Origin: an uncultured Bacteroidales bacterium
GTDB lineage: Bacteria > Bacteroidota > Bacteroidia > Bacteroidales > UBA932
Assembly (NCBI GenBank): GCA_902491795.1
Contig: CABUIX010000001.1
Coordinates: forward strand, 24,054 to 88,053
DNA length: 64,000 nt
Direction: 5' to 3'
The notes under the pieces are model-generated. The model made no database searches, had not been told where the DNA came from, and saw nothing but the letters and a program-made list of their open reading frames with translations. A program made the position numbers and the translations under genes. Below are positions 1-64,000 of this stretch, in pieces. Numbering within the stretch: position 1 is the first letter of the stretch; each line of letters begins with the position of its first letter.

Positions 1-2219
1 CAGACGGTCTGCAAAGCGACGTGTTCAAGATATGGGCCTCAACAAAATTCCGGGACGGCAGCATGGCATTCGGAGGTCCTGAGGGATTCAACATATTTGA
101 CCCTGCCGGGATAAGCAGCAACAACATACCGCCCAAAACCATACTCACCGGTCTGGGAATCAACGGGAACGAGATTCATCCAGGCGACACCCTGAAGGGC
201 AAAGTGGTGCTGGACAGGCCGCTCAGGCACATGTCCGTGATCACCCTGCCGTATGACTGCAACAGCCTGACATTCAGGTTCGCCGCACTTCATTACGAGC
301 ACCCCGAGATGAACAGATACAAGTTCATGCTCGAAGGCGTCGACGACACATGGAGATATGCCGGACAGAGAGAACTGTCCTCAACCTACCTGAACCTGAA
401 GCCTGGAAAATATACCTTCTCGGTATTCGGATCCAACAGCGACGGCATCTGGAGCGAGGAGCCGGCCAGTCTGAAAGTTGCCATACGGCCTCCCCTGTGG
501 AAAAGCACAGGCGCATATATATTGTACTGCATAATTTTCATCGGACTTGTCTATCTGGTCAGGACATCCGTGGAAAGGCGGAACAGACAGCACTATCAGC
601 TGGAAATGGAGCACAAGCTGCGCCTTGAGGAAGAGCAGCGCAATGAGAACGAACTCAAGTTCCATACGGACTTCCTGCATGAGATCAAGACTCCGCTTAC
701 CCTGATCACGGCCCCGGTCAATGAGCTGCTTGACAATCCGAATCTGGGCAAGACCACCAGAGACAGGCTGCAGCTGGTAAAAAGAAGCACAATAATCCTC
801 CAGCGGCTGATTGACATGGTGACCGACCTGCGCAAATACGACAACAACCGCATCCATCTGCATGTTGTCGAAGTGGATTTCTGCCGCTTCGTGGAAGAGA
901 CCGTCATGCTTTTCGTCCCCTACATGAAAAGCAGGGGAATTTCATTCTCGCTGGACAAGCCCGAATCGCCTGTCATGGTGTATATCGACAAGGACCAGAT
1001 GGAAAAGGTGATAATGAACCTGATGTCAAATGCCATAAGGTATTCTCCGGAAAGTGGGGAAGGAAGAATAACGGTTTCAATAGAGAAAGACGATACCGCA
1101 GGATATCCCGGAGTGCTTCTTTCTGTCAGCAACACAGGCATAGGCATAATGCCGGAAGATCTCACGAGAATCTTCGAACGGTTCCACCAGGGAGCGAACA
1201 ACAACACCAGAAAAGGAATGGGAATCGGGCTTGCAATATCGAGGCACATCGTATCGGACCACGGAGGTGAAATATATGCCGAATCCGTACCCGGAAAGCA
1301 GACCGTGTTCCATGTACGGCTGCGTCTGGGAGATGCTCATTTCAGCGATGACGAAATAGACCGCAGCTACAGCAACAGCGACGACATCTCCAACTATGAC
1401 AAGCTTCCGGAAATCACCTCAGTCATGACCGAGGGGCAATGCTGCAGCGGCGGGAGGACCTATACGGCACTCATAGCGGACGACAGCACCGAACTGCGGA
1501 ATTATCTGAGGCAGCTGCTGTCCATGAAATACAATGTAATATGCGCTTCGGACGGCAGGGAAGGATATGAAAAGGCGATAGCTGACCAGCCGGACATAAT
1601 CATTTCAGACGTGATCATGCCTGAAATGGACGGACTTGAACTGTGCCAGCGCATAAAGAACAACCCTGACACCTCTCATATCCCCGTGATTCTCCTGTCC
1701 GCAAGGAACCTTCCGGTCGACAAGGTGGAAGGCTTTGAAGCCCTGGCGGACGATTACATGACAAAGCCGTTCCAGTCGGAAGTCCTTCTGTCAAGAATAG
1801 AGAATCTCATACGCCAGAGAGAAAGCATGAGAACTGCTTTCAGGAACAGCATAGCCATTGAGCCGTCGGCCGTTGTAGGCACGACTTCAGACGAGAGGTT
1901 CATGAAAACCGTCATATCGGCCATAGAGGACCACATGTCCGAACCCGAATTCGGAGTCGATGAACTGTGCAGGGAAATCGGGATTTCCAGACCTACCCTT
2001 TACAGAAAAATAAAATCTCTGACAGGATTGTCGGCAATAAGGTTTCTCAGAAGCATAAGGCTGAAGAGGGCCGCACAGATGCTTGACTCGGATCCGGGCC
2101 TTACCGTCTCGTCGGTAATGTATGCAACAGGTTTCAGCAACATGTCATACTTCTCGACAATCTTCTTTGAAGAATTCCACATTCTGCCTAAGGATTATCG
2201 CGACAGAAAAGACAAATAA
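1..2219 (+). CDS. Hybrid two-component system (HTCS) sensor histidine kinase/response regulator with AraC-type HTH; 5' end lies outside the window
   Basis: The frame is open from base 3 (DGLQSDVFKIW...), so the N-terminus is upstream. It has a TM segment (AYILYCIIFIGLVYLV), an H-box (HEIKTPLTLI), ATPase G-boxes (NTGIGI, GMGIGLAISRHIV), a receiver domain (LIADDSTELR...IISDVIMPEMDG...MTKP) and a C-terminal AraC HTH (ATGFSNMSYFSTIFFEEFHILPKDYR). Confidence 0.9.
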   Translation, partial: DGLQSDVFKIWASTKFRDGSMAFGGPEGFNIFDPAGISSNNIPPKTILTGLGINGNEIHPGDTLKGKVVLDRPLRHMSVITLPYDCNSLTFRFAALHYEHPEMNRYKFMLEGVDDTWRYAGQRELSSTYLNLKPGKYTFSVFGSNSDGIWSEEPASLKVAIRPPLWKSTGAYILYCIIFIGLVYLVRTSVERRNRQHYQLEMEHKLRLEEEQRNENELKFHTDFLHEIKTPLTLITAPVNELLDNPNLGKTTRDRLQLVKRSTIILQRLIDMVTDLRKYDNNRIHLHVVEVDFCRFVEETVMLFVPYMKSRGISFSLDKPESPVMVYIDKDQMEKVIMNLMSNAIRYSPESGEGRITVSIEKDDTAGYPGVLLSVSNTGIGIMPEDLTRIFERFHQGANNNTRKGMGIGLAISRHIVSDHGGEIYAESVPGKQTVFHVRLRLGDAHFSDDEIDRSYSNSDDISNYDKLPEITSVMTEGQCCSGGRTYTALIADDSTELRNYLRQLLSMKYNVICASDGREGYEKAIADQPDIIISDVIMPEMDGLELCQRIKNNPDTSHIPVILLSARNLPVDKVEGFEALADDYMTKPFQSEVLLSRIENLIRQRESMRTAFRNSIAIEPSAVVGTTSDERFMKTVISAIEDHMSEPEFGVDELCREIGISRPTLYRKIKSLTGLSAIRFLRSIRLKRAAQMLDSDPGLTVSSVMYATGFSNMSYFSTIFFEEFHILPKDYRDRKDK

Positions 2220-2245
2220 AAATGCCATCAGCCCGTCTGAAAGGT

Positions 2246-2282
2246 GCTTTTTCGCAAATACAGAAAAATCTGAACGATTTGT
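2246..2282 (+). promoter_or_regulatory. Conserved upstream element, copy A (candidate activator/HTCS operator) ahead of the first PUL operon
   Basis: gctttttcgcaaatACAGAAAAATCTGAACGATTTGT. The 23-nt core matches 8833-8855 at 22/23 positions. It ends 26 nt before the -7 box at 2309 and contains the inverted repeat AAATC-N5-GATTT. Confidence 0.55.
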
Positions 2283-2308
2283 GACAGCCGATGAAGGCTT
2301 TCGCCGGC

Positions 2309-2316
2309 TATATTTG
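2309..2316 (+). promoter_or_regulatory. Bacteroidetes-type -7 promoter box (TAnnTTTG)
   Basis: TATATTTG is an exact match to the TAnnTTTG consensus, 27 nt upstream of the ATG at 2343. Confidence 0.5.
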
Positions 2317-2342
2317 TCCTATATCAGCAACACTGAAACTAC

Positions 2343-4217
2343 ATGTACCTGACCACAGCCCTCTCCAGGATTCCGGCTGCACTTGCAGCCGCTCTTGTCA
2401 TTCTCTGCACCGCATCATGCGGCAACGGCACGGTGACAATAAACGCGGACCCGACAATTGAAGACTATACGCCGATTTTGCGAAATGTCCTCGAAAGTCA
2501 TCCGCGCGGAAACGTCACGATACGGTTCTCTCCCGGCACCTTCACTTTCTACCCCGAAAAGGCATCCGGAGAATATCTGACCGTCTCAAACAACGACAAC
2601 GGGATGAAGAAGATCATCTTCAGCATCCGCGGCATGAAGAATGTGTCCATCGAGGGAGATTCATCAGATTTTGTTTTCTGCGGGGCAGTCATTCCGTTTT
2701 CAGTGCAGGGCAGCAGCAACATCCGGCTGTCAGGCTTCTCAATAGACTATGATGCCCCGTTCACGCTGGAAGGCACTGTAACCGAAACTGATCCTGAAGC
2801 CGGAACTTTCACCCTCAGAATCGATCCGGCCAACAAGTATCATATCCTGGACGGACAGTTCCGTTTTCAGGGTTATGACTGGGAATCCCGTCTAGGGGAG
2901 AACATTGTGTTTGATCCCCGGACCAAGTCCCCGTACTACAATTCTTCGGCATTCCAGCACTGGTCACTGCATCAGTTCTCGGCTGAAGAGGTCGGAGAAA
3001 ACCTGGTAAGGTTCGGGAACGTATATGCAAGAGAACTGCCTCCCGTGGGCAGCATATGGGTGGACAAGGGCATGCATCAGCAGGAAAGATACTGTTCAGC
3101 AATAGTCCTGAGCGACAGCAGGGACATAACCGTGGAGAATGTCCATATCTATCACAGCGGAGCGATGGCACTGATTGCCCAGTACTGCGAAAATGTCACT
3201 GTGCGCGGATACAGCACCGCTAGACGTGAAGGATCGTCGAGGATAGTTACGGCGTCGGCTGACGCGACCCATTTCGTCGACTGCAAAGGCAAGATTCTTC
3301 TGGAAAACTGCACTTTCGAAAGCATGCTTGATGACGCGGTCAACATCCACGGCACATATATGCAGGTAAGGCAAATCATTTCCGGGAATGAGTTCGCCGC
3401 ATCTTTCGGGCACAGGCAGCAGCAAGGAAACCATTTTGCCGACAGGGGCTGCAGGATACGCTTTGTCGACAGGACCACCATGAAGCCTGTCGGTACCGGC
3501 AGAGTGCAGTCTGTACGCAGAGTCAACGAGAACTGGTACGTTTTCCGCACCGACTTTCCTCTTGAGTCACTGGGAGACCCTGAAAACTATGCGGTCGAGA
3601 ACATATCGAGAGGCGCATCCGCCGTCATCAGGAACTGCACCGTCAGATACAACAGGGCCAGGAGCCTGCTTCTCTCCACACCGGGAAAGGTGCTGGTGGA
3701 AAATTGCGACTTCGCATCGATGATGGCCGGAATCGTAATCTGCGGGGACGCGAACTATTGGTACGAATCAGGAAACACCAAAGACATTACGATCAGGAAC
3801 AACAGGTTCAGGGATCTCGCGACAGGAGGGAACTCTCCCCAGGCCGTACTGCAGATTGACCCTATGATAAGCAGTGAAGGAAGATCCGGAGATTTCTTCT
3901 ACCACGGAAAAATATCCTTCACGGACAACGTTGTCGAGACATTCGATTCGCAGATCATATACGCACTCAGCGTCGAGGACCTCGAGATCAGGGGCAACGT
4001 CTTCAAGGAATCCGGGACATACCAGCCCCTGTTCCCCGACCTCGCGGCGATTGATGTTCTGAACTGCGGCAAAGTGACCATTCGTGACAATGACTTCTCA
4101 GGATGGAAAAAGGACGCTTACATAAGCGTACACGACTGCACAGAAACAGACATCAAGGCCGACGGACTGAAGATCAAAGACAAGCCAAATCCCCATTTTT
4201 ATGGTAACGGACAATAA
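2343..4217 (+). CDS. Lipoprotein, right-handed parallel beta-helix glycosidase, GH110-like (alpha-1,3-galactosidase family candidate)
   Basis: Signal peptide plus lipobox (LCTASC). Periodic beta-helix turns (NVSIEG, NIRLSG, ITVENVHIYHSG, IRNCTVRYNRA, VENCDFASMMAG, IRNNRF, IRGNVF, IRDNDF). The acidic pair in ESMLDDAVNIHGTYM and a beta-barrel-like insert (TLEGTVTETDP...FRFQGYDWE) resemble my memory of GH110. It is a paralog of 16147-18006. Confidence 0.55.
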   Translation: MYLTTALSRIPAALAAALVILCTASCGNGTVTINADPTIEDYTPILRNVLESHPRGNVTIRFSPGTFTFYPEKASGEYLTVSNNDNGMKKIIFSIRGMKNVSIEGDSSDFVFCGAVIPFSVQGSSNIRLSGFSIDYDAPFTLEGTVTETDPEAGTFTLRIDPANKYHILDGQFRFQGYDWESRLGENIVFDPRTKSPYYNSSAFQHWSLHQFSAEEVGENLVRFGNVYARELPPVGSIWVDKGMHQQERYCSAIVLSDSRDITVENVHIYHSGAMALIAQYCENVTVRGYSTARREGSSRIVTASADATHFVDCKGKILLENCTFESMLDDAVNIHGTYMQVRQIISGNEFAASFGHRQQQGNHFADRGCRIRFVDRTTMKPVGTGRVQSVRRVNENWYVFRTDFPLESLGDPENYAVENISRGASAVIRNCTVRYNRARSLLLSTPGKVLVENCDFASMMAGIVICGDANYWYESGNTKDITIRNNRFRDLATGGNSPQAVLQIDPMISSEGRSGDFFYHGKISFTDNVVETFDSQIIYALSVEDLEIRGNVFKESGTYQPLFPDLAAIDVLNCGKVTIRDNDFSGWKKDAYISVHDCTETDIKADGLKIKDKPNPHFYGNGQ

Positions 4218-7200
4218 AAGCATACTGACAGGGCTGATGGTCCCTGTACTCTGCACCCTGTTCCTTTCAGGCTGCGGAAAAGGCGGCAGCCTGCCCAGGG
4301 AGGAAGGGTCGGAAAAGATGAAGTCGGCCATCGCCGGATATGTCGCCGAGGCTGCCCAAAAAGGTGTGGACATAAACTCAATAATGGTAATCCAGGACGG
4401 TAAAGTGACCGGCGAGGCCTATGTCAACGGATGGACGGCCGAGGATCCGCACCGCATGTGGTCCACAAGCAAGACGTTCACCTCCTTCGCAGTCGGGTTT
4501 GCAGTTCAGGAGGGGAAGCTGTCACTTGACGACAAGATGGCAGAGATATTCCCCGAAGAAGCCGGAGCCGTCCTTGACACGCTCACGGACGAGAACCTGA
4601 GGGCAAATCTTCTTGATGCCGACATCAGGGACTACCTTGTGATGGCATGCGGACAGAAGACGGACGCCGTCAACGTCCTGGGTGCAAGATATGCGGAAGA
4701 AGGTCTGCAGGACATCGACAGTCTGGATTCGTTCCTGAAAGATCACGGAAGGAATCTGATCGCGGATTTCTTCTCATTGCCCTTCGAGGAAAAGCCAGGG
4801 ACATTCAACTGCTACAACAGCCTTGCGACATACATGCTGTCAGCTGCAGTACAGAAAGTCACCGGAGAAAAAATCGTTGATTATCTGTATCCGAGACTTT
4901 TCAGGCCCCTGGGAATGGAAAAGCCCCGATGGGATGAAGTCCAGGGCATCTGCTGCGGCGGATGGGGACTGTGGCTGAAACCCGAGGACATGGCAAAAAC
5001 GGGCATCATGATGCTCGGAAAAGGGAAATATCAGGGACATCAGACAGTTCCCGAAGAGTACCTTGCCGAAGCCTCCAAAAGCTTTTTCAGCTGGAACCTG
5101 CCGGACACATGCAGGACAATGGAAGACAGATACCGCGCCACCGGCTACGGCTATCAGATCTGGCAGAATCCCGATTCATTCTATGCCGCCGGAATGTGGG
5201 GACAGTTCATATATGTTTTTCCTGAACTGAACGCCGTGATCGCCGCCACTGCCGAAGTGATGGATGACGACAGCAAGGAGTCAGCCCTGATATGGAAACA
5301 TATTGTCCCTGTACTAAGGGAAGAGGCCTCCCCTGCCCCGGACGGAGGGCCCGGACAGCCGGATTCCAGATGGAAGACAAACGGTGACCACAGCATTGTG
5401 TGGGAGGTGAAATCAGGGGATCCGGCTCACTATGACCACATCGAAATGAGCGGTGAAAGGATTTCCGCCATTTATGAATACGGAGTCGATCCTTGCGGAG
5501 CATTCGTGCTGAAGCGCAACGTGATCTGGCCGCTGCTCAGGAAATATCCCAATGACACTTACGGCCACACGTCAATGCAGTTCGCGCAGGATTTCCTTGA
5601 CGGGGTCACGGCCGACGGAAAAGGCATTGTCGGCGGACAGACTGAAAAGATAGTGCTGGACGGAAAACTCACTGCCGTGAGCACCGGCGGGAAACTCAAG
5701 ATAACCCGCTGCTTCTTCCCTTCAACTGAAAAGGCTGCGGTATGCGAGGAATACTCCATAACGAACCTCTCTTCCGACAGCGTAAGCATAGTTGTGCCCG
5801 CCCGCAGATATGAATTCATTACAGACCGGGCTACGGGAGTGGACGGAGAATATCACCTTGTGGCGAGGACATCGCATTCCTCCGACATCAGGAAGGTGCT
5901 GGCTCCCTCCGAATCAATGAGATTCGGGGCGGAAGTGCTCGGATACAAATATCCGGAGACAGAAGAATACATCAATGTCCCTCTCGAGAAGTCGCTCAGG
6001 GAAGCCTTCGTGGAGGAGGTGTGTGACAAACTTGTGCTCTCCACCCCTGATCCGGTACTGAACACGATGTTCGCCTTTGCCAAGATAAGAGGCTCGGAGA
6101 GTCTTTTCCGGACGAAAGGCGGTCTTACCCACAGTCCCGGAGGCGGATATTATTATTCAGCCATCTGGGCCAACGACCAGGCAGAATACATATGTCCCTT
6201 CTTCCCGTTCCTCGGGTATGACAAAGGAAACGAGGCGGCAATGAACGCCTTCCTTCATTTTGCGGAATTCATGAACGACGGATTTGAGCCGCTGCCCAGT
6301 TCCGTAATTGCCGAATTCACGGATATCTGGAACGGCTGCGGCGACCGCGGGGACGCGGCGATGATTGCCTATGGGGCTGGCAGATTCGCACTCGCCTATG
6401 GAGATGAAGCAGCAGCCCAAAGACTATGGCCGCTGATAAAATGGTGTCTGGAGTACTGCAGGCGCAACCTTACGGAAGACGGAGTGGTCGCGTCAGACAC
6501 GGATGAACTCGAAAACCGTTTTCCTTCTGGCGAGGCCAACCTGTGCACCTCTTGCCTTTACTATGATGCCCTGATGTCGGCATCACGTCTCGCGGACATT
6601 GCAGGGGAGGACAATGATTATCTCCAGCAGGCCAGGCAGATGAAGACAGCGATAGAGAACTACTTCGGAGCCGACATGAAAGGTTTCAGGACCTACAGAT
6701 ATTATGACGGCAACACCCTCCTGCGTTCTTGGATATGCATACCTCTGACCATGGGCATTCTTGACCGGAAGGACGGAACAGCTGATGCCCTGCTCTCGGA
6801 TTATCTTTGGACCGGAAACGGAATACTTACCCAGGAAGGCTCCTCGGTCTTCTGGGACAGGGCGACCCTATATGCCCTCAGGGGCATATTTGCAGCAGGC
6901 AGGACGGAAGAAGCCCTTTCTCATCTGAAGCAATATTCTTCGCGCAGGCTGCTCGGTGAACATGTTCCGTATGCCGTGGAAGCATGGCCGGAGAACGACC
7001 AGAGGCACCTTTCGGCAGAAAGCGGGCTTTACTGCAGAGTGTACACGGAAGGCCTGTTCGGGTTCAGGCCGACAGGTTTCAGAAGTTTTGAGATCACTCC
7101 GCACCTTCCGGACGAATGGGACTCAATGGCCCTGCGCAACGTGCATGCATGCAGCAACTTCCCCTATGACATCATTGTAGAGAGAGCCTCCAGAGGCCGT

Positions 7201-7323
7201 GTCACGGTGACCGTCACCGGAGCAAACGGAAAAATATTCTCGGAAAAAGCCGGCAACGGGCAGACTCTGAAGGTAGTGCTGCAGCCGGAACACAAAAGTA
7301 CACAACGACATGACAATGAATAA
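4201..7323 (+). CDS. Lipoprotein fusion: N-terminal beta-lactamase-fold serine hydrolase plus C-terminal (alpha/alpha)6 six-hairpin glycosidase-like region with flanking beta-sandwiches
   Basis: Lipobox LFLSGC. SxxK motif STSK at 4462-4473 with a downstream YNS. Pro/Gly linker EEASPAPDGGPGQPDS at about 5320-5370. The C-terminal half has helical-repeat signatures (WANDQAEY..., RLWPLIKWCLEYC, LYYDALMSASRLA, EAWPEN...GLYCRVYTEGLFGFRPTGF..FEITPHLPDEW) typical of six-hairpin GH folds (GH78/GH63/GDE-like). It overlaps the upstream stop by 17 nt. Confidence 0.6.
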   Translation: MVTDNKSILTGLMVPVLCTLFLSGCGKGGSLPREEGSEKMKSAIAGYVAEAAQKGVDINSIMVIQDGKVTGEAYVNGWTAEDPHRMWSTSKTFTSFAVGFAVQEGKLSLDDKMAEIFPEEAGAVLDTLTDENLRANLLDADIRDYLVMACGQKTDAVNVLGARYAEEGLQDIDSLDSFLKDHGRNLIADFFSLPFEEKPGTFNCYNSLATYMLSAAVQKVTGEKIVDYLYPRLFRPLGMEKPRWDEVQGICCGGWGLWLKPEDMAKTGIMMLGKGKYQGHQTVPEEYLAEASKSFFSWNLPDTCRTMEDRYRATGYGYQIWQNPDSFYAAGMWGQFIYVFPELNAVIAATAEVMDDDSKESALIWKHIVPVLREEASPAPDGGPGQPDSRWKTNGDHSIVWEVKSGDPAHYDHIEMSGERISAIYEYGVDPCGAFVLKRNVIWPLLRKYPNDTYGHTSMQFAQDFLDGVTADGKGIVGGQTEKIVLDGKLTAVSTGGKLKITRCFFPSTEKAAVCEEYSITNLSSDSVSIVVPARRYEFITDRATGVDGEYHLVARTSHSSDIRKVLAPSESMRFGAEVLGYKYPETEEYINVPLEKSLREAFVEEVCDKLVLSTPDPVLNTMFAFAKIRGSESLFRTKGGLTHSPGGGYYYSAIWANDQAEYICPFFPFLGYDKGNEAAMNAFLHFAEFMNDGFEPLPSSVIAEFTDIWNGCGDRGDAAMIAYGAGRFALAYGDEAAAQRLWPLIKWCLEYCRRNLTEDGVVASDTDELENRFPSGEANLCTSCLYYDALMSASRLADIAGEDNDYLQQARQMKTAIENYFGADMKGFRTYRYYDGNTLLRSWICIPLTMGILDRKDGTADALLSDYLWTGNGILTQEGSSVFWDRATLYALRGIFAAGRTEEALSHLKQYSSRRLLGEHVPYAVEAWPENDQRHLSAESGLYCRVYTEGLFGFRPTGFRSFEITPHLPDEWDSMALRNVHACSNFPYDIIVERASRGRVTVTVTGANGKIFSEKAGNGQTLKVVLQPEHKSTQRHDNE

Positions 7324-8797
7324 CATTTACAAAATGACGGCAGTCGCTGCCATCCTGATGCTCCTTGCCTGCCAGAAGGAAAGGAATAACGGTCCATCAA
7401 CGCCTGAGATCTTCGACGTGAGTCCATACGCCGAACAGGGGTGGGACATCTACACCGGAACGGGATACCGGTACGGAGCTTCCATAATCGTCAATGATGA
7501 CGGTTCCGCGGACCTTTGGCTTGCCGCCACTGGCGGGACCTTCGGAGAAGGTGCAAAGACATATTTGTCCGACGAACAGGAAGCGCAACCTCTGGGCACA
7601 GAGAGGACACTCGCGCAGTATTTTGAATTCCAGGAAGAATTTGCATGCGTTGGACTCTATTGCCCGTCATGGAACAGCAGCAAGGAAGGATTCACGCTGT
7701 CGCTGTACAGCTGGGCCGGCAGTTACGATGCAACCGTCTCAGGACAGCCCCTCGCGAAGACAAGGTTTGACAACTACGCCGACAATTCCTGGCTCAAGAT
7801 ATATCCCGGAGAGAATGCAGACGGAGCAGAGAAATTCCTTCCCGGAAAATACCTGTGGGTCATGTCCGAAGGGACAGCGAATTCGGGAATATGGAAATGC
7901 ATAACCCCTGGCTCGCCGGAACAGACAAAAGCGGAATCATACATTGACGGAGAGAAAACCGAAGGCCAGTTCATCAGCATGATATACACGGTTGACGGCT
8001 CTTCGGATGTGTATTGGGACAAAATCGTCTATATGCACTCCGGCGACGGAGGGAAGACCTGGTCGGAAGAAGTGACCGCTCTGCTGCCCACCGAAGGCAG
8101 CAGGGATGCACTCTCATGCTGCGACCCGGGAGTGGCATACTGGAACGGGTATTATTATCTTGGCTATACGTCAACGGAAAACAAGTCCGGAAAATGCAAT
8201 CACGTGTATATGGCCAGGAGCAAGGAGCCTTCAGGCCCATGGGAGAAATGGAACGGGAAAGGCTGGGGAGGAAACGACCCGCAGCCTGCAGTGACCTTTG
8301 ACGGTGCCCCCAGCGGATTCGGGGCCGGAGAACCTTGCATCGTGGTAAAAGACGGGACCGTATATCTCTACTATTCATGGAACGACTGGAACACGACCAC
8401 GACAAGACTCTCGACGGCTCCAGCCTCAGACGAAAACTGGCCTGCAGCGCTAAAAGACCAAGGCACGGTAATAGACAAAACCGGAATGGACAGTCCTGAC
8501 CATTCCGACATCAAATATGTGGAACGCAGCGGAAAATTCATTGCCTTACATGCGGTGGAAAGGGACACTGACAACAGTTACCTGCAGCTGTGGGAATCAG
8601 AAGACGGCATTCTGTTCACTGAGTGCGGGAAAGTCGAAGGAGAACTGCGCAGCGGAATCATCAATGCCGGAATGAGCGGAGACAGGGAAGGCCACGTCAA
8701 GCCCGACACAATCCAGTATCTTTGCTATGCTCACAGCGATGCTCCCAGGACATGGGGCCATTGGGCGACATGGTGGTCTCCACTGACCTGGAAATGA
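7310..8797 (+). CDS. Lipoprotein, Asp-box (BNR)-containing beta-propeller protein, putative glycosidase of unassigned family
   Basis: Lipobox MLLAC. Asp-box SGDGGKTWS (about 8038-8064). Blade-like repeats (YWNGYYYLGY, VYMARSKEPSGPWEKWNG, VYLYYSWND). It shares the PG(P/T)W(E/K)KW(N/D)G motif with 15017-16150. Confidence 0.4.
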   Translation: MTMNNIYKMTAVAAILMLLACQKERNNGPSTPEIFDVSPYAEQGWDIYTGTGYRYGASIIVNDDGSADLWLAATGGTFGEGAKTYLSDEQEAQPLGTERTLAQYFEFQEEFACVGLYCPSWNSSKEGFTLSLYSWAGSYDATVSGQPLAKTRFDNYADNSWLKIYPGENADGAEKFLPGKYLWVMSEGTANSGIWKCITPGSPEQTKAESYIDGEKTEGQFISMIYTVDGSSDVYWDKIVYMHSGDGGKTWSEEVTALLPTEGSRDALSCCDPGVAYWNGYYYLGYTSTENKSGKCNHVYMARSKEPSGPWEKWNGKGWGGNDPQPAVTFDGAPSGFGAGEPCIVVKDGTVYLYYSWNDWNTTTTRLSTAPASDENWPAALKDQGTVIDKTGMDSPDHSDIKYVERSGKFIALHAVERDTDNSYLQLWESEDGILFTECGKVEGELRSGIINAGMSGDREGHVKPDTIQYLCYAHSDAPRTWGHWATWWSPLTWK

Positions 8798-8818
8798 CTC
8801 TCCTTGCGCCAGACAAGC

Positions 8819-8855
8819 GCTTTTTTGTGAAAACAGAAAAAACTGAACGATTTGT
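8819..8855 (+). promoter_or_regulatory. Conserved upstream element, copy B, ahead of the SGBP-susC-susD operon
   Basis: gcttttttgtgaaaACAGAAAAAACTGAACGATTTGT. It ends 25 nt before a near-consensus -7 box, TACTATTG (8881-8888). This is the same geometry as copy A. Confidence 0.55.
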
Positions 8856-8939
8856 AAACTTGCGGAACGCGCTTTCTGGCTACTATTGCAACGTATTGCG
8901 AATGCAACAAAGAACCAATAACTAATAACACTTCATTTC

Positions 8940-10262
8940 ATGAAAAGAATTCTATCATTATTCGCTGTTTGCGGACTCCTCGCCCTGGGATCATGCCAGA
9001 AGGAGAACAAGACAATCGAGAAAGACTTCGATTTCGGAGCAAGCACTCAAGAGACCCTTATCGGCCAGACCGTGACTTTCACAGACTATTCAATAAATGT
9101 CGAAAGCCGCACATGGACCTTCCCTGACGGAACACCCGCCACTTCCACGCAGGCCGTAGCAGACGTGGTGTTCAACACGGCCGGCGAAAAGGAAGTCACC
9201 CTCGTGGTCAAATATGCAGACGGCAGTGAAGACAAAGGAAGCATAAAGATCACTGTCCTCGATCCACTCTCAGCCGAGATTGCGGTTCAGGGACTTACCC
9301 CTATGGGCTGTGCAAAGAAAGGGACAGAAATCACCTTCTCGCTTGAGAACGTGGAAGGCAGCCCCACCTCATTCGAATGGACATTCCCCGGAGGAAACCC
9401 CGCAACATCCACAGACCCTTCGCCGAAAGTGACATGGAACGACCAGATCAATGATGTCGAAGTGTCCTGCAAGCTCACAAGGGCAAGCGACGGAGCTACC
9501 ATGACAGTGACCAGAAACATAATTGCCGGCAACTATCCCATGATCACCATTGACGAGCAGTATGGACTGGACGTGTACGGCTTCGAGAAAGGAGAGGTGA
9601 ACAAGGTATGGTACAACTGGGGAAGTTTCCCGACAGCAATCCCCGGAGACCAGACCGGTGAGCATCCCGACATAATGACCATTGTCGACGGAGGTGCAAA
9701 CGGCTCTGCAAAGTGCATGAAGCTTGACCTTTCAAAAGGAATGCTCTCAGGCTCGGCACCCGACTGCATCTGGGAATTCGCAGCCAGGAACAATTGGCCG
9801 AACAATCCTAGACTGACTGTCGGACAGACCTACGAGGTGTCCATCTCCCTCAGGTCAGAAACCGGCGACATGAGCCAAGGAAAGATAGCAGCCTGCGACT
9901 GGCTGAAAGTGTTCTCCTTCGTCCCCGACTATCTGAATGATCCCCTCAGGGCAATGGATGCAGCAGGCTACTGGTCCACGATATTCCCCGGAGAGACCTT
10001 CGAGACTTCATCGATGACCGAACTCTTCACCAAGGGAATATGGGAGAACAAGCCTGACGGCGCACCGGCAGACGAGCCCGGCCCGTACGACGAATATCTT
10101 ACCTCCAGCTGGAAGACCTACAGCTACGAGTTCACCATCGAGCCCGGCACCGTCGGCAACGAGGGCGACGAACTGAGGAACTGCTATGTAGCCTTCGGCA
10201 TTGCAAGCATCGGTGACATTGTGTATGTCGATGACATCCAGATCAATCTTATTGAGAAATAG
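8940..10262 (+). CDS. Surface lipoprotein with two PKD-like domains and a C-terminal beta-sandwich (SusE/F-like surface glycan-binding protein candidate)
   Basis: Lipobox ALGSC. Two PKD-type repeats (VTFTDYS...WTFPDGTPATST and ITFSLENV...WTFPGGNPATST). It sits immediately upstream of the SusC-like gene. Confidence 0.6.
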   Translation: MKRILSLFAVCGLLALGSCQKENKTIEKDFDFGASTQETLIGQTVTFTDYSINVESRTWTFPDGTPATSTQAVADVVFNTAGEKEVTLVVKYADGSEDKGSIKITVLDPLSAEIAVQGLTPMGCAKKGTEITFSLENVEGSPTSFEWTFPGGNPATSTDPSPKVTWNDQINDVEVSCKLTRASDGATMTVTRNIIAGNYPMITIDEQYGLDVYGFEKGEVNKVWYNWGSFPTAIPGDQTGEHPDIMTIVDGGANGSAKCMKLDLSKGMLSGSAPDCIWEFAARNNWPNNPRLTVGQTYEVSISLRSETGDMSQGKIAACDWLKVFSFVPDYLNDPLRAMDAAGYWSTIFPGETFETSSMTELFTKGIWENKPDGAPADEPGPYDEYLTSSWKTYSYEFTIEPGTVGNEGDELRNCYVAFGIASIGDIVYVDDIQINLIEK

Positions 10263-10287
10263 GACAAAAACATTATAATACCACGAC

Positions 10288-13200
10288 ATGTTGAAGAAAT
10301 GCATGGCCCTGCTCTGCTTGATGCAGGCAGGGCTTGCTGCTTTTGCGCAGCAGACAGTCACAGGCCATGTGACTGACAGCCAGGGAGACCCGATTCCATG
10401 GGCAGATGTATACCAGAAAGGAACCACCAACGGCACGGTCACCGACGACAATGGCCTCTACAGCATAACGGTGAGTTCTCCCGAAGCCGTGCTGGTTGCG
10501 GCATTCATAGGCTACGAAGACTCCGAAATCACCGTTGGAAAAAAGACGACAATCAACTTCACGCTGCAGTCAGACGCAGAAATCCTGGACAATGCCGTGG
10601 TCATCGGATACGGAACGGCCAGGAGGCAGGACCTTACCGGATCCGTTGCCTCGCTGAATCCCGAAAGCCTCAACAATCAGGTCATCTTCTCGGTTGACGA
10701 TGCCCTGAAAGGGGGCGTGGCAGGACTCATGGTCTCCTCTACCAGCGGCCAACCCGGAGCCGCAACCAAAATGCTCATACGCGGAGCAAGTTCACTCTCA
10801 GGCTCCACCGGACCTCTGGTCGTCGTTGACGGTTTCCCGCTCAACGGAGTAAACACCGCATCAGGCATGGGTATGGGCAACCTGGATTCGCAAATGAGCG
10901 GCCTCGCAATGATAAACCCTGAGGACATCGCTTCGATAGAAGTCCTCAAGGACGCATCCTCGACTGCCATATACGGAAACAGGGGTGCCAACGGTGTAAT
11001 AATGATCACCACAAAGAAAGGCCGCGGCTCTTCAGGCCGAATACAGTACAACGGCTATGTCAGCATGCAGTCTCTTCCCCGAAAGATAGAGATGCTCGAC
11101 TTCAAGGGCTACGCCACAATGATGAACGAGCTCAACCCGATGTATGACCTCTTCTCCGATTCCGACGGAAATCTCAGAAACTTTGAATTCGACAAGATCA
11201 AAAGCATCGACTGGCAGGACCAGCTGTACAGGACCGGATTCATCCAGAATCACAATCTGTCAATACAGAATGCCAACGAGAAGACAAACTTCCTGATAAG
11301 TGCGTCATATATGCAGAACGAATCCATAATCATATCGACCAACTGGACCAAGTTCACCGCCAAGGCCAACATCGACCACAGATTCACGGACAATTTCAGA
11401 ATCGGAATAGATGTTAACTACAGCCGCATCATTGACGACGGAGTGCCCACGTCAGGAGGTAACGGAACCGCCATAGGTACGGTGATGAGCGCCCTCACGT
11501 CTCAGCCGTTCGACCTTACCGACGAAGACACGCAGGCATATTTCAGAAGGGCAGGACTGCAGCAGTACCAGATTGATGCATTCAACACCGCCAACAAGCA
11601 GAACCCTGTAACGATGGCCAATGACATAACCATGCTCAAGCTGCTCAACAGGACCATCGTCAATTCGTACATCGAGTACGACATCATCGACAACCTGATG
11701 CTCAGGGTCACAGGAGGACTGGACAACTACTCCCTCGAGGACAAGCAGTTCTACCCCACCACGACTCCGCGCGGATATCTGTACAACGCGCAGGCATGCA
11801 TGGCGAACATCTCAACTTTCGGCTGGCTGAACGAAAACACACTCACATGGTCACCCGTTTACGGCAAGCACAAGCTGAACCTCATGGCCGGCGTCACGGA
11901 GCAGGGATCCAGATATTACTACTCTGCCATAGACGCGTCCTCGTTCTCAAATGAGACACTTGGATTCAACAATCTCCAGATGGCCAAGGACTTCAATGCA
12001 TTCTCGAATACAAGCACAACCGCAATGATGTCCTTCATCTTCAGGGGGCACTACCAGTTCGACGACAGATACATAGGCACGTTCACGTTCAGAAGGGACG
12101 GAACCTCGGCATTCATCAAGAACAAATGGGGCTCGTTCTACTCCGGAGCTTTCGCATGGAACGCCAAGAAAGAGAAATTCCTGAGGAACGTCGATGCGAT
12201 AAGCACGCTCAGGCTCAGGCTTTCAGTCGGAGAGGTCGGCAATTCCAGCGTACCCACGTCCGGCTCGTTTGCACAGCTCTACAACACGAACACGGCCTTC
12301 GGCACTGACCTCAGCATCGGGCAGTCACCGCTGACACTTGCCAATGAAGATCTCACATGGGAAAAGACACTGGAATACAACCTCGGACTTGAACTCGGTC
12401 TCTGGGACGAAAGGCTGCATTTCGATGTTGACCTGTACAACAAGACCACACGTGATCTTCTCCTGGAAGCCCCGGTACTGAACATTTCAGGCTATACCAA
12501 CGCATGGCAGAACATCGGAAGCATCCGAAACATCGGAGCCGAGATTTCCATGTCGGCCCTGCTGGTTGACGGACGGTTTTCCAGTGGTCTCTCAATGCCA
12601 ATCTCTCGCACAACAGGTCGAAGATACTTCAGCTCGGACAAAACGGGGCTCCGATCTATCTTGGAATCACATGCCTCGACGGCCAGAATGCCGTAATTCT
12701 GCGCGAAGGTGGCAGCGTAGGAGAATTGTTCGGATACAAGGCAATAGGAATTTATCAGCTGGAGGACTTTGACGCCGCCCCGAGCGCAACGGATCCGGAC
12801 GAAACCGTATATACCCTCAAGCCGGGCATTGCCGGCCAGGGAGGCGAACAGCCTGGCTCACTGAAACTCTGGGACAAGGACGGGAACGGCAAAATCGACG
12901 ATTCGGACAGGGACATCATAGGAAACTTCCTGCCCTCCTTCTACGGATCATTCACGACATCACTGAGCTACAAGGCTTTCGACCTCTACCTCGCATTCCA
13001 GTATTCAATCGGCAACGACCTCTACAACGCCAATTATGACATGATTGCTTCATACAACGGTGACGGAGCCAACCAGGTCGCATACTGGAACGACAGATGG
13101 ACCACCGAGAACCAGTCATCACGCTATTACTCTCAGATACCTGACGGGCTCGTGTCGTCTGCCTTCGTGGAAGACGCATCATTCCTGAGGTTCTCCACCG

Positions 13201-13436
13201 CAAGGCTTACCTATACCCTGCCGCAGAAACTGCTGCGCAGGACAAAGCACCTGGAAGCCTGCAAGCTGTATGTGTCGGCCGACAACATCTGGGTATTCAC
13301 CAAATATTCCGGATATGATCCCGAAGTCGGCATCAGCCAGAATTCAGCCGCAGCCATTTTGTCACAAGGATTTGACTACGGCAACTTCCCCAAGGCAAGG
13401 ACACTTACATTCGGCGTAAACATTTCGTTCAAATAG
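10288..13436 (+). pseudogene. SusC-like TonB-dependent outer-membrane transporter, interrupted by a 1-nt frameshift at about 12570-12581
   Basis: ORFs 10288-12696 and 12726-13436 together form one canonical SusC: a CarboxypepD_reg-like N-terminus (VTGHVTDSQGDPIPWADVY...GLYSI), a plug (NPEDIASIEVLKDASSTAIYGNRGANGVIMITTKKG) and a C-terminal barrel ending in ...FGVNISFK. Translating the third frame by hand upstream of 12726 gives FQWSLNANLSHNRSKILQLGQNGAPIYLGITCLDGQNAVILREGGSVGELFGYK, back to a TGA at 12567. The first frame is SusC-like only up to ...ALLVDGRF (12579). The switch falls on a TTTT run (12577-12580). Confidence 0.85.
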
Positions 13437-13448
13437 GAGGAAAAAGAG

Positions 13449-15026
13449 ATGAAACGAATACTTTCGATACTAATTCCCATACTGTTCCTTGCCGCTTCAT
13501 GCGACTTCCTGGAGACAAAGGTGGAAAGCAACATAACAACCAAAAACTTCTTCAAGACCACGGCCGACTTTGACATGGCGCTCACCGGTATCTACTATAC
13601 CTTCACGTCTGTCGAATGGGATGCACAGCACCGCTACGGAAACTACTTTACAGGATTCATGTACTGGGGAAGGATAGGAACAGACGAATGCTTCGTGCCT
13701 TCCGCCAACAACGGCGAAGACATGATAGGCTACTACACCTACACTCCTGAGCATCTTTTTGTGGAGAAAGTCTGGTTCATGCAGTACCTCGGGATACAGA
13801 GGGCAAACGTAGTCCTGAACAGGCTCGCCCAATACGACGGCGACAGCATATCACAGGATGACAAGAACAGAATTGCAGGGGAAGCTTATTTCCTTCGCGG
13901 ATGGTTCTACTTCCAGCTTGCACGCTATTTCGGCGAAGTGCCGCTGGTGCTGACCGAAACCACGGACATCAGCCAGCTGGATACACGGAAGGCCACTCTC
14001 GCCGAAGTTTATGATCGCGTGATTGCAGACTACGAGGAAGCCGAGAGACTTCTCCCCGAAAACAATACTGTAGGGCATGCATACAAAAGTGCGGCGACGG
14101 CACTGAAGGCAAGAGCATATCTGCAGATGGCCGGCAAGCCTCTGGAGTACAAGCCTGCAGCAGCCCTGGCGGCCCAAGCGTGCAGAGACGTGATAAACAG
14201 CGGAAGGTTCTCGCTCGTCAAAGACTATTTCTCTCAGTTCGACGGCAAGCACGAACACAACAGCGAATATATTTTTGATGTAGAGTTCGACAACTCCCAC
14301 AGCAATTCACTGTATGGCGGTCAGGTAGGAACCACTGACGGAATCCCGCACGAAGACCAGATTTACTGGACTCAGGTCAGGGCTTTTCCTGAAATGTACA
14401 ACAAATTCGAAGACAACGATCTGCGAAAAGGGGCCGTCAATGCCGGAGGCCATGCCGTCCTCAACCCCCAGACCAACAAGATGGAGATCGTGTACGATTC
14501 GGACTACGAAGGGAACTACTGGGTATACAAGTTCCGCCATCCGCTCGACAAGGCCGACAGGGGAAACAGTTGGGCAAACTGGTGCAACAACATCAATTTC
14601 CCGATAATACGCTATGCTGATGTACTGCTGATGCTTGCCGAAGCCGAATACAGGGATACGGGCACTCCGTCAGACGAAGCGATAGAATATGTCAACCAGG
14701 TACGGCGCAGAGGCTACGGAGTGGACATCATGACCCCCAACGAATCGGTGGACTATCATCTGGGAGATGAACCTTTCGAAGAGTTCATTCTGGAGGAGAG
14801 GAGCCGCGAACTCTGCTTCGAAGGACACCGGTGGGCTGACCTCGTCCGCTTCGGCAAACTTCAGGAAGCCTACCGCTCTGTCGGAAAGGACCCTGACTGG
14901 GTGCTGACTCCCGCTTACCAGACTCTTGCAAACAACTGCCAGGAAAAGCATTCGATATTTCCGATTCCGCAATCGGTCATCGATGCCTCAAACGGGGCAA
15001 TTGAACAGAACCCGCTATGGAAGTAA
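13449..15026 (+). CDS. SusD/RagB-family nutrient-binding outer-membrane lipoprotein
   Basis: Lipobox LAASC. It starts 12 nt after the SusC-like gene. SusD hallmarks are present: AYFLRGWFYFQLARYFGEVPL, IRYADVLLMLAEA, ILEERSRELCFEGHRWADLVR, IFPIPQSVIDASNG. Confidence 0.92.
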   Translation: MKRILSILIPILFLAASCDFLETKVESNITTKNFFKTTADFDMALTGIYYTFTSVEWDAQHRYGNYFTGFMYWGRIGTDECFVPSANNGEDMIGYYTYTPEHLFVEKVWFMQYLGIQRANVVLNRLAQYDGDSISQDDKNRIAGEAYFLRGWFYFQLARYFGEVPLVLTETTDISQLDTRKATLAEVYDRVIADYEEAERLLPENNTVGHAYKSAATALKARAYLQMAGKPLEYKPAAALAAQACRDVINSGRFSLVKDYFSQFDGKHEHNSEYIFDVEFDNSHSNSLYGGQVGTTDGIPHEDQIYWTQVRAFPEMYNKFEDNDLRKGAVNAGGHAVLNPQTNKMEIVYDSDYEGNYWVYKFRHPLDKADRGNSWANWCNNINFPIIRYADVLLMLAEAEYRDTGTPSDEAIEYVNQVRRRGYGVDIMTPNESVDYHLGDEPFEEFILEERSRELCFEGHRWADLVRFGKLQEAYRSVGKDPDWVLTPAYQTLANNCQEKHSIFPIPQSVIDASNGAIEQNPLWK

Positions 15027-16150
15027 ATCGATTCATTGTTATCCTCACCTGCTGCATCGCGTTGTCGGGATGCAGCAAGGTGTGGTTCCCTACCCCGGAG
15101 AGCGGTGTGCCCGGCAAAACCGAAGATTCCTCCACAGATGATGACGAGCCTGAGACATGGACCGAAATCAATGACAATGTATCCATTTCCGGGACCGAAA
15201 TCATTCCTCAGACACCGGACACATTCATGAAAGGCTATTGGCCCGACGGCAAACTCATTCCCGTAAGGAAAGGCAATGAATGGCAGTTGTTCTGGGGCGA
15301 ATCGACAGACGCGCTGACCGTCTCCGTCTCTCCTTTTCCCGAAGACCATATCGAATTCCTCACCCAGGACAGCAAGATTTGGGGGAAGGAATTCAGCAGG
15401 ATAGACGGATTCAATGACGGAGGGTCATGGTTCATATCTGTCTTTCCTCTTGACGGATCAGGAAGCTATGTCGGGTTCTTCCACGCGGAAAGTCACTGGG
15501 ACGCAAGCGGCATCGCCCACAAATCCATCGGTGTTGCATATTCCGATGACTACGGGGCGACATGGAGAGATCCGGAGCCCATCATCACGGATTCCAGACC
15601 AAAGCCGTCCGAACCGGATTGGACCGGACTCGGAGACGGATGCGTGATCTGGGACCAGACGAACTCGAGATACATATGCTATTACCAGGGCAAGATAGAC
15701 TCAGGAGCGAACGCCCTGTGCATGGCCGCTTCATCAGACAGGAATGGAGCACCCGGAACATGGAAAAAGTGGGACGGGAATGATTTCACCATTCCTGCCC
15801 ATGACGAGACGACCGGCCTTGGAGGGAAAAACATACCCGTCGACGGTCTTGCCGCGGTCCCCGGAGCCAATCCTTCAGTGATGTGGAACACATTCCTTGA
15901 CAAATGGGTAATGGTCTACGCATCATGGGCCAAGGCAATATACATGTCAACCAGCACGGACTGCACAAGCTGGAGCAGTCCGGTGAAAATAACAGGAAGT
16001 ACAGACAGTCCGGCCTGCTATCCGAATCTCATAAGTGAAGACGGAGACCTGACGGGCGGAGAGACAGTACAGATGTACTGGTCTCACAACCAGAACAACG
16101 TGACAGGAGAGAGAGAACTGGCCTGCGCAAAAATAAGATTCAGAAAATGA
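15017..16150 (+). CDS. Lipoprotein, Asp-box-containing beta-propeller protein, putative glycosidase (distant paralog of 7310-8797)
   Basis: Lipobox ALSGC. Asp-box SDDYGATWRD (about 15541-15570). Motifs GAPGTWKKWDGNDF and WVMVYASW. It overlaps susD by 10 nt and is ATGA-coupled to the next gene. Confidence 0.4.
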   Translation: MEVNRFIVILTCCIALSGCSKVWFPTPESGVPGKTEDSSTDDDEPETWTEINDNVSISGTEIIPQTPDTFMKGYWPDGKLIPVRKGNEWQLFWGESTDALTVSVSPFPEDHIEFLTQDSKIWGKEFSRIDGFNDGGSWFISVFPLDGSGSYVGFFHAESHWDASGIAHKSIGVAYSDDYGATWRDPEPIITDSRPKPSEPDWTGLGDGCVIWDQTNSRYICYYQGKIDSGANALCMAASSDRNGAPGTWKKWDGNDFTIPAHDETTGLGGKNIPVDGLAAVPGANPSVMWNTFLDKWVMVYASWAKAIYMSTSTDCTSWSSPVKITGSTDSPACYPNLISEDGDLTGGETVQMYWSHNQNNVTGERELACAKIRFRK

Positions 16151-18006
16151 CAAGACCAATCTTCAGACTGCTTTGGCCCCTGGCCGCGGCAATATGTTCG
16201 GTTTCCTGCGGACCGAAGACATTCACAATATCTGCGGATTCCTCCACGGGAGACTATACACCGGCAGTCAGGGAAATCCTGGCTGAAAACCCGAAAGGCA
16301 ACGTGCACATACATTTTGAGAAAGGGAAATACGATTTCTTCCCCGAGAATGCCGTCACCGAATTTCTCAGCATGTCAAACAATGACAGCGGGGACCGCAA
16401 AGTCGCATTTCTCATCAAGGGAATGAAAAATGTCACCATAAGCTGCGACAGTGCGGAATTCATGTTCCACGGTGCCATAGTCCCTTTCGCCGTCAAGAAT
16501 TCAACCGAAGTCACGATAGGCGGACCTCTCTCGATCGACTACGACTATCCATGGACCTTCGAAGGTCAGGTGGTCAGCAATGATCCGGACAGGATGACAT
16601 TCGTCGTGAAGGTATTCCCGGACAACAAATACAGGATAGACGGAGACAGGCTTTATTTCGGAGGCTATGACTGGGAATATCCCATGGCCGAGAATATCGT
16701 GTTCGATCCTGAGACCAGAAGACCAGTCTACAACACGGCAATCTACGAACACGCCTACCGGGCAGGTGACCTCAAAGCCAGGGAGCTTTCGGATGGTCTG
16801 GTGGAATTTTCGGGGCTGATTGCAAGAGAAGTGCCTCCGGTCGGCAGCATCTGGGACGACAAGGGCCCAATGGAACTGAACAGGTCATATCCCGGCTTCG
16901 CCATCCTGCAGAGCAAGAACGTCAAAGTCCATGACATTCATATACGCAAGGCCGGAGCAATGGGACTGATAGCGGAATTTTCCGAGAACATTACGGTCTG
17001 CGGGGTATCAACAGCCGGCGATCCGGACTCAAAAAGAATGATAACCATATCAGCCGACGCCACGCATTTCGTGGATTGCACGGGCACCGTAACGCTTGAA
17101 GACTGCACCTTCGAAAGCATGCTCGATGACGCAACGAACATTCACGGGGTCTATATGAAAGTGGACTCGCTGACATCACCCACGGCCGTCAGGGCATCGT
17201 TCGGACATTTCCAGCAGGAAGGCAATCATTTTGCCGACGCCGGAGACACCATCAGGTTCGTGGACAGGAAATCGCTCAGGCCGGTAGGGACTGCGGTACT
17301 GGAAAGGATAACCAGGGACAGCCGCAACTCGTATGAACTGGAGACAGGATTTGATTTCTCATCCTATTCAGGAGACATCTCCGATCTCGTTGCGGAAAAC
17401 ATTTCCCGAGGATGCGACGCAGTAATACGTAACTGCACAATACGCTACAACAGGGCAAGAAGCCTGCTGCTGTCAACTCCCGGTGACGTGCTGGTCGAGA
17501 ATTGCGACTTCAGTTCAATGATGGCGGGAATAAGGATATGCGGGGACGCGAACTACTGGTTCGAATCGGGAAACACGCGCAACATCATCATACGCAACAA
17601 CAGGTTCACTGACGGAGGACTGGGAGGAGGCAACCCTCAGGCGATTCTGCAGATTGATCCCATAATACCCGTAAACGCCAGGGAGACCGACTTCTTCTAC
17701 CATGACAGAATAGTGTTCACAGGCAACACAATAAACACCTTTGACTGTCAGGCAATATACGGATTGAGTGTCAGGGACCTCGAAATAACAGGCAACACAT
17801 TCATTGACAGCGGCTCATACCAACCCATATTCCCGGGACTTTCAGTGATTGACCTGCAAAACTGCGGGAACGTGGTCATCAGGGGCAATGATTTCTCCCG
17901 TTGGAAGCCGGACGCCACAATCAGCATTCATGACTGCCTGAACGTGGACAATGATTCTGATCTTCCTGTCGTGGACAGTCCCAATCCCTACTTCTACGGA
18001 AGCTGA
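16147..18006 (+). CDS. Lipoprotein, GH110-like right-handed beta-helix glycosidase (second paralog)
   Basis: Lipobox SVSC. It is colinear with 2343-4217 along the whole length. Example: DYTPAVREILAENPKGNVHIHF vs DYTPILRNVLESHPRGNVTIRF. Example: ADATHFVDCTGTVTLEDCTFESMLDDATNIHGVYM vs ADATHFVDCKGKILLENCTFESMLDDAVNIHGTYM. Confidence 0.55.
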   Translation: MTRPIFRLLWPLAAAICSVSCGPKTFTISADSSTGDYTPAVREILAENPKGNVHIHFEKGKYDFFPENAVTEFLSMSNNDSGDRKVAFLIKGMKNVTISCDSAEFMFHGAIVPFAVKNSTEVTIGGPLSIDYDYPWTFEGQVVSNDPDRMTFVVKVFPDNKYRIDGDRLYFGGYDWEYPMAENIVFDPETRRPVYNTAIYEHAYRAGDLKARELSDGLVEFSGLIAREVPPVGSIWDDKGPMELNRSYPGFAILQSKNVKVHDIHIRKAGAMGLIAEFSENITVCGVSTAGDPDSKRMITISADATHFVDCTGTVTLEDCTFESMLDDATNIHGVYMKVDSLTSPTAVRASFGHFQQEGNHFADAGDTIRFVDRKSLRPVGTAVLERITRDSRNSYELETGFDFSSYSGDISDLVAENISRGCDAVIRNCTIRYNRARSLLLSTPGDVLVENCDFSSMMAGIRICGDANYWFESGNTRNIIIRNNRFTDGGLGGGNPQAILQIDPIIPVNARETDFFYHDRIVFTGNTINTFDCQAIYGLSVRDLEITGNTFIDSGSYQPIFPGLSVIDLQNCGNVVIRGNDFSRWKPDATISIHDCLNVDNDSDLPVVDSPNPYFYGS

Positions 18007-18028
18007 CGCCAGCAAACGGCATATTGCG

Positions 18029-18058
18029 AAGCCGGCCCTGGACAAGGGCCGGCTTTGT
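18029..18058. terminator. Hairpin between convergent genes (bidirectional terminator candidate)
   Basis: aagccggccct-ggaca-agggccggctt is an 11-bp GC-rich stem followed by tt. It lies between the stop at 18006 (+) and the stop at 18070 (-). Confidence 0.6.
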
Positions 18059-18069
18059 CGTTCCCGCCA

Positions 18070-21000
18070 TCAGAATTTTGTACTGTCTGGCATTGAAGCC
18101 TCAGACAGCGAGTCCAGTCCGGCCTTTTCTCCTGCAGACAGGGAATCGAGCTGCTGGTCGACTGCAGCCTTGTAGCCAAGCTCACGGCGGCGCTGCTCGA
18201 TATAGCGGTTTGTCCTGTTTTCGCGGATGGCATTGTCCACTCCGCGGCGGAAAATGTCCTGAATGGACTCCCGCAGGTTGATCCTCGTCTGGTCTATGAC
18301 ACTTGAGAATACAGGCACATCCGTGCTCTTGTATTTGGGCTTGCCTATGCGGAAACTGAAATCATCGAAATTTCCGGAAAGGTCTATGCCCACACGGAAA
18401 GGCAACGGCGACTCTATGACCGACACGTGGTACTTGAAGCTGGCGTCAAGATTCTGGACACCGCTCATCGCAAGTGTATACCGGTCGACCTTGAGCACAA
18501 AAGGAAAGACTTCTATGCGGTTGTCTGAAATGAGGCCCTCCACCGACATGTGGTCAATATGACCGCCAGTCTTGTCTTTGAACATCAATTTGCGGGCAAT
18601 TTCATTGAAGGCGGTACTCTCCGAAAGAGTCAGGTCATCGCCGCTTATGCGTATGATCCCGTTTATGCTCGGAGTCTCGATGGTCATCGTGGTATCCATG
18701 TCTGCAGTTGCCGAAACGGTGCAGTTGAGTCTGCCCCTGAACGACTTGAGCATGGACATTACGGAATCCACTGCAGGCATCATCTCAATGACCTTCTCCG
18801 CAGTGACATCCTTGAGCTGCAGATCAAAGCCGGTCTTGAGATCATGCTTTGTGCGTGTTGAATAAAAGCCTTCGAATTCAATGTTGCCGATATCGGAAGT
18901 TGCTGCGGTATTTGTGAGCTGAACGCAGCGTTCCATGACGGCTATATCTGTGGTCATGGAGTCAATTTTCAGATTCGAATACGTGACATTGGCAGCCTTC
19001 AGCCTCAATTCTGCAGATATGTTGCCAGGGACAACCAGAAGCTGCGAAGTCACTGTTTCAGCATTGTCCAACGTATCTATCACAACCATCTCCTGATAGG
19101 CTTCATCGTCAATGTCAAGAGAGGCAGCCGAAAGGTTCTCCGGCTCATATCCGGATCCCATCTGCCATGCCCCGAGAAGTTCATTGACATTGAGACTGTC
19201 GGACGACACATCAAGCTTGAGGCGAAGCATCCCCTGCCTGCCCAGGACCGAGCGCAACCCGCGCAGATCTCCCGAAGCGGAAAGTCCGGAGCGTCCGCTC
19301 GACAGCCTGAAACTGTCAAAACGTATTTCGTCGTTGCTGAAACTTGCCTTCACCTCTGACAGGCGGTTCCGCAGGGGGAAATAAGGGCTCACAATTCCGG
19401 CGCTGCCCAATGACAGGCTGCCGTTGAAATCCCACTCCCTGAGGTAACGGGTAACGGTATCTCCAAGGTTCAGGCGGATATCACGTTTGCGGAAATCCTC
19501 CTCACTGAGCCATTCGGGCACGGGACGCGACCCGCGGATTCTGCGGAAATGACTATACAGAGAATCCCTGGGAACATCAGGATATCTTCTCGCAAGCGAG
19601 TCCACAAAAGCTCTGCTGCGCCTTCTTCTCTGTATGGAATTCATTGCAGCAACAGCGTCAACATCAAGATTGCGGACAAAAACACGGTTTACCGGTCCGC
19701 GCAGGAACACGCCCTGATTCGAACTGTCAAGAGTCAGCACGGGCACATCGGGAGCGCCCTGCTTCGGGGATATCTTGAAAATGCTTCCGGAATTAGAGAG
19801 CGCCACGAAAGTGGTGTCAGCGCCGACCAATGAAAGGAAGCCGACGTCAAGCCTGCCGCCGAAAGGATAAAAGCGGGAGGAATCAGTCTTGTCAAGCACA
19901 GCCGCGGAATTCTGGGCCTTAAGGGACAAGTCCCTTCCGACAAGCCGCATCTTCCCTGTAACTGACATGTATACGCTGTCCACTGCCGCGGTCAGCGCCA
20001 GCATCCTTTCGCCCTGAGCAATGCTCGAATCCCTGGTGTTTCCCACGGCCCCGAGCCAGACGTCAATACTGTCCGCGGCGACACGAAGGCTGTCACTGGA
20101 CACACTCAAGCCGGAACTTCGGATCCTGCCGGAGATGTCAGCCTGCGCAAGCTGATATGGATCCAGTTGAGAAAGGCAGGCCTTGCCTTTCACGGAAGCC
20201 GAAAAGTCCCCGGACAAATCCATGCCGCTCCTGCGTTTCAGGTGCCCGGAGAGCGTGTCAAGACTTACCTCAAGCGACGCTTCGGCGTCAACAAGGGGAT
20301 CCTTGCCCAACAGGTCGGAAGCCGAACCGCGGAAATCGGCATGCAGGGCTTTTCCCCTAACATGGAAATCTTTCACCGTGACGTCTACTTTGCCTCCCTT
20401 CCCGTGGAGTTCTCCGTCAAGTGCAATCTCGTGCCTTATGTCAAGCATCTTGTTCCCGATTGATGACTGCGGAATTACCAGCCTTGCATCAATGTCCGGA
20501 ATCTCCCCCGAAGAAAGGTCCAGGAATCCGTCAAAATCCGCCGAAAGGCTGACCCGCGCATCAGTCTCCACATTTTTTGCCGCCGCCGGCAGATTGTCCC
20601 TGAAATAGCCGAGGACATCGTTGACACGGCAGTTGTCTATGGCAGCGTTTCCTCTTATATGCAGTTTGTCTCCGAAGCGCAGTTCGGCAGCACCTTTCAG
20701 AGGCAGGCCGGCGACATCAGCCTCCAGCCCGATAACATTGACGGTAAACACCGAATCCTTCGGGAAGCCGACTTCCGTCCTTATGTTTATCGGGATTCCC
20801 ATTCGCCCGTAATTGCGGGTTGCAAGCCATGCCGTCGCGTCCGCACTGAAATCCACATGCCCCTTGTGGGAAAGAATCCCCATACGGTCAAGCCGCAGCG
20901 CAAGAGTATCCGAACGCACGCGCCCGGCCAGCAGCATGCTGTCAACCGTGATGCCGCGGCGGGATCTTCCGGAACCGTCTTCGGAACGTCCCGGCACCAG

Positions 21001-21633
21001 TCTCCCGTTGAAACGCATCCGCCTGAAATCAGCCATCGCGAACAAGGTGTCGGCCGGAGAAGAATACACCACATGCGGATGCCCCCGAAGCACAATGCGT
21101 CCAAGAGCAAGCTTGAGAGGCGAAGCTGAACTGTCTGCAGGATCCTTGTCCGCCTTCCTGTCACCGGAAATGAAAATGTCCCAGTTGGTCCGGCCGTCCG
21201 GATAATTCTTCGCGAAGATTCGGGGCTTGTCGAGAGTCAGCAGCGGAATTCTCAATGTACCGAGCGCCAGCGCCGCTACATCCACGGATGCATGCATCCG
21301 CCTGATTGACGCCAAAGTGTCCACCTTCGGGCCACGCCCCTGCCGCATCATGTAATAGGTGCTGTCCTCTCCGGAATATCTGTCCGACGGGTACGTCAGG
21401 GTGAAGTCCGTGAAGCCCACATTCAGGTACGGGAAACTGCGGAACACCGAAAGCCGGACCTCGCCGAAATTCACGTCCGCATCAACATGTTTGCCTGCCA
21501 GATTGTTGGCAATCCTCGTGAGGACTGCAGGACTGAGGGCCGCCTGCGCAGCAATCAGCAGCACGGCCCAGATTCCTGCCACCCAAAGCAGAACCTTCCA
21601 GACCGTCTTCAATTTTTTCTTCTGTCCGCCCAT
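18070..21633 (-). CDS. AsmA/TamB-family large envelope protein (N-terminal membrane anchor, long beta-rich body)
   Basis: I place the start at the ATG at 21633 (MGGQKKKLKTVWKVLLWVAGIWAVLLIAAQAAL is a TM anchor), because the longer ORF runs into tRNA-His. The N-terminal region (VLTRIANNLAGKHVDADVNFGEVRLSVFRSFPYLNVGFTDFTL) is typical of AsmA/TamB proteins. Length is 1187 aa. Confidence 0.55.
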   Translation of the reverse strand: MGGQKKKLKTVWKVLLWVAGIWAVLLIAAQAALSPAVLTRIANNLAGKHVDADVNFGEVRLSVFRSFPYLNVGFTDFTLTYPSDRYSGEDSTYYMMRQGRGPKVDTLASIRRMHASVDVAALALGTLRIPLLTLDKPRIFAKNYPDGRTNWDIFISGDRKADKDPADSSASPLKLALGRIVLRGHPHVVYSSPADTLFAMADFRRMRFNGRLVPGRSEDGSGRSRRGITVDSMLLAGRVRSDTLALRLDRMGILSHKGHVDFSADATAWLATRNYGRMGIPINIRTEVGFPKDSVFTVNVIGLEADVAGLPLKGAAELRFGDKLHIRGNAAIDNCRVNDVLGYFRDNLPAAAKNVETDARVSLSADFDGFLDLSSGEIPDIDARLVIPQSSIGNKMLDIRHEIALDGELHGKGGKVDVTVKDFHVRGKALHADFRGSASDLLGKDPLVDAEASLEVSLDTLSGHLKRRSGMDLSGDFSASVKGKACLSQLDPYQLAQADISGRIRSSGLSVSSDSLRVAADSIDVWLGAVGNTRDSSIAQGERMLALTAAVDSVYMSVTGKMRLVGRDLSLKAQNSAAVLDKTDSSRFYPFGGRLDVGFLSLVGADTTFVALSNSGSIFKISPKQGAPDVPVLTLDSSNQGVFLRGPVNRVFVRNLDVDAVAAMNSIQRRRRSRAFVDSLARRYPDVPRDSLYSHFRRIRGSRPVPEWLSEEDFRKRDIRLNLGDTVTRYLREWDFNGSLSLGSAGIVSPYFPLRNRLSEVKASFSNDEIRFDSFRLSSGRSGLSASGDLRGLRSVLGRQGMLRLKLDVSSDSLNVNELLGAWQMGSGYEPENLSAASLDIDDEAYQEMVVIDTLDNAETVTSQLLVVPGNISAELRLKAANVTYSNLKIDSMTTDIAVMERCVQLTNTAATSDIGNIEFEGFYSTRTKHDLKTGFDLQLKDVTAEKVIEMMPAVDSVMSMLKSFRGRLNCTVSATADMDTTMTIETPSINGIIRISGDDLTLSESTAFNEIARKLMFKDKTGGHIDHMSVEGLISDNRIEVFPFVLKVDRYTLAMSGVQNLDASFKYHVSVIESPLPFRVGIDLSGNFDDFSFRIGKPKYKSTDVPVFSSVIDQTRINLRESIQDIFRRGVDNAIRENRTNRYIEQRRRELGYKAAVDQQLDSLSAGEKAGLDSLSEASMPDSTKF

Positions 21634-21721
21634 CGTGATTGAATTTGCCGGAAAAGAATGCCGGATCTTACGCTGAATCGTAAATATAACAAAATGCAGC
21701 AAAAAAGGAAACCTCCGGCCC

Positions 21722-21760
21722 GATACAAAAAATTGTTCCGGCCCATCAGGACCGGAACAA
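21722..21760 (-). terminator. Rho-independent terminator downstream of tRNA-His
   Basis: On the minus strand, ttgttccggtcctgatgggccggaacaa (a 9-bp outer stem plus inner pairs) is followed by tttttt. Confidence 0.7.
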
Positions 21761-21767
21761 ACCAAGG

Positions 21768-21844
21768 TGGGGTGCGATGTGGGGCTCGAACCCACGACAC
21801 CTAGAACCACAATCTAGTGCTCTACCAACTGAACTAATCGCACC
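21768..21844 (-). tRNA. tRNA-His (anticodon GTG) with genomically encoded G-1 and 3' CCA
   Basis: Minus strand reads G-GTGCGAT-TA-GTTC-AGTTGGTA-GAGC-A-CTAGA-TTGTGGT-TCTAG-GTGTC-GTGGG-TTCGAGC-CCCAC-ATCGCAC-C-CCA. This is a full cloverleaf with a 7-bp acceptor, a GTG anticodon in a 7-nt loop and a TTCGAGC T-loop. The extra 5' G opposite C73 is the His identity element. Confidence 0.93.
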
Positions 21845-21910
21845 ATTTCAGCGGACTGCAAAGATACGAAGAAATTTCTTCCGTGCAAGTCTTATCTCAT
21901 ATTTTTATGC

Positions 21911-21918
21911 TATCTTTG
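21911..21918 (+). promoter_or_regulatory. Bacteroidetes-type -7 promoter box
   Basis: TATCTTTG is an exact TAnnTTTG match, 32 nt upstream of the ATG at 21950. Confidence 0.5.
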
Positions 21919-21949
21919 TGCGATTTCGCACACATTAAAGCATAAAGAT

Positions 21950-23731
21950 ATGGCAAAAGAAATAAAGTTCTCACTCGTCTACAGGGACATGTGGCAATCT
22001 TCCGGCAAATACCAGCCGAGAGTTGACCAACTGGTCAGGGTTGCACCGGCGATCATTGACATGGGATGCTTCGACCGCGTAGAGACCAACGGCGGCGCAT
22101 TCGAGCAGGTGAACCTCCTTTATGGCGAGAATCCCAACATTTCAGTCCGCAAATGGACTGCCCCCTTCCACAAGGTCGGCATTCAGACCCACATGCTCGA
22201 AAGAGGCCTTAATGCACTGCGGATGAACCCGGTTCCTGCTGATGTGCGAGAGCTGATGTTCAAGGTCAAGAAGGCGCAGGGCACAGACATAGCCAGGTCT
22301 TTCTGCGGACTGAATGACCACCGCAACCTCAAACTCTCCATTGAGTATGCGAAAAAGGCCGGAATGATTTCCCAGGCCGCCCTCTCAATAACCCACTCCC
22401 CCGTGCACACGGTGGAATACTACCTCGGCGTGGTTGATCATCTGGTGGAGTACGGTGCCGACGAGATATGCCTCAAGGACATGGCAGGAGTAGGCCGCCC
22501 GACATTCCTCGCAGAACTTACAAGGGACATTAAGAAAAAATATCCTGACATCAAGATCCAGTACCACGGACACTGCGGGCCCGGATTCTCTCCGGCATCA
22601 ATGCTTGAGGTGGCCCGTGCCGGCGCCGACTACATCGACGTTGCAGTGGAGCCTCTCGCCTGGGGCAAGGTTCACCCTGACGTGATCACCATCCAGCAGA
22701 TGCTGCGCGCAGACGGCTTCCTCGTCAAGGACATCAACATGGACGCATATATGGAAGTGCGCCGCCTCACGCAGGAATTCATCGACGACTTCCTCGGATA
22801 CTGGATCAACCCCAGCAATGCTGTCATGACCTCTCTTCTGGTAGGCTGTGGCCTCCCCGGAGGAATGATGGGATCGATGATGGCTGACCTCAAGGGATTC
22901 AAGGCCGCAATAAATGCCTCCGAGCGTGCCAACGGCAAGCCTGAGAGTTCTCTTGACACCCTGATGGTAAGGCTCTTCAACGAGGTTGAATATGTATGGC
23001 CGAGACTCGGATATCCCCCTCTCGTGACCCCCTTCAGCCAGTATGTCAAGAACACGGCCCTTATGAACCTGCTCGCAATGAGCCAGAACAAGCCGCGCTT
23101 CAGCACCATCGACAAGGACACCTGGAACATGATTCTTGGCAAGATGGGCAAACTGCCCGGCAAGCTCGCACCCGAAATCGTCCAGCTTGCGAAGGAGAAG
23201 GGAATGGAATTCTTCGACGGCAATCCCCAGGACGAATATCCGAACGAACTTCCGAAGTTCCGCCAGATGATGAAGGACGAAGGCTGGGACTGCGGCCAGG
23301 ACGACGAGGAGCTGTTCGAACTTGCAATGCACGAGAGACAGTACAGGGACTACAAGAGCGGTATAGCCAAGGAGAGGTTCAACAAGGAGCTCGCCGACCT
23401 CAAGGCAAAAGCCGGTGCACCGATAATCATCAAGCGCCCCGTTGTGGAGATGCCCGAGTTCGACATCGAGAAGTATGTCGAGAAATATCCCAAGGCAACT
23501 CCCCTGCAGGCTCCCGCAAAAGGCAAGATGCTATGGCAGATCGATGTCGTTGACGATTCAAAGGCACCGGTAGCCGGAACCGCCGTAAAGGCAGGAAAAG
23601 CCTGCGGATATGTCCAGACATATTATGGAATGGAAGAGATCATCCCCGCGGTTAACGGACGCATTGTAGCCGTGACCGCGCCACAGGGAAAGGATGTCGC
23701 CAAGGGCGAGATTGTCGCTTTCGTGGAGTAA
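21950..23731 (+). CDS. Pyruvate/oxaloacetate carboxyltransferase (OadA / PycB / transcarboxylase 5S-like) with a C-terminal biotinyl-like domain lacking the canonical MKM lysine
   Basis: HMGL-like TIM-barrel signatures: VYRDMWQS (RDxxQS), CLKDMAGVG (the carbamylated-Lys motif KDMAG) and IQYHGHCGPG (HxH metal ligands). A PYC_OADA-like middle region follows. The C-terminal hammerhead-like domain is (V)AGTAVKAGKACGYVQTYYGMEEIIPAVNGRIVAVTAPQGKDVAKGEIVAFVE. Confidence 0.7.
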   Translation: MAKEIKFSLVYRDMWQSSGKYQPRVDQLVRVAPAIIDMGCFDRVETNGGAFEQVNLLYGENPNISVRKWTAPFHKVGIQTHMLERGLNALRMNPVPADVRELMFKVKKAQGTDIARSFCGLNDHRNLKLSIEYAKKAGMISQAALSITHSPVHTVEYYLGVVDHLVEYGADEICLKDMAGVGRPTFLAELTRDIKKKYPDIKIQYHGHCGPGFSPASMLEVARAGADYIDVAVEPLAWGKVHPDVITIQQMLRADGFLVKDINMDAYMEVRRLTQEFIDDFLGYWINPSNAVMTSLLVGCGLPGGMMGSMMADLKGFKAAINASERANGKPESSLDTLMVRLFNEVEYVWPRLGYPPLVTPFSQYVKNTALMNLLAMSQNKPRFSTIDKDTWNMILGKMGKLPGKLAPEIVQLAKEKGMEFFDGNPQDEYPNELPKFRQMMKDEGWDCGQDDEELFELAMHERQYRDYKSGIAKERFNKELADLKAKAGAPIIIKRPVVEMPEFDIEKYVEKYPKATPLQAPAKGKMLWQIDVVDDSKAPVAGTAVKAGKACGYVQTYYGMEEIIPAVNGRIVAVTAPQGKDVAKGEIVAFVE

Positions 23732-23757
23732 GCACGTTTTCACAAGAGCATATTGCT

Positions 23758-23796
23758 GCAGGCCGCTGTCAACAATGACAGCGGCCTGCTTTTTTT
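23758..23796 (+). terminator. Strong rho-independent terminator
   Basis: gcaggccgctgtca-acaa-tgacagcggcctgc is a perfect 14-bp stem followed by a T7 run (23790-23796). Confidence 0.9.
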
Positions 23797-24013
23797 GCAA
23801 TAACGTAATATTCAGCGACTAATAAAAAATTTTATTTTGAATTATTCATAATTATACCTATCTTGCGCGACGCTGGCAGGCAAAATGAATTTCATCAATT
23901 CTGCAGAATCTTCTTTCTGCTTCGGGTTGGTGCGCTTTTCTTGCACGCCGGTCACATTTTAATGACACTACAAACCTGATGAAAGACCATTAGGTCCACT
24001 GCACGAATTGGCA

Positions 24014-24562
24014 ATGAACCGCAAGATACTCCACATAACACTGATAATACTGTCGGCGATTTCTGCCGGACACAAGGCGAAAGCCCAACTGCCTGACCAC
24101 GACAACTATGATTCGGGGTGGTCAGCACCATTTTACCTCAGACTCGAGAGTTCCGAGAAACACGAAGCTGATTTCCATGTCAATTTCCGGCAGAACGATT
24201 CTCTCATTCTGCCTGGCTATATGGGCACAGGCGAAAATCTCAAGGCGCTTGCAGACTCAATAGCGGCAATCCGTATCGGAGACAGGACAATCGACAGCCT
24301 GTACGTGTTTTCGTATTCTTCTCCTGAAGGCAACTACAATTATAACGTCGCCCTTTCCGGACGCCGTGCCGCCGCAATGCGCCGTTACCTTGAGACTGAA
24401 TATCCGGATCTTGTGGAAGTGATGTCCGCTACCCCGGACGGCGAGTCATGGCAGATGTTCAGGCAAAGGGCTCTCTCGGACAGCACCATAAGCAGCGAAC
24501 AAAGAGAAAGGCTGCTCTCGATAATTGATTCCGACAACAGTTTCGAGACAAAAAAGCCTTGA
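24014..24562 (+). CDS. Secreted OmpA-like-motif protein at the head of the pilus locus; probably the N-terminal part of a gene split by a frameshift
   Basis: Signal peptide MNRKILHITLIILSAISAGHKAKAQ. OmpA-C-like motif YSSPEGNYNYNVALSGRRAAAMRRYLE. The frame stops at 24560-24562, right after an A6 run (24550-24555). The next ORF's frame is already open from 24529. Confidence 0.5.
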   Translation: MNRKILHITLIILSAISAGHKAKAQLPDHDNYDSGWSAPFYLRLESSEKHEADFHVNFRQNDSLILPGYMGTGENLKALADSIAAIRIGDRTIDSLYVFSYSSPEGNYNYNVALSGRRAAAMRRYLETEYPDLVEVMSATPDGESWQMFRQRALSDSTISSEQRERLLSIIDSDNSFETKKP

Positions 24563-25302
24563 TAAAAGAGTGGGACCGCGCCTTGTGGAACAGGATTGTC
24601 CGGGAATGGTTCAGGGACATGCGCCGCTCCTTCATCCGTCTGGAGTGGACTGAAAATGTCTATGCCAAAGAATACTTCATCGGACGTCCGGCAGAATTGA
24701 CGGCAAAAGCATATACGACAATGAACCCCTTGTCGCGTCCGCCTGGAGAGATTGTCCTCGAAAGGACCATACTCGCCCTAAAGACCATCCTTCTCTACGA
24801 TGCAATGACCATGCTCAACGCAGAAGTCGAAGTCCCGGTCGGCAACAGCTTCTCCATAATGGTTGAAGATGTCTTCCCATGGTGGACCTTCGGTCCGAAC
24901 AGGAACAAATACAGTCTCGAAATGTGGGAGATGGGAATCGAACCGAGATGGTGGTTCCGCCGCAACGACAGGCGCGACCGACTATCCGGACATTTCATAG
25001 GTCCCTATGTCATGAGCGCAAGGTATGACTTCCAGTGGGACAGGGACCTGAACTACCAGGGTGAATACTGGTCAGCTGGTCTCAGTTACGGATACGCAAT
25101 GCCCATAGGGAATATTTTCAATCTCGAGTTTTCCGTCTCAGTTGGCTACGTCAATGCCGACTACAGGCATTATCAGCCTGACTACGACTATTCGCAGCTC
25201 TATCGTGACCCGTTCAGGACAGGCACCCTGTCTTATTTCGGGCCAACAAAACTGAAGGTATCCCTGGTACTTCCCATAAAAATCAAATACACCCGCAGAT
25301 GA
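24559..25302 (+). CDS. Beta-barrel-like (DUF3575-like) region without its own signal peptide or ATG; probably the C-terminal part of the preceding gene
   Basis: The ORF track starts it at a TTG. There is no signal peptide. Alternating aromatic/polar beta-strand patterns are present (GHFIGPYVMSARYDFQW, YWSAGLSYGYAMPIGNIFNLEFSVSVGYVNADY). Its stop is ATGA-coupled to the next gene. Confidence 0.45.
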   Translation: MIKEWDRALWNRIVREWFRDMRRSFIRLEWTENVYAKEYFIGRPAELTAKAYTTMNPLSRPPGEIVLERTILALKTILLYDAMTMLNAEVEVPVGNSFSIMVEDVFPWWTFGPNRNKYSLEMWEMGIEPRWWFRRNDRRDRLSGHFIGPYVMSARYDFQWDRDLNYQGEYWSAGLSYGYAMPIGNIFNLEFSVSVGYVNADYRHYQPDYDYSQLYRDPFRTGTLSYFGPTKLKVSLVLPIKIKYTRR

Positions 25303-26366
25303 CGACCTCAAGAACATGCCGCGGCAGGATTTTCAGTCTGCCGAAATGCCGCCGGTCCAGTCTGTCCTGGTCCGCCGTCTGCCTGTTTGCCGTGACACTG
25401 CTGCTTTCGGGCTGCCAGCTCAGGCCGCTTGTGGATCCGGAATTCGGGACCATGATCAAAATACGCATCAATACCGACGGGATACGCAACGTGACAAGCG
25501 ACATTTACAACGAAGCCATTCCTGTCCCCGAAATCGATCCTGGCGTCATGCACGTGCTCTTCTACGACACCGGGACCAACTCGCTGATTTCGGAGTCTTT
25601 CGTGAGCGAGAAGTCCACCGACGGGGACGGATACACTACAATATCCGGACGCGTCTCACTGGTGCCGGGCACCTACCATATAGTCAGCTACGACTTCGGA
25701 ACGGAATCAACGATTGTAGACGGCCACGAAAGTTTCGACCTGCTGCACGCGACTTCCGGATCCGTGTCCGAGACTGAACTTGCCTCATACTCATCCAAGG
25801 CACAGGACGGCAGCATCGTATATACCCCCGACCACCTGGTGGTATCGACAGACCGAGAGTACGAAATTCCCTACCATAACGGCATCCATATGATAGAGAC
25901 CGAAGCCTCGACGATAGTGGAGACATATTATCTGCAGATCAAGGTGGACGGGCTCGAATATGTCTCAAGTGCACGGGCATTCCTGTCCGGAATGTCGGGA
26001 AGCAGCAGCACGGCATCCGGAGACGCCGTCGACCAGGAGGGGTCCACGATATACTTCACACTCCAGAAAAGCGAAGACAACGGAGTTCCCGTTATCTGCA
26101 ACATATTTAACTGCTTCGGAAGGATTCCGGATGCCGAGAACGACTTGAGCGTAACATTCGACATACGAACCTCAGACGGCAGGACCGTGACCCGCGAATT
26201 TGACATAACTGACCTTTTCGAGAGTGAGGACTGCATCAACCACAACTGGCTGCTGCTTGAGGAAACTATCACCATAGACCCTCCTCAGACCACACCGGGG
26301 ACAGGAGGCGGCTTCGACCCTGAAGTCGGAGACTGGGAGGACGAAAACCACGAAATCGAGATATAG
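25299..26366 (+). CDS. Lipoprotein, FimB/Mfa2-type (DUF5119-like) pilus anchor candidate
   Basis: Long basic n-region followed by the lipobox LLLSGC. It sits directly before the fimbrillin genes. Layout resembles DUF5119/Mfa2-like proteins as I recall them (..YHIVSYDFGTE.., TPDHLVVS, AFLSGMSGS, FNCFGRIP). Confidence 0.45.
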   Translation: MTTSRTCRGRIFSLPKCRRSSLSWSAVCLFAVTLLLSGCQLRPLVDPEFGTMIKIRINTDGIRNVTSDIYNEAIPVPEIDPGVMHVLFYDTGTNSLISESFVSEKSTDGDGYTTISGRVSLVPGTYHIVSYDFGTESTIVDGHESFDLLHATSGSVSETELASYSSKAQDGSIVYTPDHLVVSTDREYEIPYHNGIHMIETEASTIVETYYLQIKVDGLEYVSSARAFLSGMSGSSSTASGDAVDQEGSTIYFTLQKSEDNGVPVICNIFNCFGRIPDAENDLSVTFDIRTSDGRTVTREFDITDLFESEDCINHNWLLLEETITIDPPQTTPGTGGGFDPEVGDWEDENHEIEI

Positions 26367-26401
26367 AAATTCCTATTCAAAAACTTTACAACAAAACATT
26401 T

Positions 26402-27604
26402 ATGAAAAAATTGATTTTTATTGCAGCGCTTGCGGCAGCAATTCTCCCGGGCTGCACAAAGAACGAGGTCAAACCGGAAGTGCCAGACCAGCCCATCAGT
26501 TTCACCACGGCTGTCGGCTCAAGCATCACTAAAACAGTCATTGATGACAATGTCTTCCCGACAACAGAGCAATTCGCCACCTTCGCTTACTGGCTTGACG
26601 AAGGCGAGACTTGGCCTGACGATGCAACCAAAGCAAAAGAGTACATTCCGTTCGGGACTGACAGCAACTCAAGGACATTGGTAAGTTACGATGAAGAGCA
26701 AAACCTCTGGACCACAGCGACTCCTTACTATTGGCCGACAACCGGTTCACTGACTTTCTTCTCATTCTACCATCCTCAAATAAAAGAAGTAACTTTTGAC
26801 ACGACCAAGGGACTGCAGTTCAGCAGGGATCTCGCAGGGAGCGACGACCAGGGCAAGGACATCATGGTTGCCGATGTTGTAACAGAGCAGACCAAGAATA
26901 CCGATAATGCCAACGGAAGCGGCTTCAACGGTGTTCCCACCAAATTCCGTCATGTGATGTCCCAGGTAGTGGACTTCTTCATCAACACTGAAATGGACTA
27001 TACCAACGGCCATGGCGATGGTACCTGGCAGGCCGGGGACATCAGCATCACCCTCAACAGCATCAAGATTCGGAACGTATATGTAAAGGCAACCTACACG
27101 AGCGGACTTGAGCCATCCGAGGCCAATCCCGGCACATGGTCAGAATATGCAGCCGAGGGCGGACACATGGTGACCTACACATGGTTCGATGCCACCCAGG
27201 ACGATGAGTTCCAGGTGACAAGCACGAAAACCCAGGTTCCCGACGCAACAATAACGGTAAGCGAAGGCACTGACTCCTATGATGTCACCAGAGGCGCAAT
27301 CCTGATTCTGCCGCAGAGTTTCGTAAATTCGGAATATCCGGAGAACGCGGATGCCGACATCGAAGTAATATATACCATCACCTATCACATTGCCAACGGC
27401 GGCACAATAGAGGAGCAGATAACCAGAGAAATAAAGCTCGCCGAGATACATGCGGCTCAGAACAATGCATGGCAGATGAACAAGAAAATCACCTACAACC
27501 TCACCATAGGTCTCGACCAGATTCTCTGGGCTCCTTCAGTGGTAAGCTGGGATGACTCCGCGGTCGAGGAAGATCACGACGTAGATGTTTCGCCTACAGA
27601 ATAA
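26402..27604 (+). CDS. Fimbrillin-family (Mfa-like) type V pilin lipoprotein 1 (likely stalk subunit)
   Basis: Lipobox ILPGC. ISFTTAVGSSITKTV is an N-terminal strand with a basic residue. Also TPYYWPTTGSLTFFSFYHP, DIMVADV and VPTKFRHVMSQVVDFFI, the fimbrillin-like pattern shared with the next gene. Confidence 0.7.
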   Translation: MKKLIFIAALAAAILPGCTKNEVKPEVPDQPISFTTAVGSSITKTVIDDNVFPTTEQFATFAYWLDEGETWPDDATKAKEYIPFGTDSNSRTLVSYDEEQNLWTTATPYYWPTTGSLTFFSFYHPQIKEVTFDTTKGLQFSRDLAGSDDQGKDIMVADVVTEQTKNTDNANGSGFNGVPTKFRHVMSQVVDFFINTEMDYTNGHGDGTWQAGDISITLNSIKIRNVYVKATYTSGLEPSEANPGTWSEYAAEGGHMVTYTWFDATQDDEFQVTSTKTQVPDATITVSEGTDSYDVTRGAILILPQSFVNSEYPENADADIEVIYTITYHIANGGTIEEQITREIKLAEIHAAQNNAWQMNKKITYNLTIGLDQILWAPSVVSWDDSAVEEDHDVDVSPTE

Positions 27605-28637
27605 CGGCTGCGCACTGCTTGCGCTTGCGGCAATGCTCCTGTCATCCTGCACGAGGGATGACAGGGCGGCCTTGCCGTCTCCTGCCATAACCTATCAGGT
27701 AGTCCGGACCGCATCCAAGGCCGACGGAACAGGGACATACGACACAGACTGTCCTTTCGTGACCTGGGCCTGGTACCTCCCGGAAAACTCAGCCTGGAAC
27801 GGTTCAGCAGAATCAGCGAAGCTGTACATTCCTGCGGAAACCGTCTCGCACCGGAACGGCAGCTGGACCACTGACTCACCATATTACTGGCCTCCGACCG
27901 GGTCCCTGACCTTCATGTCGCTGAGTCCCGCCACTCTCGGCACCGAAGCGGAATGCACTGCCGACGAGGGAATAATCCTGAAACAGTACGACATAAGCAG
28001 CCGACAGGAAACGGACCTTATGGTAGCTGATGTGGCCAGCGACAGGACAAGCAATCCGGTGCCCACTGTATTCCGGCACAAGCTGTCCAGAGTGACCGGC
28101 TTCAGCATCAACACGGACAAGGACTACAGCATCACCGGCCAGGACGGCACGCACCTCAAGGGCAGCAAGCGCTTTTTCATCAACGGAATTTCAATCCTGG
28201 GGCTAAACAGCACAGGCACTTTCAAGAGCGGGGCAAACACGGGCGCGGCATCTCCGGGCGAATGGAGCGGCCTGGCATCTCCAAAGGATTTCGCATGGAC
28301 CGAAGCCATGGCAACAGAAATAGCATGGAGTCAGGAAGGCACCGGAATTCCCGGTAACGGGCCTGGATACATTGCCGTACTTCCCCAGACTCTCGCATCG
28401 CAGTCAATCCTGATTGAATACACCATAAGGACCTATTATGACGACTCCGCACCAGGCAGCGACGGCAACTTCTCGGAAGAGAAGATAAGCGAACAGGTCG
28501 CCCTGTCCAGCCTTATGCCGGCCTTCACCGTCAACACACGGGTTGCTTTCAGCATCACGATAGGTCTGGACAAAATGAACTGGTCTGCCGACGTCCAGAA
28601 CTGGGACGACAGGCAAGGCAGCGACACGACAATATGA
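27585..28637 (+). CDS. Fimbrillin-family type V pilin lipoprotein 2
   Basis: Lipobox LLSSC. ITYQVVRTASKA, SPYYWPPTGSLTFMSLSP, DLMVADV and VPTVFRHKLSRVTGFSI make it a clear paralog of 26402-27604. Confidence 0.7.
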   Translation: MFRLQNNGCALLALAAMLLSSCTRDDRAALPSPAITYQVVRTASKADGTGTYDTDCPFVTWAWYLPENSAWNGSAESAKLYIPAETVSHRNGSWTTDSPYYWPPTGSLTFMSLSPATLGTEAECTADEGIILKQYDISSRQETDLMVADVASDRTSNPVPTVFRHKLSRVTGFSINTDKDYSITGQDGTHLKGSKRFFINGISILGLNSTGTFKSGANTGAASPGEWSGLASPKDFAWTEAMATEIAWSQEGTGIPGNGPGYIAVLPQTLASQSILIEYTIRTYYDDSAPGSDGNFSEEKISEQVALSSLMPAFTVNTRVAFSITIGLDKMNWSADVQNWDDRQGSDTTI

Positions 28638-29548
28638 GAAACCTCAATTTGAACTTGATCTCCATGGCATCCGCGGCCCTTCTGGCCGTGGCGGCCGCAT
28701 CATGCTCCGTAAGGGTGAACGAAACAGAAAAACGGGACATCATCTTCGATGTCGCAGTGGCTGCAAATACACGAAACGCTTCGGCAGCAGCTCTTTTCCA
28801 CCCTGAAGACGTGGACATAGCAGTCTGCGGGTATTCCCTTCCCGCATCAATGTCATGGAGCAGCGGCAACCAATATGCCGTACTCGAGATGGACGGAGTC
28901 AGGGCCACTCACACGGAAGGACACATATGGGCTCCATCCGAAAGCCACAAATGGCCAGACGGTGACAGAACCATGACAATCTTTGCATATTCACCTTACG
29001 GACGCGGTGAATTCGGTGATGACGGAAGCATACGCGTGAACGACTATTCGGTTTCCGAAGGTGGCGACCTGATGTTCTGCGCGGCCGAGGACCGCAGCTA
29101 CAACACGCTGGGCAGAATCAATCTTTCGTTCACCAGAGCACTCTGCATGGTCGACTTCAGCGTGATGTCATCACTTGACTACTCCAGAACACCTACAGTT
29201 TCGAGGCTCGAGATCTCCGGCCTTTACTCAGAAGGAGACTTTTGCACACAACCTTCTCCGGTCTGGACCACGAAAGGCGAGACATGCGGTTTTCTCTTTT
29301 TCGAGGGAGAAACGCCAGTCACTGACCAGACCATTGATTTTGGTGAATGCCTTTACATGATACCGCAGGACGGCACAATGAAAATCACCCTTACCCTTGA
29401 CCTTCAGACAGGCGATGCCGTTCAGGAAGACCTGGTCCTGACCGCCGAGGAACAAGTCAGCTGGCAGACGGGCAAGCATTATTCATATATCCTCAAAATC
29501 GGCAACGACCTCCGACTCACAGTACAAAAAGCGAGTGCCAATGTTTGA
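28634..29548 (+). CDS. Fimbrillin-family type V pilin lipoprotein 3
   Basis: Lipobox AAASC. IIFDVAVAANTRNAS, HKWPDGDRTMTIFAYSPYG, DLMFCAA and INLSFTRALCMVDFSV. Its start is ATGA-coupled to the upstream stop. Confidence 0.6.
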   Translation: MRNLNLNLISMASAALLAVAAASCSVRVNETEKRDIIFDVAVAANTRNASAAALFHPEDVDIAVCGYSLPASMSWSSGNQYAVLEMDGVRATHTEGHIWAPSESHKWPDGDRTMTIFAYSPYGRGEFGDDGSIRVNDYSVSEGGDLMFCAAEDRSYNTLGRINLSFTRALCMVDFSVMSSLDYSRTPTVSRLEISGLYSEGDFCTQPSPVWTTKGETCGFLFFEGETPVTDQTIDFGECLYMIPQDGTMKITLTLDLQTGDAVQEDLVLTAEEQVSWQTGKHYSYILKIGNDLRLTVQKASANV

Positions 29549-30500
29549 CAGAAGAACCCTCATCGCAGCGGCAATTGCATCGCTCGCTGCCGCCGGATGC
29601 GGCAAACATACTGTACAGGAATCCGCAGGGATACCCATTTCGTTCAGCGGAAGTGTCGAGACGAAGGCACTGCTGGACAACTCCGGCCTGCAGGCAGAGA
29701 CCGTCCTCATCAACGACATCCATGTCGCCGGTGACGGGACACAGTCAATCTACATGAAGGACGTCGAACTTCAGCATGCCGGAGGCAGTTGGGAGACGGA
29801 TCCCGTCTACTACTGGACAAAGGGAGGATCACATCATTTCACGGCCCACATTGCCGGTCAGGGGCTGGACTTCATATCCGGAGGCAGCGACAGAAACGCG
29901 GACAGACTGAGCTCAACGGCCGAAATAACGCTGGGAACCGACAACCAGCCGGACATACTCTATGCATTTGCCGAACGTGACATGGAGACCGCCGCAAATC
30001 CCACAGGGACCGTAGCACTTGAATTCAGTCACGCCCTCGCTGCCGTAAGAATAAACATAAACAACATCAGCAGGAAATATTTCCGGCTTGAATCCTGCCA
30101 CTTTGAGGGCATCGGCACCACGGCCGGCATAGAAATTTACCGCAGTGGCGGACCTCAATTCAGCGGACTCTCCGGCCAGGAGACAAGTTCGTATGCCGAG
30201 AGCCACGACGAAACCATCTCGGAAGGTCAAACGCTCACGCTCTACGGCAACGCCGAAGCTGACGGCAGCCTCCTCGTATGGCCCCAGAATCTTGGCAGCG
30301 CCATTCTTGTTCTGGAATTTTTCGGCAGCCCCGACAGCCAGACAAGCGAAACACAAAAAATACCCCTGGCCGGAACAGGCCTCTCCAACTGGCTTTCAGG
30401 AAAAAGATACACTTACGACATAAATCTCTCAGACGAGAACATAAACGTGACTTTCAGCATAGTGCCCTGGACAGTCAATGACGTGACAATCAATACGTAG
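29535..30500 (+). CDS. Fimbrillin-family type V pilin lipoprotein 4
   Basis: Lipobox LAAAGC. IPISFSGSVETKALLD, DPVYYWTKGGSHHFTAHIAG, DILYAFA and VALEFSHALAAVRININ. Confidence 0.6.
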   Translation: MPMFDRRTLIAAAIASLAAAGCGKHTVQESAGIPISFSGSVETKALLDNSGLQAETVLINDIHVAGDGTQSIYMKDVELQHAGGSWETDPVYYWTKGGSHHFTAHIAGQGLDFISGGSDRNADRLSSTAEITLGTDNQPDILYAFAERDMETAANPTGTVALEFSHALAAVRININNISRKYFRLESCHFEGIGTTAGIEIYRSGGPQFSGLSGQETSSYAESHDETISEGQTLTLYGNAEADGSLLVWPQNLGSAILVLEFFGSPDSQTSETQKIPLAGTGLSNWLSGKRYTYDINLSDENINVTFSIVPWTVNDVTINT

Positions 30501-30508
30501 TGCGACAC

Positions 30509-31381
30509 ATGAGAAAGATTACAGCATACACTCTCGCCCTCGCCGCCATACTTTCAGGATGCGGGAAATCTCCCCTGCCCCAAACCGGCAGCGCCGAAAT
30601 TCTCGTCCTGTCAGATATGGTATCAGCATACGGCAGCCCCCTTTCAAAAGCGGAAATCAATGAAAACAACGCCTTAGGGAACACCCTGTATCTGAACGAG
30701 ACCCTGCGCAAGAGCTTCTCCATGAAGCCTCTGAACAACCCCGAAAACGGCATCTACGCCACCGGCAGCAAATGGGAAAGCGGTGAATATTCATTCTACG
30801 CATGCATGCATTCCGGCAACGGAATAAGCGGTGTTGCCGGTGACGGAAGGAGTTTCACTGTCGTGCAGCCGACAGACACACCTTCTGCAGACGGCTCCAA
30901 CGGCAGCTTCAGCGACTACCTGCTGTCATACACTTTCTATGTAAGCGACGGCAGTTCCCGTCCCATGGTCAGGCTGCAGATGGCACATGCAGTCTCATCA
31001 GTGGAACTTCATTTTGTCAAACCTGCAGGAGCGGCAGACACGAAGGTGCTTAACGCCAAGGTCAGCGGCGTAAAATATTCTGCATCCTACAATGTCAACA
31101 ACCACACGGACAGCGACATCAGGTGGACGGTTGTGACTGGCAGCGAAACTACGGACTATTCCCGAGTCACTGAAAGTCCGTCCGAAGAATTCAATGTGCC
31201 GGAAGAAGGTCCGGACGGCTCAATGTATCCGGACGGGAGCCTGTATTTCTCTTTCCTGACATGCCAGCAGGCTGTGGACAACGTGACTGACCCCGTGACA
31301 ATAAGCGTCGCATACGAAATCAACGGCCAGTCATTCAATGCGTCCTTCAGCCTTGACCAGGTTCAGGGAGTAAGCAACTGA
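30509..31381 (+). CDS. Fimbrillin-like lipoprotein 5 (divergent)
   Basis: I place the start at the ATG at 30509 (MRKITAYTLALAAILSGC lipobox). SKWESGEYSFYACMHSG, DYLLSYT and VRLQMAHAVSSVELHFV follow the same pattern more loosely. Confidence 0.5.
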   Translation: MRKITAYTLALAAILSGCGKSPLPQTGSAEILVLSDMVSAYGSPLSKAEINENNALGNTLYLNETLRKSFSMKPLNNPENGIYATGSKWESGEYSFYACMHSGNGISGVAGDGRSFTVVQPTDTPSADGSNGSFSDYLLSYTFYVSDGSSRPMVRLQMAHAVSSVELHFVKPAGAADTKVLNAKVSGVKYSASYNVNNHTDSDIRWTVVTGSETTDYSRVTESPSEEFNVPEEGPDGSMYPDGSLYFSFLTCQQAVDNVTDPVTISVAYEINGQSFNASFSLDQVQGVSN

Positions 31382-31505
31382 TGGCAGGGACAAAGACAAG
31401 ATATGCCGTCGTGCTGGATTCAGAAGCCAGACTCTACGGCAGCATTGCCCCATGGAATGACGGGGGCGAAATGGAAGGAAGCATGATACCTTGACGACAA
31501 AAGAC

Positions 31506-34500
31506 ATGAAACATATCGCAAGAATACTGACACCCGTGCTGCTGCTGTCCGCTGCAGCCGCATGCGTCCGCAATCTGGAGCCTGAAAGTTCAACTGAAAT
31601 AAGACTCAATGCAGGCATTTCTCCGGTTGCCACGGCTGTCAAGGCCAGCGGACCATACAACCCGGGCAGTACGGAGACATTGAACATCCAATTGCTGCGC
31701 AAAGAATATGACGGAAGCCATGCGGGCCCCCTGTCAGCAACCATGGGGACTCCCGATCCATCCAATTCATACCTCAGGCCAATAGAATTCGAGACTCCTC
31801 AGTTTTTCCCTGACAAGACCTCGGAAATCGGTTTCGTGGGATGGTATCCGACGGCAGCCGCAGAGAATGGCCTGAGTTTCGACAGCAGCACCGGGACCCT
31901 GGAATACGACATTCCGGGCGACACCGACATGATGGTCAGCAACTTTGTCCAGGGAAGCCTCGAAAGCGGGTTGGACCCGCTGGTCTTCTCGCATGCCCTC
32001 TGCCAGTACGCGGTTTCCGTATATGCAGTCGATGATGATGCCGCAGAACAGTGGAACGACTCCTACGGAACGATCAAGGAAATATATGTCGCAAGCCTTC
32101 CGTCCGGCATGACTCTGACCCTTCCTGACACAGAAGCCGAAAAAGCCTCATTCAGCTACTTCGGTGAAGACTCGCAATACACGGTCAGCACCGGCATCAG
32201 CTCACTTCCGGTCGGTTCAGCAGCCAAAGAACTCGCCGGGACAGTAATGGCCGCTCCGGCCTACGACGGAGCGATAACCGTGAAGGTACTTTTTGAGAAG
32301 GAAGACGGAACAAGCACTGAAAAGAACATTGTGTTCTCCAGGAATTTCAGTGCAGGGTACCGCTACGGACTTACCCTCAGGTTCAGTCACCGCGGCATAA
32401 TCGAAGCCGAAGCCACCGTGGAAGACTGGCAGGAAGTTGAGGTCGAAGTCGGACTGGAAGACGGCAAGACATATTTCGACCTTTCAGGAAACGGCACTTC
32501 AAACAGCTACATAGTGTCCTCAGCCAACCTTTCGTATTGTTTTGACTGCACCGTGAAAGGAAACGGAGTCAACACGGTCACCGACCATGACGGCAACGTG
32601 TTCAGGCTGCCCGACACTGATGTTTCCCTTTCACCCGACAGAATAGGCATAATAAGGTCAATGGCTGTCCTGAAGAAAAATTCCGACGGAAGCTTCAGCC
32701 CAGTTCCGGAATCGGAAAGGGACAATCCCGAGCTCATGCTGAGCCTCGACACCGAGACCCCGAGAGAAGGGAAGGTAATGTTCACCGTGCACGGCAATCA
32801 GGCAAACAGCCAGGACTATTCCCTGACATACAAGGGAAACGTGCTCATAGGCGCCTACAAAGGAGAGACGCTTCTGTGGTCGTGGCATATATGGATAACG
32901 GACAGACCTGACACCCAGGGATACGGGAACGGATATTCATCCCTTGACAGGAATCTGGGGGCAGTGGCTGACAATCCGGAAGACGTGGCCCAGAATGCCG
33001 GCCAGGATGCCGCACATGTGCTCACGACGGGATTTTTCTACCAATGGGGCAGGAAGGACCCGCTTTCGCGTTTCGACATAGACCCCGAAATGAACCAGGA
33101 CAACTGGCAATCCTTCCAGTCTCAGGAACTTGTGAGCATCAGCGAGGCCCACAAAAACCCCAGGGTAATGTACTGGTCCGGCAGTTCATCAGACTGGACT
33201 ACGGACACAAATGACCACCTGTGGGGATATTCAAACCAGAGAGACGACGTGGGGAAGACACTTTATGATCCCTGTCCTCCCGGGTACAGGGTTCCTGACA
33301 CGAAGGTATGGACTGAAAGCGCCCAATATGAACTGAAGCCGCAGACAGCAAGCGGATATGCCTACGGATATGTGTTCGAGATGGACGGCAACCAGTCAAT
33401 ATATTATCCTAAAACCGACTATCTCGGAGCGAGCGGCATTAGCGGACGCATAGAAGTCATGACGGCCGAGACTGACCCCAACAATCCTTACATATACCTC
33501 AACTCTGTCAGACCTCACATCTGCAGCGACTTCACCGGGGAGTCCGGCACCACGCCCGGACACGAGTCCCTTGCACACCACTTCGTGTTCAGCCTGGGAA
33601 TGGACGACAGCAGCGACTACATTCCGTACGAAAAGGACAAGGCCGGGGCAAGGGCAAACGCCATGCCGGTACGCTGCATCTCGGAGAATGCCGCATCAGC
33701 AACAACTGACCTGTCCTCTGTCCAGACGGCGAACTGCTATATGGTATCCCGCAACGGGTATTTCAAGTTCAGGGCGAACCGCAGGGGCAACGGAGTGGCC
33801 GGATTCAATTCCTACATCAACAATGACAACGCCAACACATATGTCGACATTTCCGGAGGCATAAATCCCGAGATTCCCGTCAACAGCGGCTGCCATGTGG
33901 ACCTTCTGTGGTGGCAGGGAGAACTCGAGGAAGGAGAGACATACCTTGAGTTTGTCGACGGCAATCCTACTTCGGCCGAAATAGCGGACAATGTCCCGCT
34001 GGCAATGGTCGACGGAGGAAAGCTTGATGACCAAGGCTACGCATATTTCCATGTCCGCGAGAACATGCCGTCATACGGCAATGCGGGCCTTGCACTATAT
34101 GACGAGAACGGAACTATACTCTGGACCTGGCACATCTGGTTCATCTCCAACGAGCAGAACGCCACCCTGGGAGACTATATTGTCATGTCCAGGAATCTTG
34201 GCGCAACCTATTCCCCTTACTCTGCAGCCGGAGACTTCAGCCTGCCGGAAAGCAGTACCGAAGAGACATACGGCTTCTACTACCAGTGGGGAAGGAAGGA
34301 TCCTCTTTTCGGGCCCGGCAAATGGTGCAGGAAATCCGGCGGGACCTGGAAAGTCGAGGACTGGAGCGAAGGTCCGGACAAGGCCCCCGCGACAACGCTT
34401 AGCGAAGTCATGTCAAATCCCCTGCACTTCTACACCAGCAGCAACCAGTGGTGGCAGACCACCTACACTCCAGGCACTGATATGATTCAGGAAATCCGTA

Positions 34501-34964
34501 ACTTCTGGGGATATGTGGGGCGTCAGGACGGCGGCCAGAATTTCGTGAAGACCATGTATGACCCCTGTCCTCCCGGCTACAGGATAATCAACAACCTGGC
34601 ATTCGAGAGCGCCGGCATGTGCCAATCCGTTGAAGAAAAAGAATTCAGCCTCAGTTTCGACAATTATTCTCTCTCGCAATCGGGCATAAGGGTTGACGGA
34701 AACGATGACGTGACCTCCACATACATAAACGGAGGTAACGTGTCCGCACAGATGCTCTGGCTGCCGAATTCCGGAATGATTGACAGCAGCGGAAACTATA
34801 TCCAGCAAGGCAGCAACGGATATCTCAATACCGCTACGCCCAACAAATCCGGTCAACAAATGCGCAACATACAATGGTATCCCGGAGATTCCTCTTACCA
34901 AATCAGCCAAAACGGCCAGAGCTATCACATCCCTGCAAGACCCGTACGCTGTCAGAAAGAATAA
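31506..34964 (+). CDS. Giant pilus-associated lipoprotein: N-terminal fimbrillin-like domain plus two tandem copies of a beta-sandwich/FISUMP-like lectin-type module (tip adhesin candidate)
   Basis: ATG at 31506 (MKHIARILTPVLLLSAAAAC lipobox). Fimbrillin pattern: IRLNAGISPVATAVKAS, FVGWYPTA, DMMVSNF, LVFSHALCQYAVSVYA. Module 1 (about 32463-33686) and module 2 (about 33687-34961) each contain AN(S/C)Y(I/M)V, LW(S/T)WHIW, RNLGA, Y(Q)WGRKDP, YDPCPPGYR and PVRC. Confidence 0.65.
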   Translation: MKHIARILTPVLLLSAAAACVRNLEPESSTEIRLNAGISPVATAVKASGPYNPGSTETLNIQLLRKEYDGSHAGPLSATMGTPDPSNSYLRPIEFETPQFFPDKTSEIGFVGWYPTAAAENGLSFDSSTGTLEYDIPGDTDMMVSNFVQGSLESGLDPLVFSHALCQYAVSVYAVDDDAAEQWNDSYGTIKEIYVASLPSGMTLTLPDTEAEKASFSYFGEDSQYTVSTGISSLPVGSAAKELAGTVMAAPAYDGAITVKVLFEKEDGTSTEKNIVFSRNFSAGYRYGLTLRFSHRGIIEAEATVEDWQEVEVEVGLEDGKTYFDLSGNGTSNSYIVSSANLSYCFDCTVKGNGVNTVTDHDGNVFRLPDTDVSLSPDRIGIIRSMAVLKKNSDGSFSPVPESERDNPELMLSLDTETPREGKVMFTVHGNQANSQDYSLTYKGNVLIGAYKGETLLWSWHIWITDRPDTQGYGNGYSSLDRNLGAVADNPEDVAQNAGQDAAHVLTTGFFYQWGRKDPLSRFDIDPEMNQDNWQSFQSQELVSISEAHKNPRVMYWSGSSSDWTTDTNDHLWGYSNQRDDVGKTLYDPCPPGYRVPDTKVWTESAQYELKPQTASGYAYGYVFEMDGNQSIYYPKTDYLGASGISGRIEVMTAETDPNNPYIYLNSVRPHICSDFTGESGTTPGHESLAHHFVFSLGMDDSSDYIPYEKDKAGARANAMPVRCISENAASATTDLSSVQTANCYMVSRNGYFKFRANRRGNGVAGFNSYINNDNANTYVDISGGINPEIPVNSGCHVDLLWWQGELEEGETYLEFVDGNPTSAEIADNVPLAMVDGGKLDDQGYAYFHVRENMPSYGNAGLALYDENGTILWTWHIWFISNEQNATLGDYIVMSRNLGATYSPYSAAGDFSLPESSTEETYGFYYQWGRKDPLFGPGKWCRKSGGTWKVEDWSEGPDKAPATTLSEVMSNPLHFYTSSNQWWQTTYTPGTDMIQEIRNFWGYVGRQDGGQNFVKTMYDPCPPGYRIINNLAFESAGMCQSVEEKEFSLSFDNYSLSQSGIRVDGNDDVTSTYINGGNVSAQMLWLPNSGMIDSSGNYIQQGSNGYLNTATPNKSGQQMRNIQWYPGDSSYQISQNGQSYHIPARPVRCQKE
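32463..33686 (+). repeat. Adhesin module copy 1 (protein-level repeat; boundaries approximate)
   Basis: SNSYIVSS...GETLLWSWHIWITD...LDRNLGA...GFFYQWGRKDP (33039-33062)...LYDPCPPGYRVPD...PVRCISE. Confidence 0.55.
33687..34961 (+). repeat. Adhesin module copy 2 (protein-level repeat; boundaries approximate)
   Basis: TANCYMVSRNGYFKF...NGTILWTWHIWFIS...MSRNLGA...YGFYYQWGRKDP (34281-34304)...MYDPCPPGYRIIN...PVRCQKE. Confidence 0.55.
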
Positions 34965-34984
34965 AAACATTTTATTGAGTCAGC

Positions 34985-37345
34985 ATGAACAATCGCAAAT
35001 ACAGCACTCTACTGGCCGTCCTTGCCATAGCGGCCCTGTCTTCCTGCACCAAGCAGAACTTCGGCAATCCCGGAGAGATTACCGTGGAGACTTCCGGATC
35101 AATGGACATCCTGTGCTTCACAGGCACGGAACAGTCCGGGGGCCCGGCCGGTCTGCAGTCAACAAAGGCCCTGATTTCATCAACATCATCCGAAACCATG
35201 GAGGCCAATTTCGTCAGAATCGACGACGTCAACGCCTTCAGCGCCCCGGAAACGGCATACCCCCGACTGTCGGAAGCTTATGTCACGGAAGCTACGATTT
35301 TCGCTCCCTCAAGTTTGTCAGGAGCCATGCCTCTGCGCAACACTGTATTTGAGCCGGAGCAGCATTACCGCTACGAAATAGCGTCAGCAACCACCGACAC
35401 CACATTCTACAAGACAAGGATGGTGGGGTGGTATCCGCGCACCTGCGTACTGGGCAGAGACCAGGAAGGACAGGCTGCAACTGCCGGCTTCGACCAGTTC
35501 CCGTCGTTCTGGAATGACGGGACATCCACCGGAATTACTTTCGGAGGGATGCTTGACGGTCAGACCGACATCATGGTCAGCAACATGAGGGAGGGAATGC
35601 ACCAGAGCAACGCATATCACGAAGGCCAAAGCGGAGCGGCAGCCCCTTTCGGATCTTCCAATTTTTTCACTTTCAGGCACTATCTGACTGCAGTCAGACT
35701 CTATCTGCAATGCAGCAGCAGCGATCTGTCCCTGGTATCATGGGGAAAGATTGAAAACGTGATATTTCCGGACCAGCCGACAAGCGTCACTATAAGACTT
35801 CCGGAAGAACCCGGTGAAACCTTCGGAGAGCCGGTAGAAGATTCCTGGGCCGATCCAAAGGACCTGGGGATAATAACTTCCGCAATGACGGACGGTGCGG
35901 AGACGGTCAGCTACCCGTTCGCCCTTGTTGACAAAGTTGACGATTCCATTCAGGGGAAAATCTACCTTGGATACATGATGGTCCAGCCGGACCGTCCGAC
36001 AGCTTTCGAAATTCACACAGATGAAGGTGTCTATCGGCTGGAGATTCCTCTTGAATATGCAGCATCCGACGGAAAGGCCCGTACGCTGCTTGAAGCAGGG
36101 AAGATATACAACCTGAACATAAATATAAGTACTGACGGGAGACTGTCAGTTTTCGTAGGGAACGATGATGAGGTGAAATTCAGGGACCTTTCTCCCTGGA
36201 ACGTGACGGAAGGGAGATATCAGACAGCAAACACATACCTGATCAACACCTCAGAAGACACCGGTGCCGACGGACAACCCGTATACAGGGGTTATTTCTT
36301 CAATGCCATGCAGGTCGGCAACGGGGATAAAGGAAAGCTGAATGTTGCCAACAGGCAACTGTATCCTGCGGACGGCACGCGGATCCACCCGGTTTCGGCC
36401 AGCATACTTTACCAGACCCAGCTCAACACAGTCAGGAATGTGGAGCTGGTCGACGGACACGTGAGGTTCATACTGAACGAAAAATGCTATGACCAGAATG
36501 ACCCTCTTCAGGCAAATGCCGTGATTGCCGTCCATGACGAGGAGGGGAACATCCTGTGGTCCTGGCTCATCTGGGTCACCAGGGAAGCAAAGGCCGTGGA
36601 CTTCCCCGACGGAGGATTCTCGATGCTCAACATGAACCTTGGAGCCAATACCGCCGGTCCGGTGAACGGAGATCCCCTCCCCACATACGGTCTGTACTAC
36701 CAATGGGGACGCAAAGATCCTTCTCCCAGACCTCCCAGCTACAACTTTGACATGCGCAGCATGGAAACAATCCAGTTCTTCGGCCCCAACGGCGAACCGG
36801 TCAACTATGTGTCGGAGTTCTCCTCGGACGAAAACACCATCGAGGACAGTGCCCGCAATCCCCTGCTTATAATGGACCAGAACATACAGGGACCGAACTA
36901 CGCATACGACTGGCTATACTATGAAATCGACCAGTTGTGGGGCGAATCGACAAAGACGATCTATGATCCGTGCCCATATGGCTACAAGGTTGCGGACGAT
37001 GAAATCGAAAGGCTTTTCATCGCGGCACAAAACAGCTCACAGGCCGTGACCTATCAGAACCAGACCATTGGCAGAAACATTCCAGCAGGCACACTAGGTT
37101 CCAGTGAAGCGGTCTTCTTCCCCTTCGCGGGAAGAAAAGGATATGCCGCCGGAGTCCCGGACAAGGGGCATCCGTGGATGGAAGTAGGAAATTCGGGCGA
37201 CTACCAGGACGCCAGAATCAGAGTCTCAGGACACCGCAGCTCAAGCGTGCTGAACGGGACAGGTGTTTCTGTCGGGCAGGAAGCCAACAGGACCAGCGCT
37301 GCTCCCGTACGCTGTGTACGCTATTCCGCAGAAAGCCTTGAATGA
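34985..37345 (+). CDS. Large pilus-associated lipoprotein: N-terminal fimbrillin-like domain plus one beta-sandwich/FISUMP-like lectin-type module (second tip adhesin candidate)
   Basis: Lipobox ALSSC. Fimbrillin pattern: MVGWYPR, DIMVSNM, FFTFRHYLTAVRLYLQ. The C-terminal module holds TANTYLIN, GNILWSWLIWVT, LNMNLGAN, YGLYYQWGRKDP (36698-36721), IYDPCPYGYKVAD and PVRCVRY. Confidence 0.65.
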   Translation: MNNRKYSTLLAVLAIAALSSCTKQNFGNPGEITVETSGSMDILCFTGTEQSGGPAGLQSTKALISSTSSETMEANFVRIDDVNAFSAPETAYPRLSEAYVTEATIFAPSSLSGAMPLRNTVFEPEQHYRYEIASATTDTTFYKTRMVGWYPRTCVLGRDQEGQAATAGFDQFPSFWNDGTSTGITFGGMLDGQTDIMVSNMREGMHQSNAYHEGQSGAAAPFGSSNFFTFRHYLTAVRLYLQCSSSDLSLVSWGKIENVIFPDQPTSVTIRLPEEPGETFGEPVEDSWADPKDLGIITSAMTDGAETVSYPFALVDKVDDSIQGKIYLGYMMVQPDRPTAFEIHTDEGVYRLEIPLEYAASDGKARTLLEAGKIYNLNINISTDGRLSVFVGNDDEVKFRDLSPWNVTEGRYQTANTYLINTSEDTGADGQPVYRGYFFNAMQVGNGDKGKLNVANRQLYPADGTRIHPVSASILYQTQLNTVRNVELVDGHVRFILNEKCYDQNDPLQANAVIAVHDEEGNILWSWLIWVTREAKAVDFPDGGFSMLNMNLGANTAGPVNGDPLPTYGLYYQWGRKDPSPRPPSYNFDMRSMETIQFFGPNGEPVNYVSEFSSDENTIEDSARNPLLIMDQNIQGPNYAYDWLYYEIDQLWGESTKTIYDPCPYGYKVADDEIERLFIAAQNSSQAVTYQNQTIGRNIPAGTLGSSEAVFFPFAGRKGYAAGVPDKGHPWMEVGNSGDYQDARIRVSGHRSSSVLNGTGVSVGQEANRTSAAPVRCVRYSAESLE
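36215..37342 (+). repeat. Adhesin module copy 3 (protein-level repeat; boundaries approximate)
   Basis: It has the same ordered motif set as copies 1 and 2, in the adjacent gene. Confidence 0.55.
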
Positions 37346-37442
37346 CCCGTGACAGCACCAAAAATGCCCGAAACCTCACGGCTCCGGACATTACCAATAA
37401 AACAACCAATTATATGAAAATCCTTTTTGAAAAAGTTATCTT

Positions 37443-38822
37443 CTAATGCTGCCCCACGGGGATGCGCTGCCCTTCGCCGACCGAGGGACGTGAAAGCTTG
37501 CGGTAAATCCAGGTCATCGCAGGGACGAGGAACACACAGGCAGCCATCCATGCCATAGGGTCACCAAGGCAAACGCCCTTGAACTGCAGCGAAGGCACAA
37601 GCCACAGGCTTGCGGCAATTCGTGCAAACATCTCGAACACTCCAGACATCATGGCCAGGCGCGTGAAGCCGAGCCCCTGAATGGAGTAGCGCAGCACGCA
37701 AAGCGTTCCGAGGAAAATCCAGAAGGGGCTTGAAGTGTGAAGGAACATCACTGACTTCTCCACTATCTCAGTCTCGGACGCATCGACGAACATCTTCGTG
37801 AGGCCGTCGGCAAAAGTGAACATCACGGCATTGCCAAGAATCACATATACCGCAATCATGCCCAAAGCCGAATACAGGCCTCTGCGTATTCTCTGTATCT
37901 CACCTGCACCGAAATTCTGCCCGCAATATGTCGCCATCGCGACTCCAAGATTCTCGCACGGGCTGATGAAGAACATCTTGATCCTCATCGCCACGGTAAA
38001 CGCCGTCACTGAGGCAGTGCCAAGAGCATTGTTGGCACTCTGGAGCATGATGCTTCCTATCGCGGTAATCGAAAACTGCAGTCCCATCGGCACGCCTATG
38101 GAAAGCAGGTGCTTCTGATACTCCCAGCCTGCTCTCTTCTCCTCTTCAGACTCGCAATGCAGTATGCTGAAATGCCTGTACATATAAATGTAGCACAGCA
38201 GTGCGGATATTGCCTGCGAAATGACAGTGGCAACTGCAGCACCGGCTGCACCCCAGCCAAACACCACGATGAACAGCATGTCCAGCAACACGTTGAGAAA
38301 CGCGGACAATATGAGGAAGCAGAACGGTGTCTTGCTGTCGCCCAATGCCCTTATGATGCTCGCAAGAAGATTGTATGCCATCGTGAACGGAATACCGAGG
38401 AAGGTAATCAGCAGATACAGATAGGCGTCATGAAAAATCACGTCCGGAGTCTGCATCCAAAAAAGTATATTGTGGCATAGAAATGCTGTTGCCACGGCAA
38501 CAGCAAGCGAAATCGCGACACTTACCCGAAAGCTCGCGGAAACGTAGCGGCGAAGACTGCTGTAGTCCTTTGCACCAAAACTCTGGGCTATCGGAATCCC
38601 GAAACCGCCGGTGCATCCGTTACAGAAACCAAGAATCAGAAATATTACCGAAGAACCTGCGCCGACGGCGGCAAGGGCGTTCACTCCTACGAAATGCCCT
38701 ACGATAACTGCATCTATAAGGTTATATCCCTGCTGCAGGATACTTCCAAGTATCAGCGGCCACGCAAATCCAAGAATCAAGCGGGAAGGATTCCCGACCG
38801 TCATGTTCTTAATCATAGCCAA
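37443..38822 (-). CDS. MATE-family multidrug/toxic-compound efflux transporter
   Basis: 459 aa with about 12 predicted TM segments. The N-terminus MTVGNPSRLILGFAWPLILGSILQQGYNLIDAVIVGHFVG is the typical MATE (MatE repeat) signature. Confidence 0.85.
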   Translation of the reverse strand: MAMIKNMTVGNPSRLILGFAWPLILGSILQQGYNLIDAVIVGHFVGVNALAAVGAGSSVIFLILGFCNGCTGGFGIPIAQSFGAKDYSSLRRYVSASFRVSVAISLAVAVATAFLCHNILFWMQTPDVIFHDAYLYLLITFLGIPFTMAYNLLASIIRALGDSKTPFCFLILSAFLNVLLDMLFIVVFGWGAAGAAVATVISQAISALLCYIYMYRHFSILHCESEEEKRAGWEYQKHLLSIGVPMGLQFSITAIGSIMLQSANNALGTASVTAFTVAMRIKMFFISPCENLGVAMATYCGQNFGAGEIQRIRRGLYSALGMIAVYVILGNAVMFTFADGLTKMFVDASETEIVEKSVMFLHTSSPFWIFLGTLCVLRYSIQGLGFTRLAMMSGVFEMFARIAASLWLVPSLQFKGVCLGDPMAWMAACVFLVPAMTWIYRKLSRPSVGEGQRIPVGQH

Positions 38823-38894
38823 AATACGTCAGTCCAACCAACAAACGACTGACCTTCAAACAAATAAAAACTACTAACTAACCTTTTGTCGCTG

Positions 38895-38902
38895 CAAATA
38901 TA
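38895..38902 (-). promoter_or_regulatory. Candidate -7 box for the MATE gene (minus strand)
   Basis: Plus-strand CAAATATA is TATATTTG on the minus strand, 73 nt upstream of the start at 38822. Confidence 0.3.
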
Positions 38903-39035
38903 ATCATTTTTTAAAATATTTAATAATTCTTGAAAATCTTTTTTGACGAATTTTCACATTCTCGGTCCGAACGTGCGGAAAGACTGCGGACACCTCCGGA
39001 ATCAACCGGGCCTTTCGGCCTGGGTGCCAGACGCT

Positions 39036-39073
39036 TTGTGTAAAAAAATGGAACGTTGTGTAAGAAAATGGAA
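39036..39073 (+). promoter_or_regulatory. Two direct repeats with 20-nt period just upstream of the mraZ promoter (MraZ operator candidate)
   Basis: TTGTGTAAAAAAATGGAA (39036-39053) and TTGTGTAAGAAAATGGAA (39056-39073) match at 17/18 positions. The second ends 10 nt before the -7 box. Confidence 0.45.
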
Positions 39074-39083
39074 AAATTTTCCC

Positions 39084-39091
39084 TATCTTTG
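39084..39091 (+). promoter_or_regulatory. Bacteroidetes-type -7 promoter box for the dcw cluster
   Basis: TATCTTTG is an exact TAnnTTTG match, 24 nt upstream of the mraZ ATG. Confidence 0.55.
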
Positions 39092-39114
39092 GCGTTGCGT
39101 ATAAGAAAAAGACA

Positions 39115-39567
39115 ATGGTCACTTTCATAGGAGAATATTCAGCCCGCCTGGACGACAAGGGAAGACTTGTGTTTCCCGCGCCGCTCAAGGCGTCCTTGCC
39201 TCCAGGAAGCGACATGAGGTTCGTCGTGAAAAAGGATCTCTTTGAACCCTGCCTGCAGATGTACACTCTCGAAGAGTGGACAAGGCAGTCAGAAAAAGTA
39301 AAGGATTCCCTCGATTTGACCTTCAACAGAAAACACGCAACATTCTGGAGAGAATACATGCGCGACAGGGACATTGTCGAACCCGACACAAGGTTCGGCA
39401 GAATCTCGATAAGCCGCAGACTCCTTGACAGCATAGGTGTAGGCAAAGAAGTGGTTTTCTCCGGCAATGACTTCAGGATTGAAATTTGGGCAAAGGAGAA
39501 ATTCGAGGAATCCAGAATTTCAAACGAAGAAATCATTGCCATTGCGGAAAGCCTCTCGCAAAAGTAG
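39115..39567 (+). CDS. mraZ: Transcriptional regulator MraZ
   Basis: FIGEYSARLDDKGRLVFPAPLK and a second SpoVT/AbrB-like half (RFGRISISRRLLDSIG). It is the first gene of the dcw cluster. Confidence 0.9.
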   Translation: MVTFIGEYSARLDDKGRLVFPAPLKASLPPGSDMRFVVKKDLFEPCLQMYTLEEWTRQSEKVKDSLDLTFNRKHATFWREYMRDRDIVEPDTRFGRISISRRLLDSIGVGKEVVFSGNDFRIEIWAKEKFEESRISNEEIIAIAESLSQK

Positions 39568-39577
39568 AGACTTCGCA

Positions 39578-40582
39578 ATGACCGAATATCATAACCCAGT
39601 ATTGCTGCGTCCCAGCGTGGATGCCGTCGTCAAGAACCCCGACGGCTGCTATGCCGATGCCACTTTCGGAGGCGGAGGGCACAGCCGTGAAATACTATCG
39701 AGACTCTCTCCTGAAGGCAGGCTCATAGCCTTTGACAGAGATTCGGATGCCCTGGCCCAGGCCCCGGATGACCCGCGCCTGATCCTCGTTCACAACAACT
39801 TCAGATTCATACATAATTATATCATGCTGCTGGCTTCGGGAGAGGCCGGCAACGATACCGTGAAGACTACAGGCAATGCGCCCCGCACTGCATTGCCGGA
39901 AATTGCAGGAGGAATCGACGGAGTGCTGGCTGACCTTGGAGTCAGTTCGCATCAGTTCGACACTGCGGAGAGAGGATTCTCCTTCCGATACGACTCCCCT
40001 CTGGACATGCGGATGAACGCGCAGGGCGGCAGAACAGCCGCTGACATTGTAAATTCTTATACGCAAGAAGAATTGGAAAAGGTTCTCAGGCTCTACGGAG
40101 AGGTTGACAACGCCTCCAGGATCTCGCAGCTGATAACAGAAGCGAGACTCAAGGCGCCGATTCTTACTACCGGTGACCTCGACAAGGCGATTGCCTCCGC
40201 CCTGCCCTCATTCGCCCAACACAAGCAGCTTGCCCGCATTTACCAGGCTTTCAGGATTGAAGTAAACGACGAGATGAGGTCGCTGGAAAAATTCCTTCAG
40301 GAAGCGGCCGAATCGCTGAAACCGGGAGGGAGGCTCGCAGTGATCACCTATCACTCAATCGAAGACCGCATGGTCAAGAACTTCATAAAGACCGGGAACA
40401 TTGAAGGCCTGGAGCACAAGGACGCGTTCGGGCGGACATGCGCCCCGCTCGCGGCCGTGAACAGAAAACCGATTGTACCCGAGGAAGAAGAGATTGCGGC
40501 GAACACTAGGGCGAGGAGCGCCAAGCTGAGGGTCGCGGAAAAAGTTGGCGCAGGAAAAGACAAGGGAGGCAGGGAAATATGA
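39578..40582 (+). CDS. rsmH: 16S rRNA (cytosine1402-N4)-methyltransferase RsmH
   Basis: ATG at 39578 (MTEYHNPVLLRPSVDAV). SAM motif DATFGGGGHS. GVSSHQFD, ITYHSIEDR and ARSAKLRVAEK. Confidence 0.93.
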   Translation: MTEYHNPVLLRPSVDAVVKNPDGCYADATFGGGGHSREILSRLSPEGRLIAFDRDSDALAQAPDDPRLILVHNNFRFIHNYIMLLASGEAGNDTVKTTGNAPRTALPEIAGGIDGVLADLGVSSHQFDTAERGFSFRYDSPLDMRMNAQGGRTAADIVNSYTQEELEKVLRLYGEVDNASRISQLITEARLKAPILTTGDLDKAIASALPSFAQHKQLARIYQAFRIEVNDEMRSLEKFLQEAAESLKPGGRLAVITYHSIEDRMVKNFIKTGNIEGLEHKDAFGRTCAPLAAVNRKPIVPEEEEIAANTRARSAKLRVAEKVGAGKDKGGREI

Positions 40583-40923
40583 CTTCGTGGAAATTTTCAG
40601 ATCTGCTCCGCCTCCTGCGCAACAGCTTCATAGCCGTGCTCAAAGGAGAGTTCCTGCTCAGGCTCAACGTCGGCAGGTACTTCGTCCACGTCATGTACAC
40701 CTTCCTGCTCATAGCCATAGTGATATGGCTGAGCCTCATGACCGAAAGCACGATGGCGAAGGTTGAGAGCAACAAGGCCGTACTCAAGGAGCTGGAGATA
40801 GAGAATGCCGAGCTGACCTACGAGGCGGCAAAGGCGGAAAGAAGGACAACAGTAGAGGCCAGGCTCAAAGCGCTGGGCTCGGGAGTCACTGAACCGGAGA
40901 AGCCGGCAGTGAGACTTCATTGA
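40579..40923 (+). CDS. ftsL: FtsL-like cell division protein (Bacteroidetes type)
   Basis: 114 aa with a single TM (VMYTFLLIAIVIWLSLM) followed by a coiled-coil. It sits between rsmH and ftsI, with an ATGA overlap with rsmH. Confidence 0.7.
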   Translation: MTSWKFSDLLRLLRNSFIAVLKGEFLLRLNVGRYFVHVMYTFLLIAIVIWLSLMTESTMAKVESNKAVLKELEIENAELTYEAAKAERRTTVEARLKALGSGVTEPEKPAVRLH

Positions 40924-40938
40924 CAAATACAGAAGAAT

Positions 40939-42831
40939 ATGCCGGACATCAACAATGCAATGCAGCCGAAGAAGAAAAGGGACAGGATAGGGGTAATACT
41001 CTATCTTGCATACTTCGTGATGCTGATCGGAGCGCTCCTGATAGTCCTGCGCATAATCTGGATACAGGTAATATTCCAGCCGCAGCCGGAAATCGCCGCA
41101 AAACTCACTCCGTCAGTCACCATGAGGACAATCGAACCCCAGCGCGGACGCATACTCGACTGCAACGGACGGCTGCTCGCGATCTCATGCCCTGAATACC
41201 AGTTCTACATGGACTGCACAATCCTGAAGGACGAAAACACTCCCGAGGAAGAGAAAGAATGGCTTGCAAAGGCCCGTGAACTTTCAAGAGGCCTCGCCAA
41301 GGAATTTCCCGAAATGACGGCGGACCAGTTCTACAGGCTGATCGTGACGAACCGCAATGACGAGAACAAGCCCGGAAGGAAATATGTGAAGATCGGGCAT
41401 CCGGTGGACCGGACAGCATACAACCGCATACTCCAGCTTCCGCTCTTCAATGAGGGGCGCTACAGGAGCGGAGTGCAGTTTGAGCAGGAAAACATCAGGG
41501 AATACCCCTACGGCGAACTCGCAAGAAGAACAATAGGATTCGTGCGCAACAACAAGTCTCCGGTCAAGAACACCCACATAGGACTCGAAGGCAAGTTCGA
41601 CTATGAGCTTCACGGCCAGGAAGGACGCGAATATCTGAGGGAAACTGACGAAGGCACAATACGCAACAGCGACAGCACAATAGTGAAGGCCGTCGACGGG
41701 AACGACCTGCGCTGCACCATCAACATCGACTACCAGGAAATCGCCGACCAGGCACTGAGGCAGCAGATTGAACCGGAAGAAGCCCTGGAGGGGGCATGTC
41801 TCGTGCTCATGGAAACAAAGACTGGTGCAATACGAGCAATGGTGAACCTTCTGCGCAGCGGCGACGAGCACACGGGAGAATTCGCCGAGATACAGAATCT
41901 TGCGATCGGACGCAAGAACGAACCGGGATCGGTATTCAAGACAGTGACGCTCACGTCGCTACTGAACGACGGCTACGTAAAGAGTCTGGAGGAAACGCTC
42001 CCGGCAACCGACGGCCATGTGGACGGAACCTCAATCACCGACAGCCACATTCCGGACTATGCGCGCCAGCACAACACCGACAAGATCTCAATAATCGACG
42101 GATTCAAGATATCCTCCAACTACATGTTCGCAAAACTCGCCGTGGACAACTATGCCAAGAACAGCCACGGAGACCGCACCGGGCAGTTCCTCTCGAACCT
42201 CTATACCTACAAGCTCGGCGACGCGTTCGACTTCGACCTTGACGGAATGCTCACGCCCACAATCCCCAGTCCGGAAACGCGATACTGGACAGATACAGAC
42301 CTCGGCTCAATCGCCTACGGCTACAGCACCAGCATGACTCCCATGCATATTCTCACATTCTACAACGCGCTTGCGAACAAGGGGAAAATGATGAAGCCCT
42401 ACCTGGTGGAGGATATCGAGTCAGACGGCAGGACAATAAGGAAGAGAGGACCCGCCACCCTCAACTCGGCCATCTGCTCAAGGGCAGTCGCTGACACGGT
42501 GACAAGAGCGCTCAAGGCCGTGACCGAGGAAGGCACCGCACGCAGGCTTCGCGGAGCCAAGTGCGCCGTGGCTGGAAAGACAGGAACATCTTTCGGCACC
42601 TTCGACAACGGCCAGTATTCCGATGAACTCGGCCGCCGCAAATATCAGGGGACCTTCGTAGGGTTTTTCCCGGCAGACAACCCCAAATACACAATAATCT
42701 GCACCGTATACTCGAAACCAACTTCAAGGAGCTTCCAGGGAGGAGGAATTCCTGCTGCGGCAATCAGGACGGTGATCGACAAACTGTACAACATAGACCT
42801 CGACCTTTCGGAAAACGCTGACAACAAATGA
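40939..42831 (+). CDS. ftsI: Penicillin-binding protein 3 (FtsI, class B transpeptidase)
   Basis: N-terminal TM segment. SxxK (GSVFKTV), SxN (ISSNY) and KTG (AGKTGTS) motifs. dcw position. Confidence 0.9.
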   Translation: MPDINNAMQPKKKRDRIGVILYLAYFVMLIGALLIVLRIIWIQVIFQPQPEIAAKLTPSVTMRTIEPQRGRILDCNGRLLAISCPEYQFYMDCTILKDENTPEEEKEWLAKARELSRGLAKEFPEMTADQFYRLIVTNRNDENKPGRKYVKIGHPVDRTAYNRILQLPLFNEGRYRSGVQFEQENIREYPYGELARRTIGFVRNNKSPVKNTHIGLEGKFDYELHGQEGREYLRETDEGTIRNSDSTIVKAVDGNDLRCTINIDYQEIADQALRQQIEPEEALEGACLVLMETKTGAIRAMVNLLRSGDEHTGEFAEIQNLAIGRKNEPGSVFKTVTLTSLLNDGYVKSLEETLPATDGHVDGTSITDSHIPDYARQHNTDKISIIDGFKISSNYMFAKLAVDNYAKNSHGDRTGQFLSNLYTYKLGDAFDFDLDGMLTPTIPSPETRYWTDTDLGSIAYGYSTSMTPMHILTFYNALANKGKMMKPYLVEDIESDGRTIRKRGPATLNSAICSRAVADTVTRALKAVTEEGTARRLRGAKCAVAGKTGTSFGTFDNGQYSDELGRRKYQGTFVGFFPADNPKYTIICTVYSKPTSRSFQGGGIPAAAIRTVIDKLYNIDLDLSENADNK

Positions 42832-44312
42832 AACTTGAGAACATAATAAAGAACTGCGGTGTCACTGAACTGCTGGGCTCAGCCGCGACGGAAATCACTT
42901 CCGTGACCAACGACTCCCGGAAAGCGGTTCCGGGATGCCTGTTCATTGCCGTGAACGGGTGCGGCAACGACGGCAGGGCCTACATTGCCGCCGCTGCGGC
43001 AGCCGGAGCCTCCGCGATAATGTTCGAGAAGCCGGAAGACCCGGGCTCTCCCGAAGCCATGGCAATCGGATCACTGCAGCAGAATGTTGTCAGAATCATC
43101 GTTGAAGACAGCAGAAAGGCAGTTGCGGCAGCTGCTGACAACTTCTACGGACATCCCAGCGGCAAACTCTGCCTTGTCGGAGTCACCGGCACCAACGGGA
43201 AGACAACAGTCGCGACCCTGCTTTACGAGATGTTCCGTAAACTCGGTCATGAATGCGGACTGATGTCCACGATAGCAAACTACATAGGGCCAAGAAGACT
43301 GGAGACATCCAACACCACCTCGGACCCTGTAACCGTCAATTCCCTGCTCGCCGAAATGGTCGCAGCAGGATGCACGCACTGCTTCATGGAAGTCAGCTCC
43401 ATCGGGGTTGACCAGCACAGGATTGACGGTCTGGAATTCCGTGCCGGCATATTCACCAACCTGACCCATGACCACCTCGACTATCACGGCACCTTCGCCG
43501 CATACCTGCGCTGCAAGCAGATGTTTTTCGACCAGCTGCCCAAGAGCGCATACGCCATAACAAACATCGACGACAGGAACGGCAGGATAATGGTGCAGAA
43601 CACCAGGGCAAAAGTCCTGACTTACTCCTGCCGCAGCCTTGCAGACCACAGTTGCAGGATCATCGAGGAGACGATAGAAGGAATGCTCCTGAACATTGAC
43701 GGCACTGAAGTTTGGACAATGCTGACCGGAGCTCACAATGCCTACAATCTTCTGGCGATATACACTGCAGCGACAGCGCTCGGCACGCCTTCCGATAGCG
43801 CACTGCTGGCGATTTCCGGCCTAAAGCCCGTCAAGGGCAGGCTGGAGACCATCCCCGGCCCGGGAGGAATCAATGTCGTGATAGACTATGCCCACACCCC
43901 CGATGCTCTCGAGAACGTTCTCAAGACCCTGAAGGATGTCGCTCCGGAAAAGCCGCTGTTCTGCGTTTTCGGATGCGGAGGAGACAGGGACCGGACCAAG
44001 AGGCCGGAGATGGGGGCCGTAGCGGCGAAATATGCCGACAGGATTATCCTGACTTCCGACAACAGCCGGAGCGAGAGCACAGAAGAAATAATGGCGGAGA
44101 TACGCGGAGGCATTCCGGAAAAGGACCTTGCCAAGACATTGAGCATATCCGACAGACGGGAGGCTATCCGCACGGCAATCATGCTGGCAGCAGGAGGAGC
44201 GACAGTGCTGCTTGCGGGAAAAGGCCATGAAACCTACCAGATAATCGGCAGGCAGAAGAGTCATTTTGACGAAAGGGAAATAGTTGAAGAGATTTTCAAA
44301 AATTTGAAATAA
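42828..44312 (+). CDS. murE: UDP-N-acetylmuramoyl-L-alanyl-D-glutamate--2,6-diaminopimelate ligase
   Basis: VTGTNGKTT P-loop, IDYAHTPDAL, GCGGDRDRTKRP and TSDNSRSE. Confidence 0.92.
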   Translation: MKLENIIKNCGVTELLGSAATEITSVTNDSRKAVPGCLFIAVNGCGNDGRAYIAAAAAAGASAIMFEKPEDPGSPEAMAIGSLQQNVVRIIVEDSRKAVAAAADNFYGHPSGKLCLVGVTGTNGKTTVATLLYEMFRKLGHECGLMSTIANYIGPRRLETSNTTSDPVTVNSLLAEMVAAGCTHCFMEVSSIGVDQHRIDGLEFRAGIFTNLTHDHLDYHGTFAAYLRCKQMFFDQLPKSAYAITNIDDRNGRIMVQNTRAKVLTYSCRSLADHSCRIIEETIEGMLLNIDGTEVWTMLTGAHNAYNLLAIYTAATALGTPSDSALLAISGLKPVKGRLETIPGPGGINVVIDYAHTPDALENVLKTLKDVAPEKPLFCVFGCGGDRDRTKRPEMGAVAAKYADRIILTSDNSRSESTEEIMAEIRGGIPEKDLAKTLSISDRREAIRTAIMLAAGGATVLLAGKGHETYQIIGRQKSHFDEREIVEEIFKNLK

Positions 44313-45470
44313 ATGCTTTATCACATTATAGACTGGCTTGACAGCCTCGGGGTTCACATCCCGGGCATGGGGCTCATGAACTACCTGTCGTTCAGGGCGC
44401 TGCTTGCAGCCGTCATCAGCATGCTGATAGCTTTCTTCGCCGGCAAGAAAATCATAGCCTGGCTTCAGAAAAAGCAGATCGGCGAGACCATCCGGGACCT
44501 CGGGCTCGAAGGACAGATGCAGAAAAAGGGCACCCCCACCATGGGCGGGATAATAATAATAATCTCGCTGCTGGGATCAGTGCTTCTGGTATGCCGCCTC
44601 GACAGCATATACACCATGCTTCTTGTCCTCACCACAATCTGGTGCGGCGGAATAGGCTTCGCCGATGACTACATCAAGGTTTTCAGGCACAACAAGGAAG
44701 GCATGAGCGAAAAGGGCAAGCTGGTGCTTCAGTTCGGGCTCGGCCTGGTGATAGCCCTGACCGTATGCTTCAGCCCCGAGATCCCTACAGAAAGGCTGGT
44801 GACCACCATTCCGTTCGTCAAGGCCCATGAATTCGACTATTCGTGGCTGTCTCCTTTCAACGGCCAGCTCGGAGTATATGCCTCATGGGGCATCTACATG
44901 GTAATGATCATAATAGTGATACTCGCCTGCTCCAACGGAACGAACCTTACCGACGGCATGGACGGACTGTCAGCAGGGACTTCTGCAATAGTAGGAGTCG
45001 TAATCGGTGTCATGGCGTGGCTCGGAGGAGACGCCCTTGACTCGAAGTACCTGAACATAATGTACATTCCCGGTTCCGGCGAAGTGGCCGTGTTCATGGC
45101 CGCATTTGTCGGGGCGCTCATAGGCTTCCTCTGGTACAACACTTTCCCGGCCATGGTCTTCATGGGGGACACGGGAAGCTTGACAATAGGCGGAATCATC
45201 GGCGTCAGCGCCGTGCTGATACGCAAGGAGCTGCTGCTTCCGATACTTTGCGGCATATTCCTGATGGAGACACTTTCTGTCATGATCCAGAGAACATGGT
45301 TCAAGTACACGAAGAAAAAATACGGTGAGGGGCGCAGGGTATTCCTCATGGCACCGCTGCACCACCACTACCAGAAAAAGGGAATTCCGGAATCCCGCAT
45401 AGTCACACGATTCTGGATAATAGGAATAATATTGGCTATAAGCACGTTAGCATTGCTGAAAATCAGATAG
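44313..45470 (+). CDS. mraY: Phospho-N-acetylmuramoyl-pentapeptide transferase
   Basis: Polytopic membrane protein. KKGTPTMGG, GFADDYIKV, NLTDGMDGL and APLHHHY motifs. Confidence 0.93.
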   Translation: MLYHIIDWLDSLGVHIPGMGLMNYLSFRALLAAVISMLIAFFAGKKIIAWLQKKQIGETIRDLGLEGQMQKKGTPTMGGIIIIISLLGSVLLVCRLDSIYTMLLVLTTIWCGGIGFADDYIKVFRHNKEGMSEKGKLVLQFGLGLVIALTVCFSPEIPTERLVTTIPFVKAHEFDYSWLSPFNGQLGVYASWGIYMVMIIIVILACSNGTNLTDGMDGLSAGTSAIVGVVIGVMAWLGGDALDSKYLNIMYIPGSGEVAVFMAAFVGALIGFLWYNTFPAMVFMGDTGSLTIGGIIGVSAVLIRKELLLPILCGIFLMETLSVMIQRTWFKYTKKKYGEGRRVFLMAPLHHHYQKKGIPESRIVTRFWIIGIILAISTLALLKIR

Positions 45471-45482
45471 GAGGTAATTCGC

Positions 45483-46823
45483 ATGGCTAGAATGGTAATT
45501 TTGGGCGGAGGAGAAAGCGGTGTCGGATCCGCAGTTCTCGCCAAGGTAAAAGGTTTCGATGTCTTCCTTTCCGACAGCGGGAAGATCAAGCCCGAATATG
45601 CAGAGACCCTGAAGAAATGGGACATTCCTTATGAGGAAGGAGGCCATACCAGAGAGCTGGTCCTCAACGCCGACGAAGTGGTGAAGAGTCCGGGCATACC
45701 TTCCACTGCCCCCATGATTCAGGAGCTTGTCTCACAGGGCACTCACATCATATCCGAAATAGAATTCGCCGGGCGCTATGACAGCGCCAAGAAAATCTGC
45801 ATCACGGGATCGAACGGCAAGACAACCACCACTTCCCTGATACACTATCTCCTGTGCGAAGCCGGTCTTAATGCCGGACTGGGCGGGAACATAGGCAAGA
45901 GTTACGCAATGCAGGTGGCGACCGAGAAGCATGACTACTACGTGCTGGAAATCAGCAGTTTCCAGCTTGACAACTGCTATGACTTCCGGCCCGACATCGC
46001 AGTGATCACAAACATAACCCCTGACCACCTCGACCGCTACGACCACGACATACAGAAATACGCCGCAGCAAAATTCAGGCTGATACGAAACCTCAGGCCG
46101 GAAGACTGCTTCATATTCGACTCGGACGACGCAATCACCATCGAGAACCTGAGCAACATCGTCCTCAAGGCGAGAATGCTGCCTTTCACCCAGGAAAAGG
46201 AGGTCACTCAGGGTGCCTTCGTGCGCGGAGACAACATGGTACTGAGATTCGGCGACGACGAAACCGAAATTTATCTCAAGGAACTGGCCCTTGGAGGAAA
46301 GCACAACCTGTACAACTCAATGGCCGCAGCCCTGGCAGCCAAGGCGACAGGCATCAGCAACGAAGTCATACGCAGGAGTCTCAAGACATTCCAGCCCATC
46401 GAGCACAGGCTTGAACCGGTACTGAGCGTCGGAGGCGTTCTCTACATCAACGATTCCAAGGCAACAAACATTGATGCTGCGTGGTATGCCCTGGAATGCC
46501 AGACGAAGCCTGTCGTATGGATAGTCGGCGGCACAGACAAAGGAAACGACTACAGCGTGCTTGAGCAGCTGGTCAGGGAAAAGGTAAAGGCCATCGTGTG
46601 CCTCGGGATTGACAATGCCAAGATACACGCGGCCTTCGAAGACATTGTAGGAAAAGCACACATCTGTGACTGCACCAGCGCCGACGAGGCCGTCAAGGCA
46701 GCAGCCACATATGCAAGTTCCGGAGACGTTGTGCTGCTCAGCCCCTGCTGCGCAAGCTTTGATCTCTTCAAGAACTACGAAGACAGAGGCAGACAGTTCA
46801 AGGAAGCCGTAAGGAGACTGTAA
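45483..46823 (+). CDS. murD: UDP-N-acetylmuramoylalanine--D-glutamate ligase
   Basis: GGGESGVG N-terminal dinucleotide-fold motif, ITGSNGKTTT and NDSKATN. Confidence 0.92.
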   Translation: MARMVILGGGESGVGSAVLAKVKGFDVFLSDSGKIKPEYAETLKKWDIPYEEGGHTRELVLNADEVVKSPGIPSTAPMIQELVSQGTHIISEIEFAGRYDSAKKICITGSNGKTTTTSLIHYLLCEAGLNAGLGGNIGKSYAMQVATEKHDYYVLEISSFQLDNCYDFRPDIAVITNITPDHLDRYDHDIQKYAAAKFRLIRNLRPEDCFIFDSDDAITIENLSNIVLKARMLPFTQEKEVTQGAFVRGDNMVLRFGDDETEIYLKELALGGKHNLYNSMAAALAAKATGISNEVIRRSLKTFQPIEHRLEPVLSVGGVLYINDSKATNIDAAWYALECQTKPVVWIVGGTDKGNDYSVLEQLVREKVKAIVCLGIDNAKIHAAFEDIVGKAHICDCTSADEAVKAAATYASSGDVVLLSPCCASFDLFKNYEDRGRQFKEAVRRL

Positions 46824-46833
46824 CACGACAGAT

Positions 46834-48207
46834 ATGGCAGCCAAAAGCAAAAAATTCTCATTATGGACTTTCGCCGACCGCTTTGAAGGAGACAAGGTGG
46901 TCTGGATAATCCTGCTCATGCTCTGCCTGATCTCAATTGTATGCATGTTCTCCTCAACCTCCAGGCTGCTGACGGGAGACATGACAAGACTTGACCTCGT
47001 CAGGGAACAGGTCATTTTCGTGGCTGCCGGACTGGCAATAATAATCGGGCTCTACAACATCAGGAACATCAAGTGGTTCCGCTTCTTCAGCATGCTCGGA
47101 TTCCCTCTGTCATTCCTGCTTCTGCTGATGCTGGACATACGTATCAACACCCCGGTAGTCAAGGCTCTGTACCTGAACGGGGCATACAGAATCCTTTCCG
47201 TTCCGGGAATACAGATCCATGTGTTCGAAGTTGTGAAGGTCGCGATGGTCCTGTATCTGGCATGGGCCCTGGATTCGTTCAAGAAAGGGACGCTCAAGGG
47301 AAACATGAAACCGATATGGAAAAAGGTGCTTTACATTTATGCCCCTTTCCTTGTGACTTTCGTCATGATAATTCCGGGAGGCAACTCCAGTGCGCTTTTC
47401 ATCGGGGCCATAATGTTCCTTGTCATCCTTCTGGGAGGAGGGAACCTGAAGGACCTGCTGATTCTCTTCTTCGCGGGCATGCTGATTATCGGGATATGCG
47501 TCGGAATATATCATGCGTCTGACGGAAAATACATGGAGAGGATTGGCACTGCGATTTCCAGAATCAGCGAGACGCACGACTGGGAAGGCCAGTTCCTCAA
47601 CAGCCGCAGGGGTTCAAAAGAATACCAGGAGGCAATTGACGCCTTGAGACAGCCGTACAGCGCAAAGATAGCCATACACGAAGGCGGGCTAATCGGCAAG
47701 GGCCCCGGGCAGAGCACACAAAGATATGTGGTTCCGGACATGTCCGAGGACTACATGTTCAGTTTCATAATCGAAGAATACGGTCTGCTTGGAGGGATTC
47801 TGGTCATCTGTCTGTATGTGTCCCTGCTTGCAAGGGGATCCATAATAGTAAGGAACTGCGGCAATGACCTGTATGCCAAGCTCAGCGTTGCAGGGCTGTG
47901 CCTGCTGATCAGCGGACAGGCATTCCTGCACATGTTCGTGAATGCCGACATAGGGCCCATGACCGGCCAGACACTGCCGATGATAAGCCACGGCGCAAGC
48001 GCTTTCCTGTGCTTCAGCGTGGCATTCGGCGTGATACTCTCATTCAGCCGCATAGCGGCCAAAAGGATAGAAAAGGAAACACGCGAGGCACAGCCGCTGA
48101 TGGACTCCAGAGAAGAAATCAGCGCCACCCTCGATGACCTTGATGCATTTGAATCCGGAAAAATGGACAATGACGATGAAATACAGAAAATTACGGGCGA
48201 TAATTAG
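46834..48207 (+). CDS. ftsW: FtsW/RodA/SpoVE (SEDS) family peptidoglycan glycosyltransferase
   Basis: About 10 TM segments. SEDS motifs (DFMFSFIIEEYGL-type DYMFSFIIEEYGLLGG, GQTLPMISHGASA). dcw position. Confidence 0.88.
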   Translation: MAAKSKKFSLWTFADRFEGDKVVWIILLMLCLISIVCMFSSTSRLLTGDMTRLDLVREQVIFVAAGLAIIIGLYNIRNIKWFRFFSMLGFPLSFLLLLMLDIRINTPVVKALYLNGAYRILSVPGIQIHVFEVVKVAMVLYLAWALDSFKKGTLKGNMKPIWKKVLYIYAPFLVTFVMIIPGGNSSALFIGAIMFLVILLGGGNLKDLLILFFAGMLIIGICVGIYHASDGKYMERIGTAISRISETHDWEGQFLNSRRGSKEYQEAIDALRQPYSAKIAIHEGGLIGKGPGQSTQRYVVPDMSEDYMFSFIIEEYGLLGGILVICLYVSLLARGSIIVRNCGNDLYAKLSVAGLCLLISGQAFLHMFVNADIGPMTGQTLPMISHGASAFLCFSVAFGVILSFSRIAAKRIEKETREAQPLMDSREEISATLDDLDAFESGKMDNDDEIQKITGDN

Positions 48208-49303
48208 CGGCGGCGGCACCGGCGGGCACATTTTCCCGGCCGTCTCCATAGCGGACAAACTGCGGGAACTCAATCCGGAAACCGAGATACTCTTCGTCGG
48301 AGCGGAGGGCAGGATGGAAATGGAGAAAGTTCCGGCCGCCGGCTACAGGATTGTAGGACTTCCCATTGCAGGGCTTCAGCGCAAACTCAGCCTGCACAAC
48401 ATCGTGAACAACATCAAGCTGCCTTTCAAACTGGCCGAAAGCCAGAAAAGGGCGGCAACCATCATCGAGGAATTCAACCCGGATGTTGCAATCGGCGTCG
48501 GAGGATATGCAAGCGCGCCCATGCTCAGGGAAGCGGCCAAGCTGCACATACCCACACTGATCCAGGAGCAGAACAGCTATGCAGGACTGACGAACAAGAT
48601 GCTCTCCAAAAAAGTGGACAGCATCTGTGTGGCCTACGAGGGCATGGAGAGATTCTTCCCCGCCGAAAAGATAAAGCTCACCGGGAATCCGATACGCAAG
48701 GACATCCACCCCTACTCTGCTGAGGAGCGCGAAGAGGGCCTGGCGTTCTATGGCTTCAGCAGTTCCCGCCGACACATCTGCGTAATAGGCGGGAGCCTCG
48801 GGAGCGGCACACTCAACTCGGCGATGAAAAAATGGATAAGCGAAGGCTGCCCGGGCGGAGATGACGTGGAGGTGCTGTGGCAATGCGGACGCTACTACAA
48901 AAAAGGCATAGACGAATTCATGAACGGGCGCAGCCTGCCCAACATTCGCTATACAGATTTCATAGCCAGGATGGACCTTGCCTACGCGATGTCCGACGTG
49001 CTGATCAGCCGGTCCGGGGCATCTTCAATCTCTGAAATCTGCGCTGCGGGAAAGGCCGCAGTGTTCGTGCCGTCTCCAAATGTCGCCGAAGACCACCAGA
49101 CACACAATGCCATGGCGCTCGTCAGCAGAGGAGCAGCCATGATGGTCAGAGACGACGAGGCAGAAGAAAAACTGCTCAAGACCGCAACCGGACTCGTCCA
49201 TGACAATGCAAGAATTGCAGAAATAGAAAAGAACGCCGCTTCCATGGCCCTTCCGGACGCGGCAAGCACAATTGCGGATGAAATTTACAGAATAGCAAAA
49301 TGA
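48176..49303 (+). CDS. murG: Undecaprenyldiphospho-muramoylpentapeptide beta-N-acetylglucosaminyltransferase
   Basis: Start chosen at MKYRKLRAIISGGGTGGHIFPA (G-loop); an alternative ATG lies at 48170. Also SRSGASSISEI and QTHNA. It overlaps the ftsW 3' end by about 30 nt. Confidence 0.9.
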   Translation: MKYRKLRAIISGGGTGGHIFPAVSIADKLRELNPETEILFVGAEGRMEMEKVPAAGYRIVGLPIAGLQRKLSLHNIVNNIKLPFKLAESQKRAATIIEEFNPDVAIGVGGYASAPMLREAAKLHIPTLIQEQNSYAGLTNKMLSKKVDSICVAYEGMERFFPAEKIKLTGNPIRKDIHPYSAEEREEGLAFYGFSSSRRHICVIGGSLGSGTLNSAMKKWISEGCPGGDDVEVLWQCGRYYKKGIDEFMNGRSLPNIRYTDFIARMDLAYAMSDVLISRSGASSISEICAAGKAAVFVPSPNVAEDHQTHNAMALVSRGAAMMVRDDEAEEKLLKTATGLVHDNARIAEIEKNAASMALPDAASTIADEIYRIAK

Positions 49304-50661
49304 AATATCAGAACATATACTTTATTGGAATCGGAGGCATCGGGATGAGTGCAATCGCGAGATTCTGCAAATTCAAGGGATGCAGAGTCTCCGGATATGA
49401 CCGCACTCCATCCGACCTGACACATGCCCTCGAGACTGAAGGAATACAGGTGCACTATACAGATGACTGCAGCATGATTCCGGCCGACGCCGAAAACACC
49501 CTGGTGATATATACTCCGGCTGTCCCCGAAGACTTCGGAGAACTCAAATACGCGAGAGAACATGGCTACAATGTGATCAAGCGTTCGAAAATGCTCGGGG
49601 AGCTCACACGCGGAGAGACCTGCCTGGCAGTCGCCGGCACACACGGAAAGACGACGACATCCACGATGATTGCACACATCATCACGGAAGGAGGTCCCGG
49701 ATGCTCCGCCTTTCTCGGAGGCATATCGAAGAACTACGGGACCAACATGCTGGTCAGCGATACCCCCGTCGTGGTTGCCGAAGCGGACGAATTCGACCGC
49801 TCTTTCCTGCAGTTGCACCCGGCCACCGCTGTCATCACCGCCATGGACGCCGACCACCTGGACATTTACGGGGACCTTGCCCATGTTCAGCAGGCTTTCA
49901 GGGAGTTTGCCTCGCAGGTAAGTGAGACCCTGATCCTGAAATATGGTCTGCCCATCGCGTCGAGGGACGTGCAGGCAAAGATCTTCACCTACCATTTCGA
50001 CAATCATGCGGCCGACTTTCATTCTGCAAACCTAAGGCTTGACCAAACCGGCCACTACATCTATGACCTGGTATACCCCGGAGGGACACTTAGCGACATC
50101 CGTGTCGGAGCAATCGGCTGGGTCAATGTGGAGAACAGCATCGCCGCTGCAGCCGTATGCCTTTGCCGAGGGATGGATGCCCAGAAGGTAAGACATGCAA
50201 TTTCCACATTCGAAGGTGTCCGCAGGAGACTTGACGTGCACGTGAACCGGCCGGGACTCTGCTACAAGATCGGAAGTGCACATCACCCTGCAGAACTTCG
50301 GAGTGCAATCACCTCAGTGCGCCAGATCTTTCCCGGAAGGAAGATAACGGGAATTTTCCAGCCGCACCTCTATACCCGCACCAGGGACTTTGCGCCGGAA
50401 TTCGCGGACTCCCTGAGCCTGCTGGACAAGCTGATCCTGCTCGACATATATCCGGCACGCGAGGAACCTGTCGAAGGAGTGACATCAGAGATCATATTCA
50501 GGGACGTCACCTGTCCTGAAAAGGTGATGATCACCAAGAATGAACTTATGGACTGCCTCTCACACGAACCGGTTGACGTGCTCATGACCCTTGGAGCGGG
50601 TGACATAGACCGTTTCGTGCCTGAAATAACCCGAATGCTAGAAAGCAGGAAAGAGTCATGA
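49300..50661 (+). CDS. murC: UDP-N-acetylmuramate--L-alanine ligase
   Basis: FIGIGGIGMSAIA, VAGTHGKTTTST and FQPHLYTRTRDF. The usual DDY(A/G)HHP motif reads KIGSAHHP here (see findings). Confidence 0.9.
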   Translation: MKYQNIYFIGIGGIGMSAIARFCKFKGCRVSGYDRTPSDLTHALETEGIQVHYTDDCSMIPADAENTLVIYTPAVPEDFGELKYAREHGYNVIKRSKMLGELTRGETCLAVAGTHGKTTTSTMIAHIITEGGPGCSAFLGGISKNYGTNMLVSDTPVVVAEADEFDRSFLQLHPATAVITAMDADHLDIYGDLAHVQQAFREFASQVSETLILKYGLPIASRDVQAKIFTYHFDNHAADFHSANLRLDQTGHYIYDLVYPGGTLSDIRVGAIGWVNVENSIAAAAVCLCRGMDAQKVRHAISTFEGVRRRLDVHVNRPGLCYKIGSAHHPAELRSAITSVRQIFPGRKITGIFQPHLYTRTRDFAPEFADSLSLLDKLILLDIYPAREEPVEGVTSEIIFRDVTCPEKVMITKNELMDCLSHEPVDVLMTLGAGDIDRFVPEITRMLESRKES

Positions 50662-51446
50662 AAAAGAGTGTCCGATATACGGTTTCATCAGTGCTCGCCC
50701 TGCTGTTCTGCATAGGCATCTCCCTGTTGCTCGGTGCAACGAGGAGAGAAAAGGCCATGCTTGCATGCGAACACGTTGAGGTGGAATTCAAGGACAGTCT
50801 CAAGTTCGTGACCGAAAAGGAAATCAAAAGCTGGCTCTCCCGCAACTACGGAGTCTGTACGGGACAGCGGCTCGACAGCCTGAACTTGGGCAGGATAGAG
50901 GAACTCCTGCTCAGCCGTGGCCCGATTGTAGGCTGCGAGGCCTGGACTGACTACGAAGGAGTCCTGCACATTGAAATACGGCAGCGCCAACCGGTAATCC
51001 GCTTCAGTTACGACGGGGACAAAGGCTATTATGTCGACAAGGACGGGTATATTTTCCCCCTGCACCGCGACTACACCGCAGACGTCATGGTCATCGAAGG
51101 AGACATTCCCGTGCGACCTGCAGCCGGATACAGCGGACTGCCGGCGTCCGACCGGGACCGACAGTGGATTGACGGAATGCTCGGATTCGAGAAGGCAATA
51201 GGCAGGTCCCGCACATGGAAAGGACTCATAAGCCGGACAATGATAAGGGACAACGGCGACATTGCCCTGACCCTTGGTTCCGGTGACGAGACATACATCA
51301 TAGGGGATCCCGGAAGACTTGACGAAAAGCTTTCGGGAATAGCGGTATACCAGAAGGAAATCAAGCCGGAAGCCGGCGAAAATCATTATAAAGTCGTCAA
51401 TCTGAAATATAAAAACCAAATAATATGCAGGCAGAAAGATACATAG
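50658..51446 (+). CDS. ftsQ: Cell division protein FtsQ (POTRA-containing)
   Basis: Single N-terminal TM segment plus a POTRA-like region. It sits between murC and ftsA. Confidence 0.75.
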   Translation: MKKSVRYTVSSVLALLFCIGISLLLGATRREKAMLACEHVEVEFKDSLKFVTEKEIKSWLSRNYGVCTGQRLDSLNLGRIEELLLSRGPIVGCEAWTDYEGVLHIEIRQRQPVIRFSYDGDKGYYVDKDGYIFPLHRDYTADVMVIEGDIPVRPAAGYSGLPASDRDRQWIDGMLGFEKAIGRSRTWKGLISRTMIRDNGDIALTLGSGDETYIIGDPGRLDEKLSGIAVYQKEIKPEAGENHYKVVNLKYKNQIICRQKDT

Positions 51447-52852
51447 CAGCGGCGGACATAGGGACATCCAAAATCGCCCTCAGTGTCGCCAAGGTGGACG
51501 GAGACGACGTCCAGGTCATCTACTACAAGGAAGTGCCCTCAGAAGGCGTCCAGTACAGCAGCGTATATAATCCAAAGAAGGCGTCGGAGCCGCTCAAGTC
51601 AGCAATAGCGGAAGCGGAGAAGGAACTCAACATCAAGATCCTGCAGCTGGTGGTCGGGATGCCGCGGTACAGTGTCCGTCAGGAAACGGCCAGTGCGGTG
51701 ATGAAGCGCAGCGATCCCGACTCATGCATCACAAGGGAAGAGATCAACACGCTCAAGAGCATAGCAATAGATTCATATCCTCTTGATGACCAGGCCAAGG
51801 AAGAGATTTACGGAGCTGTCGCCCAATCCTTCTCGGCGGATGAGGATCTGGTATGCGCATGCGAGAACGACGTGATCGGAGTCCCAGCCGAAAGCATTGA
51901 GGGACACTTCAAGATCTTCATCGGCCAGAAGAAAGCCGTCAACAACATCGACTTCATGCTCAACATGATAGGGGTGGCACCTGCCCGCAAGATATTTACC
52001 CCCAATGCTGTTGCCCAGGCAGTACTCAGCGATGCCGAAAAGGAAAACGGCGTTGCCCTGGTGGAGATAGGAGCCGGAGCGACATCGGTCACCATTTACA
52101 AGGGAAGACTGCTGCGGCACTACTCTTCAATCCCGTTCGGCGGAAAGAACATCACCTCTGACATCAGATATGAATGCGGATTCACGGAATCCCTTGCCGA
52201 GAACGTGAAACTCGCATTCGGGGCATGCCTTCCGGACAAGCTGCAGAATCTTGGCGACAAGATAATCCAGATAAACGATGAGGAAAGCGGTTCATACGAG
52301 CAACTCCCGGTCAAATACCTTTCCGAAATCATCACCTGCCGCGCCAAGGAGATCCTCGAGGCTGTGCTTTACCAGATTCAGGAAAGCGGATACGCCGACA
52401 GACTCCGCAACGGCATAGTGCTCACCGGAGGAGGGGCGGCTCTGGTCAATCTCCCGCACATGCTCAAAGAGATGTCTGGATACACGGTTAGAGTGGGATA
52501 TCCGAGGACCCAGGTCTTCAGTTCCGGCGGCTGCCCCGGAGCATCCGAAACTTCAGCGGCTGCCTCCATAGGCATGATACTCGAGGCCCGCAGGGACAAC
52601 CACCTCAACTGCATAGAGGAGACCGACGGCAGCAAGGAGCCTGTCGTGGAAGAAACGGCAAGCGAAGGCAAACTGTTTGACGTGGACGAGGTAATCAATC
52701 CCGAAGACGTCAAGAAAGTCCAGAAGACCGGCGAGGGCAACGAACACAAGCCCAGAATCACCTGGACCACAAAGCTCCGGAAAAAAATCAGCAACAGCCT
52801 GGAAGGAGCCTTTGACAGCACAGTAGGAAATTTGTTTGATTCAATGGAGTAA
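51425..52852 (+). CDS. ftsA: Cell division protein FtsA
   Basis: Actin-fold motifs: AADIGTSKIAL, VEIGAGATSVTIY, GIVLTGGGA. Confidence 0.9.
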   Translation: MQAERYIAAADIGTSKIALSVAKVDGDDVQVIYYKEVPSEGVQYSSVYNPKKASEPLKSAIAEAEKELNIKILQLVVGMPRYSVRQETASAVMKRSDPDSCITREEINTLKSIAIDSYPLDDQAKEEIYGAVAQSFSADEDLVCACENDVIGVPAESIEGHFKIFIGQKKAVNNIDFMLNMIGVAPARKIFTPNAVAQAVLSDAEKENGVALVEIGAGATSVTIYKGRLLRHYSSIPFGGKNITSDIRYECGFTESLAENVKLAFGACLPDKLQNLGDKIIQINDEESGSYEQLPVKYLSEIITCRAKEILEAVLYQIQESGYADRLRNGIVLTGGGAALVNLPHMLKEMSGYTVRVGYPRTQVFSSGGCPGASETSAAASIGMILEARRDNHLNCIEETDGSKEPVVEETASEGKLFDVDEVINPEDVKKVQKTGEGNEHKPRITWTTKLRKKISNSLEGAFDSTVGNLFDSME

Positions 52853-52858
52853 CAGACT

Positions 52859-54115
52859 ATGGCAGAAGACAATACAATGGACCGGATGTTGGATTCGATA
52901 ACACCGGTGAACTGGGCCGCTTCCGACGAGATAATCAAGGTTCTCGGTGTCGGAGGAGGAGGCTGCAATGCAGTCAACTACATGTTCAGCAAGGGCATAA
53001 AGGGCTGCAGTTTCGTGGTGTGCAACACTGACTCTCAGGCCCTCAAATGCAGTCCCGTTCCCACACAGATCCAGATGGGCCGCGGGCTGGGAGCCGGGAC
53101 CAACCCGATCAACGGCCGCAACGCCGCAATCGAAAGCCAGGACCAGATAGAAAAGATCGTGCTGGACACCAACACCAAGATGCTGTTCATCACGGCCGGC
53201 ATGGGAGGAGGCACAGGTACCGGAGCTGCCCCCGTGATTGCCAAGATGGCAAAGGAAAAAGGCATACTGACCGTTGCGGTGGTAACACTCCCCTTCCTCA
53301 ATGAGGGCAACGATTCCCTGTCCCGCGCCATTGACGGAATACACGAGCTGGAGAAGAACGTCGACAGCCTGCTGCTCATAAACAACGAGAAGCTGCACGA
53401 ATATTACGGCAACCAGCTGATCCAGGACGCCTTCCCCAAGGCCAACGAGGTCCTGGCGACGGCAGTGCGCGGCATAATCGAAATCATAAAGAAACCGGGA
53501 TACATCAACGTGGACTTCAAGGATGTCGAAGCGATGATGCGCAACAGCGGAATGGCCCTTATGGGCAGCGGCGAAGGCAGCGGCCCGAACCGTATCGAAG
53601 ATGCCGTGAAGGCTGCCTTTGAATCCCCTCTGCTCAACGACTTCGACCTCAAGTCAGCCAAGAAGGTACTGATCAACATAACCTGCGGCCACAACGAAAA
53701 AGGCCTCACCATGGATGACCTGAAGGAAATCAACCAGAAGATTGACGAATATACCGACAAGGCGAACAATTTCAAGCGCGGCCTTATCTGGGACGACGAC
53801 CCCGGAATCGGTGATACCATAAGGATCACCTCTATCGTCACCGGGCTCCGCTTCTCCGACGTGATCGGACCAGCCCGTGACATAGGCAACTACATAATGA
53901 TCAACCGCAACTTCGTGTACGACAAGACGGAGGCCGCCCGCGGCGACGGCATTTCCCTCTATGAGGATGTCGGTTCGCAGCAGATCGGATACAACACGAA
54001 GAGCAACGTACGCTCGTTCAGCTTCGATCCGGAAGAGAAGCCCTGCCTGGCAGTAGGCCCCGGAGAAAGCATTTCAGATCTCGAGAACATACCGGCCATC
54101 CGCAGGACTAAGTGA
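52859..54115 (+). CDS. ftsZ: Cell division GTPase FtsZ
   Basis: Tubulin signature GGGTGTGAAPVIA. Also GVGGGGCNAVN and NVDFKDV. Confidence 0.95.
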   Translation: MAEDNTMDRMLDSITPVNWAASDEIIKVLGVGGGGCNAVNYMFSKGIKGCSFVVCNTDSQALKCSPVPTQIQMGRGLGAGTNPINGRNAAIESQDQIEKIVLDTNTKMLFITAGMGGGTGTGAAPVIAKMAKEKGILTVAVVTLPFLNEGNDSLSRAIDGIHELEKNVDSLLLINNEKLHEYYGNQLIQDAFPKANEVLATAVRGIIEIIKKPGYINVDFKDVEAMMRNSGMALMGSGEGSGPNRIEDAVKAAFESPLLNDFDLKSAKKVLINITCGHNEKGLTMDDLKEINQKIDEYTDKANNFKRGLIWDDDPGIGDTIRITSIVTGLRFSDVIGPARDIGNYIMINRNFVYDKTEAARGDGISLYEDVGSQQIGYNTKSNVRSFSFDPEEKPCLAVGPGESISDLENIPAIRRTK

Positions 54116-54169
54116 ACGGCACAAGAGGCCATAACTTCCGCCGCTGGTACACTTGTTTGAAAATTTCTG

Positions 54170-54177
54170 TATTTTTG
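54170..54177 (+). promoter_or_regulatory. Bacteroidetes-type -7 promoter box for gltX
   Basis: TATTTTTG is an exact TAnnTTTG match, 21 nt upstream of the ATG at 54198. Confidence 0.45.
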
Positions 54178-54197
54178 CCGGACTTGGATTCATTGAC

Positions 54198-55829
54198 ATG
54201 AGAAGGACAAGAGTAAGATTCGCACCGTCACCGACGGGACCGCTTCATATCGGCGGAGTACGTACCGCCCTTTACAACTACCTCTACGCCAAACAGCATG
54301 GAGGAGACTTCATCCTGAGAATCGAGGACACCGATTCAAACCGCTTCGTTCCCGGAGCGGAGCAATATATAATCGAAGCCCTCAACTGGTGCGGGATTAT
54401 CCCGGACGAGGGTGTCGACGAGCAGGGCCACATAGTGGAGACAGCCTCTCCGAAACATCCGCATGCGCCCTACCGGCAAAGCCAGAGACGCAGCATCTAC
54501 CGCAAGTATGCCGAACAGCTCGTGGCTTCCGGAAACGCATACTATGCCTTTGATTCCGCCGATGACCTTGAGCTTATGCGGTCAAGGGTGGAGAATGCGG
54601 GAGGCACCTTCATCTACAACTACAGCACACGCGGGAAGATGAGCAATTCGCTGACTCTCGACGAGCAGACCACAAAGAAGATGCTCGCGGAACGTGACGA
54701 CTGGACTATCAGGTTCAAGATGCCCGAAGACCGCACGGTCAAGATGGAGGACCTTATACGCGGACACATTGAGGTAAACACCTCGACACTCGACGACAAG
54801 GTTCTGTGGAAACGCGCCGACGAACTTCCCACATATCACCTCGCCAACATAGTCGATGACCATCTTATGGAAATCACTGAGGTGATACGCGGAGAGGAGT
54901 GGCTTCCTTCCCTGCCGCTGCACTGGCTGCTGTACGAAGCCTTCGGGTGGACAGACACAATGCCACGCTTCGCACATCTTCCGCTGCTGCTCAAGCCTGT
55001 CGGGAACGGAAAGCTCAGCAAGAGGGACGGGGACAAGATGGGATTCCCGGTATTCCCGCTGGAATGGACATCAGCCGACGGAGAAAAGAGCCACGGCTAC
55101 AGGGAAGACGGATATTTCCCCGACGCTTTCATCAACATGCTCGCGATGCTCGGATGGAATCCCGGAACAGAGCAGGAGATTTTCTCGATGAAGGAACTCA
55201 TTGAGGCTTTCTCTCTTGAGAAAGTAGGAAAGTCAGGGGCAAAGTTCAACCCCGAGAAAGCCCGCTGGTACAACAGGGAATACCTTCGGATGCGCTCCAA
55301 CTCCGAACTTGCGGAGCTGTTCATGCCCATTCTTGAGAAAAAAGGCATCAAGGCAGAGCCGATGTTTGTCGAGAACGTCGTTGGACTGGTCAAGGAGAGA
55401 GCCACCTTCGTGTCAGACTTCTGGACGATAGCGTCCTGTCTCTTCGTTGCACCCGAAGACTATTCCAAGTACGGAATCAAGGCCGGGGCGGCATCGGAGA
55501 AGCCGGCAGACCCGAACCGTCCTGCCGATCCCAGGGCCAAGGTATACGATGATGCAGCCACGGCTCCCTTCCTCGCGAAAGATGTGGACAAATTCTGGAA
55601 GGAAGAATACAGGGATGCCGCAAAAGACGCACTCGAGCATTGTGAGGCAGACGGCATCGAAGAATACATCAGAAGCAAGGGTCTCCCTCTCGGGAAGGTG
55701 ATGAACTGCCTGAGGCTCGCGCTGACAGGCGCGTCAAGCGGCCTGGGGATAGCCGACATCGTTACCTTCATCGGCAAACAGGAGGCACTTGACAGGCTGG
55801 AATTTGCAGCAGAAAGGCTCGGAAAATGA
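54198..55829 (+). CDS. gltX: Glutamate--tRNA ligase
   Basis: ATG at 54198 (MRRTRVRFAPSPTGPLHIGGVRTALYNY, HIGH motif). KLSKR (KMSKS-type) motif. Class I catalytic core. The C-terminal domain carries an extra Pro/Ala-rich segment (see findings). Confidence 0.92.
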   Translation: MRRTRVRFAPSPTGPLHIGGVRTALYNYLYAKQHGGDFILRIEDTDSNRFVPGAEQYIIEALNWCGIIPDEGVDEQGHIVETASPKHPHAPYRQSQRRSIYRKYAEQLVASGNAYYAFDSADDLELMRSRVENAGGTFIYNYSTRGKMSNSLTLDEQTTKKMLAERDDWTIRFKMPEDRTVKMEDLIRGHIEVNTSTLDDKVLWKRADELPTYHLANIVDDHLMEITEVIRGEEWLPSLPLHWLLYEAFGWTDTMPRFAHLPLLLKPVGNGKLSKRDGDKMGFPVFPLEWTSADGEKSHGYREDGYFPDAFINMLAMLGWNPGTEQEIFSMKELIEAFSLEKVGKSGAKFNPEKARWYNREYLRMRSNSELAELFMPILEKKGIKAEPMFVENVVGLVKERATFVSDFWTIASCLFVAPEDYSKYGIKAGAASEKPADPNRPADPRAKVYDDAATAPFLAKDVDKFWKEEYRDAAKDALEHCEADGIEEYIRSKGLPLGKVMNCLRLALTGASSGLGIADIVTFIGKQEALDRLEFAAERLGK

Positions 55830-55933
55830 AATTTCCGATCTATGATTGCCAAATTGCCGCTGTTGGCACAGATTTGGCATTGTCAATTTTCGAATAGTTT
55901 TTTCATAGGTTTAATTTTAGGTTAGAATTGCCG

Positions 55934-55969
55934 TTACGACCCGATGGGATATCGGGTCGTAATTTTTTT
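55934..55969 (+). terminator. Rho-independent terminator after gltX, abutting the convergent truB stop
   Basis: ttacgacccgat-gggat-atcgggtcgtaa is a perfect 12-bp stem followed by a T7 run (55963-55969). The truB stop codon (55968-55970, minus strand) overlaps the T run. Confidence 0.8.
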
Positions 55970-56822
55970 ATTCCTTCACCCCTGCACCGAACATGGAAAG
56001 GGCCTCCTCAAGACTCAGGGCCTCCTCAATGCCGAAGCCTCCGTTGCGCGTGCGCCGCAGGCTGCTCAGGAAGGCTCCGCTTCCGAGCGCCTCGCCGAGA
56101 TCCCTTGCAAGTGAGCGGATATATGTTCCCTTGCTGCAGGAAACCCTCAACATGGCTGTCGGAAGGGATATCCCGCTGACATCCGCCACCTTGATTTTCC
56201 TGTCCTGGGAATCAAATTCCGGAACGATTGCCGAAAGCAGCTGCGACTCCGCCCAGGACAACAGTTCCAGATCGTAAATGTTGATCAGGGATGCCCTTAT
56301 CACGCCTTCAGCATCGGCCTTCTTGCCCTCCCGGTAAAGCCGGCGGGCCATCTCGTAAGCCCGGACACCATCAACCGACTTGGCACTGAAGAGAGGGGCG
56401 ACCTGATATTGCTCCCCGACAAAAGAAGGAAGAATTTTCCGCAGCGAAGACTCGGACACGCCTTCAAGCGGCAACCCGCCCTGAACCTCTTTCTCAAGGT
56501 CATACGAGGCAGTGACGGCGCCGAAACTGACACCGGCGACATATTCTTTTGCGGAAGCCTGGAGTTCTTCGGCCCTGCGTGTAGCCGGCCCGATGCAGAC
56601 CAGCAGAATACCGGTGGCAAGCGGGTCCAGCGTTCCGGCATGGCCCACCTTGAGATTCTTCTTCCCGAAATGCCTTTTTGCCGCGAACTTGATCTTTCGG
56701 ACAAGATCCGCCGAAGTCCAGCGCCAAGGTTTGTCTACAGGAAGAATGATTCCTTCGGGATAATCCGCTATGTCAGTGGAGAGCAATCTTGTCAATTCTG
56801 CGCTGATGCCGTCCTCCGGCAA
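55968..56822 (-). CDS. truB: tRNA pseudouridine(55) synthase
   Basis: ILPVDKPWRWTSADLVRKIK and the catalytic motif GHAGTLDPLATGILLVCIG. The start is uncertain: the ATG at 56822 overlaps rpiB by 50 nt, so a downstream alternative start is possible. Confidence 0.88.
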   Translation of the reverse strand: MPEDGISAELTRLLSTDIADYPEGIILPVDKPWRWTSADLVRKIKFAAKRHFGKKNLKVGHAGTLDPLATGILLVCIGPATRRAEELQASAKEYVAGVSFGAVTASYDLEKEVQGGLPLEGVSESSLRKILPSFVGEQYQVAPLFSAKSVDGVRAYEMARRLYREGKKADAEGVIRASLINIYDLELLSWAESQLLSAIVPEFDSQDRKIKVADVSGISLPTAMLRVSCSKGTYIRSLARDLGEALGSGAFLSSLRRTRNGGFGIEEALSLEEALSMFGAGVKE

Positions 56823-57204
56823 ATTTGGTTTCCATCCATGCCCTGACCATCATGACGGCCATGCGGTACGACACGAAGCGTGCCGGCATGACCAGTACAT
56901 TCGCGTCGTTGTGTTCCTTCGTCAGCCTTGCGACCTCGACATTCCATGCAAGGCAGGCCCTGACGGAAGGATGGCGGTTCAATGTCATCACCATTCCGTT
57001 CCCTGTACCGCACAATGCTATTCCCGCATCGACCTCTCCCTTGTCAAGAGCCGCACCGAGCAGATGGGCATAGTCAGGATAATCACAACTTTCGGGAGAA
57101 TCAGTACCGAAATTCACGACCTCGTGCCCCTTGCCCAGCAAGTAGGCTATAAGCCTGGTCTTGTACTCAAGGCCGGCATGGTCACTGCAAATTCCTATCT
57201 TCAT
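56773..57204 (-). CDS. rpiB: Ribose-5-phosphate isomerase B (RpiB/LacA/LacB family)
   Basis: MKIGICSDHAGLEYK..., CGTGNGM and RHQRRIDKI. 143 aa. Confidence 0.9.
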   Translation of the reverse strand: MKIGICSDHAGLEYKTRLIAYLLGKGHEVVNFGTDSPESCDYPDYAHLLGAALDKGEVDAGIALCGTGNGMVMTLNRHPSVRACLAWNVEVARLTKEHNDANVLVMPARFVSYRMAVMMVRAWMETKFAGGRHQRRIDKIALH

Positions 57205-57213
57205 AACAAAAAA

Positions 57214-58401
57214 TCATTTTAGTCTTTCCATTTCGAGCGAAGCCCAGATGAACGGTCCCACGCCCTTTGAATCATTGGGCCGCACGGGCTCGCTCAGATA
57301 ATAGGCATAATCGCCCATGCGGTTGTCAGACCCGCCAAGTCCCCCGACGGCACAGCACTTCTCCAGGCTTATCCTCCCCTGCTCATCGGTGGAAATGAAC
57401 TCATCGACTACATCCTGATAGACCTGTTTTGCATACGGAAGCAGATCCGCATCAAGATATCCCAAGCGAACGCCCTTGAGAAAAACATAGCTGAACATCG
57501 TGGAGCAGGTCGCTTCAAGATAGTTCCCCTCACGTCCAGGCTGGTCAAGCACCTGATACCACACTCCGCTCTCAGGGTCAGCCCATTTCGGAAGCTCGGC
57601 GCATATTTCCCTGAGTTTGCCCACCAGGACCGTGCGTCCTTCAAAATCTTCCGGGAGCCAGTCCAGCACATCGACGATGGCCATGCAGTACCAGCCAAGA
57701 GCACGCCCCCAGCAATGCTGGGACTGACCGGTCTGAGGATCACACCAGAACATGCTGCGGGATTCATCCCATGCATGGCGGTACAATTTCGTCACAGGAT
57801 CATAAGTGTGCTCGGCAGCCACGACAAATTCGTTGACAATCTCCCTGTAGGCCTCGAGCTGCTCCTCGCCCTCAAGATAGCGCGAGGCATACTCTGCATA
57901 AAACGGGGTGGCCATGTACACGCCGTCGAGCCATACCTGGTGAGGATATATCTGCTTGTGCCAGAACGCGCCTTCGGAAGTCCTGGGCTGACCGTCTATC
58001 TGCGTCTTGAGCAGTTCAGCCGCCTTGCGGTACTTCTCGTTGCCGGTCTTGTCGTAGAAATAGAACAGCGATCTTCCAGGGCAAATCAGATCGACGTTGT
58101 ACTTGTCGACAGAATATGTCTTTATCGTCCCGTCATCATTCACGGCAGCATCGTACCACGCTTCCACGTAGTCATATATGTCCTGTCCGCCGTATGTCTC
58201 GTAGACGTCGAGAAAAGCCTTGAGCTCCAGACCCGGAGTGTAACTCCACTTGAGTTTCCCCTCAGCATAGTCAAGCCAGGTGGCATCGGGGCAACGGGAC
58301 ATCTGGGACTCCACCATCCTTACCGACATCGGGACAGGTTTCTTCTCAGCACAGGAGACCAGGGCAGCAACTGCTGCAATTGCGAGGACCAGCTTCTTCA
58401 T
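57214..58401 (-). CDS. GH88/GH105-family unsaturated (rhamno)galacturonyl/glucuronyl hydrolase lipoprotein
   Basis: Lipobox ALVSC. (alpha/alpha)6 signatures: WSYTPGLELKAF, FWHKQIYPHQVWLDGVYMATPFYAEY, HAWDESR, CWGRALGWYCMA. The pectin-gene context favours GH105. Confidence 0.8.
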   Translation of the reverse strand: MKKLVLAIAAVAALVSCAEKKPVPMSVRMVESQMSRCPDATWLDYAEGKLKWSYTPGLELKAFLDVYETYGGQDIYDYVEAWYDAAVNDDGTIKTYSVDKYNVDLICPGRSLFYFYDKTGNEKYRKAAELLKTQIDGQPRTSEGAFWHKQIYPHQVWLDGVYMATPFYAEYASRYLEGEEQLEAYREIVNEFVVAAEHTYDPVTKLYRHAWDESRSMFWCDPQTGQSQHCWGRALGWYCMAIVDVLDWLPEDFEGRTVLVGKLREICAELPKWADPESGVWYQVLDQPGREGNYLEATCSTMFSYVFLKGVRLGYLDADLLPYAKQVYQDVVDEFISTDEQGRISLEKCCAVGGLGGSDNRMGDYAYYLSEPVRPNDSKGVGPFIWASLEMERLK

Positions 58402-58408
58402 GATTCTA

Positions 58409-59941
58409 CTAAATGTTGGTGAAATTCCTTACTTTCCATGTTCTCACCGGCTCACCCTCCTCCGGATAGCATTTCACGTTCTCGAGGGTGATGTCCTGCG
58501 AGTTCCGGATGTCTATGCCTGTCTCCGCCGTGATTGTGCAGTTCTTTATGTTGACGTTCGTCACGGGCATTTCAGGCAACCCGTTGAACAGCATTGCCCT
58601 CTTCGCCCCGTTGCAGTAGATGTCCGAAATGTAGATGTCCCTGAACTCGGGAGTCGTCTCGTCAACGGGAATCCCGACCGCCTTTTCGGAAGCGGCCTCG
58701 TCTCCTGCTGACTCTGTAGCAGCCTTGCCGCCGTAGAACAGGTCAAACAGCACAGCATCCGCAATGATGTCCTTCATGTAGATGTCGCTGATGTAGATGT
58801 TCTTCACGACTCCTCCCCTGCCGCGGGTGCTCTTGAAGCGCAGTCCGACGTCGGTTCCCAGGAACCTGCAGTTGGATACCTTGACGTTCTCCACTCCGCC
58901 GCTCATCTCGCTTCCAACGGTAAATCCGCCGTGGCCGTGGTACACTGTGCAGTTGTCGATGATAAGGTTCCTGCACGGCCTGCCGCGGCGCCTGCCGTCC
59001 TCGTCCTTTCCGGACTTGACGCATATTCCGTCATCCCCCGCGTCAAAGGTCGAATTCACGACGAGCACATTTTCGCAGCTGTCAATGTCAATGCCGTCGC
59101 CGTTCTGCGACCAGTAGGGGTTGCGTATGTTGACCTTGTTGACAATCACGTTGCGGCACATCAGGGGATGGACGTTCCAGCACGGTGAATTCTGGAAAGT
59201 GCATCCTTCGAGAAGCACGTTCTCACAATTCCTCAGTGACACGAGGTTGGGGCGCAGGAAACTCTTTATCTCGTTCCACTCGGCCTCGCTCAGATTTCCC
59301 TTGGGCACATTCATCTCGCTGATTCTCGTTCCCTTCACGAACCCCTCGTCAGGATACCAAAGCCTGTTGTCGACAACGACGCCGCCGGAGGCCACGAGCT
59401 TTGTCCACTCGCTTGCCGTCAGCTTGTCGCGCTTGACCATTCTCCAGGCCTCCCCGCTGCCGTCAATGACACCGGAACCTGTAATGGAGATGTTCTTTGC
59501 ACCATCAGCATGAATCGGGGACTCGCACCTTCTGGTGTCGAGGCCCTCAAAAACCGTTTCGACTATGGGATAGAGATTGCGGTCTGGGTCAAAAATTATT
59601 ATCGCATTGGCCGTCACGTTCAGATCGCAGTTGCTCAGAAGCTCAATCGGCCCCGTGAGCCATATTCCCGACGGGACAACCAGATGCCCGCCGCCCTCGG
59701 CGCTGAGATGCTCCATCGCGGTCCTGAAGGCATCCGTATTAAGCGTGACACCGTCGCCCACACCGCCGAAATCCGCCACGCTCACGCTGTAGTCCGGTAT
59801 GGCAGGCCTTTCCACCTTAGGCATTTCAAACGGAAGGTTTTCGTACAGGCTGTCAAATTCTCCCTTGTCCGTGGACCGGCAGGATTGCAGTGCAATGGCT
59901 GCAAGCGCCACCGACGCGACCGTGATCAGCATATGTTTCAT
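58409..59941 (-). CDS. GH28 polygalacturonase / exo-poly-alpha-galacturonosidase lipoprotein
   Basis: Lipobox ALQSC. FGGVGDGVTLNTDAF plus the four GH28 signature blocks: QNGDGIDIDSC, GDDGICVKSG, GHGGFTVGSE, GLRFKS. Confidence 0.9.
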   Translation of the reverse strand: MKHMLITVASVALAAIALQSCRSTDKGEFDSLYENLPFEMPKVERPAIPDYSVSVADFGGVGDGVTLNTDAFRTAMEHLSAEGGGHLVVPSGIWLTGPIELLSNCDLNVTANAIIIFDPDRNLYPIVETVFEGLDTRRCESPIHADGAKNISITGSGVIDGSGEAWRMVKRDKLTASEWTKLVASGGVVVDNRLWYPDEGFVKGTRISEMNVPKGNLSEAEWNEIKSFLRPNLVSLRNCENVLLEGCTFQNSPCWNVHPLMCRNVIVNKVNIRNPYWSQNGDGIDIDSCENVLVVNSTFDAGDDGICVKSGKDEDGRRRGRPCRNLIIDNCTVYHGHGGFTVGSEMSGGVENVKVSNCRFLGTDVGLRFKSTRGRGGVVKNIYISDIYMKDIIADAVLFDLFYGGKAATESAGDEAASEKAVGIPVDETTPEFRDIYISDIYCNGAKRAMLFNGLPEMPVTNVNIKNCTITAETGIDIRNSQDITLENVKCYPEEGEPVRTWKVRNFTNI

Positions 59942-59969
59942 TTTGATAGAATATATTGGTTGCAGTTGA

Positions 59970-59977
59970 CAAATTTA
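59970..59977 (-). promoter_or_regulatory. -7 box for the GH28 operon (minus strand)
   Basis: Plus-strand CAAATTTA is TAAATTTG on the minus strand, 29 nt upstream of the start at 59941. Confidence 0.45.
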
Positions 59978-60024
59978 GCCATTTTTCTCTGATTATTATA
60001 TTTTTCATTCATGCCAAAAATTGC

Positions 60025-60032
60025 TAAATTTG
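60025..60032 (+). promoter_or_regulatory. -7 box for the kduD-like/kduI operon
   Basis: TAAATTTG is an exact consensus match, 49 nt upstream of the ATG at 60081. It is the same octamer as the divergent promoter. Confidence 0.45.
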
Positions 60033-60080
60033 CAGGCTGGATGAACTATTGTATTTGGACCCTTTAATTTCTAATATCTT

Positions 60081-60884
60081 ATGACCAATCTTTTTTCACT
60101 TGAAGGCAAGAACGCCTGGATTACAGGCGCTTCCTACGGCATCGGATTCAACATTGCAAAGGCATTCGCCGCTGCCGGAATCAAGACAATCGTATTCAAC
60201 GACATCAACGAGGACCTCGTCAAGAGAGGACTCGACAGCTACAAGGAAGCAGGAATCTCCAATGTAAAGGGATATGTCTGCGACGTTACAAAGGAAGATG
60301 ACGTCAAGGCTCTCGTGGAGAGAATCCACAAGGAGGTCGGCAACATCGACATTCTCGTGAACAACGCCGGAATCATCAAGCGCATCCCCATGCATGAAAT
60401 GACACGCGCACAGTTCCAGCAGGTAATCGACATTGACCTTGTCGGACCTTTCATCGTTTCATCCGCAGTCCTGCCCGAAATGATGGAGCGCCACGAGGGA
60501 AAGATCATCAACATGTGCTCAATGATGTCCGAACTCGGACGCGAGACCGTTTCAGCCTACGCTGCAGCCAAGGGAGGACTCAAGATGCTCACCCGCAACA
60601 TCTGCGCTGAATACGCATCATACGGCATCAACTGCAACGCCATAGGACCCGGCTACATCGCAACTCCCCAGACTGCTCCCCTGCGCGAGATCCAGCCTGA
60701 CGGAAGCCGTCATCCTTTCGACCAGTTCATCGTCAGCCGCACTCCTGCCGGACGCTGGCTTGATCCTTCCGAACTCGGCGGCCCTGCAGTGTTCCTCGCT
60801 TCACACGCATCAGATGCAGTGAACGGACACGTGCTTTATGTTGACGGCGGTATCCTCGCCTACATCGGCAAGCAGCCCAAATAG
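60081..60884 (+). CDS. kduD: SDR-family oxidoreductase, gluconate 5-dehydrogenase / KduD-like (2-dehydro-3-deoxy-D-gluconate 5-dehydrogenase function likely)
   Basis: TGASYGIG cofactor motif, NNAG and the YAAAK catalytic motif. It is adjacent to kduI. Confidence 0.75.
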   Translation: MTNLFSLEGKNAWITGASYGIGFNIAKAFAAAGIKTIVFNDINEDLVKRGLDSYKEAGISNVKGYVCDVTKEDDVKALVERIHKEVGNIDILVNNAGIIKRIPMHEMTRAQFQQVIDIDLVGPFIVSSAVLPEMMERHEGKIINMCSMMSELGRETVSAYAAAKGGLKMLTRNICAEYASYGINCNAIGPGYIATPQTAPLREIQPDGSRHPFDQFIVSRTPAGRWLDPSELGGPAVFLASHASDAVNGHVLYVDGGILAYIGKQPK

Positions 60885-60893
60885 TTTCCGGTC

Positions 60894-61736
60894 ATGAAAA
60901 TCAACTGCGAAGTACGCCAGGCATCAAGCAACCTGGACGCAAAACATTACGACACCGCCCGCATCCGCCAGGAATACCTGGTTGAGAAGGTGATGGCCCC
61001 CGACGAGATCAACATGGTATACTCCATGTTTGACCGCATCATTGCCGGAGGCGCAGTTCCCGTAAAGGAAGAGCTGCTGCTCAGCGCTCCCGACATCCTT
61101 CGCGCCGAATGGTTCACCCAGCGCCGCGAACTCGGAATCATCAATGTAGGCGGATCCGGCAGCGTACTTGTAGGCGACGAGGAATATCACCTCGACTACA
61201 AGGAGGCCCTCTATGTTGGACGCGGCAACCGCCACGTGACCTTCAGGAGCGACTCTGCCGACAAGCCTGCACACTTCTATTTCTGCTCAGCCACCGCACA
61301 CCGCGAGACCGGGGTCAAGAAGGTGACCAAGAAGGACGCTGTCGTCATGAACCTCGGCTCGCTCGAGGAGTCAAACGAGCGCACCATCAACCGCCTTCTC
61401 GTCAAGGAAGTAGTGCCCAGCTGCCAGCTCCAGATGGGAATGACCGAGCTCAAGCCGGGCAGCACCTGGAACACCATGCCGGCACACACCCACAACCGCA
61501 GGATGGAAGTATATTTCTACTTCGAACTTCCCGAGGATGCTGCTGTCTGCCACTTCATGGGAGAGCCCCAGGAGACACGCCACATCTGGATGCACAACGA
61601 GCAGGCAGTCATCTCGCCGCAGTGGAGCATACACTCCGCCTGCGCAACCCGCAACTACACCTTCATCTGGGGCATGTGCGGAGAGAACGATGACTACAAC
61701 GACATGGACGGGTGCGAAACAAAAGACCTCAGGTAA
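60894..61736 (+). CDS. kduI: 5-dehydro-4-deoxy-D-glucuronate isomerase
   Basis: 280 aa cupin. EVRQASSNLDAKHYDTARIRQEYL, DRIIAGGAVP, and TWNTMPAHTHNRRMEVYFYF (metal His cluster). Confidence 0.9.
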   Translation: MKINCEVRQASSNLDAKHYDTARIRQEYLVEKVMAPDEINMVYSMFDRIIAGGAVPVKEELLLSAPDILRAEWFTQRRELGIINVGGSGSVLVGDEEYHLDYKEALYVGRGNRHVTFRSDSADKPAHFYFCSATAHRETGVKKVTKKDAVVMNLGSLEESNERTINRLLVKEVVPSCQLQMGMTELKPGSTWNTMPAHTHNRRMEVYFYFELPEDAAVCHFMGEPQETRHIWMHNEQAVISPQWSIHSACATRNYTFIWGMCGENDDYNDMDGCETKDLR

Positions 61737-62596
61737 TGAAAAAGTCCATAGTCATTGCAGCCGCCCTGCTGGCACTCACCGCCTGCGCTCCCAAGACTGA
61801 GGAGCAGAAGGTGATGGCCCGTGCGGTGCCCGAACGCGCCGATGATTTCGTGTTCGAGAACAACCTGATTGCAGGCCGCATCTACGGAAAGGCCCTGGAA
61901 GGAAATCCTACGGCTCCAGGCATTGACATCTGGGCCAAGATGCCCGGAAAACTCGTTGCAGACGAGTGGTACGCAGCCGCCCAGCAGGATCCCAACTACT
62001 ACCACCACAACCATGGTGAAGGAAAGGACTGCTACAAGGTTGCCGTGAGCCTCGGAGGTGGAGCATCAGTTCCCGTTGTCGACGGGCAGCTCTGCTACCC
62101 TGCAACGAACTGGCGCTCATACGAGATCCTGAAGCAGACACCGGACACTGTCATTTTCGTGCTGAGCTATCCCGAATGGAAAGCCGGCGACGTCAGCGTT
62201 TCGCTTGACAAGAAAATCACAGTCACGGCTGACAGCCATTTCTGCAAGGTGGAGGACAGCTACAGTTTCAGCGGGGCAGACAGCCTCACCGTTGCTGCCG
62301 GAATCTTCCGCCATCCCGAACAGGAGACAATCGAGCAGGAGGACAAGGCAGGTGACCGCTACGCAATTTGGGAGCATGCCTCAGACCAGAGCATCGAGCC
62401 GGAAGACGGAATGCTCGGCGTCGCAGTCTACGCTCCCGGAAGCAGCGTCAGCATAACCGGGGACGGGACCCACGGACTCTGCTCACGCAGCATAAAGCCA
62501 GGTGAGACCTTCACCTATTGGTTCGGCTCATGCTGGTCAAAGGCCGACATCAAGACAGCCGAAGACTGGTTTGCACTGGTCGACAGCCTGAAATAA
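61736..62596 (+). CDS. DUF4861-like lipoprotein commonly linked to kduI/kduD in Bacteroidetes
   Basis: ATG at 61736, overlapping the kduI stop (TAATG). Lipobox ALTAC. ERADDFVFENNLIAGRIYG...GIDIWAKMPGKLV matches my recollection of DUF4861. Confidence 0.55.
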   Translation: MKKSIVIAAALLALTACAPKTEEQKVMARAVPERADDFVFENNLIAGRIYGKALEGNPTAPGIDIWAKMPGKLVADEWYAAAQQDPNYYHHNHGEGKDCYKVAVSLGGGASVPVVDGQLCYPATNWRSYEILKQTPDTVIFVLSYPEWKAGDVSVSLDKKITVTADSHFCKVEDSYSFSGADSLTVAAGIFRHPEQETIEQEDKAGDRYAIWEHASDQSIEPEDGMLGVAVYAPGSSVSITGDGTHGLCSRSIKPGETFTYWFGSCWSKADIKTAEDWFALVDSLK

Positions 62597-62622
62597 TTCC
62601 GGCAACGACCGAAAAAGATACG

Positions 62623-62662
62623 CAGGCCAGCGGGAACCGGTTTCCCGCTGGCCTGTTTTATT
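62623..62662 (+). terminator. Rho-independent terminator after the kdu operon
   Basis: caggccagcgggaa-ccggt-ttcccgctggcctg is a 14-bp stem followed by ttttatt. Confidence 0.85.
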
Positions 62663-62707
62663 ATGATTGTCACAGGCCTTCTTGCAACATTAAACGAACA
62701 AAATCAG

Positions 62708-62715
62708 TATATTTG
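62708..62715 (+). promoter_or_regulatory. -7 box for the GH43 gene
   Basis: TATATTTG is an exact consensus match, 42 nt upstream of the ATG at 62757. Confidence 0.45.
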
Positions 62716-62756
62716 TATGATTGGCCACTGACGCAATCGACAATACCGCTGACAAG

Positions 62757-64000
62757 ATGAAATTCATTTGCCTTATCGTTTCGCTGCTCTTGCTTGTTCC
62801 GGCCAACGCGAGACAGCGCTACAGCAATCCGATATTGTACTCGGACTACTCAGATCCGGACGTGATCAGAGTCGGCGACGACTACTGGATGACGGCATCT
62901 TCGTTCACCTGCTGGCCGGGACTGCAGATTCTGCATTCGACAAATCTCGTTGACTGGGAAATAGTCAATGCCGCAGTGCCTGAATATGGACCGGCCCAGG
63001 AATACGACAAACCGTCGCACGGCAACGGAATCTGGGCTCCATGCATTCGCTGGCATGACGGAAAATTCTGGATTTTCTGGGGAGACCCCGACCAGGGGAT
63101 CTTCCAAATCAGCACGTCCGACCCATGCGGCGAATGGAGCAAGCCTCATCTTGTCCTCGAGGGCAAGGGACTGATTGATCCGAGCCCTCTCTGGGATGAC
63201 GACGGCAGAGTTTACCTGGTACACGGCTGGGCCGGATCGCGAGCAGGTTTCAAGAGCGTTCTCAGCGTGTGCGAGCTCGACAAGGACTGCACCAGGGTCG
63301 TCGGCAGCCAGGTCCTTGTATTCGACGGGAAGAAACACGGCAACGAAACCGTCGAGGGACCCAAATTCTACAAACGCAACGGATGGTACTACATATTCGC
63401 CCCTTCAGGCGGAGTCAAGGAAGGCTGGCAGCTTGTACTGCGCTCAAGAAACGTGTACGGCCCGTATGAATGGCGGAATGTCCTTCACCAGGGCAATACG
63501 GACATACACGGTCCCCACCAGGGCGGATGGGTAAGCGACATTGAGGGGAACGACTGGTTCCTGCATTTCGAGGACAGGTATGCATGGGGCCGTGTATGCC
63601 ACCTGCAGCCGATGACATGGCTTGAAGACGACTGGTGCATAATAGGAAAGGACATCAATGATGACGGGATAGGAGAGCCGGTCGAGAGCTGGGAAATGCC
63701 GGCCGTTTCTCCCGATGCACAGATGCTGGGCGGAGTTCCGGCCATGGCAACAACAACGGATTTCACAGGAACATCTGTTCCTCTCAACTGGCAGTGGGAA
63801 GCCAATCCCAAATTCTGGTGGTTCATGACCAATCCGGAACTTGGTTGCCTGAGGCTCAACTGCATAAAAAACCCCGACGGATGGAGAAATCTCCGTGACA
63901 CCCCGAACATTCTCGCTCAGAAGATCGTCGGCCCGAGCATGGAATTCACGACCAGACTCGTGTTCCGTCCATCCTACCCCGGAGACAGGGCCGGGGTCAT
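62757..64000 (+). CDS. GH43-family glycoside hydrolase (beta-xylosidase/alpha-L-arabinofuranosidase type) with the start of a C-terminal beta-sandwich; 3' end lies outside the window
   Basis: This ORF is not in the supplied track because it has no stop in the window. My hand translation from the ATG at 62757 gives MKFICLIVSLLLLVPANARQRYSNPILYSDYSDPDVIRVGDDYWMTASSF...GIWAPCIRWHDGKFWIFWGDPD...IDPSPLWDDDGRVYLVHGW...VEGPKFYKRNGWYYIFAPSGG...HQGGWV. The frame is open to base 64000. Confidence 0.85.
   Translation, partial: MKFICLIVSLLLLVPANARQRYSNPILYSDYSDPDVIRVGDDYWMTASSFTCWPGLQILHSTNLVDWEIVNAAVPEYGPAQEYDKPSHGNGIWAPCIRWHDGKFWIFWGDPDQGIFQISTSDPCGEWSKPHLVLEGKGLIDPSPLWDDDGRVYLVHGWAGSRAGFKSVLSVCELDKDCTRVVGSQVLVFDGKKHGNETVEGPKFYKRNGWYYIFAPSGGVKEGWQLVLRSRNVYGPYEWRNVLHQGNTDIHGPHQGGWVSDIEGNDWFLHFEDRYAWGRVCHLQPMTWLEDDWCIIGKDINDDGIGEPVESWEMPAVSPDAQMLGGVPAMATTTDFTGTSVPLNWQWEANPKFWWFMTNPELGCLRLNCIKNPDGWRNLRDTPNILAQKIVGPSMEFTTRLVFRPSYPGDRAGV

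Follow-up and report, generated by a model that had tools for sequence, protein, structure and literature searches.

Type V tip pilins with lectin-like heads are already known, DGR-diversified ones included: in Bacteroides, the DGR-diversified tip adhesins BfrT, BthT and BunT, which carry C-Lec heads, have been characterised (Macadangdang et al., 10.1101/2024.11.15.621889). All three are lipoproteins that begin with a pilin-fold domain and finish in a lectin-like globular head at the C terminus, in some cases with a middle domain connecting the two; their genes lie downstream of anchor and stalk genes, and their predicted site is the fibre tip. In 2017, fusions between FimA-type and DUF1566/Fib_succ_major domains were pointed out (PMC5758913), and in DGR targets, some of them with FimA-type N-termini, DUF1566/Fib_succ_major domains have been described as ligand-binding heads of C-Lec type (PMC5758913; 10.1101/2024.11.15.621889). 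Legionella Lcl, a member of the loose DUF1566/Fib_succ_major group to which DGR targets are assigned (PMC5758913), likewise has a lectin-like head on a stalk, and its DUF1566 domain binds host glycans, namely glycosaminoglycans (PMC11162425). Accessory pilins such as BovFim1C, Mfa4/Mfa5 and FimC-E (Porphyromonas gingivalis) have no donor strand, bind through extra distal domains and have genes that follow those of the stalk (PMC12632263, PMC13655056).

Here we describe two genes of a gut Bacteroidales bacterium, A and B, that resemble these systems and carry a previously undescribed head of about 400 residues in a real and widespread design. They close an 11-gene operon (OmpA-like, DUF3575, DUF5119, five fimbrillins, A, B) in the window, by which we mean the whole 64-kb stretch of DNA analysed. 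Its genes, with the N-terminal parts of A and B, are as follows.

24008–24562, + strand: small protein encoded first in the operon, with a weak OmpA-like match (Pfam OmpA at a sub-threshold E of 2.5e-4)
24559–25302, + strand: DUF3575 protein (Pfam DUF3575 1e-33)
25299–26366, + strand: DUF5119 lipoprotein, kept in syntenic loci (Pfam DUF5119 9e-19)
26402–31381, + strand: five fimbrillin-like lipoprotein genes (Pfam Mfa_like_1, 3e-19 to 1e-5)
26402–27604, + strand: Fim1
27585–28637, + strand: Fim2
28634–29548, + strand: Fim3
29535–30500, + strand: Fim4
30500–31381, + strand: Fim5 (Mfa_like_1 26.2 bits, slightly under the cutoff of 27)
31506–34964, + strand: gene A, ORF of 1152 aa from ATG (alternative TTG at 31491)
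31506–32462, + strand: N-terminal fimbrillin (type V pilin) part of A (lipobox Cys20; Pfam Mfa_like_1)
34985–37345, + strand: gene B, ORF of 786 aa
34985–36169, + strand: N-terminal fimbrillin-like part of B (lipobox Cys21; hhalign)

A strong terminator-like hairpin (23758–23789) lies between the OmpA-like gene and its upstream gene, the OmpA-like and DUF3575 genes overlap by 4 nt, and the DUF3575 gene has an equal position in syntenic loci (L003, L005–L009, L022, L027 and L030). The DUF5119 protein has a lipobox without the T-K/R-A motif of the other subunits and is possibly an anchor-type subunit. Fim1–Fim5 all possess a lipobox Cys, followed by an N-terminal strand and then T/S-K/R, and are candidate stalk or adaptor pilins; orthologues of Fim4 and Fim5 stand immediately upstream of the A-like gene in syntenic loci. 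The same gene order occurs in no fewer than 18 further species of Bacteroidales; hosts of the operon are Alistipes, Tidjanibacter, other Rikenellaceae, Muribaculaceae, Cryptobacteroides, Egerieisoma and Bacteroides caecigallinarum.

That both genes start as fimbrillin-fold lipoproteins, as a preceding sequence-only reading had proposed, was confirmed. A lipobox Cys is present in both proteins (A ...LSAAAAC, B ...AALSSC). Residues 97–308 of A match Mfa_like_1 (PF13149) in Pfam at 4e-11 (43.7 bits against a cutoff of 27), and the N-terminal part of A aligns to Fim4 with an hhalign value of 98.3%. Pfam searches with B, both as the full protein and as separate segments, returned zero model matches; its N-terminal profile aligns to that of A with an hhalign probability of 99.8% (E 2e-28) and to that of the neighbouring Fim1 with 96.2%. 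A basic residue (AVK/TRG) about 25–45 residues past the Cys is kept in 19/19 A orthologues and a T-(K/R)-(A/S)-L-I motif in 19/19 B orthologues, so that the lipidation Cys with a downstream K/R motif, a criterion for type V pilins, is found in all 19 orthologues of each gene. Judged by sequence comparison, the N-terminal parts are homologous to type V pilins (fimbrillins), A by HMM and B via hhalign.

Beyond the pilin part, a module of about 400 aa is found twice in A and once in B, as had been claimed.

32463–33695, + strand: A1, head module 1 of gene A, ending in PVRC (motifs, alignment, BLASTP)
about 32463–32900 and about 32901–33695, + strand: beta-sandwich and FISUMP-like halves of A1
33696–34964, + strand: A2, head module 2 of gene A (AlphaFold2 model, family consensus, own clade)
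33696–34142 and 34143–34961, + strand: beta-sandwich and FISUMP-like halves of A2
36170–37345, + strand: B1, head module of gene B (motifs, alignment, BLASTP, own clade)
about 36170–36580 and about 36581–37342, + strand: beta-sandwich and FISUMP-like halves of B1

A regex search for the motif order in A and B located LLWSWHIW at aa 456 and ILWTWHIW at aa 871 of A and ILWSWLIW at aa 523 of B, then RNLGA (aa 482 and 896) and MNLGA (aa 550), (F/Y)YQWGRKDP (aa 511 and 925, and aa 571; nt 33036–33062, 34278–34304 and 36695–36721), YDPCPxGY(R/K)(V/I) (aa 587 and 1018, and aa 660) and finally PVRC (aa 721 and 1146, and aa 774), past which the proteins end within 3–9 residues (nine in B). Each motif of the string first read from the letters was recovered in its order and place, except that the opening element of the first copy is SNSYIV where AN(S/C/T)Y had been given. 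Alignment of the three segments is not limited to the short motifs but runs over their full length, with about 29–30% identity across about 400 aa and 56 invariant columns (MAFFT); BLASTP E-values are 8e-21 for A1–A2, 3e-18 for A1–B1 and 4e-20 for A2–B1, and the real pairs score 72–80 bits, compared with a best of 25 bits for shuffled A2 (n=50). Across the module family the DPCP Cys never varies and the VRC Cys is conserved to at least 90%; the two may form an extracellular disulfide.

The first half had been called a beta-sandwich, and in a confident AlphaFold2 model of the whole A2 module (pLDDT 84.5, pTM 0.89) residues 1–164 are indeed all-beta; the C-terminal half was also modelled alone (pLDDT 81.7, pTM 0.86) and is of mixed structure, the two halves forming one unit. 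The module copies of the window fall under every curated domain threshold in Pfam and NCBIfam: the full A and B proteins have no PF09603 or TIGR02145 match at E<=0.1, and four separate segments of them no Pfam match at E<=10. The consensus of 109 modules matches PF09603 at 2e-11 (44.9 bits, cutoff 33.9), its positions 139–353 aligning to profile positions 37–187, and TIGR02145 at 2e-8 (35.1 bits, below the cutoff of 41.65). Some relatives do exceed that TIGR02145 cutoff, among them P0023, which scores 56.5 bits and also exceeds the PF09603 cutoff; PF09603 matches at E<=0.01 were obtained for 8/69 and 8/67 relatives, sixteen in all, and one relative also matches Lcl_C. Foldseek against the PDB gave no match with either model, and its only credible match was a phage "Fibrobacter succinogenes major paralogous domain" protein in BFVD (probability 0.87); the whole module otherwise drew only weak Ig-like or adhesin matches, such as InvE (E 0.03), and no similarity was found between the head sequence and solved pilins. 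The module is composed of an all-beta Ig-like half and a divergent FISUMP (Fib_succ_major) half, and the FISUMP relation of the latter holds at the profile or transitive level. Of the proposed kinship to a C-type-lectin-like FISUMP/DUF1566 group, the FISUMP relation stands through the consensus, P0023 and the BFVD match, whereas the C-type-lectin-like fold found no counterpart in the PDB.

Like FISUMP (PF09603, TIGR02145) with DUF1566/Lcl_C (PF07603), the module shows the motif order NLGA, aromatic-W, CPxG(Y/W)R and VRC, together with two conserved Cys and occurrence in lipoproteins. It differs in that its C-terminal half is about 270 aa long with large inserts, against 176–187 aa in the FISUMP models, in its own signature YQWGRKDP, and in being always preceded by a beta-sandwich of about 150 aa that ends in (I/L)LW(S/T)WHIW.

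The fusion of fimbrillin and module is widespread and not confined to this genome. A1, A2 and B1 form three separate orthologous clades, each holding all 19 loci, and by this phylogenetic pattern the three heads are anciently distinct and each conserved separately. The most variable parts are the YDPCP-to-PVRC stretch and the insert preceding it (31–47% within-clade identity, versus 46–57% elsewhere), which would suit a binding role. The wider family comprises about 6,500–20,000 clusters at 50% identity, thousands of its proteins lack a pilin part, and its other scaffolds include BACON, Big_2, DUF4988, fn3, LRR, GH18 and GDSL lipase; it is attached to such scaffolds in the way expected of an accessory binding module.

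BfrT, BthT and BunT share the domain plan of A and B, and the earlier remark that no characterised type V tip of such architecture was known to its author was therefore too strong as a claim of novelty. However, their heads are made hypervariable by a retroelement, whereas those of A and B are static and ancient. A search for the template/variable repeats of a DGR variable protein was negative: no long repeats occur at the module ends in the window, and neither the window nor any of 81 related loci showed a TR/VR-type pair of same-strand repeats whose mismatches are biased to adenine. A further differs from the Bacteroides adhesins in bearing two heads in tandem on one polypeptide, and every A/B head has the additional conserved beta-sandwich. 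No tandem heads have been reported for static type V tip or accessory pilins, and the accessory ones of P. gingivalis have domains of other types. Lcl, to which no direct match of A or B was found, is a trimer from another phylum with a collagen-like stalk and no disulfide.

With somewhat better than even confidence, we take A and B to be terminal type V pilins bearing static ligand-binding heads. Each would be made as a lipoprotein whose pilin-fold N-terminal part, with the usual basic cleavage motif, runs on into rigid two-domain heads (two in tandem on A, one on B), each an Ig-like beta-sandwich packed on the divergent, putatively disulfide-containing FISUMP domain. These heads would replace the free C-terminal donor strand, and since a type V pilin inserts that strand into the next subunit, A and B would be strand acceptors only, accepting a donor strand and donating none. 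Displayed at the tip, three different non-diversified heads, probably glycan-binding, would mediate adhesion to host, dietary or bacterial surfaces. The features used to recognise type V tip pilins (PMC12632263, PMC13655056) are present, namely heads of about 830 aa (A) or 390 aa (B) past the pilin part and genes placed last in the operon. The earlier tip-adhesin proposal agrees with this operon context and with the pilin hallmarks. For A and B themselves, we infer that they are cleaved, sit at the fibre tip and bind a ligand, as well as what kind of ligand it is.

A less probable account, which we nevertheless regard as the main competitor, is that A and B are stand-alone surface lipoproteins akin to surface glycan-binding proteins, the fimbrillin fold serving only as a spacer and the heads taking dietary or host glycans as nutrients. 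BACON domains precede the module in 14/69 and 7/67 relatives, NCBI names one relative "BACON domain-containing carbohydrate-binding protein", the module is fused also to GH18 and GDSL lipase, and some DGR-targeted tip-like proteins proved not to be surface-exposed (10.1101/2024.11.15.621889). However, the tight operon with five fimbrillins, DUF3575 and DUF5119 is kept in at least 18 species, A and B retain the pilin-type K/R motif, and there is no SusC/SusD pair beside the operon, the polysaccharide-utilisation locus at 1–18000 being separate. We consider a structural or regulatory role of the module, in place of ligand binding, quite unlikely; on that view it would be a bulky cap, terminating or nucleating the fibre or shielding the tip, and its conservation would stem from assembly constraint. 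Conservation does peak in the motifs at the beta-sandwich/FISUMP interface and not in an obvious variable pocket, and a separate clade per head is expected of fixed structural parts; yet the thousands of pilin-free proteins argue for an autonomous function, and in DGR systems the homologous domains serve as ligand-binding heads (PMC5758913).

Least probable is an enzyme, such as a hydrolase of surface polymers on a pilin scaffold: the H, R, K and D of WHIW and YQWGRKDP are invariant or nearly so across the family and could mark an active or metal site instead of a structural core, and the C-type-lectin-related FGE-sulfatase family includes enzymes, but the module matches no catalytic family in Pfam, NCBIfam or PDB, its sole family link, FISUMP, has no known catalysis, and beside real enzymes (GH18, GDSL lipase) it is an extra domain.

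Within the preferred reading of A and B as terminal pilins, it is conceivable, if on balance doubtful, that both jointly form a three-headed tip on one fibre, with heads that split before the Rikenellaceae/Muribaculaceae/Bacteroidaceae divergence and each bind a different ligand. Such a complex, if real, would be the first type V pilus tip with more than one specificity. The beta-sandwich plus YQWGRKDP FISUMP unit, if it acts as proposed, would make up a very large and as yet undescribed glycan-binding family whose modules act autonomously, amounting to a new CBM-like family across thousands of Bacteroidales surface proteins. Relatives are named simply "fimbrillin family protein" by NCBI. There is no studied precedent for an operon with a pair of tip-type genes of which one is double-headed.

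Two adjoining lipoprotein genes at the end of a pilus operon, here called A and B, share three copies of a head module of about 400 aa, consisting of a beta-sandwich half and a half resembling the FISUMP (Fib_succ_major) domain:

31506-34964, + strand: ORF A, 1152 aa
A, aa 320-730: module A1
A, aa 731-1152: module A2
34985-37345, + strand: ORF B, 786 aa, adjoining A
B, aa 396-786: module Bm (B1)

The motifs listed for these copies in a sequence-only reading of the window are all present, in the order and at the coordinates it reported, the sole slip being the AN(S/C/T)Y motif, which in the first copy actually reads SNSYIV. The three segments also align beyond these short motifs, over their full length, with about 29-30% identity and 56 invariant columns, and pairwise BLASTP gave E-values of 8e-21, 3e-18, and 4e-20 (72-80 bits, against at most 25 bits for shuffled controls). 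The module repeat is therefore real and far above chance.

Domain libraries do not recognize the window copies. Pfam and NCBIfam scans of the full proteins A and B (E ≤ 0.1) returned the fimbrillin domain Mfa_like_1 on A as the sole match, no Pfam model was matched by any of the three separate modules even at E ≤ 10, and PDB sequences gave no match for the module, whether as a single copy or as a 69-sequence profile; PDB searches with the related protein P0136 and with the N-terminus of A yielded chance-level matches only. An HMM was built from 109 modules, and the consensus it emitted matched PF09603 at 2e-11 (44.9 bits, cutoff 33.9) over the stretch running from NLGA through to the closing VRC, and TIGR02145 at 2e-8, under the cutoff, while the family member P0023 exceeds both curated cutoffs and 16 of 136 scanned relatives match PF09603 at E ≤ 0.01. 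At the level of profiles, then, the sequence-only reading was correct about the resemblance to FISUMP, but the window copies have diverged too far for the models to recognize them. PF26707 ("DUF8237"), listed on some relatives, is a faint and uninformative match.

AlphaFold2 modeled A2 (69 homologues) confidently, with a pLDDT of 84.5 and a pTM of 0.89, as a single unit in which all-beta residues 1-164 are joined to a mixed second half; the second half modeled alone reached a pLDDT of 81.7 and a pTM of 0.86. In Foldseek searches against PDB, the whole module found only weak Ig-like or adhesin matches (best InvE, E 0.03) and the second half only noise, so that neither brought out the C-type-lectin fold that had been proposed. 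Against BFVD, one match alone had a high probability (0.87), a weak but sensible one to a phage protein that carries the annotation "Fibrobacter succinogenes major paralogous domain." The link to FISUMP is firmer by sequence than by Foldseek.

The N-terminal part of A is an Mfa_like_1 domain (Pfam, 4e-11). That of B has no Pfam match, but a profile of B orthologues matches the A profile at 99.8% (E 2e-28) and the profile of Fim1, the first of five upstream fimbrillin-like lipoproteins, at 96.2%. Both A and B carry a lipobox Cys, followed 25-60 residues later by the basic residue of a T-(K/R)-(A/S/G) motif in 19 of 19 orthologues of each, the position at which a protease site frees type V pilins (PMC13655056, PMC12632263). 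Both proteins end 3-9 residues past PVRC, and neither C-terminus is a pilin-type strand. The operon consists of eleven plus-strand genes in series, overlapping or separated by small gaps, and includes:

+ strand: OmpA-like gene, weak match
+ strand: DUF3575 gene
+ strand: DUF5119 gene
+ strand: five Mfa_like_1 lipoprotein genes (Fim1-Fim5)
+ strand, operon end: A and B

Downstream lie a convergent MatE gene and then the dcw cluster. Upstream, a strong hairpin at 23758-23789 (perfect 14-bp stem, 4-nt loop, then a T-run) is likely the intrinsic terminator of the carboxylase-like gene 21950-23731, and it marks where the promoter region of the operon begins. No phase-variable invertible promoter was found upstream of the operon, where only this hairpin and weak inverted repeats occur.

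The arrangement recurs in other genomes. The window itself matches a human-gut-type metagenome scaffold (ENA ERZ28656518), and when one genome for each species was scanned for the pattern, at least 557 module-encoding loci came up, of which 80, with listed titles nearly all Bacteroidales, were kept. In 18 of these 80 the order is Fim4-like, Fim5-like, an A-like gene with two modules (three in locus L016), and a B-like gene with one, preceded by DUF3575 and DUF5119 genes wherever the flank is long enough. These 18 loci belong to Alistipes, Tidjanibacter, other Rikenellaceae, Muribaculaceae, Ca. Cryptobacteroides, Ca. Egerieisoma, Bacteroides caecigallinarum, and others. In a neighbor-joining tree of 57 modules, A1, A2, and B1 each make up a clade of their own in which every locus is represented; the head triplication is therefore old, and each head has been maintained independently. 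Inside these clades, conservation is highest in the beta-sandwich and the first FISUMP part (46-57% identity) and lowest in the insert and the YDPCP-to-PVRC part (31-47%). The first two of the three modules in the L016 A-like protein (L016:7574-11338) sit on very short neighboring branches, a sign that head A1 was recently duplicated in tandem within this protein. Window B stops directly after its module, unlike B-like orthologues of other lineages that continue 400-850 aa past the head (L011:10624-15472, L014:11379-16151, L016:11356-16251; also L005, L007-L009, and L015, about 1200 aa). Pfam scans of four such extensions (L005, L014-L016) found no domain except a weak RicinB_lectin_2 in L016.

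In type V pili, subunits are added as a free C-terminal donor strand enters the groove that the preceding subunit exposes once its N-terminus has been cleaved; loss of even one or two C-terminal residues abolishes polymerization, and no donor strand is present in tip pilins (PMC13655056). Both A and B keep the acceptor-side hallmarks, but their C-termini are buried under 390-830 aa of head modules, which argues that both should be terminal subunits, either as alternative tips or as parts of one tip complex. Three observations argue for putative ligand binding by the heads: their homology to the FISUMP/DUF1566 group, whose members serve as ligand-binding heads in diversity-generating retroelement (DGR) targets (PMC5758913) and in Legionella Lcl (PMC11162425); their recurrence as extra domains on a wide range of surface scaffolds and enzymes; and the variability of their distal part, the highest in the module. 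Fusions of the module to BACON domains and enzymes would also suit non-polymerizing proteins similar to surface glycan-binding proteins, a reading of A and B that we consider unlikely given the conserved pilus operon. That the module is a purely structural cap seems quite improbable, and an enzymatic role, to which invariant H, R, K, and D residues are the sole pointer, is given the lowest weight because no catalytic family was matched and the module is an add-on where fused to real enzymes. Diversification of the heads by a DGR was rejected, since TR/VR-like repeats were found neither in the 64-kb window nor in 81 related loci.

The module family is very large and is missed or barely touched by existing domain libraries. 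When all 1.84 billion representatives (clusters at 50% identity) were scanned with HMMER, 6,538 proteins matched at E ≤ 1e-30 and 20,265 at E ≤ 1e-3, a single protein carrying as many as five copies. The profile also covers a few columns of N-terminal partners, and the weakest matches may be ordinary FISUMP proteins. Representatives of 1,000-2,100 aa (P0196-P0224) hold three to five copies, so within the family multi-head architectures are common beyond pilins too. The co-occurrence of fimbrillin with the module, raised in the sequence-only reading, is seen both in the recurrent pilus loci and in 11 of 67 non-A/B proteins with an Mfa_like_1 partner; further partners include BACON, Big_2, DUF4988, fn3, LRR, Laminin_G_3, GH18, and a GDSL lipase. 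NCBI names of relatives ("fimbrillin family protein," among them one of 680 aa, from a 388-member cluster, that B. ovatus, B. xylanisolvens, and other species have in common; "BF2992 family fimbrillin-A clan protein"; "DUF4906 domain-containing protein"; "BACON domain-containing carbohydrate-binding protein") never name the module itself. With a model of its own, many proteins now labeled "hypothetical" or "fimbrillin family" would be better annotated. Tandem arrays also occur, with six consecutive module genes of 730-780 aa in Bacteroides ihuae (L071, 3497-17600; two NCBI-named, as a fimbrillin-A clan and a DUF4906 protein) and five in B. caecigallinarum (L028, 1-11706; one named as a BACON protein), which suggests local expansion of head variants.

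To our knowledge, neither the composite of beta-sandwich and divergent FISUMP half as a family, nor tandem heads on a single pilin, nor a conserved pair of double- and single-headed genes with three ancient head lineages, nor static heads of this kind without a DGR signature have been described. The interpretation in the sequence-only reading was largely right and its observation solid, but its claim of novelty was too strong, as C-Lec-headed tips were already known: Bacteroides tip adhesins whose heads are of the C-Lec type, in some cases joined by a third, connecting domain, have been characterized as DGR targets (10.1101/2024.11.15.621889), and fusions of FimA-type proteins with DUF1566/Fib_succ_major were catalogued in 2017 (PMC5758913). 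The ligands of gut Bacteroidales pili are largely unknown (PMC12632263). The locus represents a conserved, non-variable putative tip set with three separately maintained heads, present in Alistipes, Tidjanibacter, and other abundant gut lineages, and so offers a tractable target for ligand discovery.

Elsewhere in the window, a polysaccharide-utilization locus (hybrid two-component regulator, GH43-like, PKD, SusC/SusD, BNR-like) is flanked by GLAA-B beta-barrel/beta-helix paralogues at 2343-4217 and 16147-18006, which show up as DNA repeats (families D1-D4) with 73-87% identity, always spaced about 13.8 kb apart. Its SusC-like TonB-dependent receptor gene (10288-13436) is apparently split, which may reflect a frameshift, a pseudogene, or an assembly error:

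10288-12696: first SusC-like ORF, 802 aa, Plug and CarboxypepD_reg
12726-13436: second SusC-like ORF, 236 aa, no Pfam match, just before SusD
13449-15026: SusD

Between this locus and the pilus operon, a 1246-aa ORF on the minus strand (18070-21810) has weak DUF748/AsmA-family matches and may encode an envelope lipid-transport-type protein.
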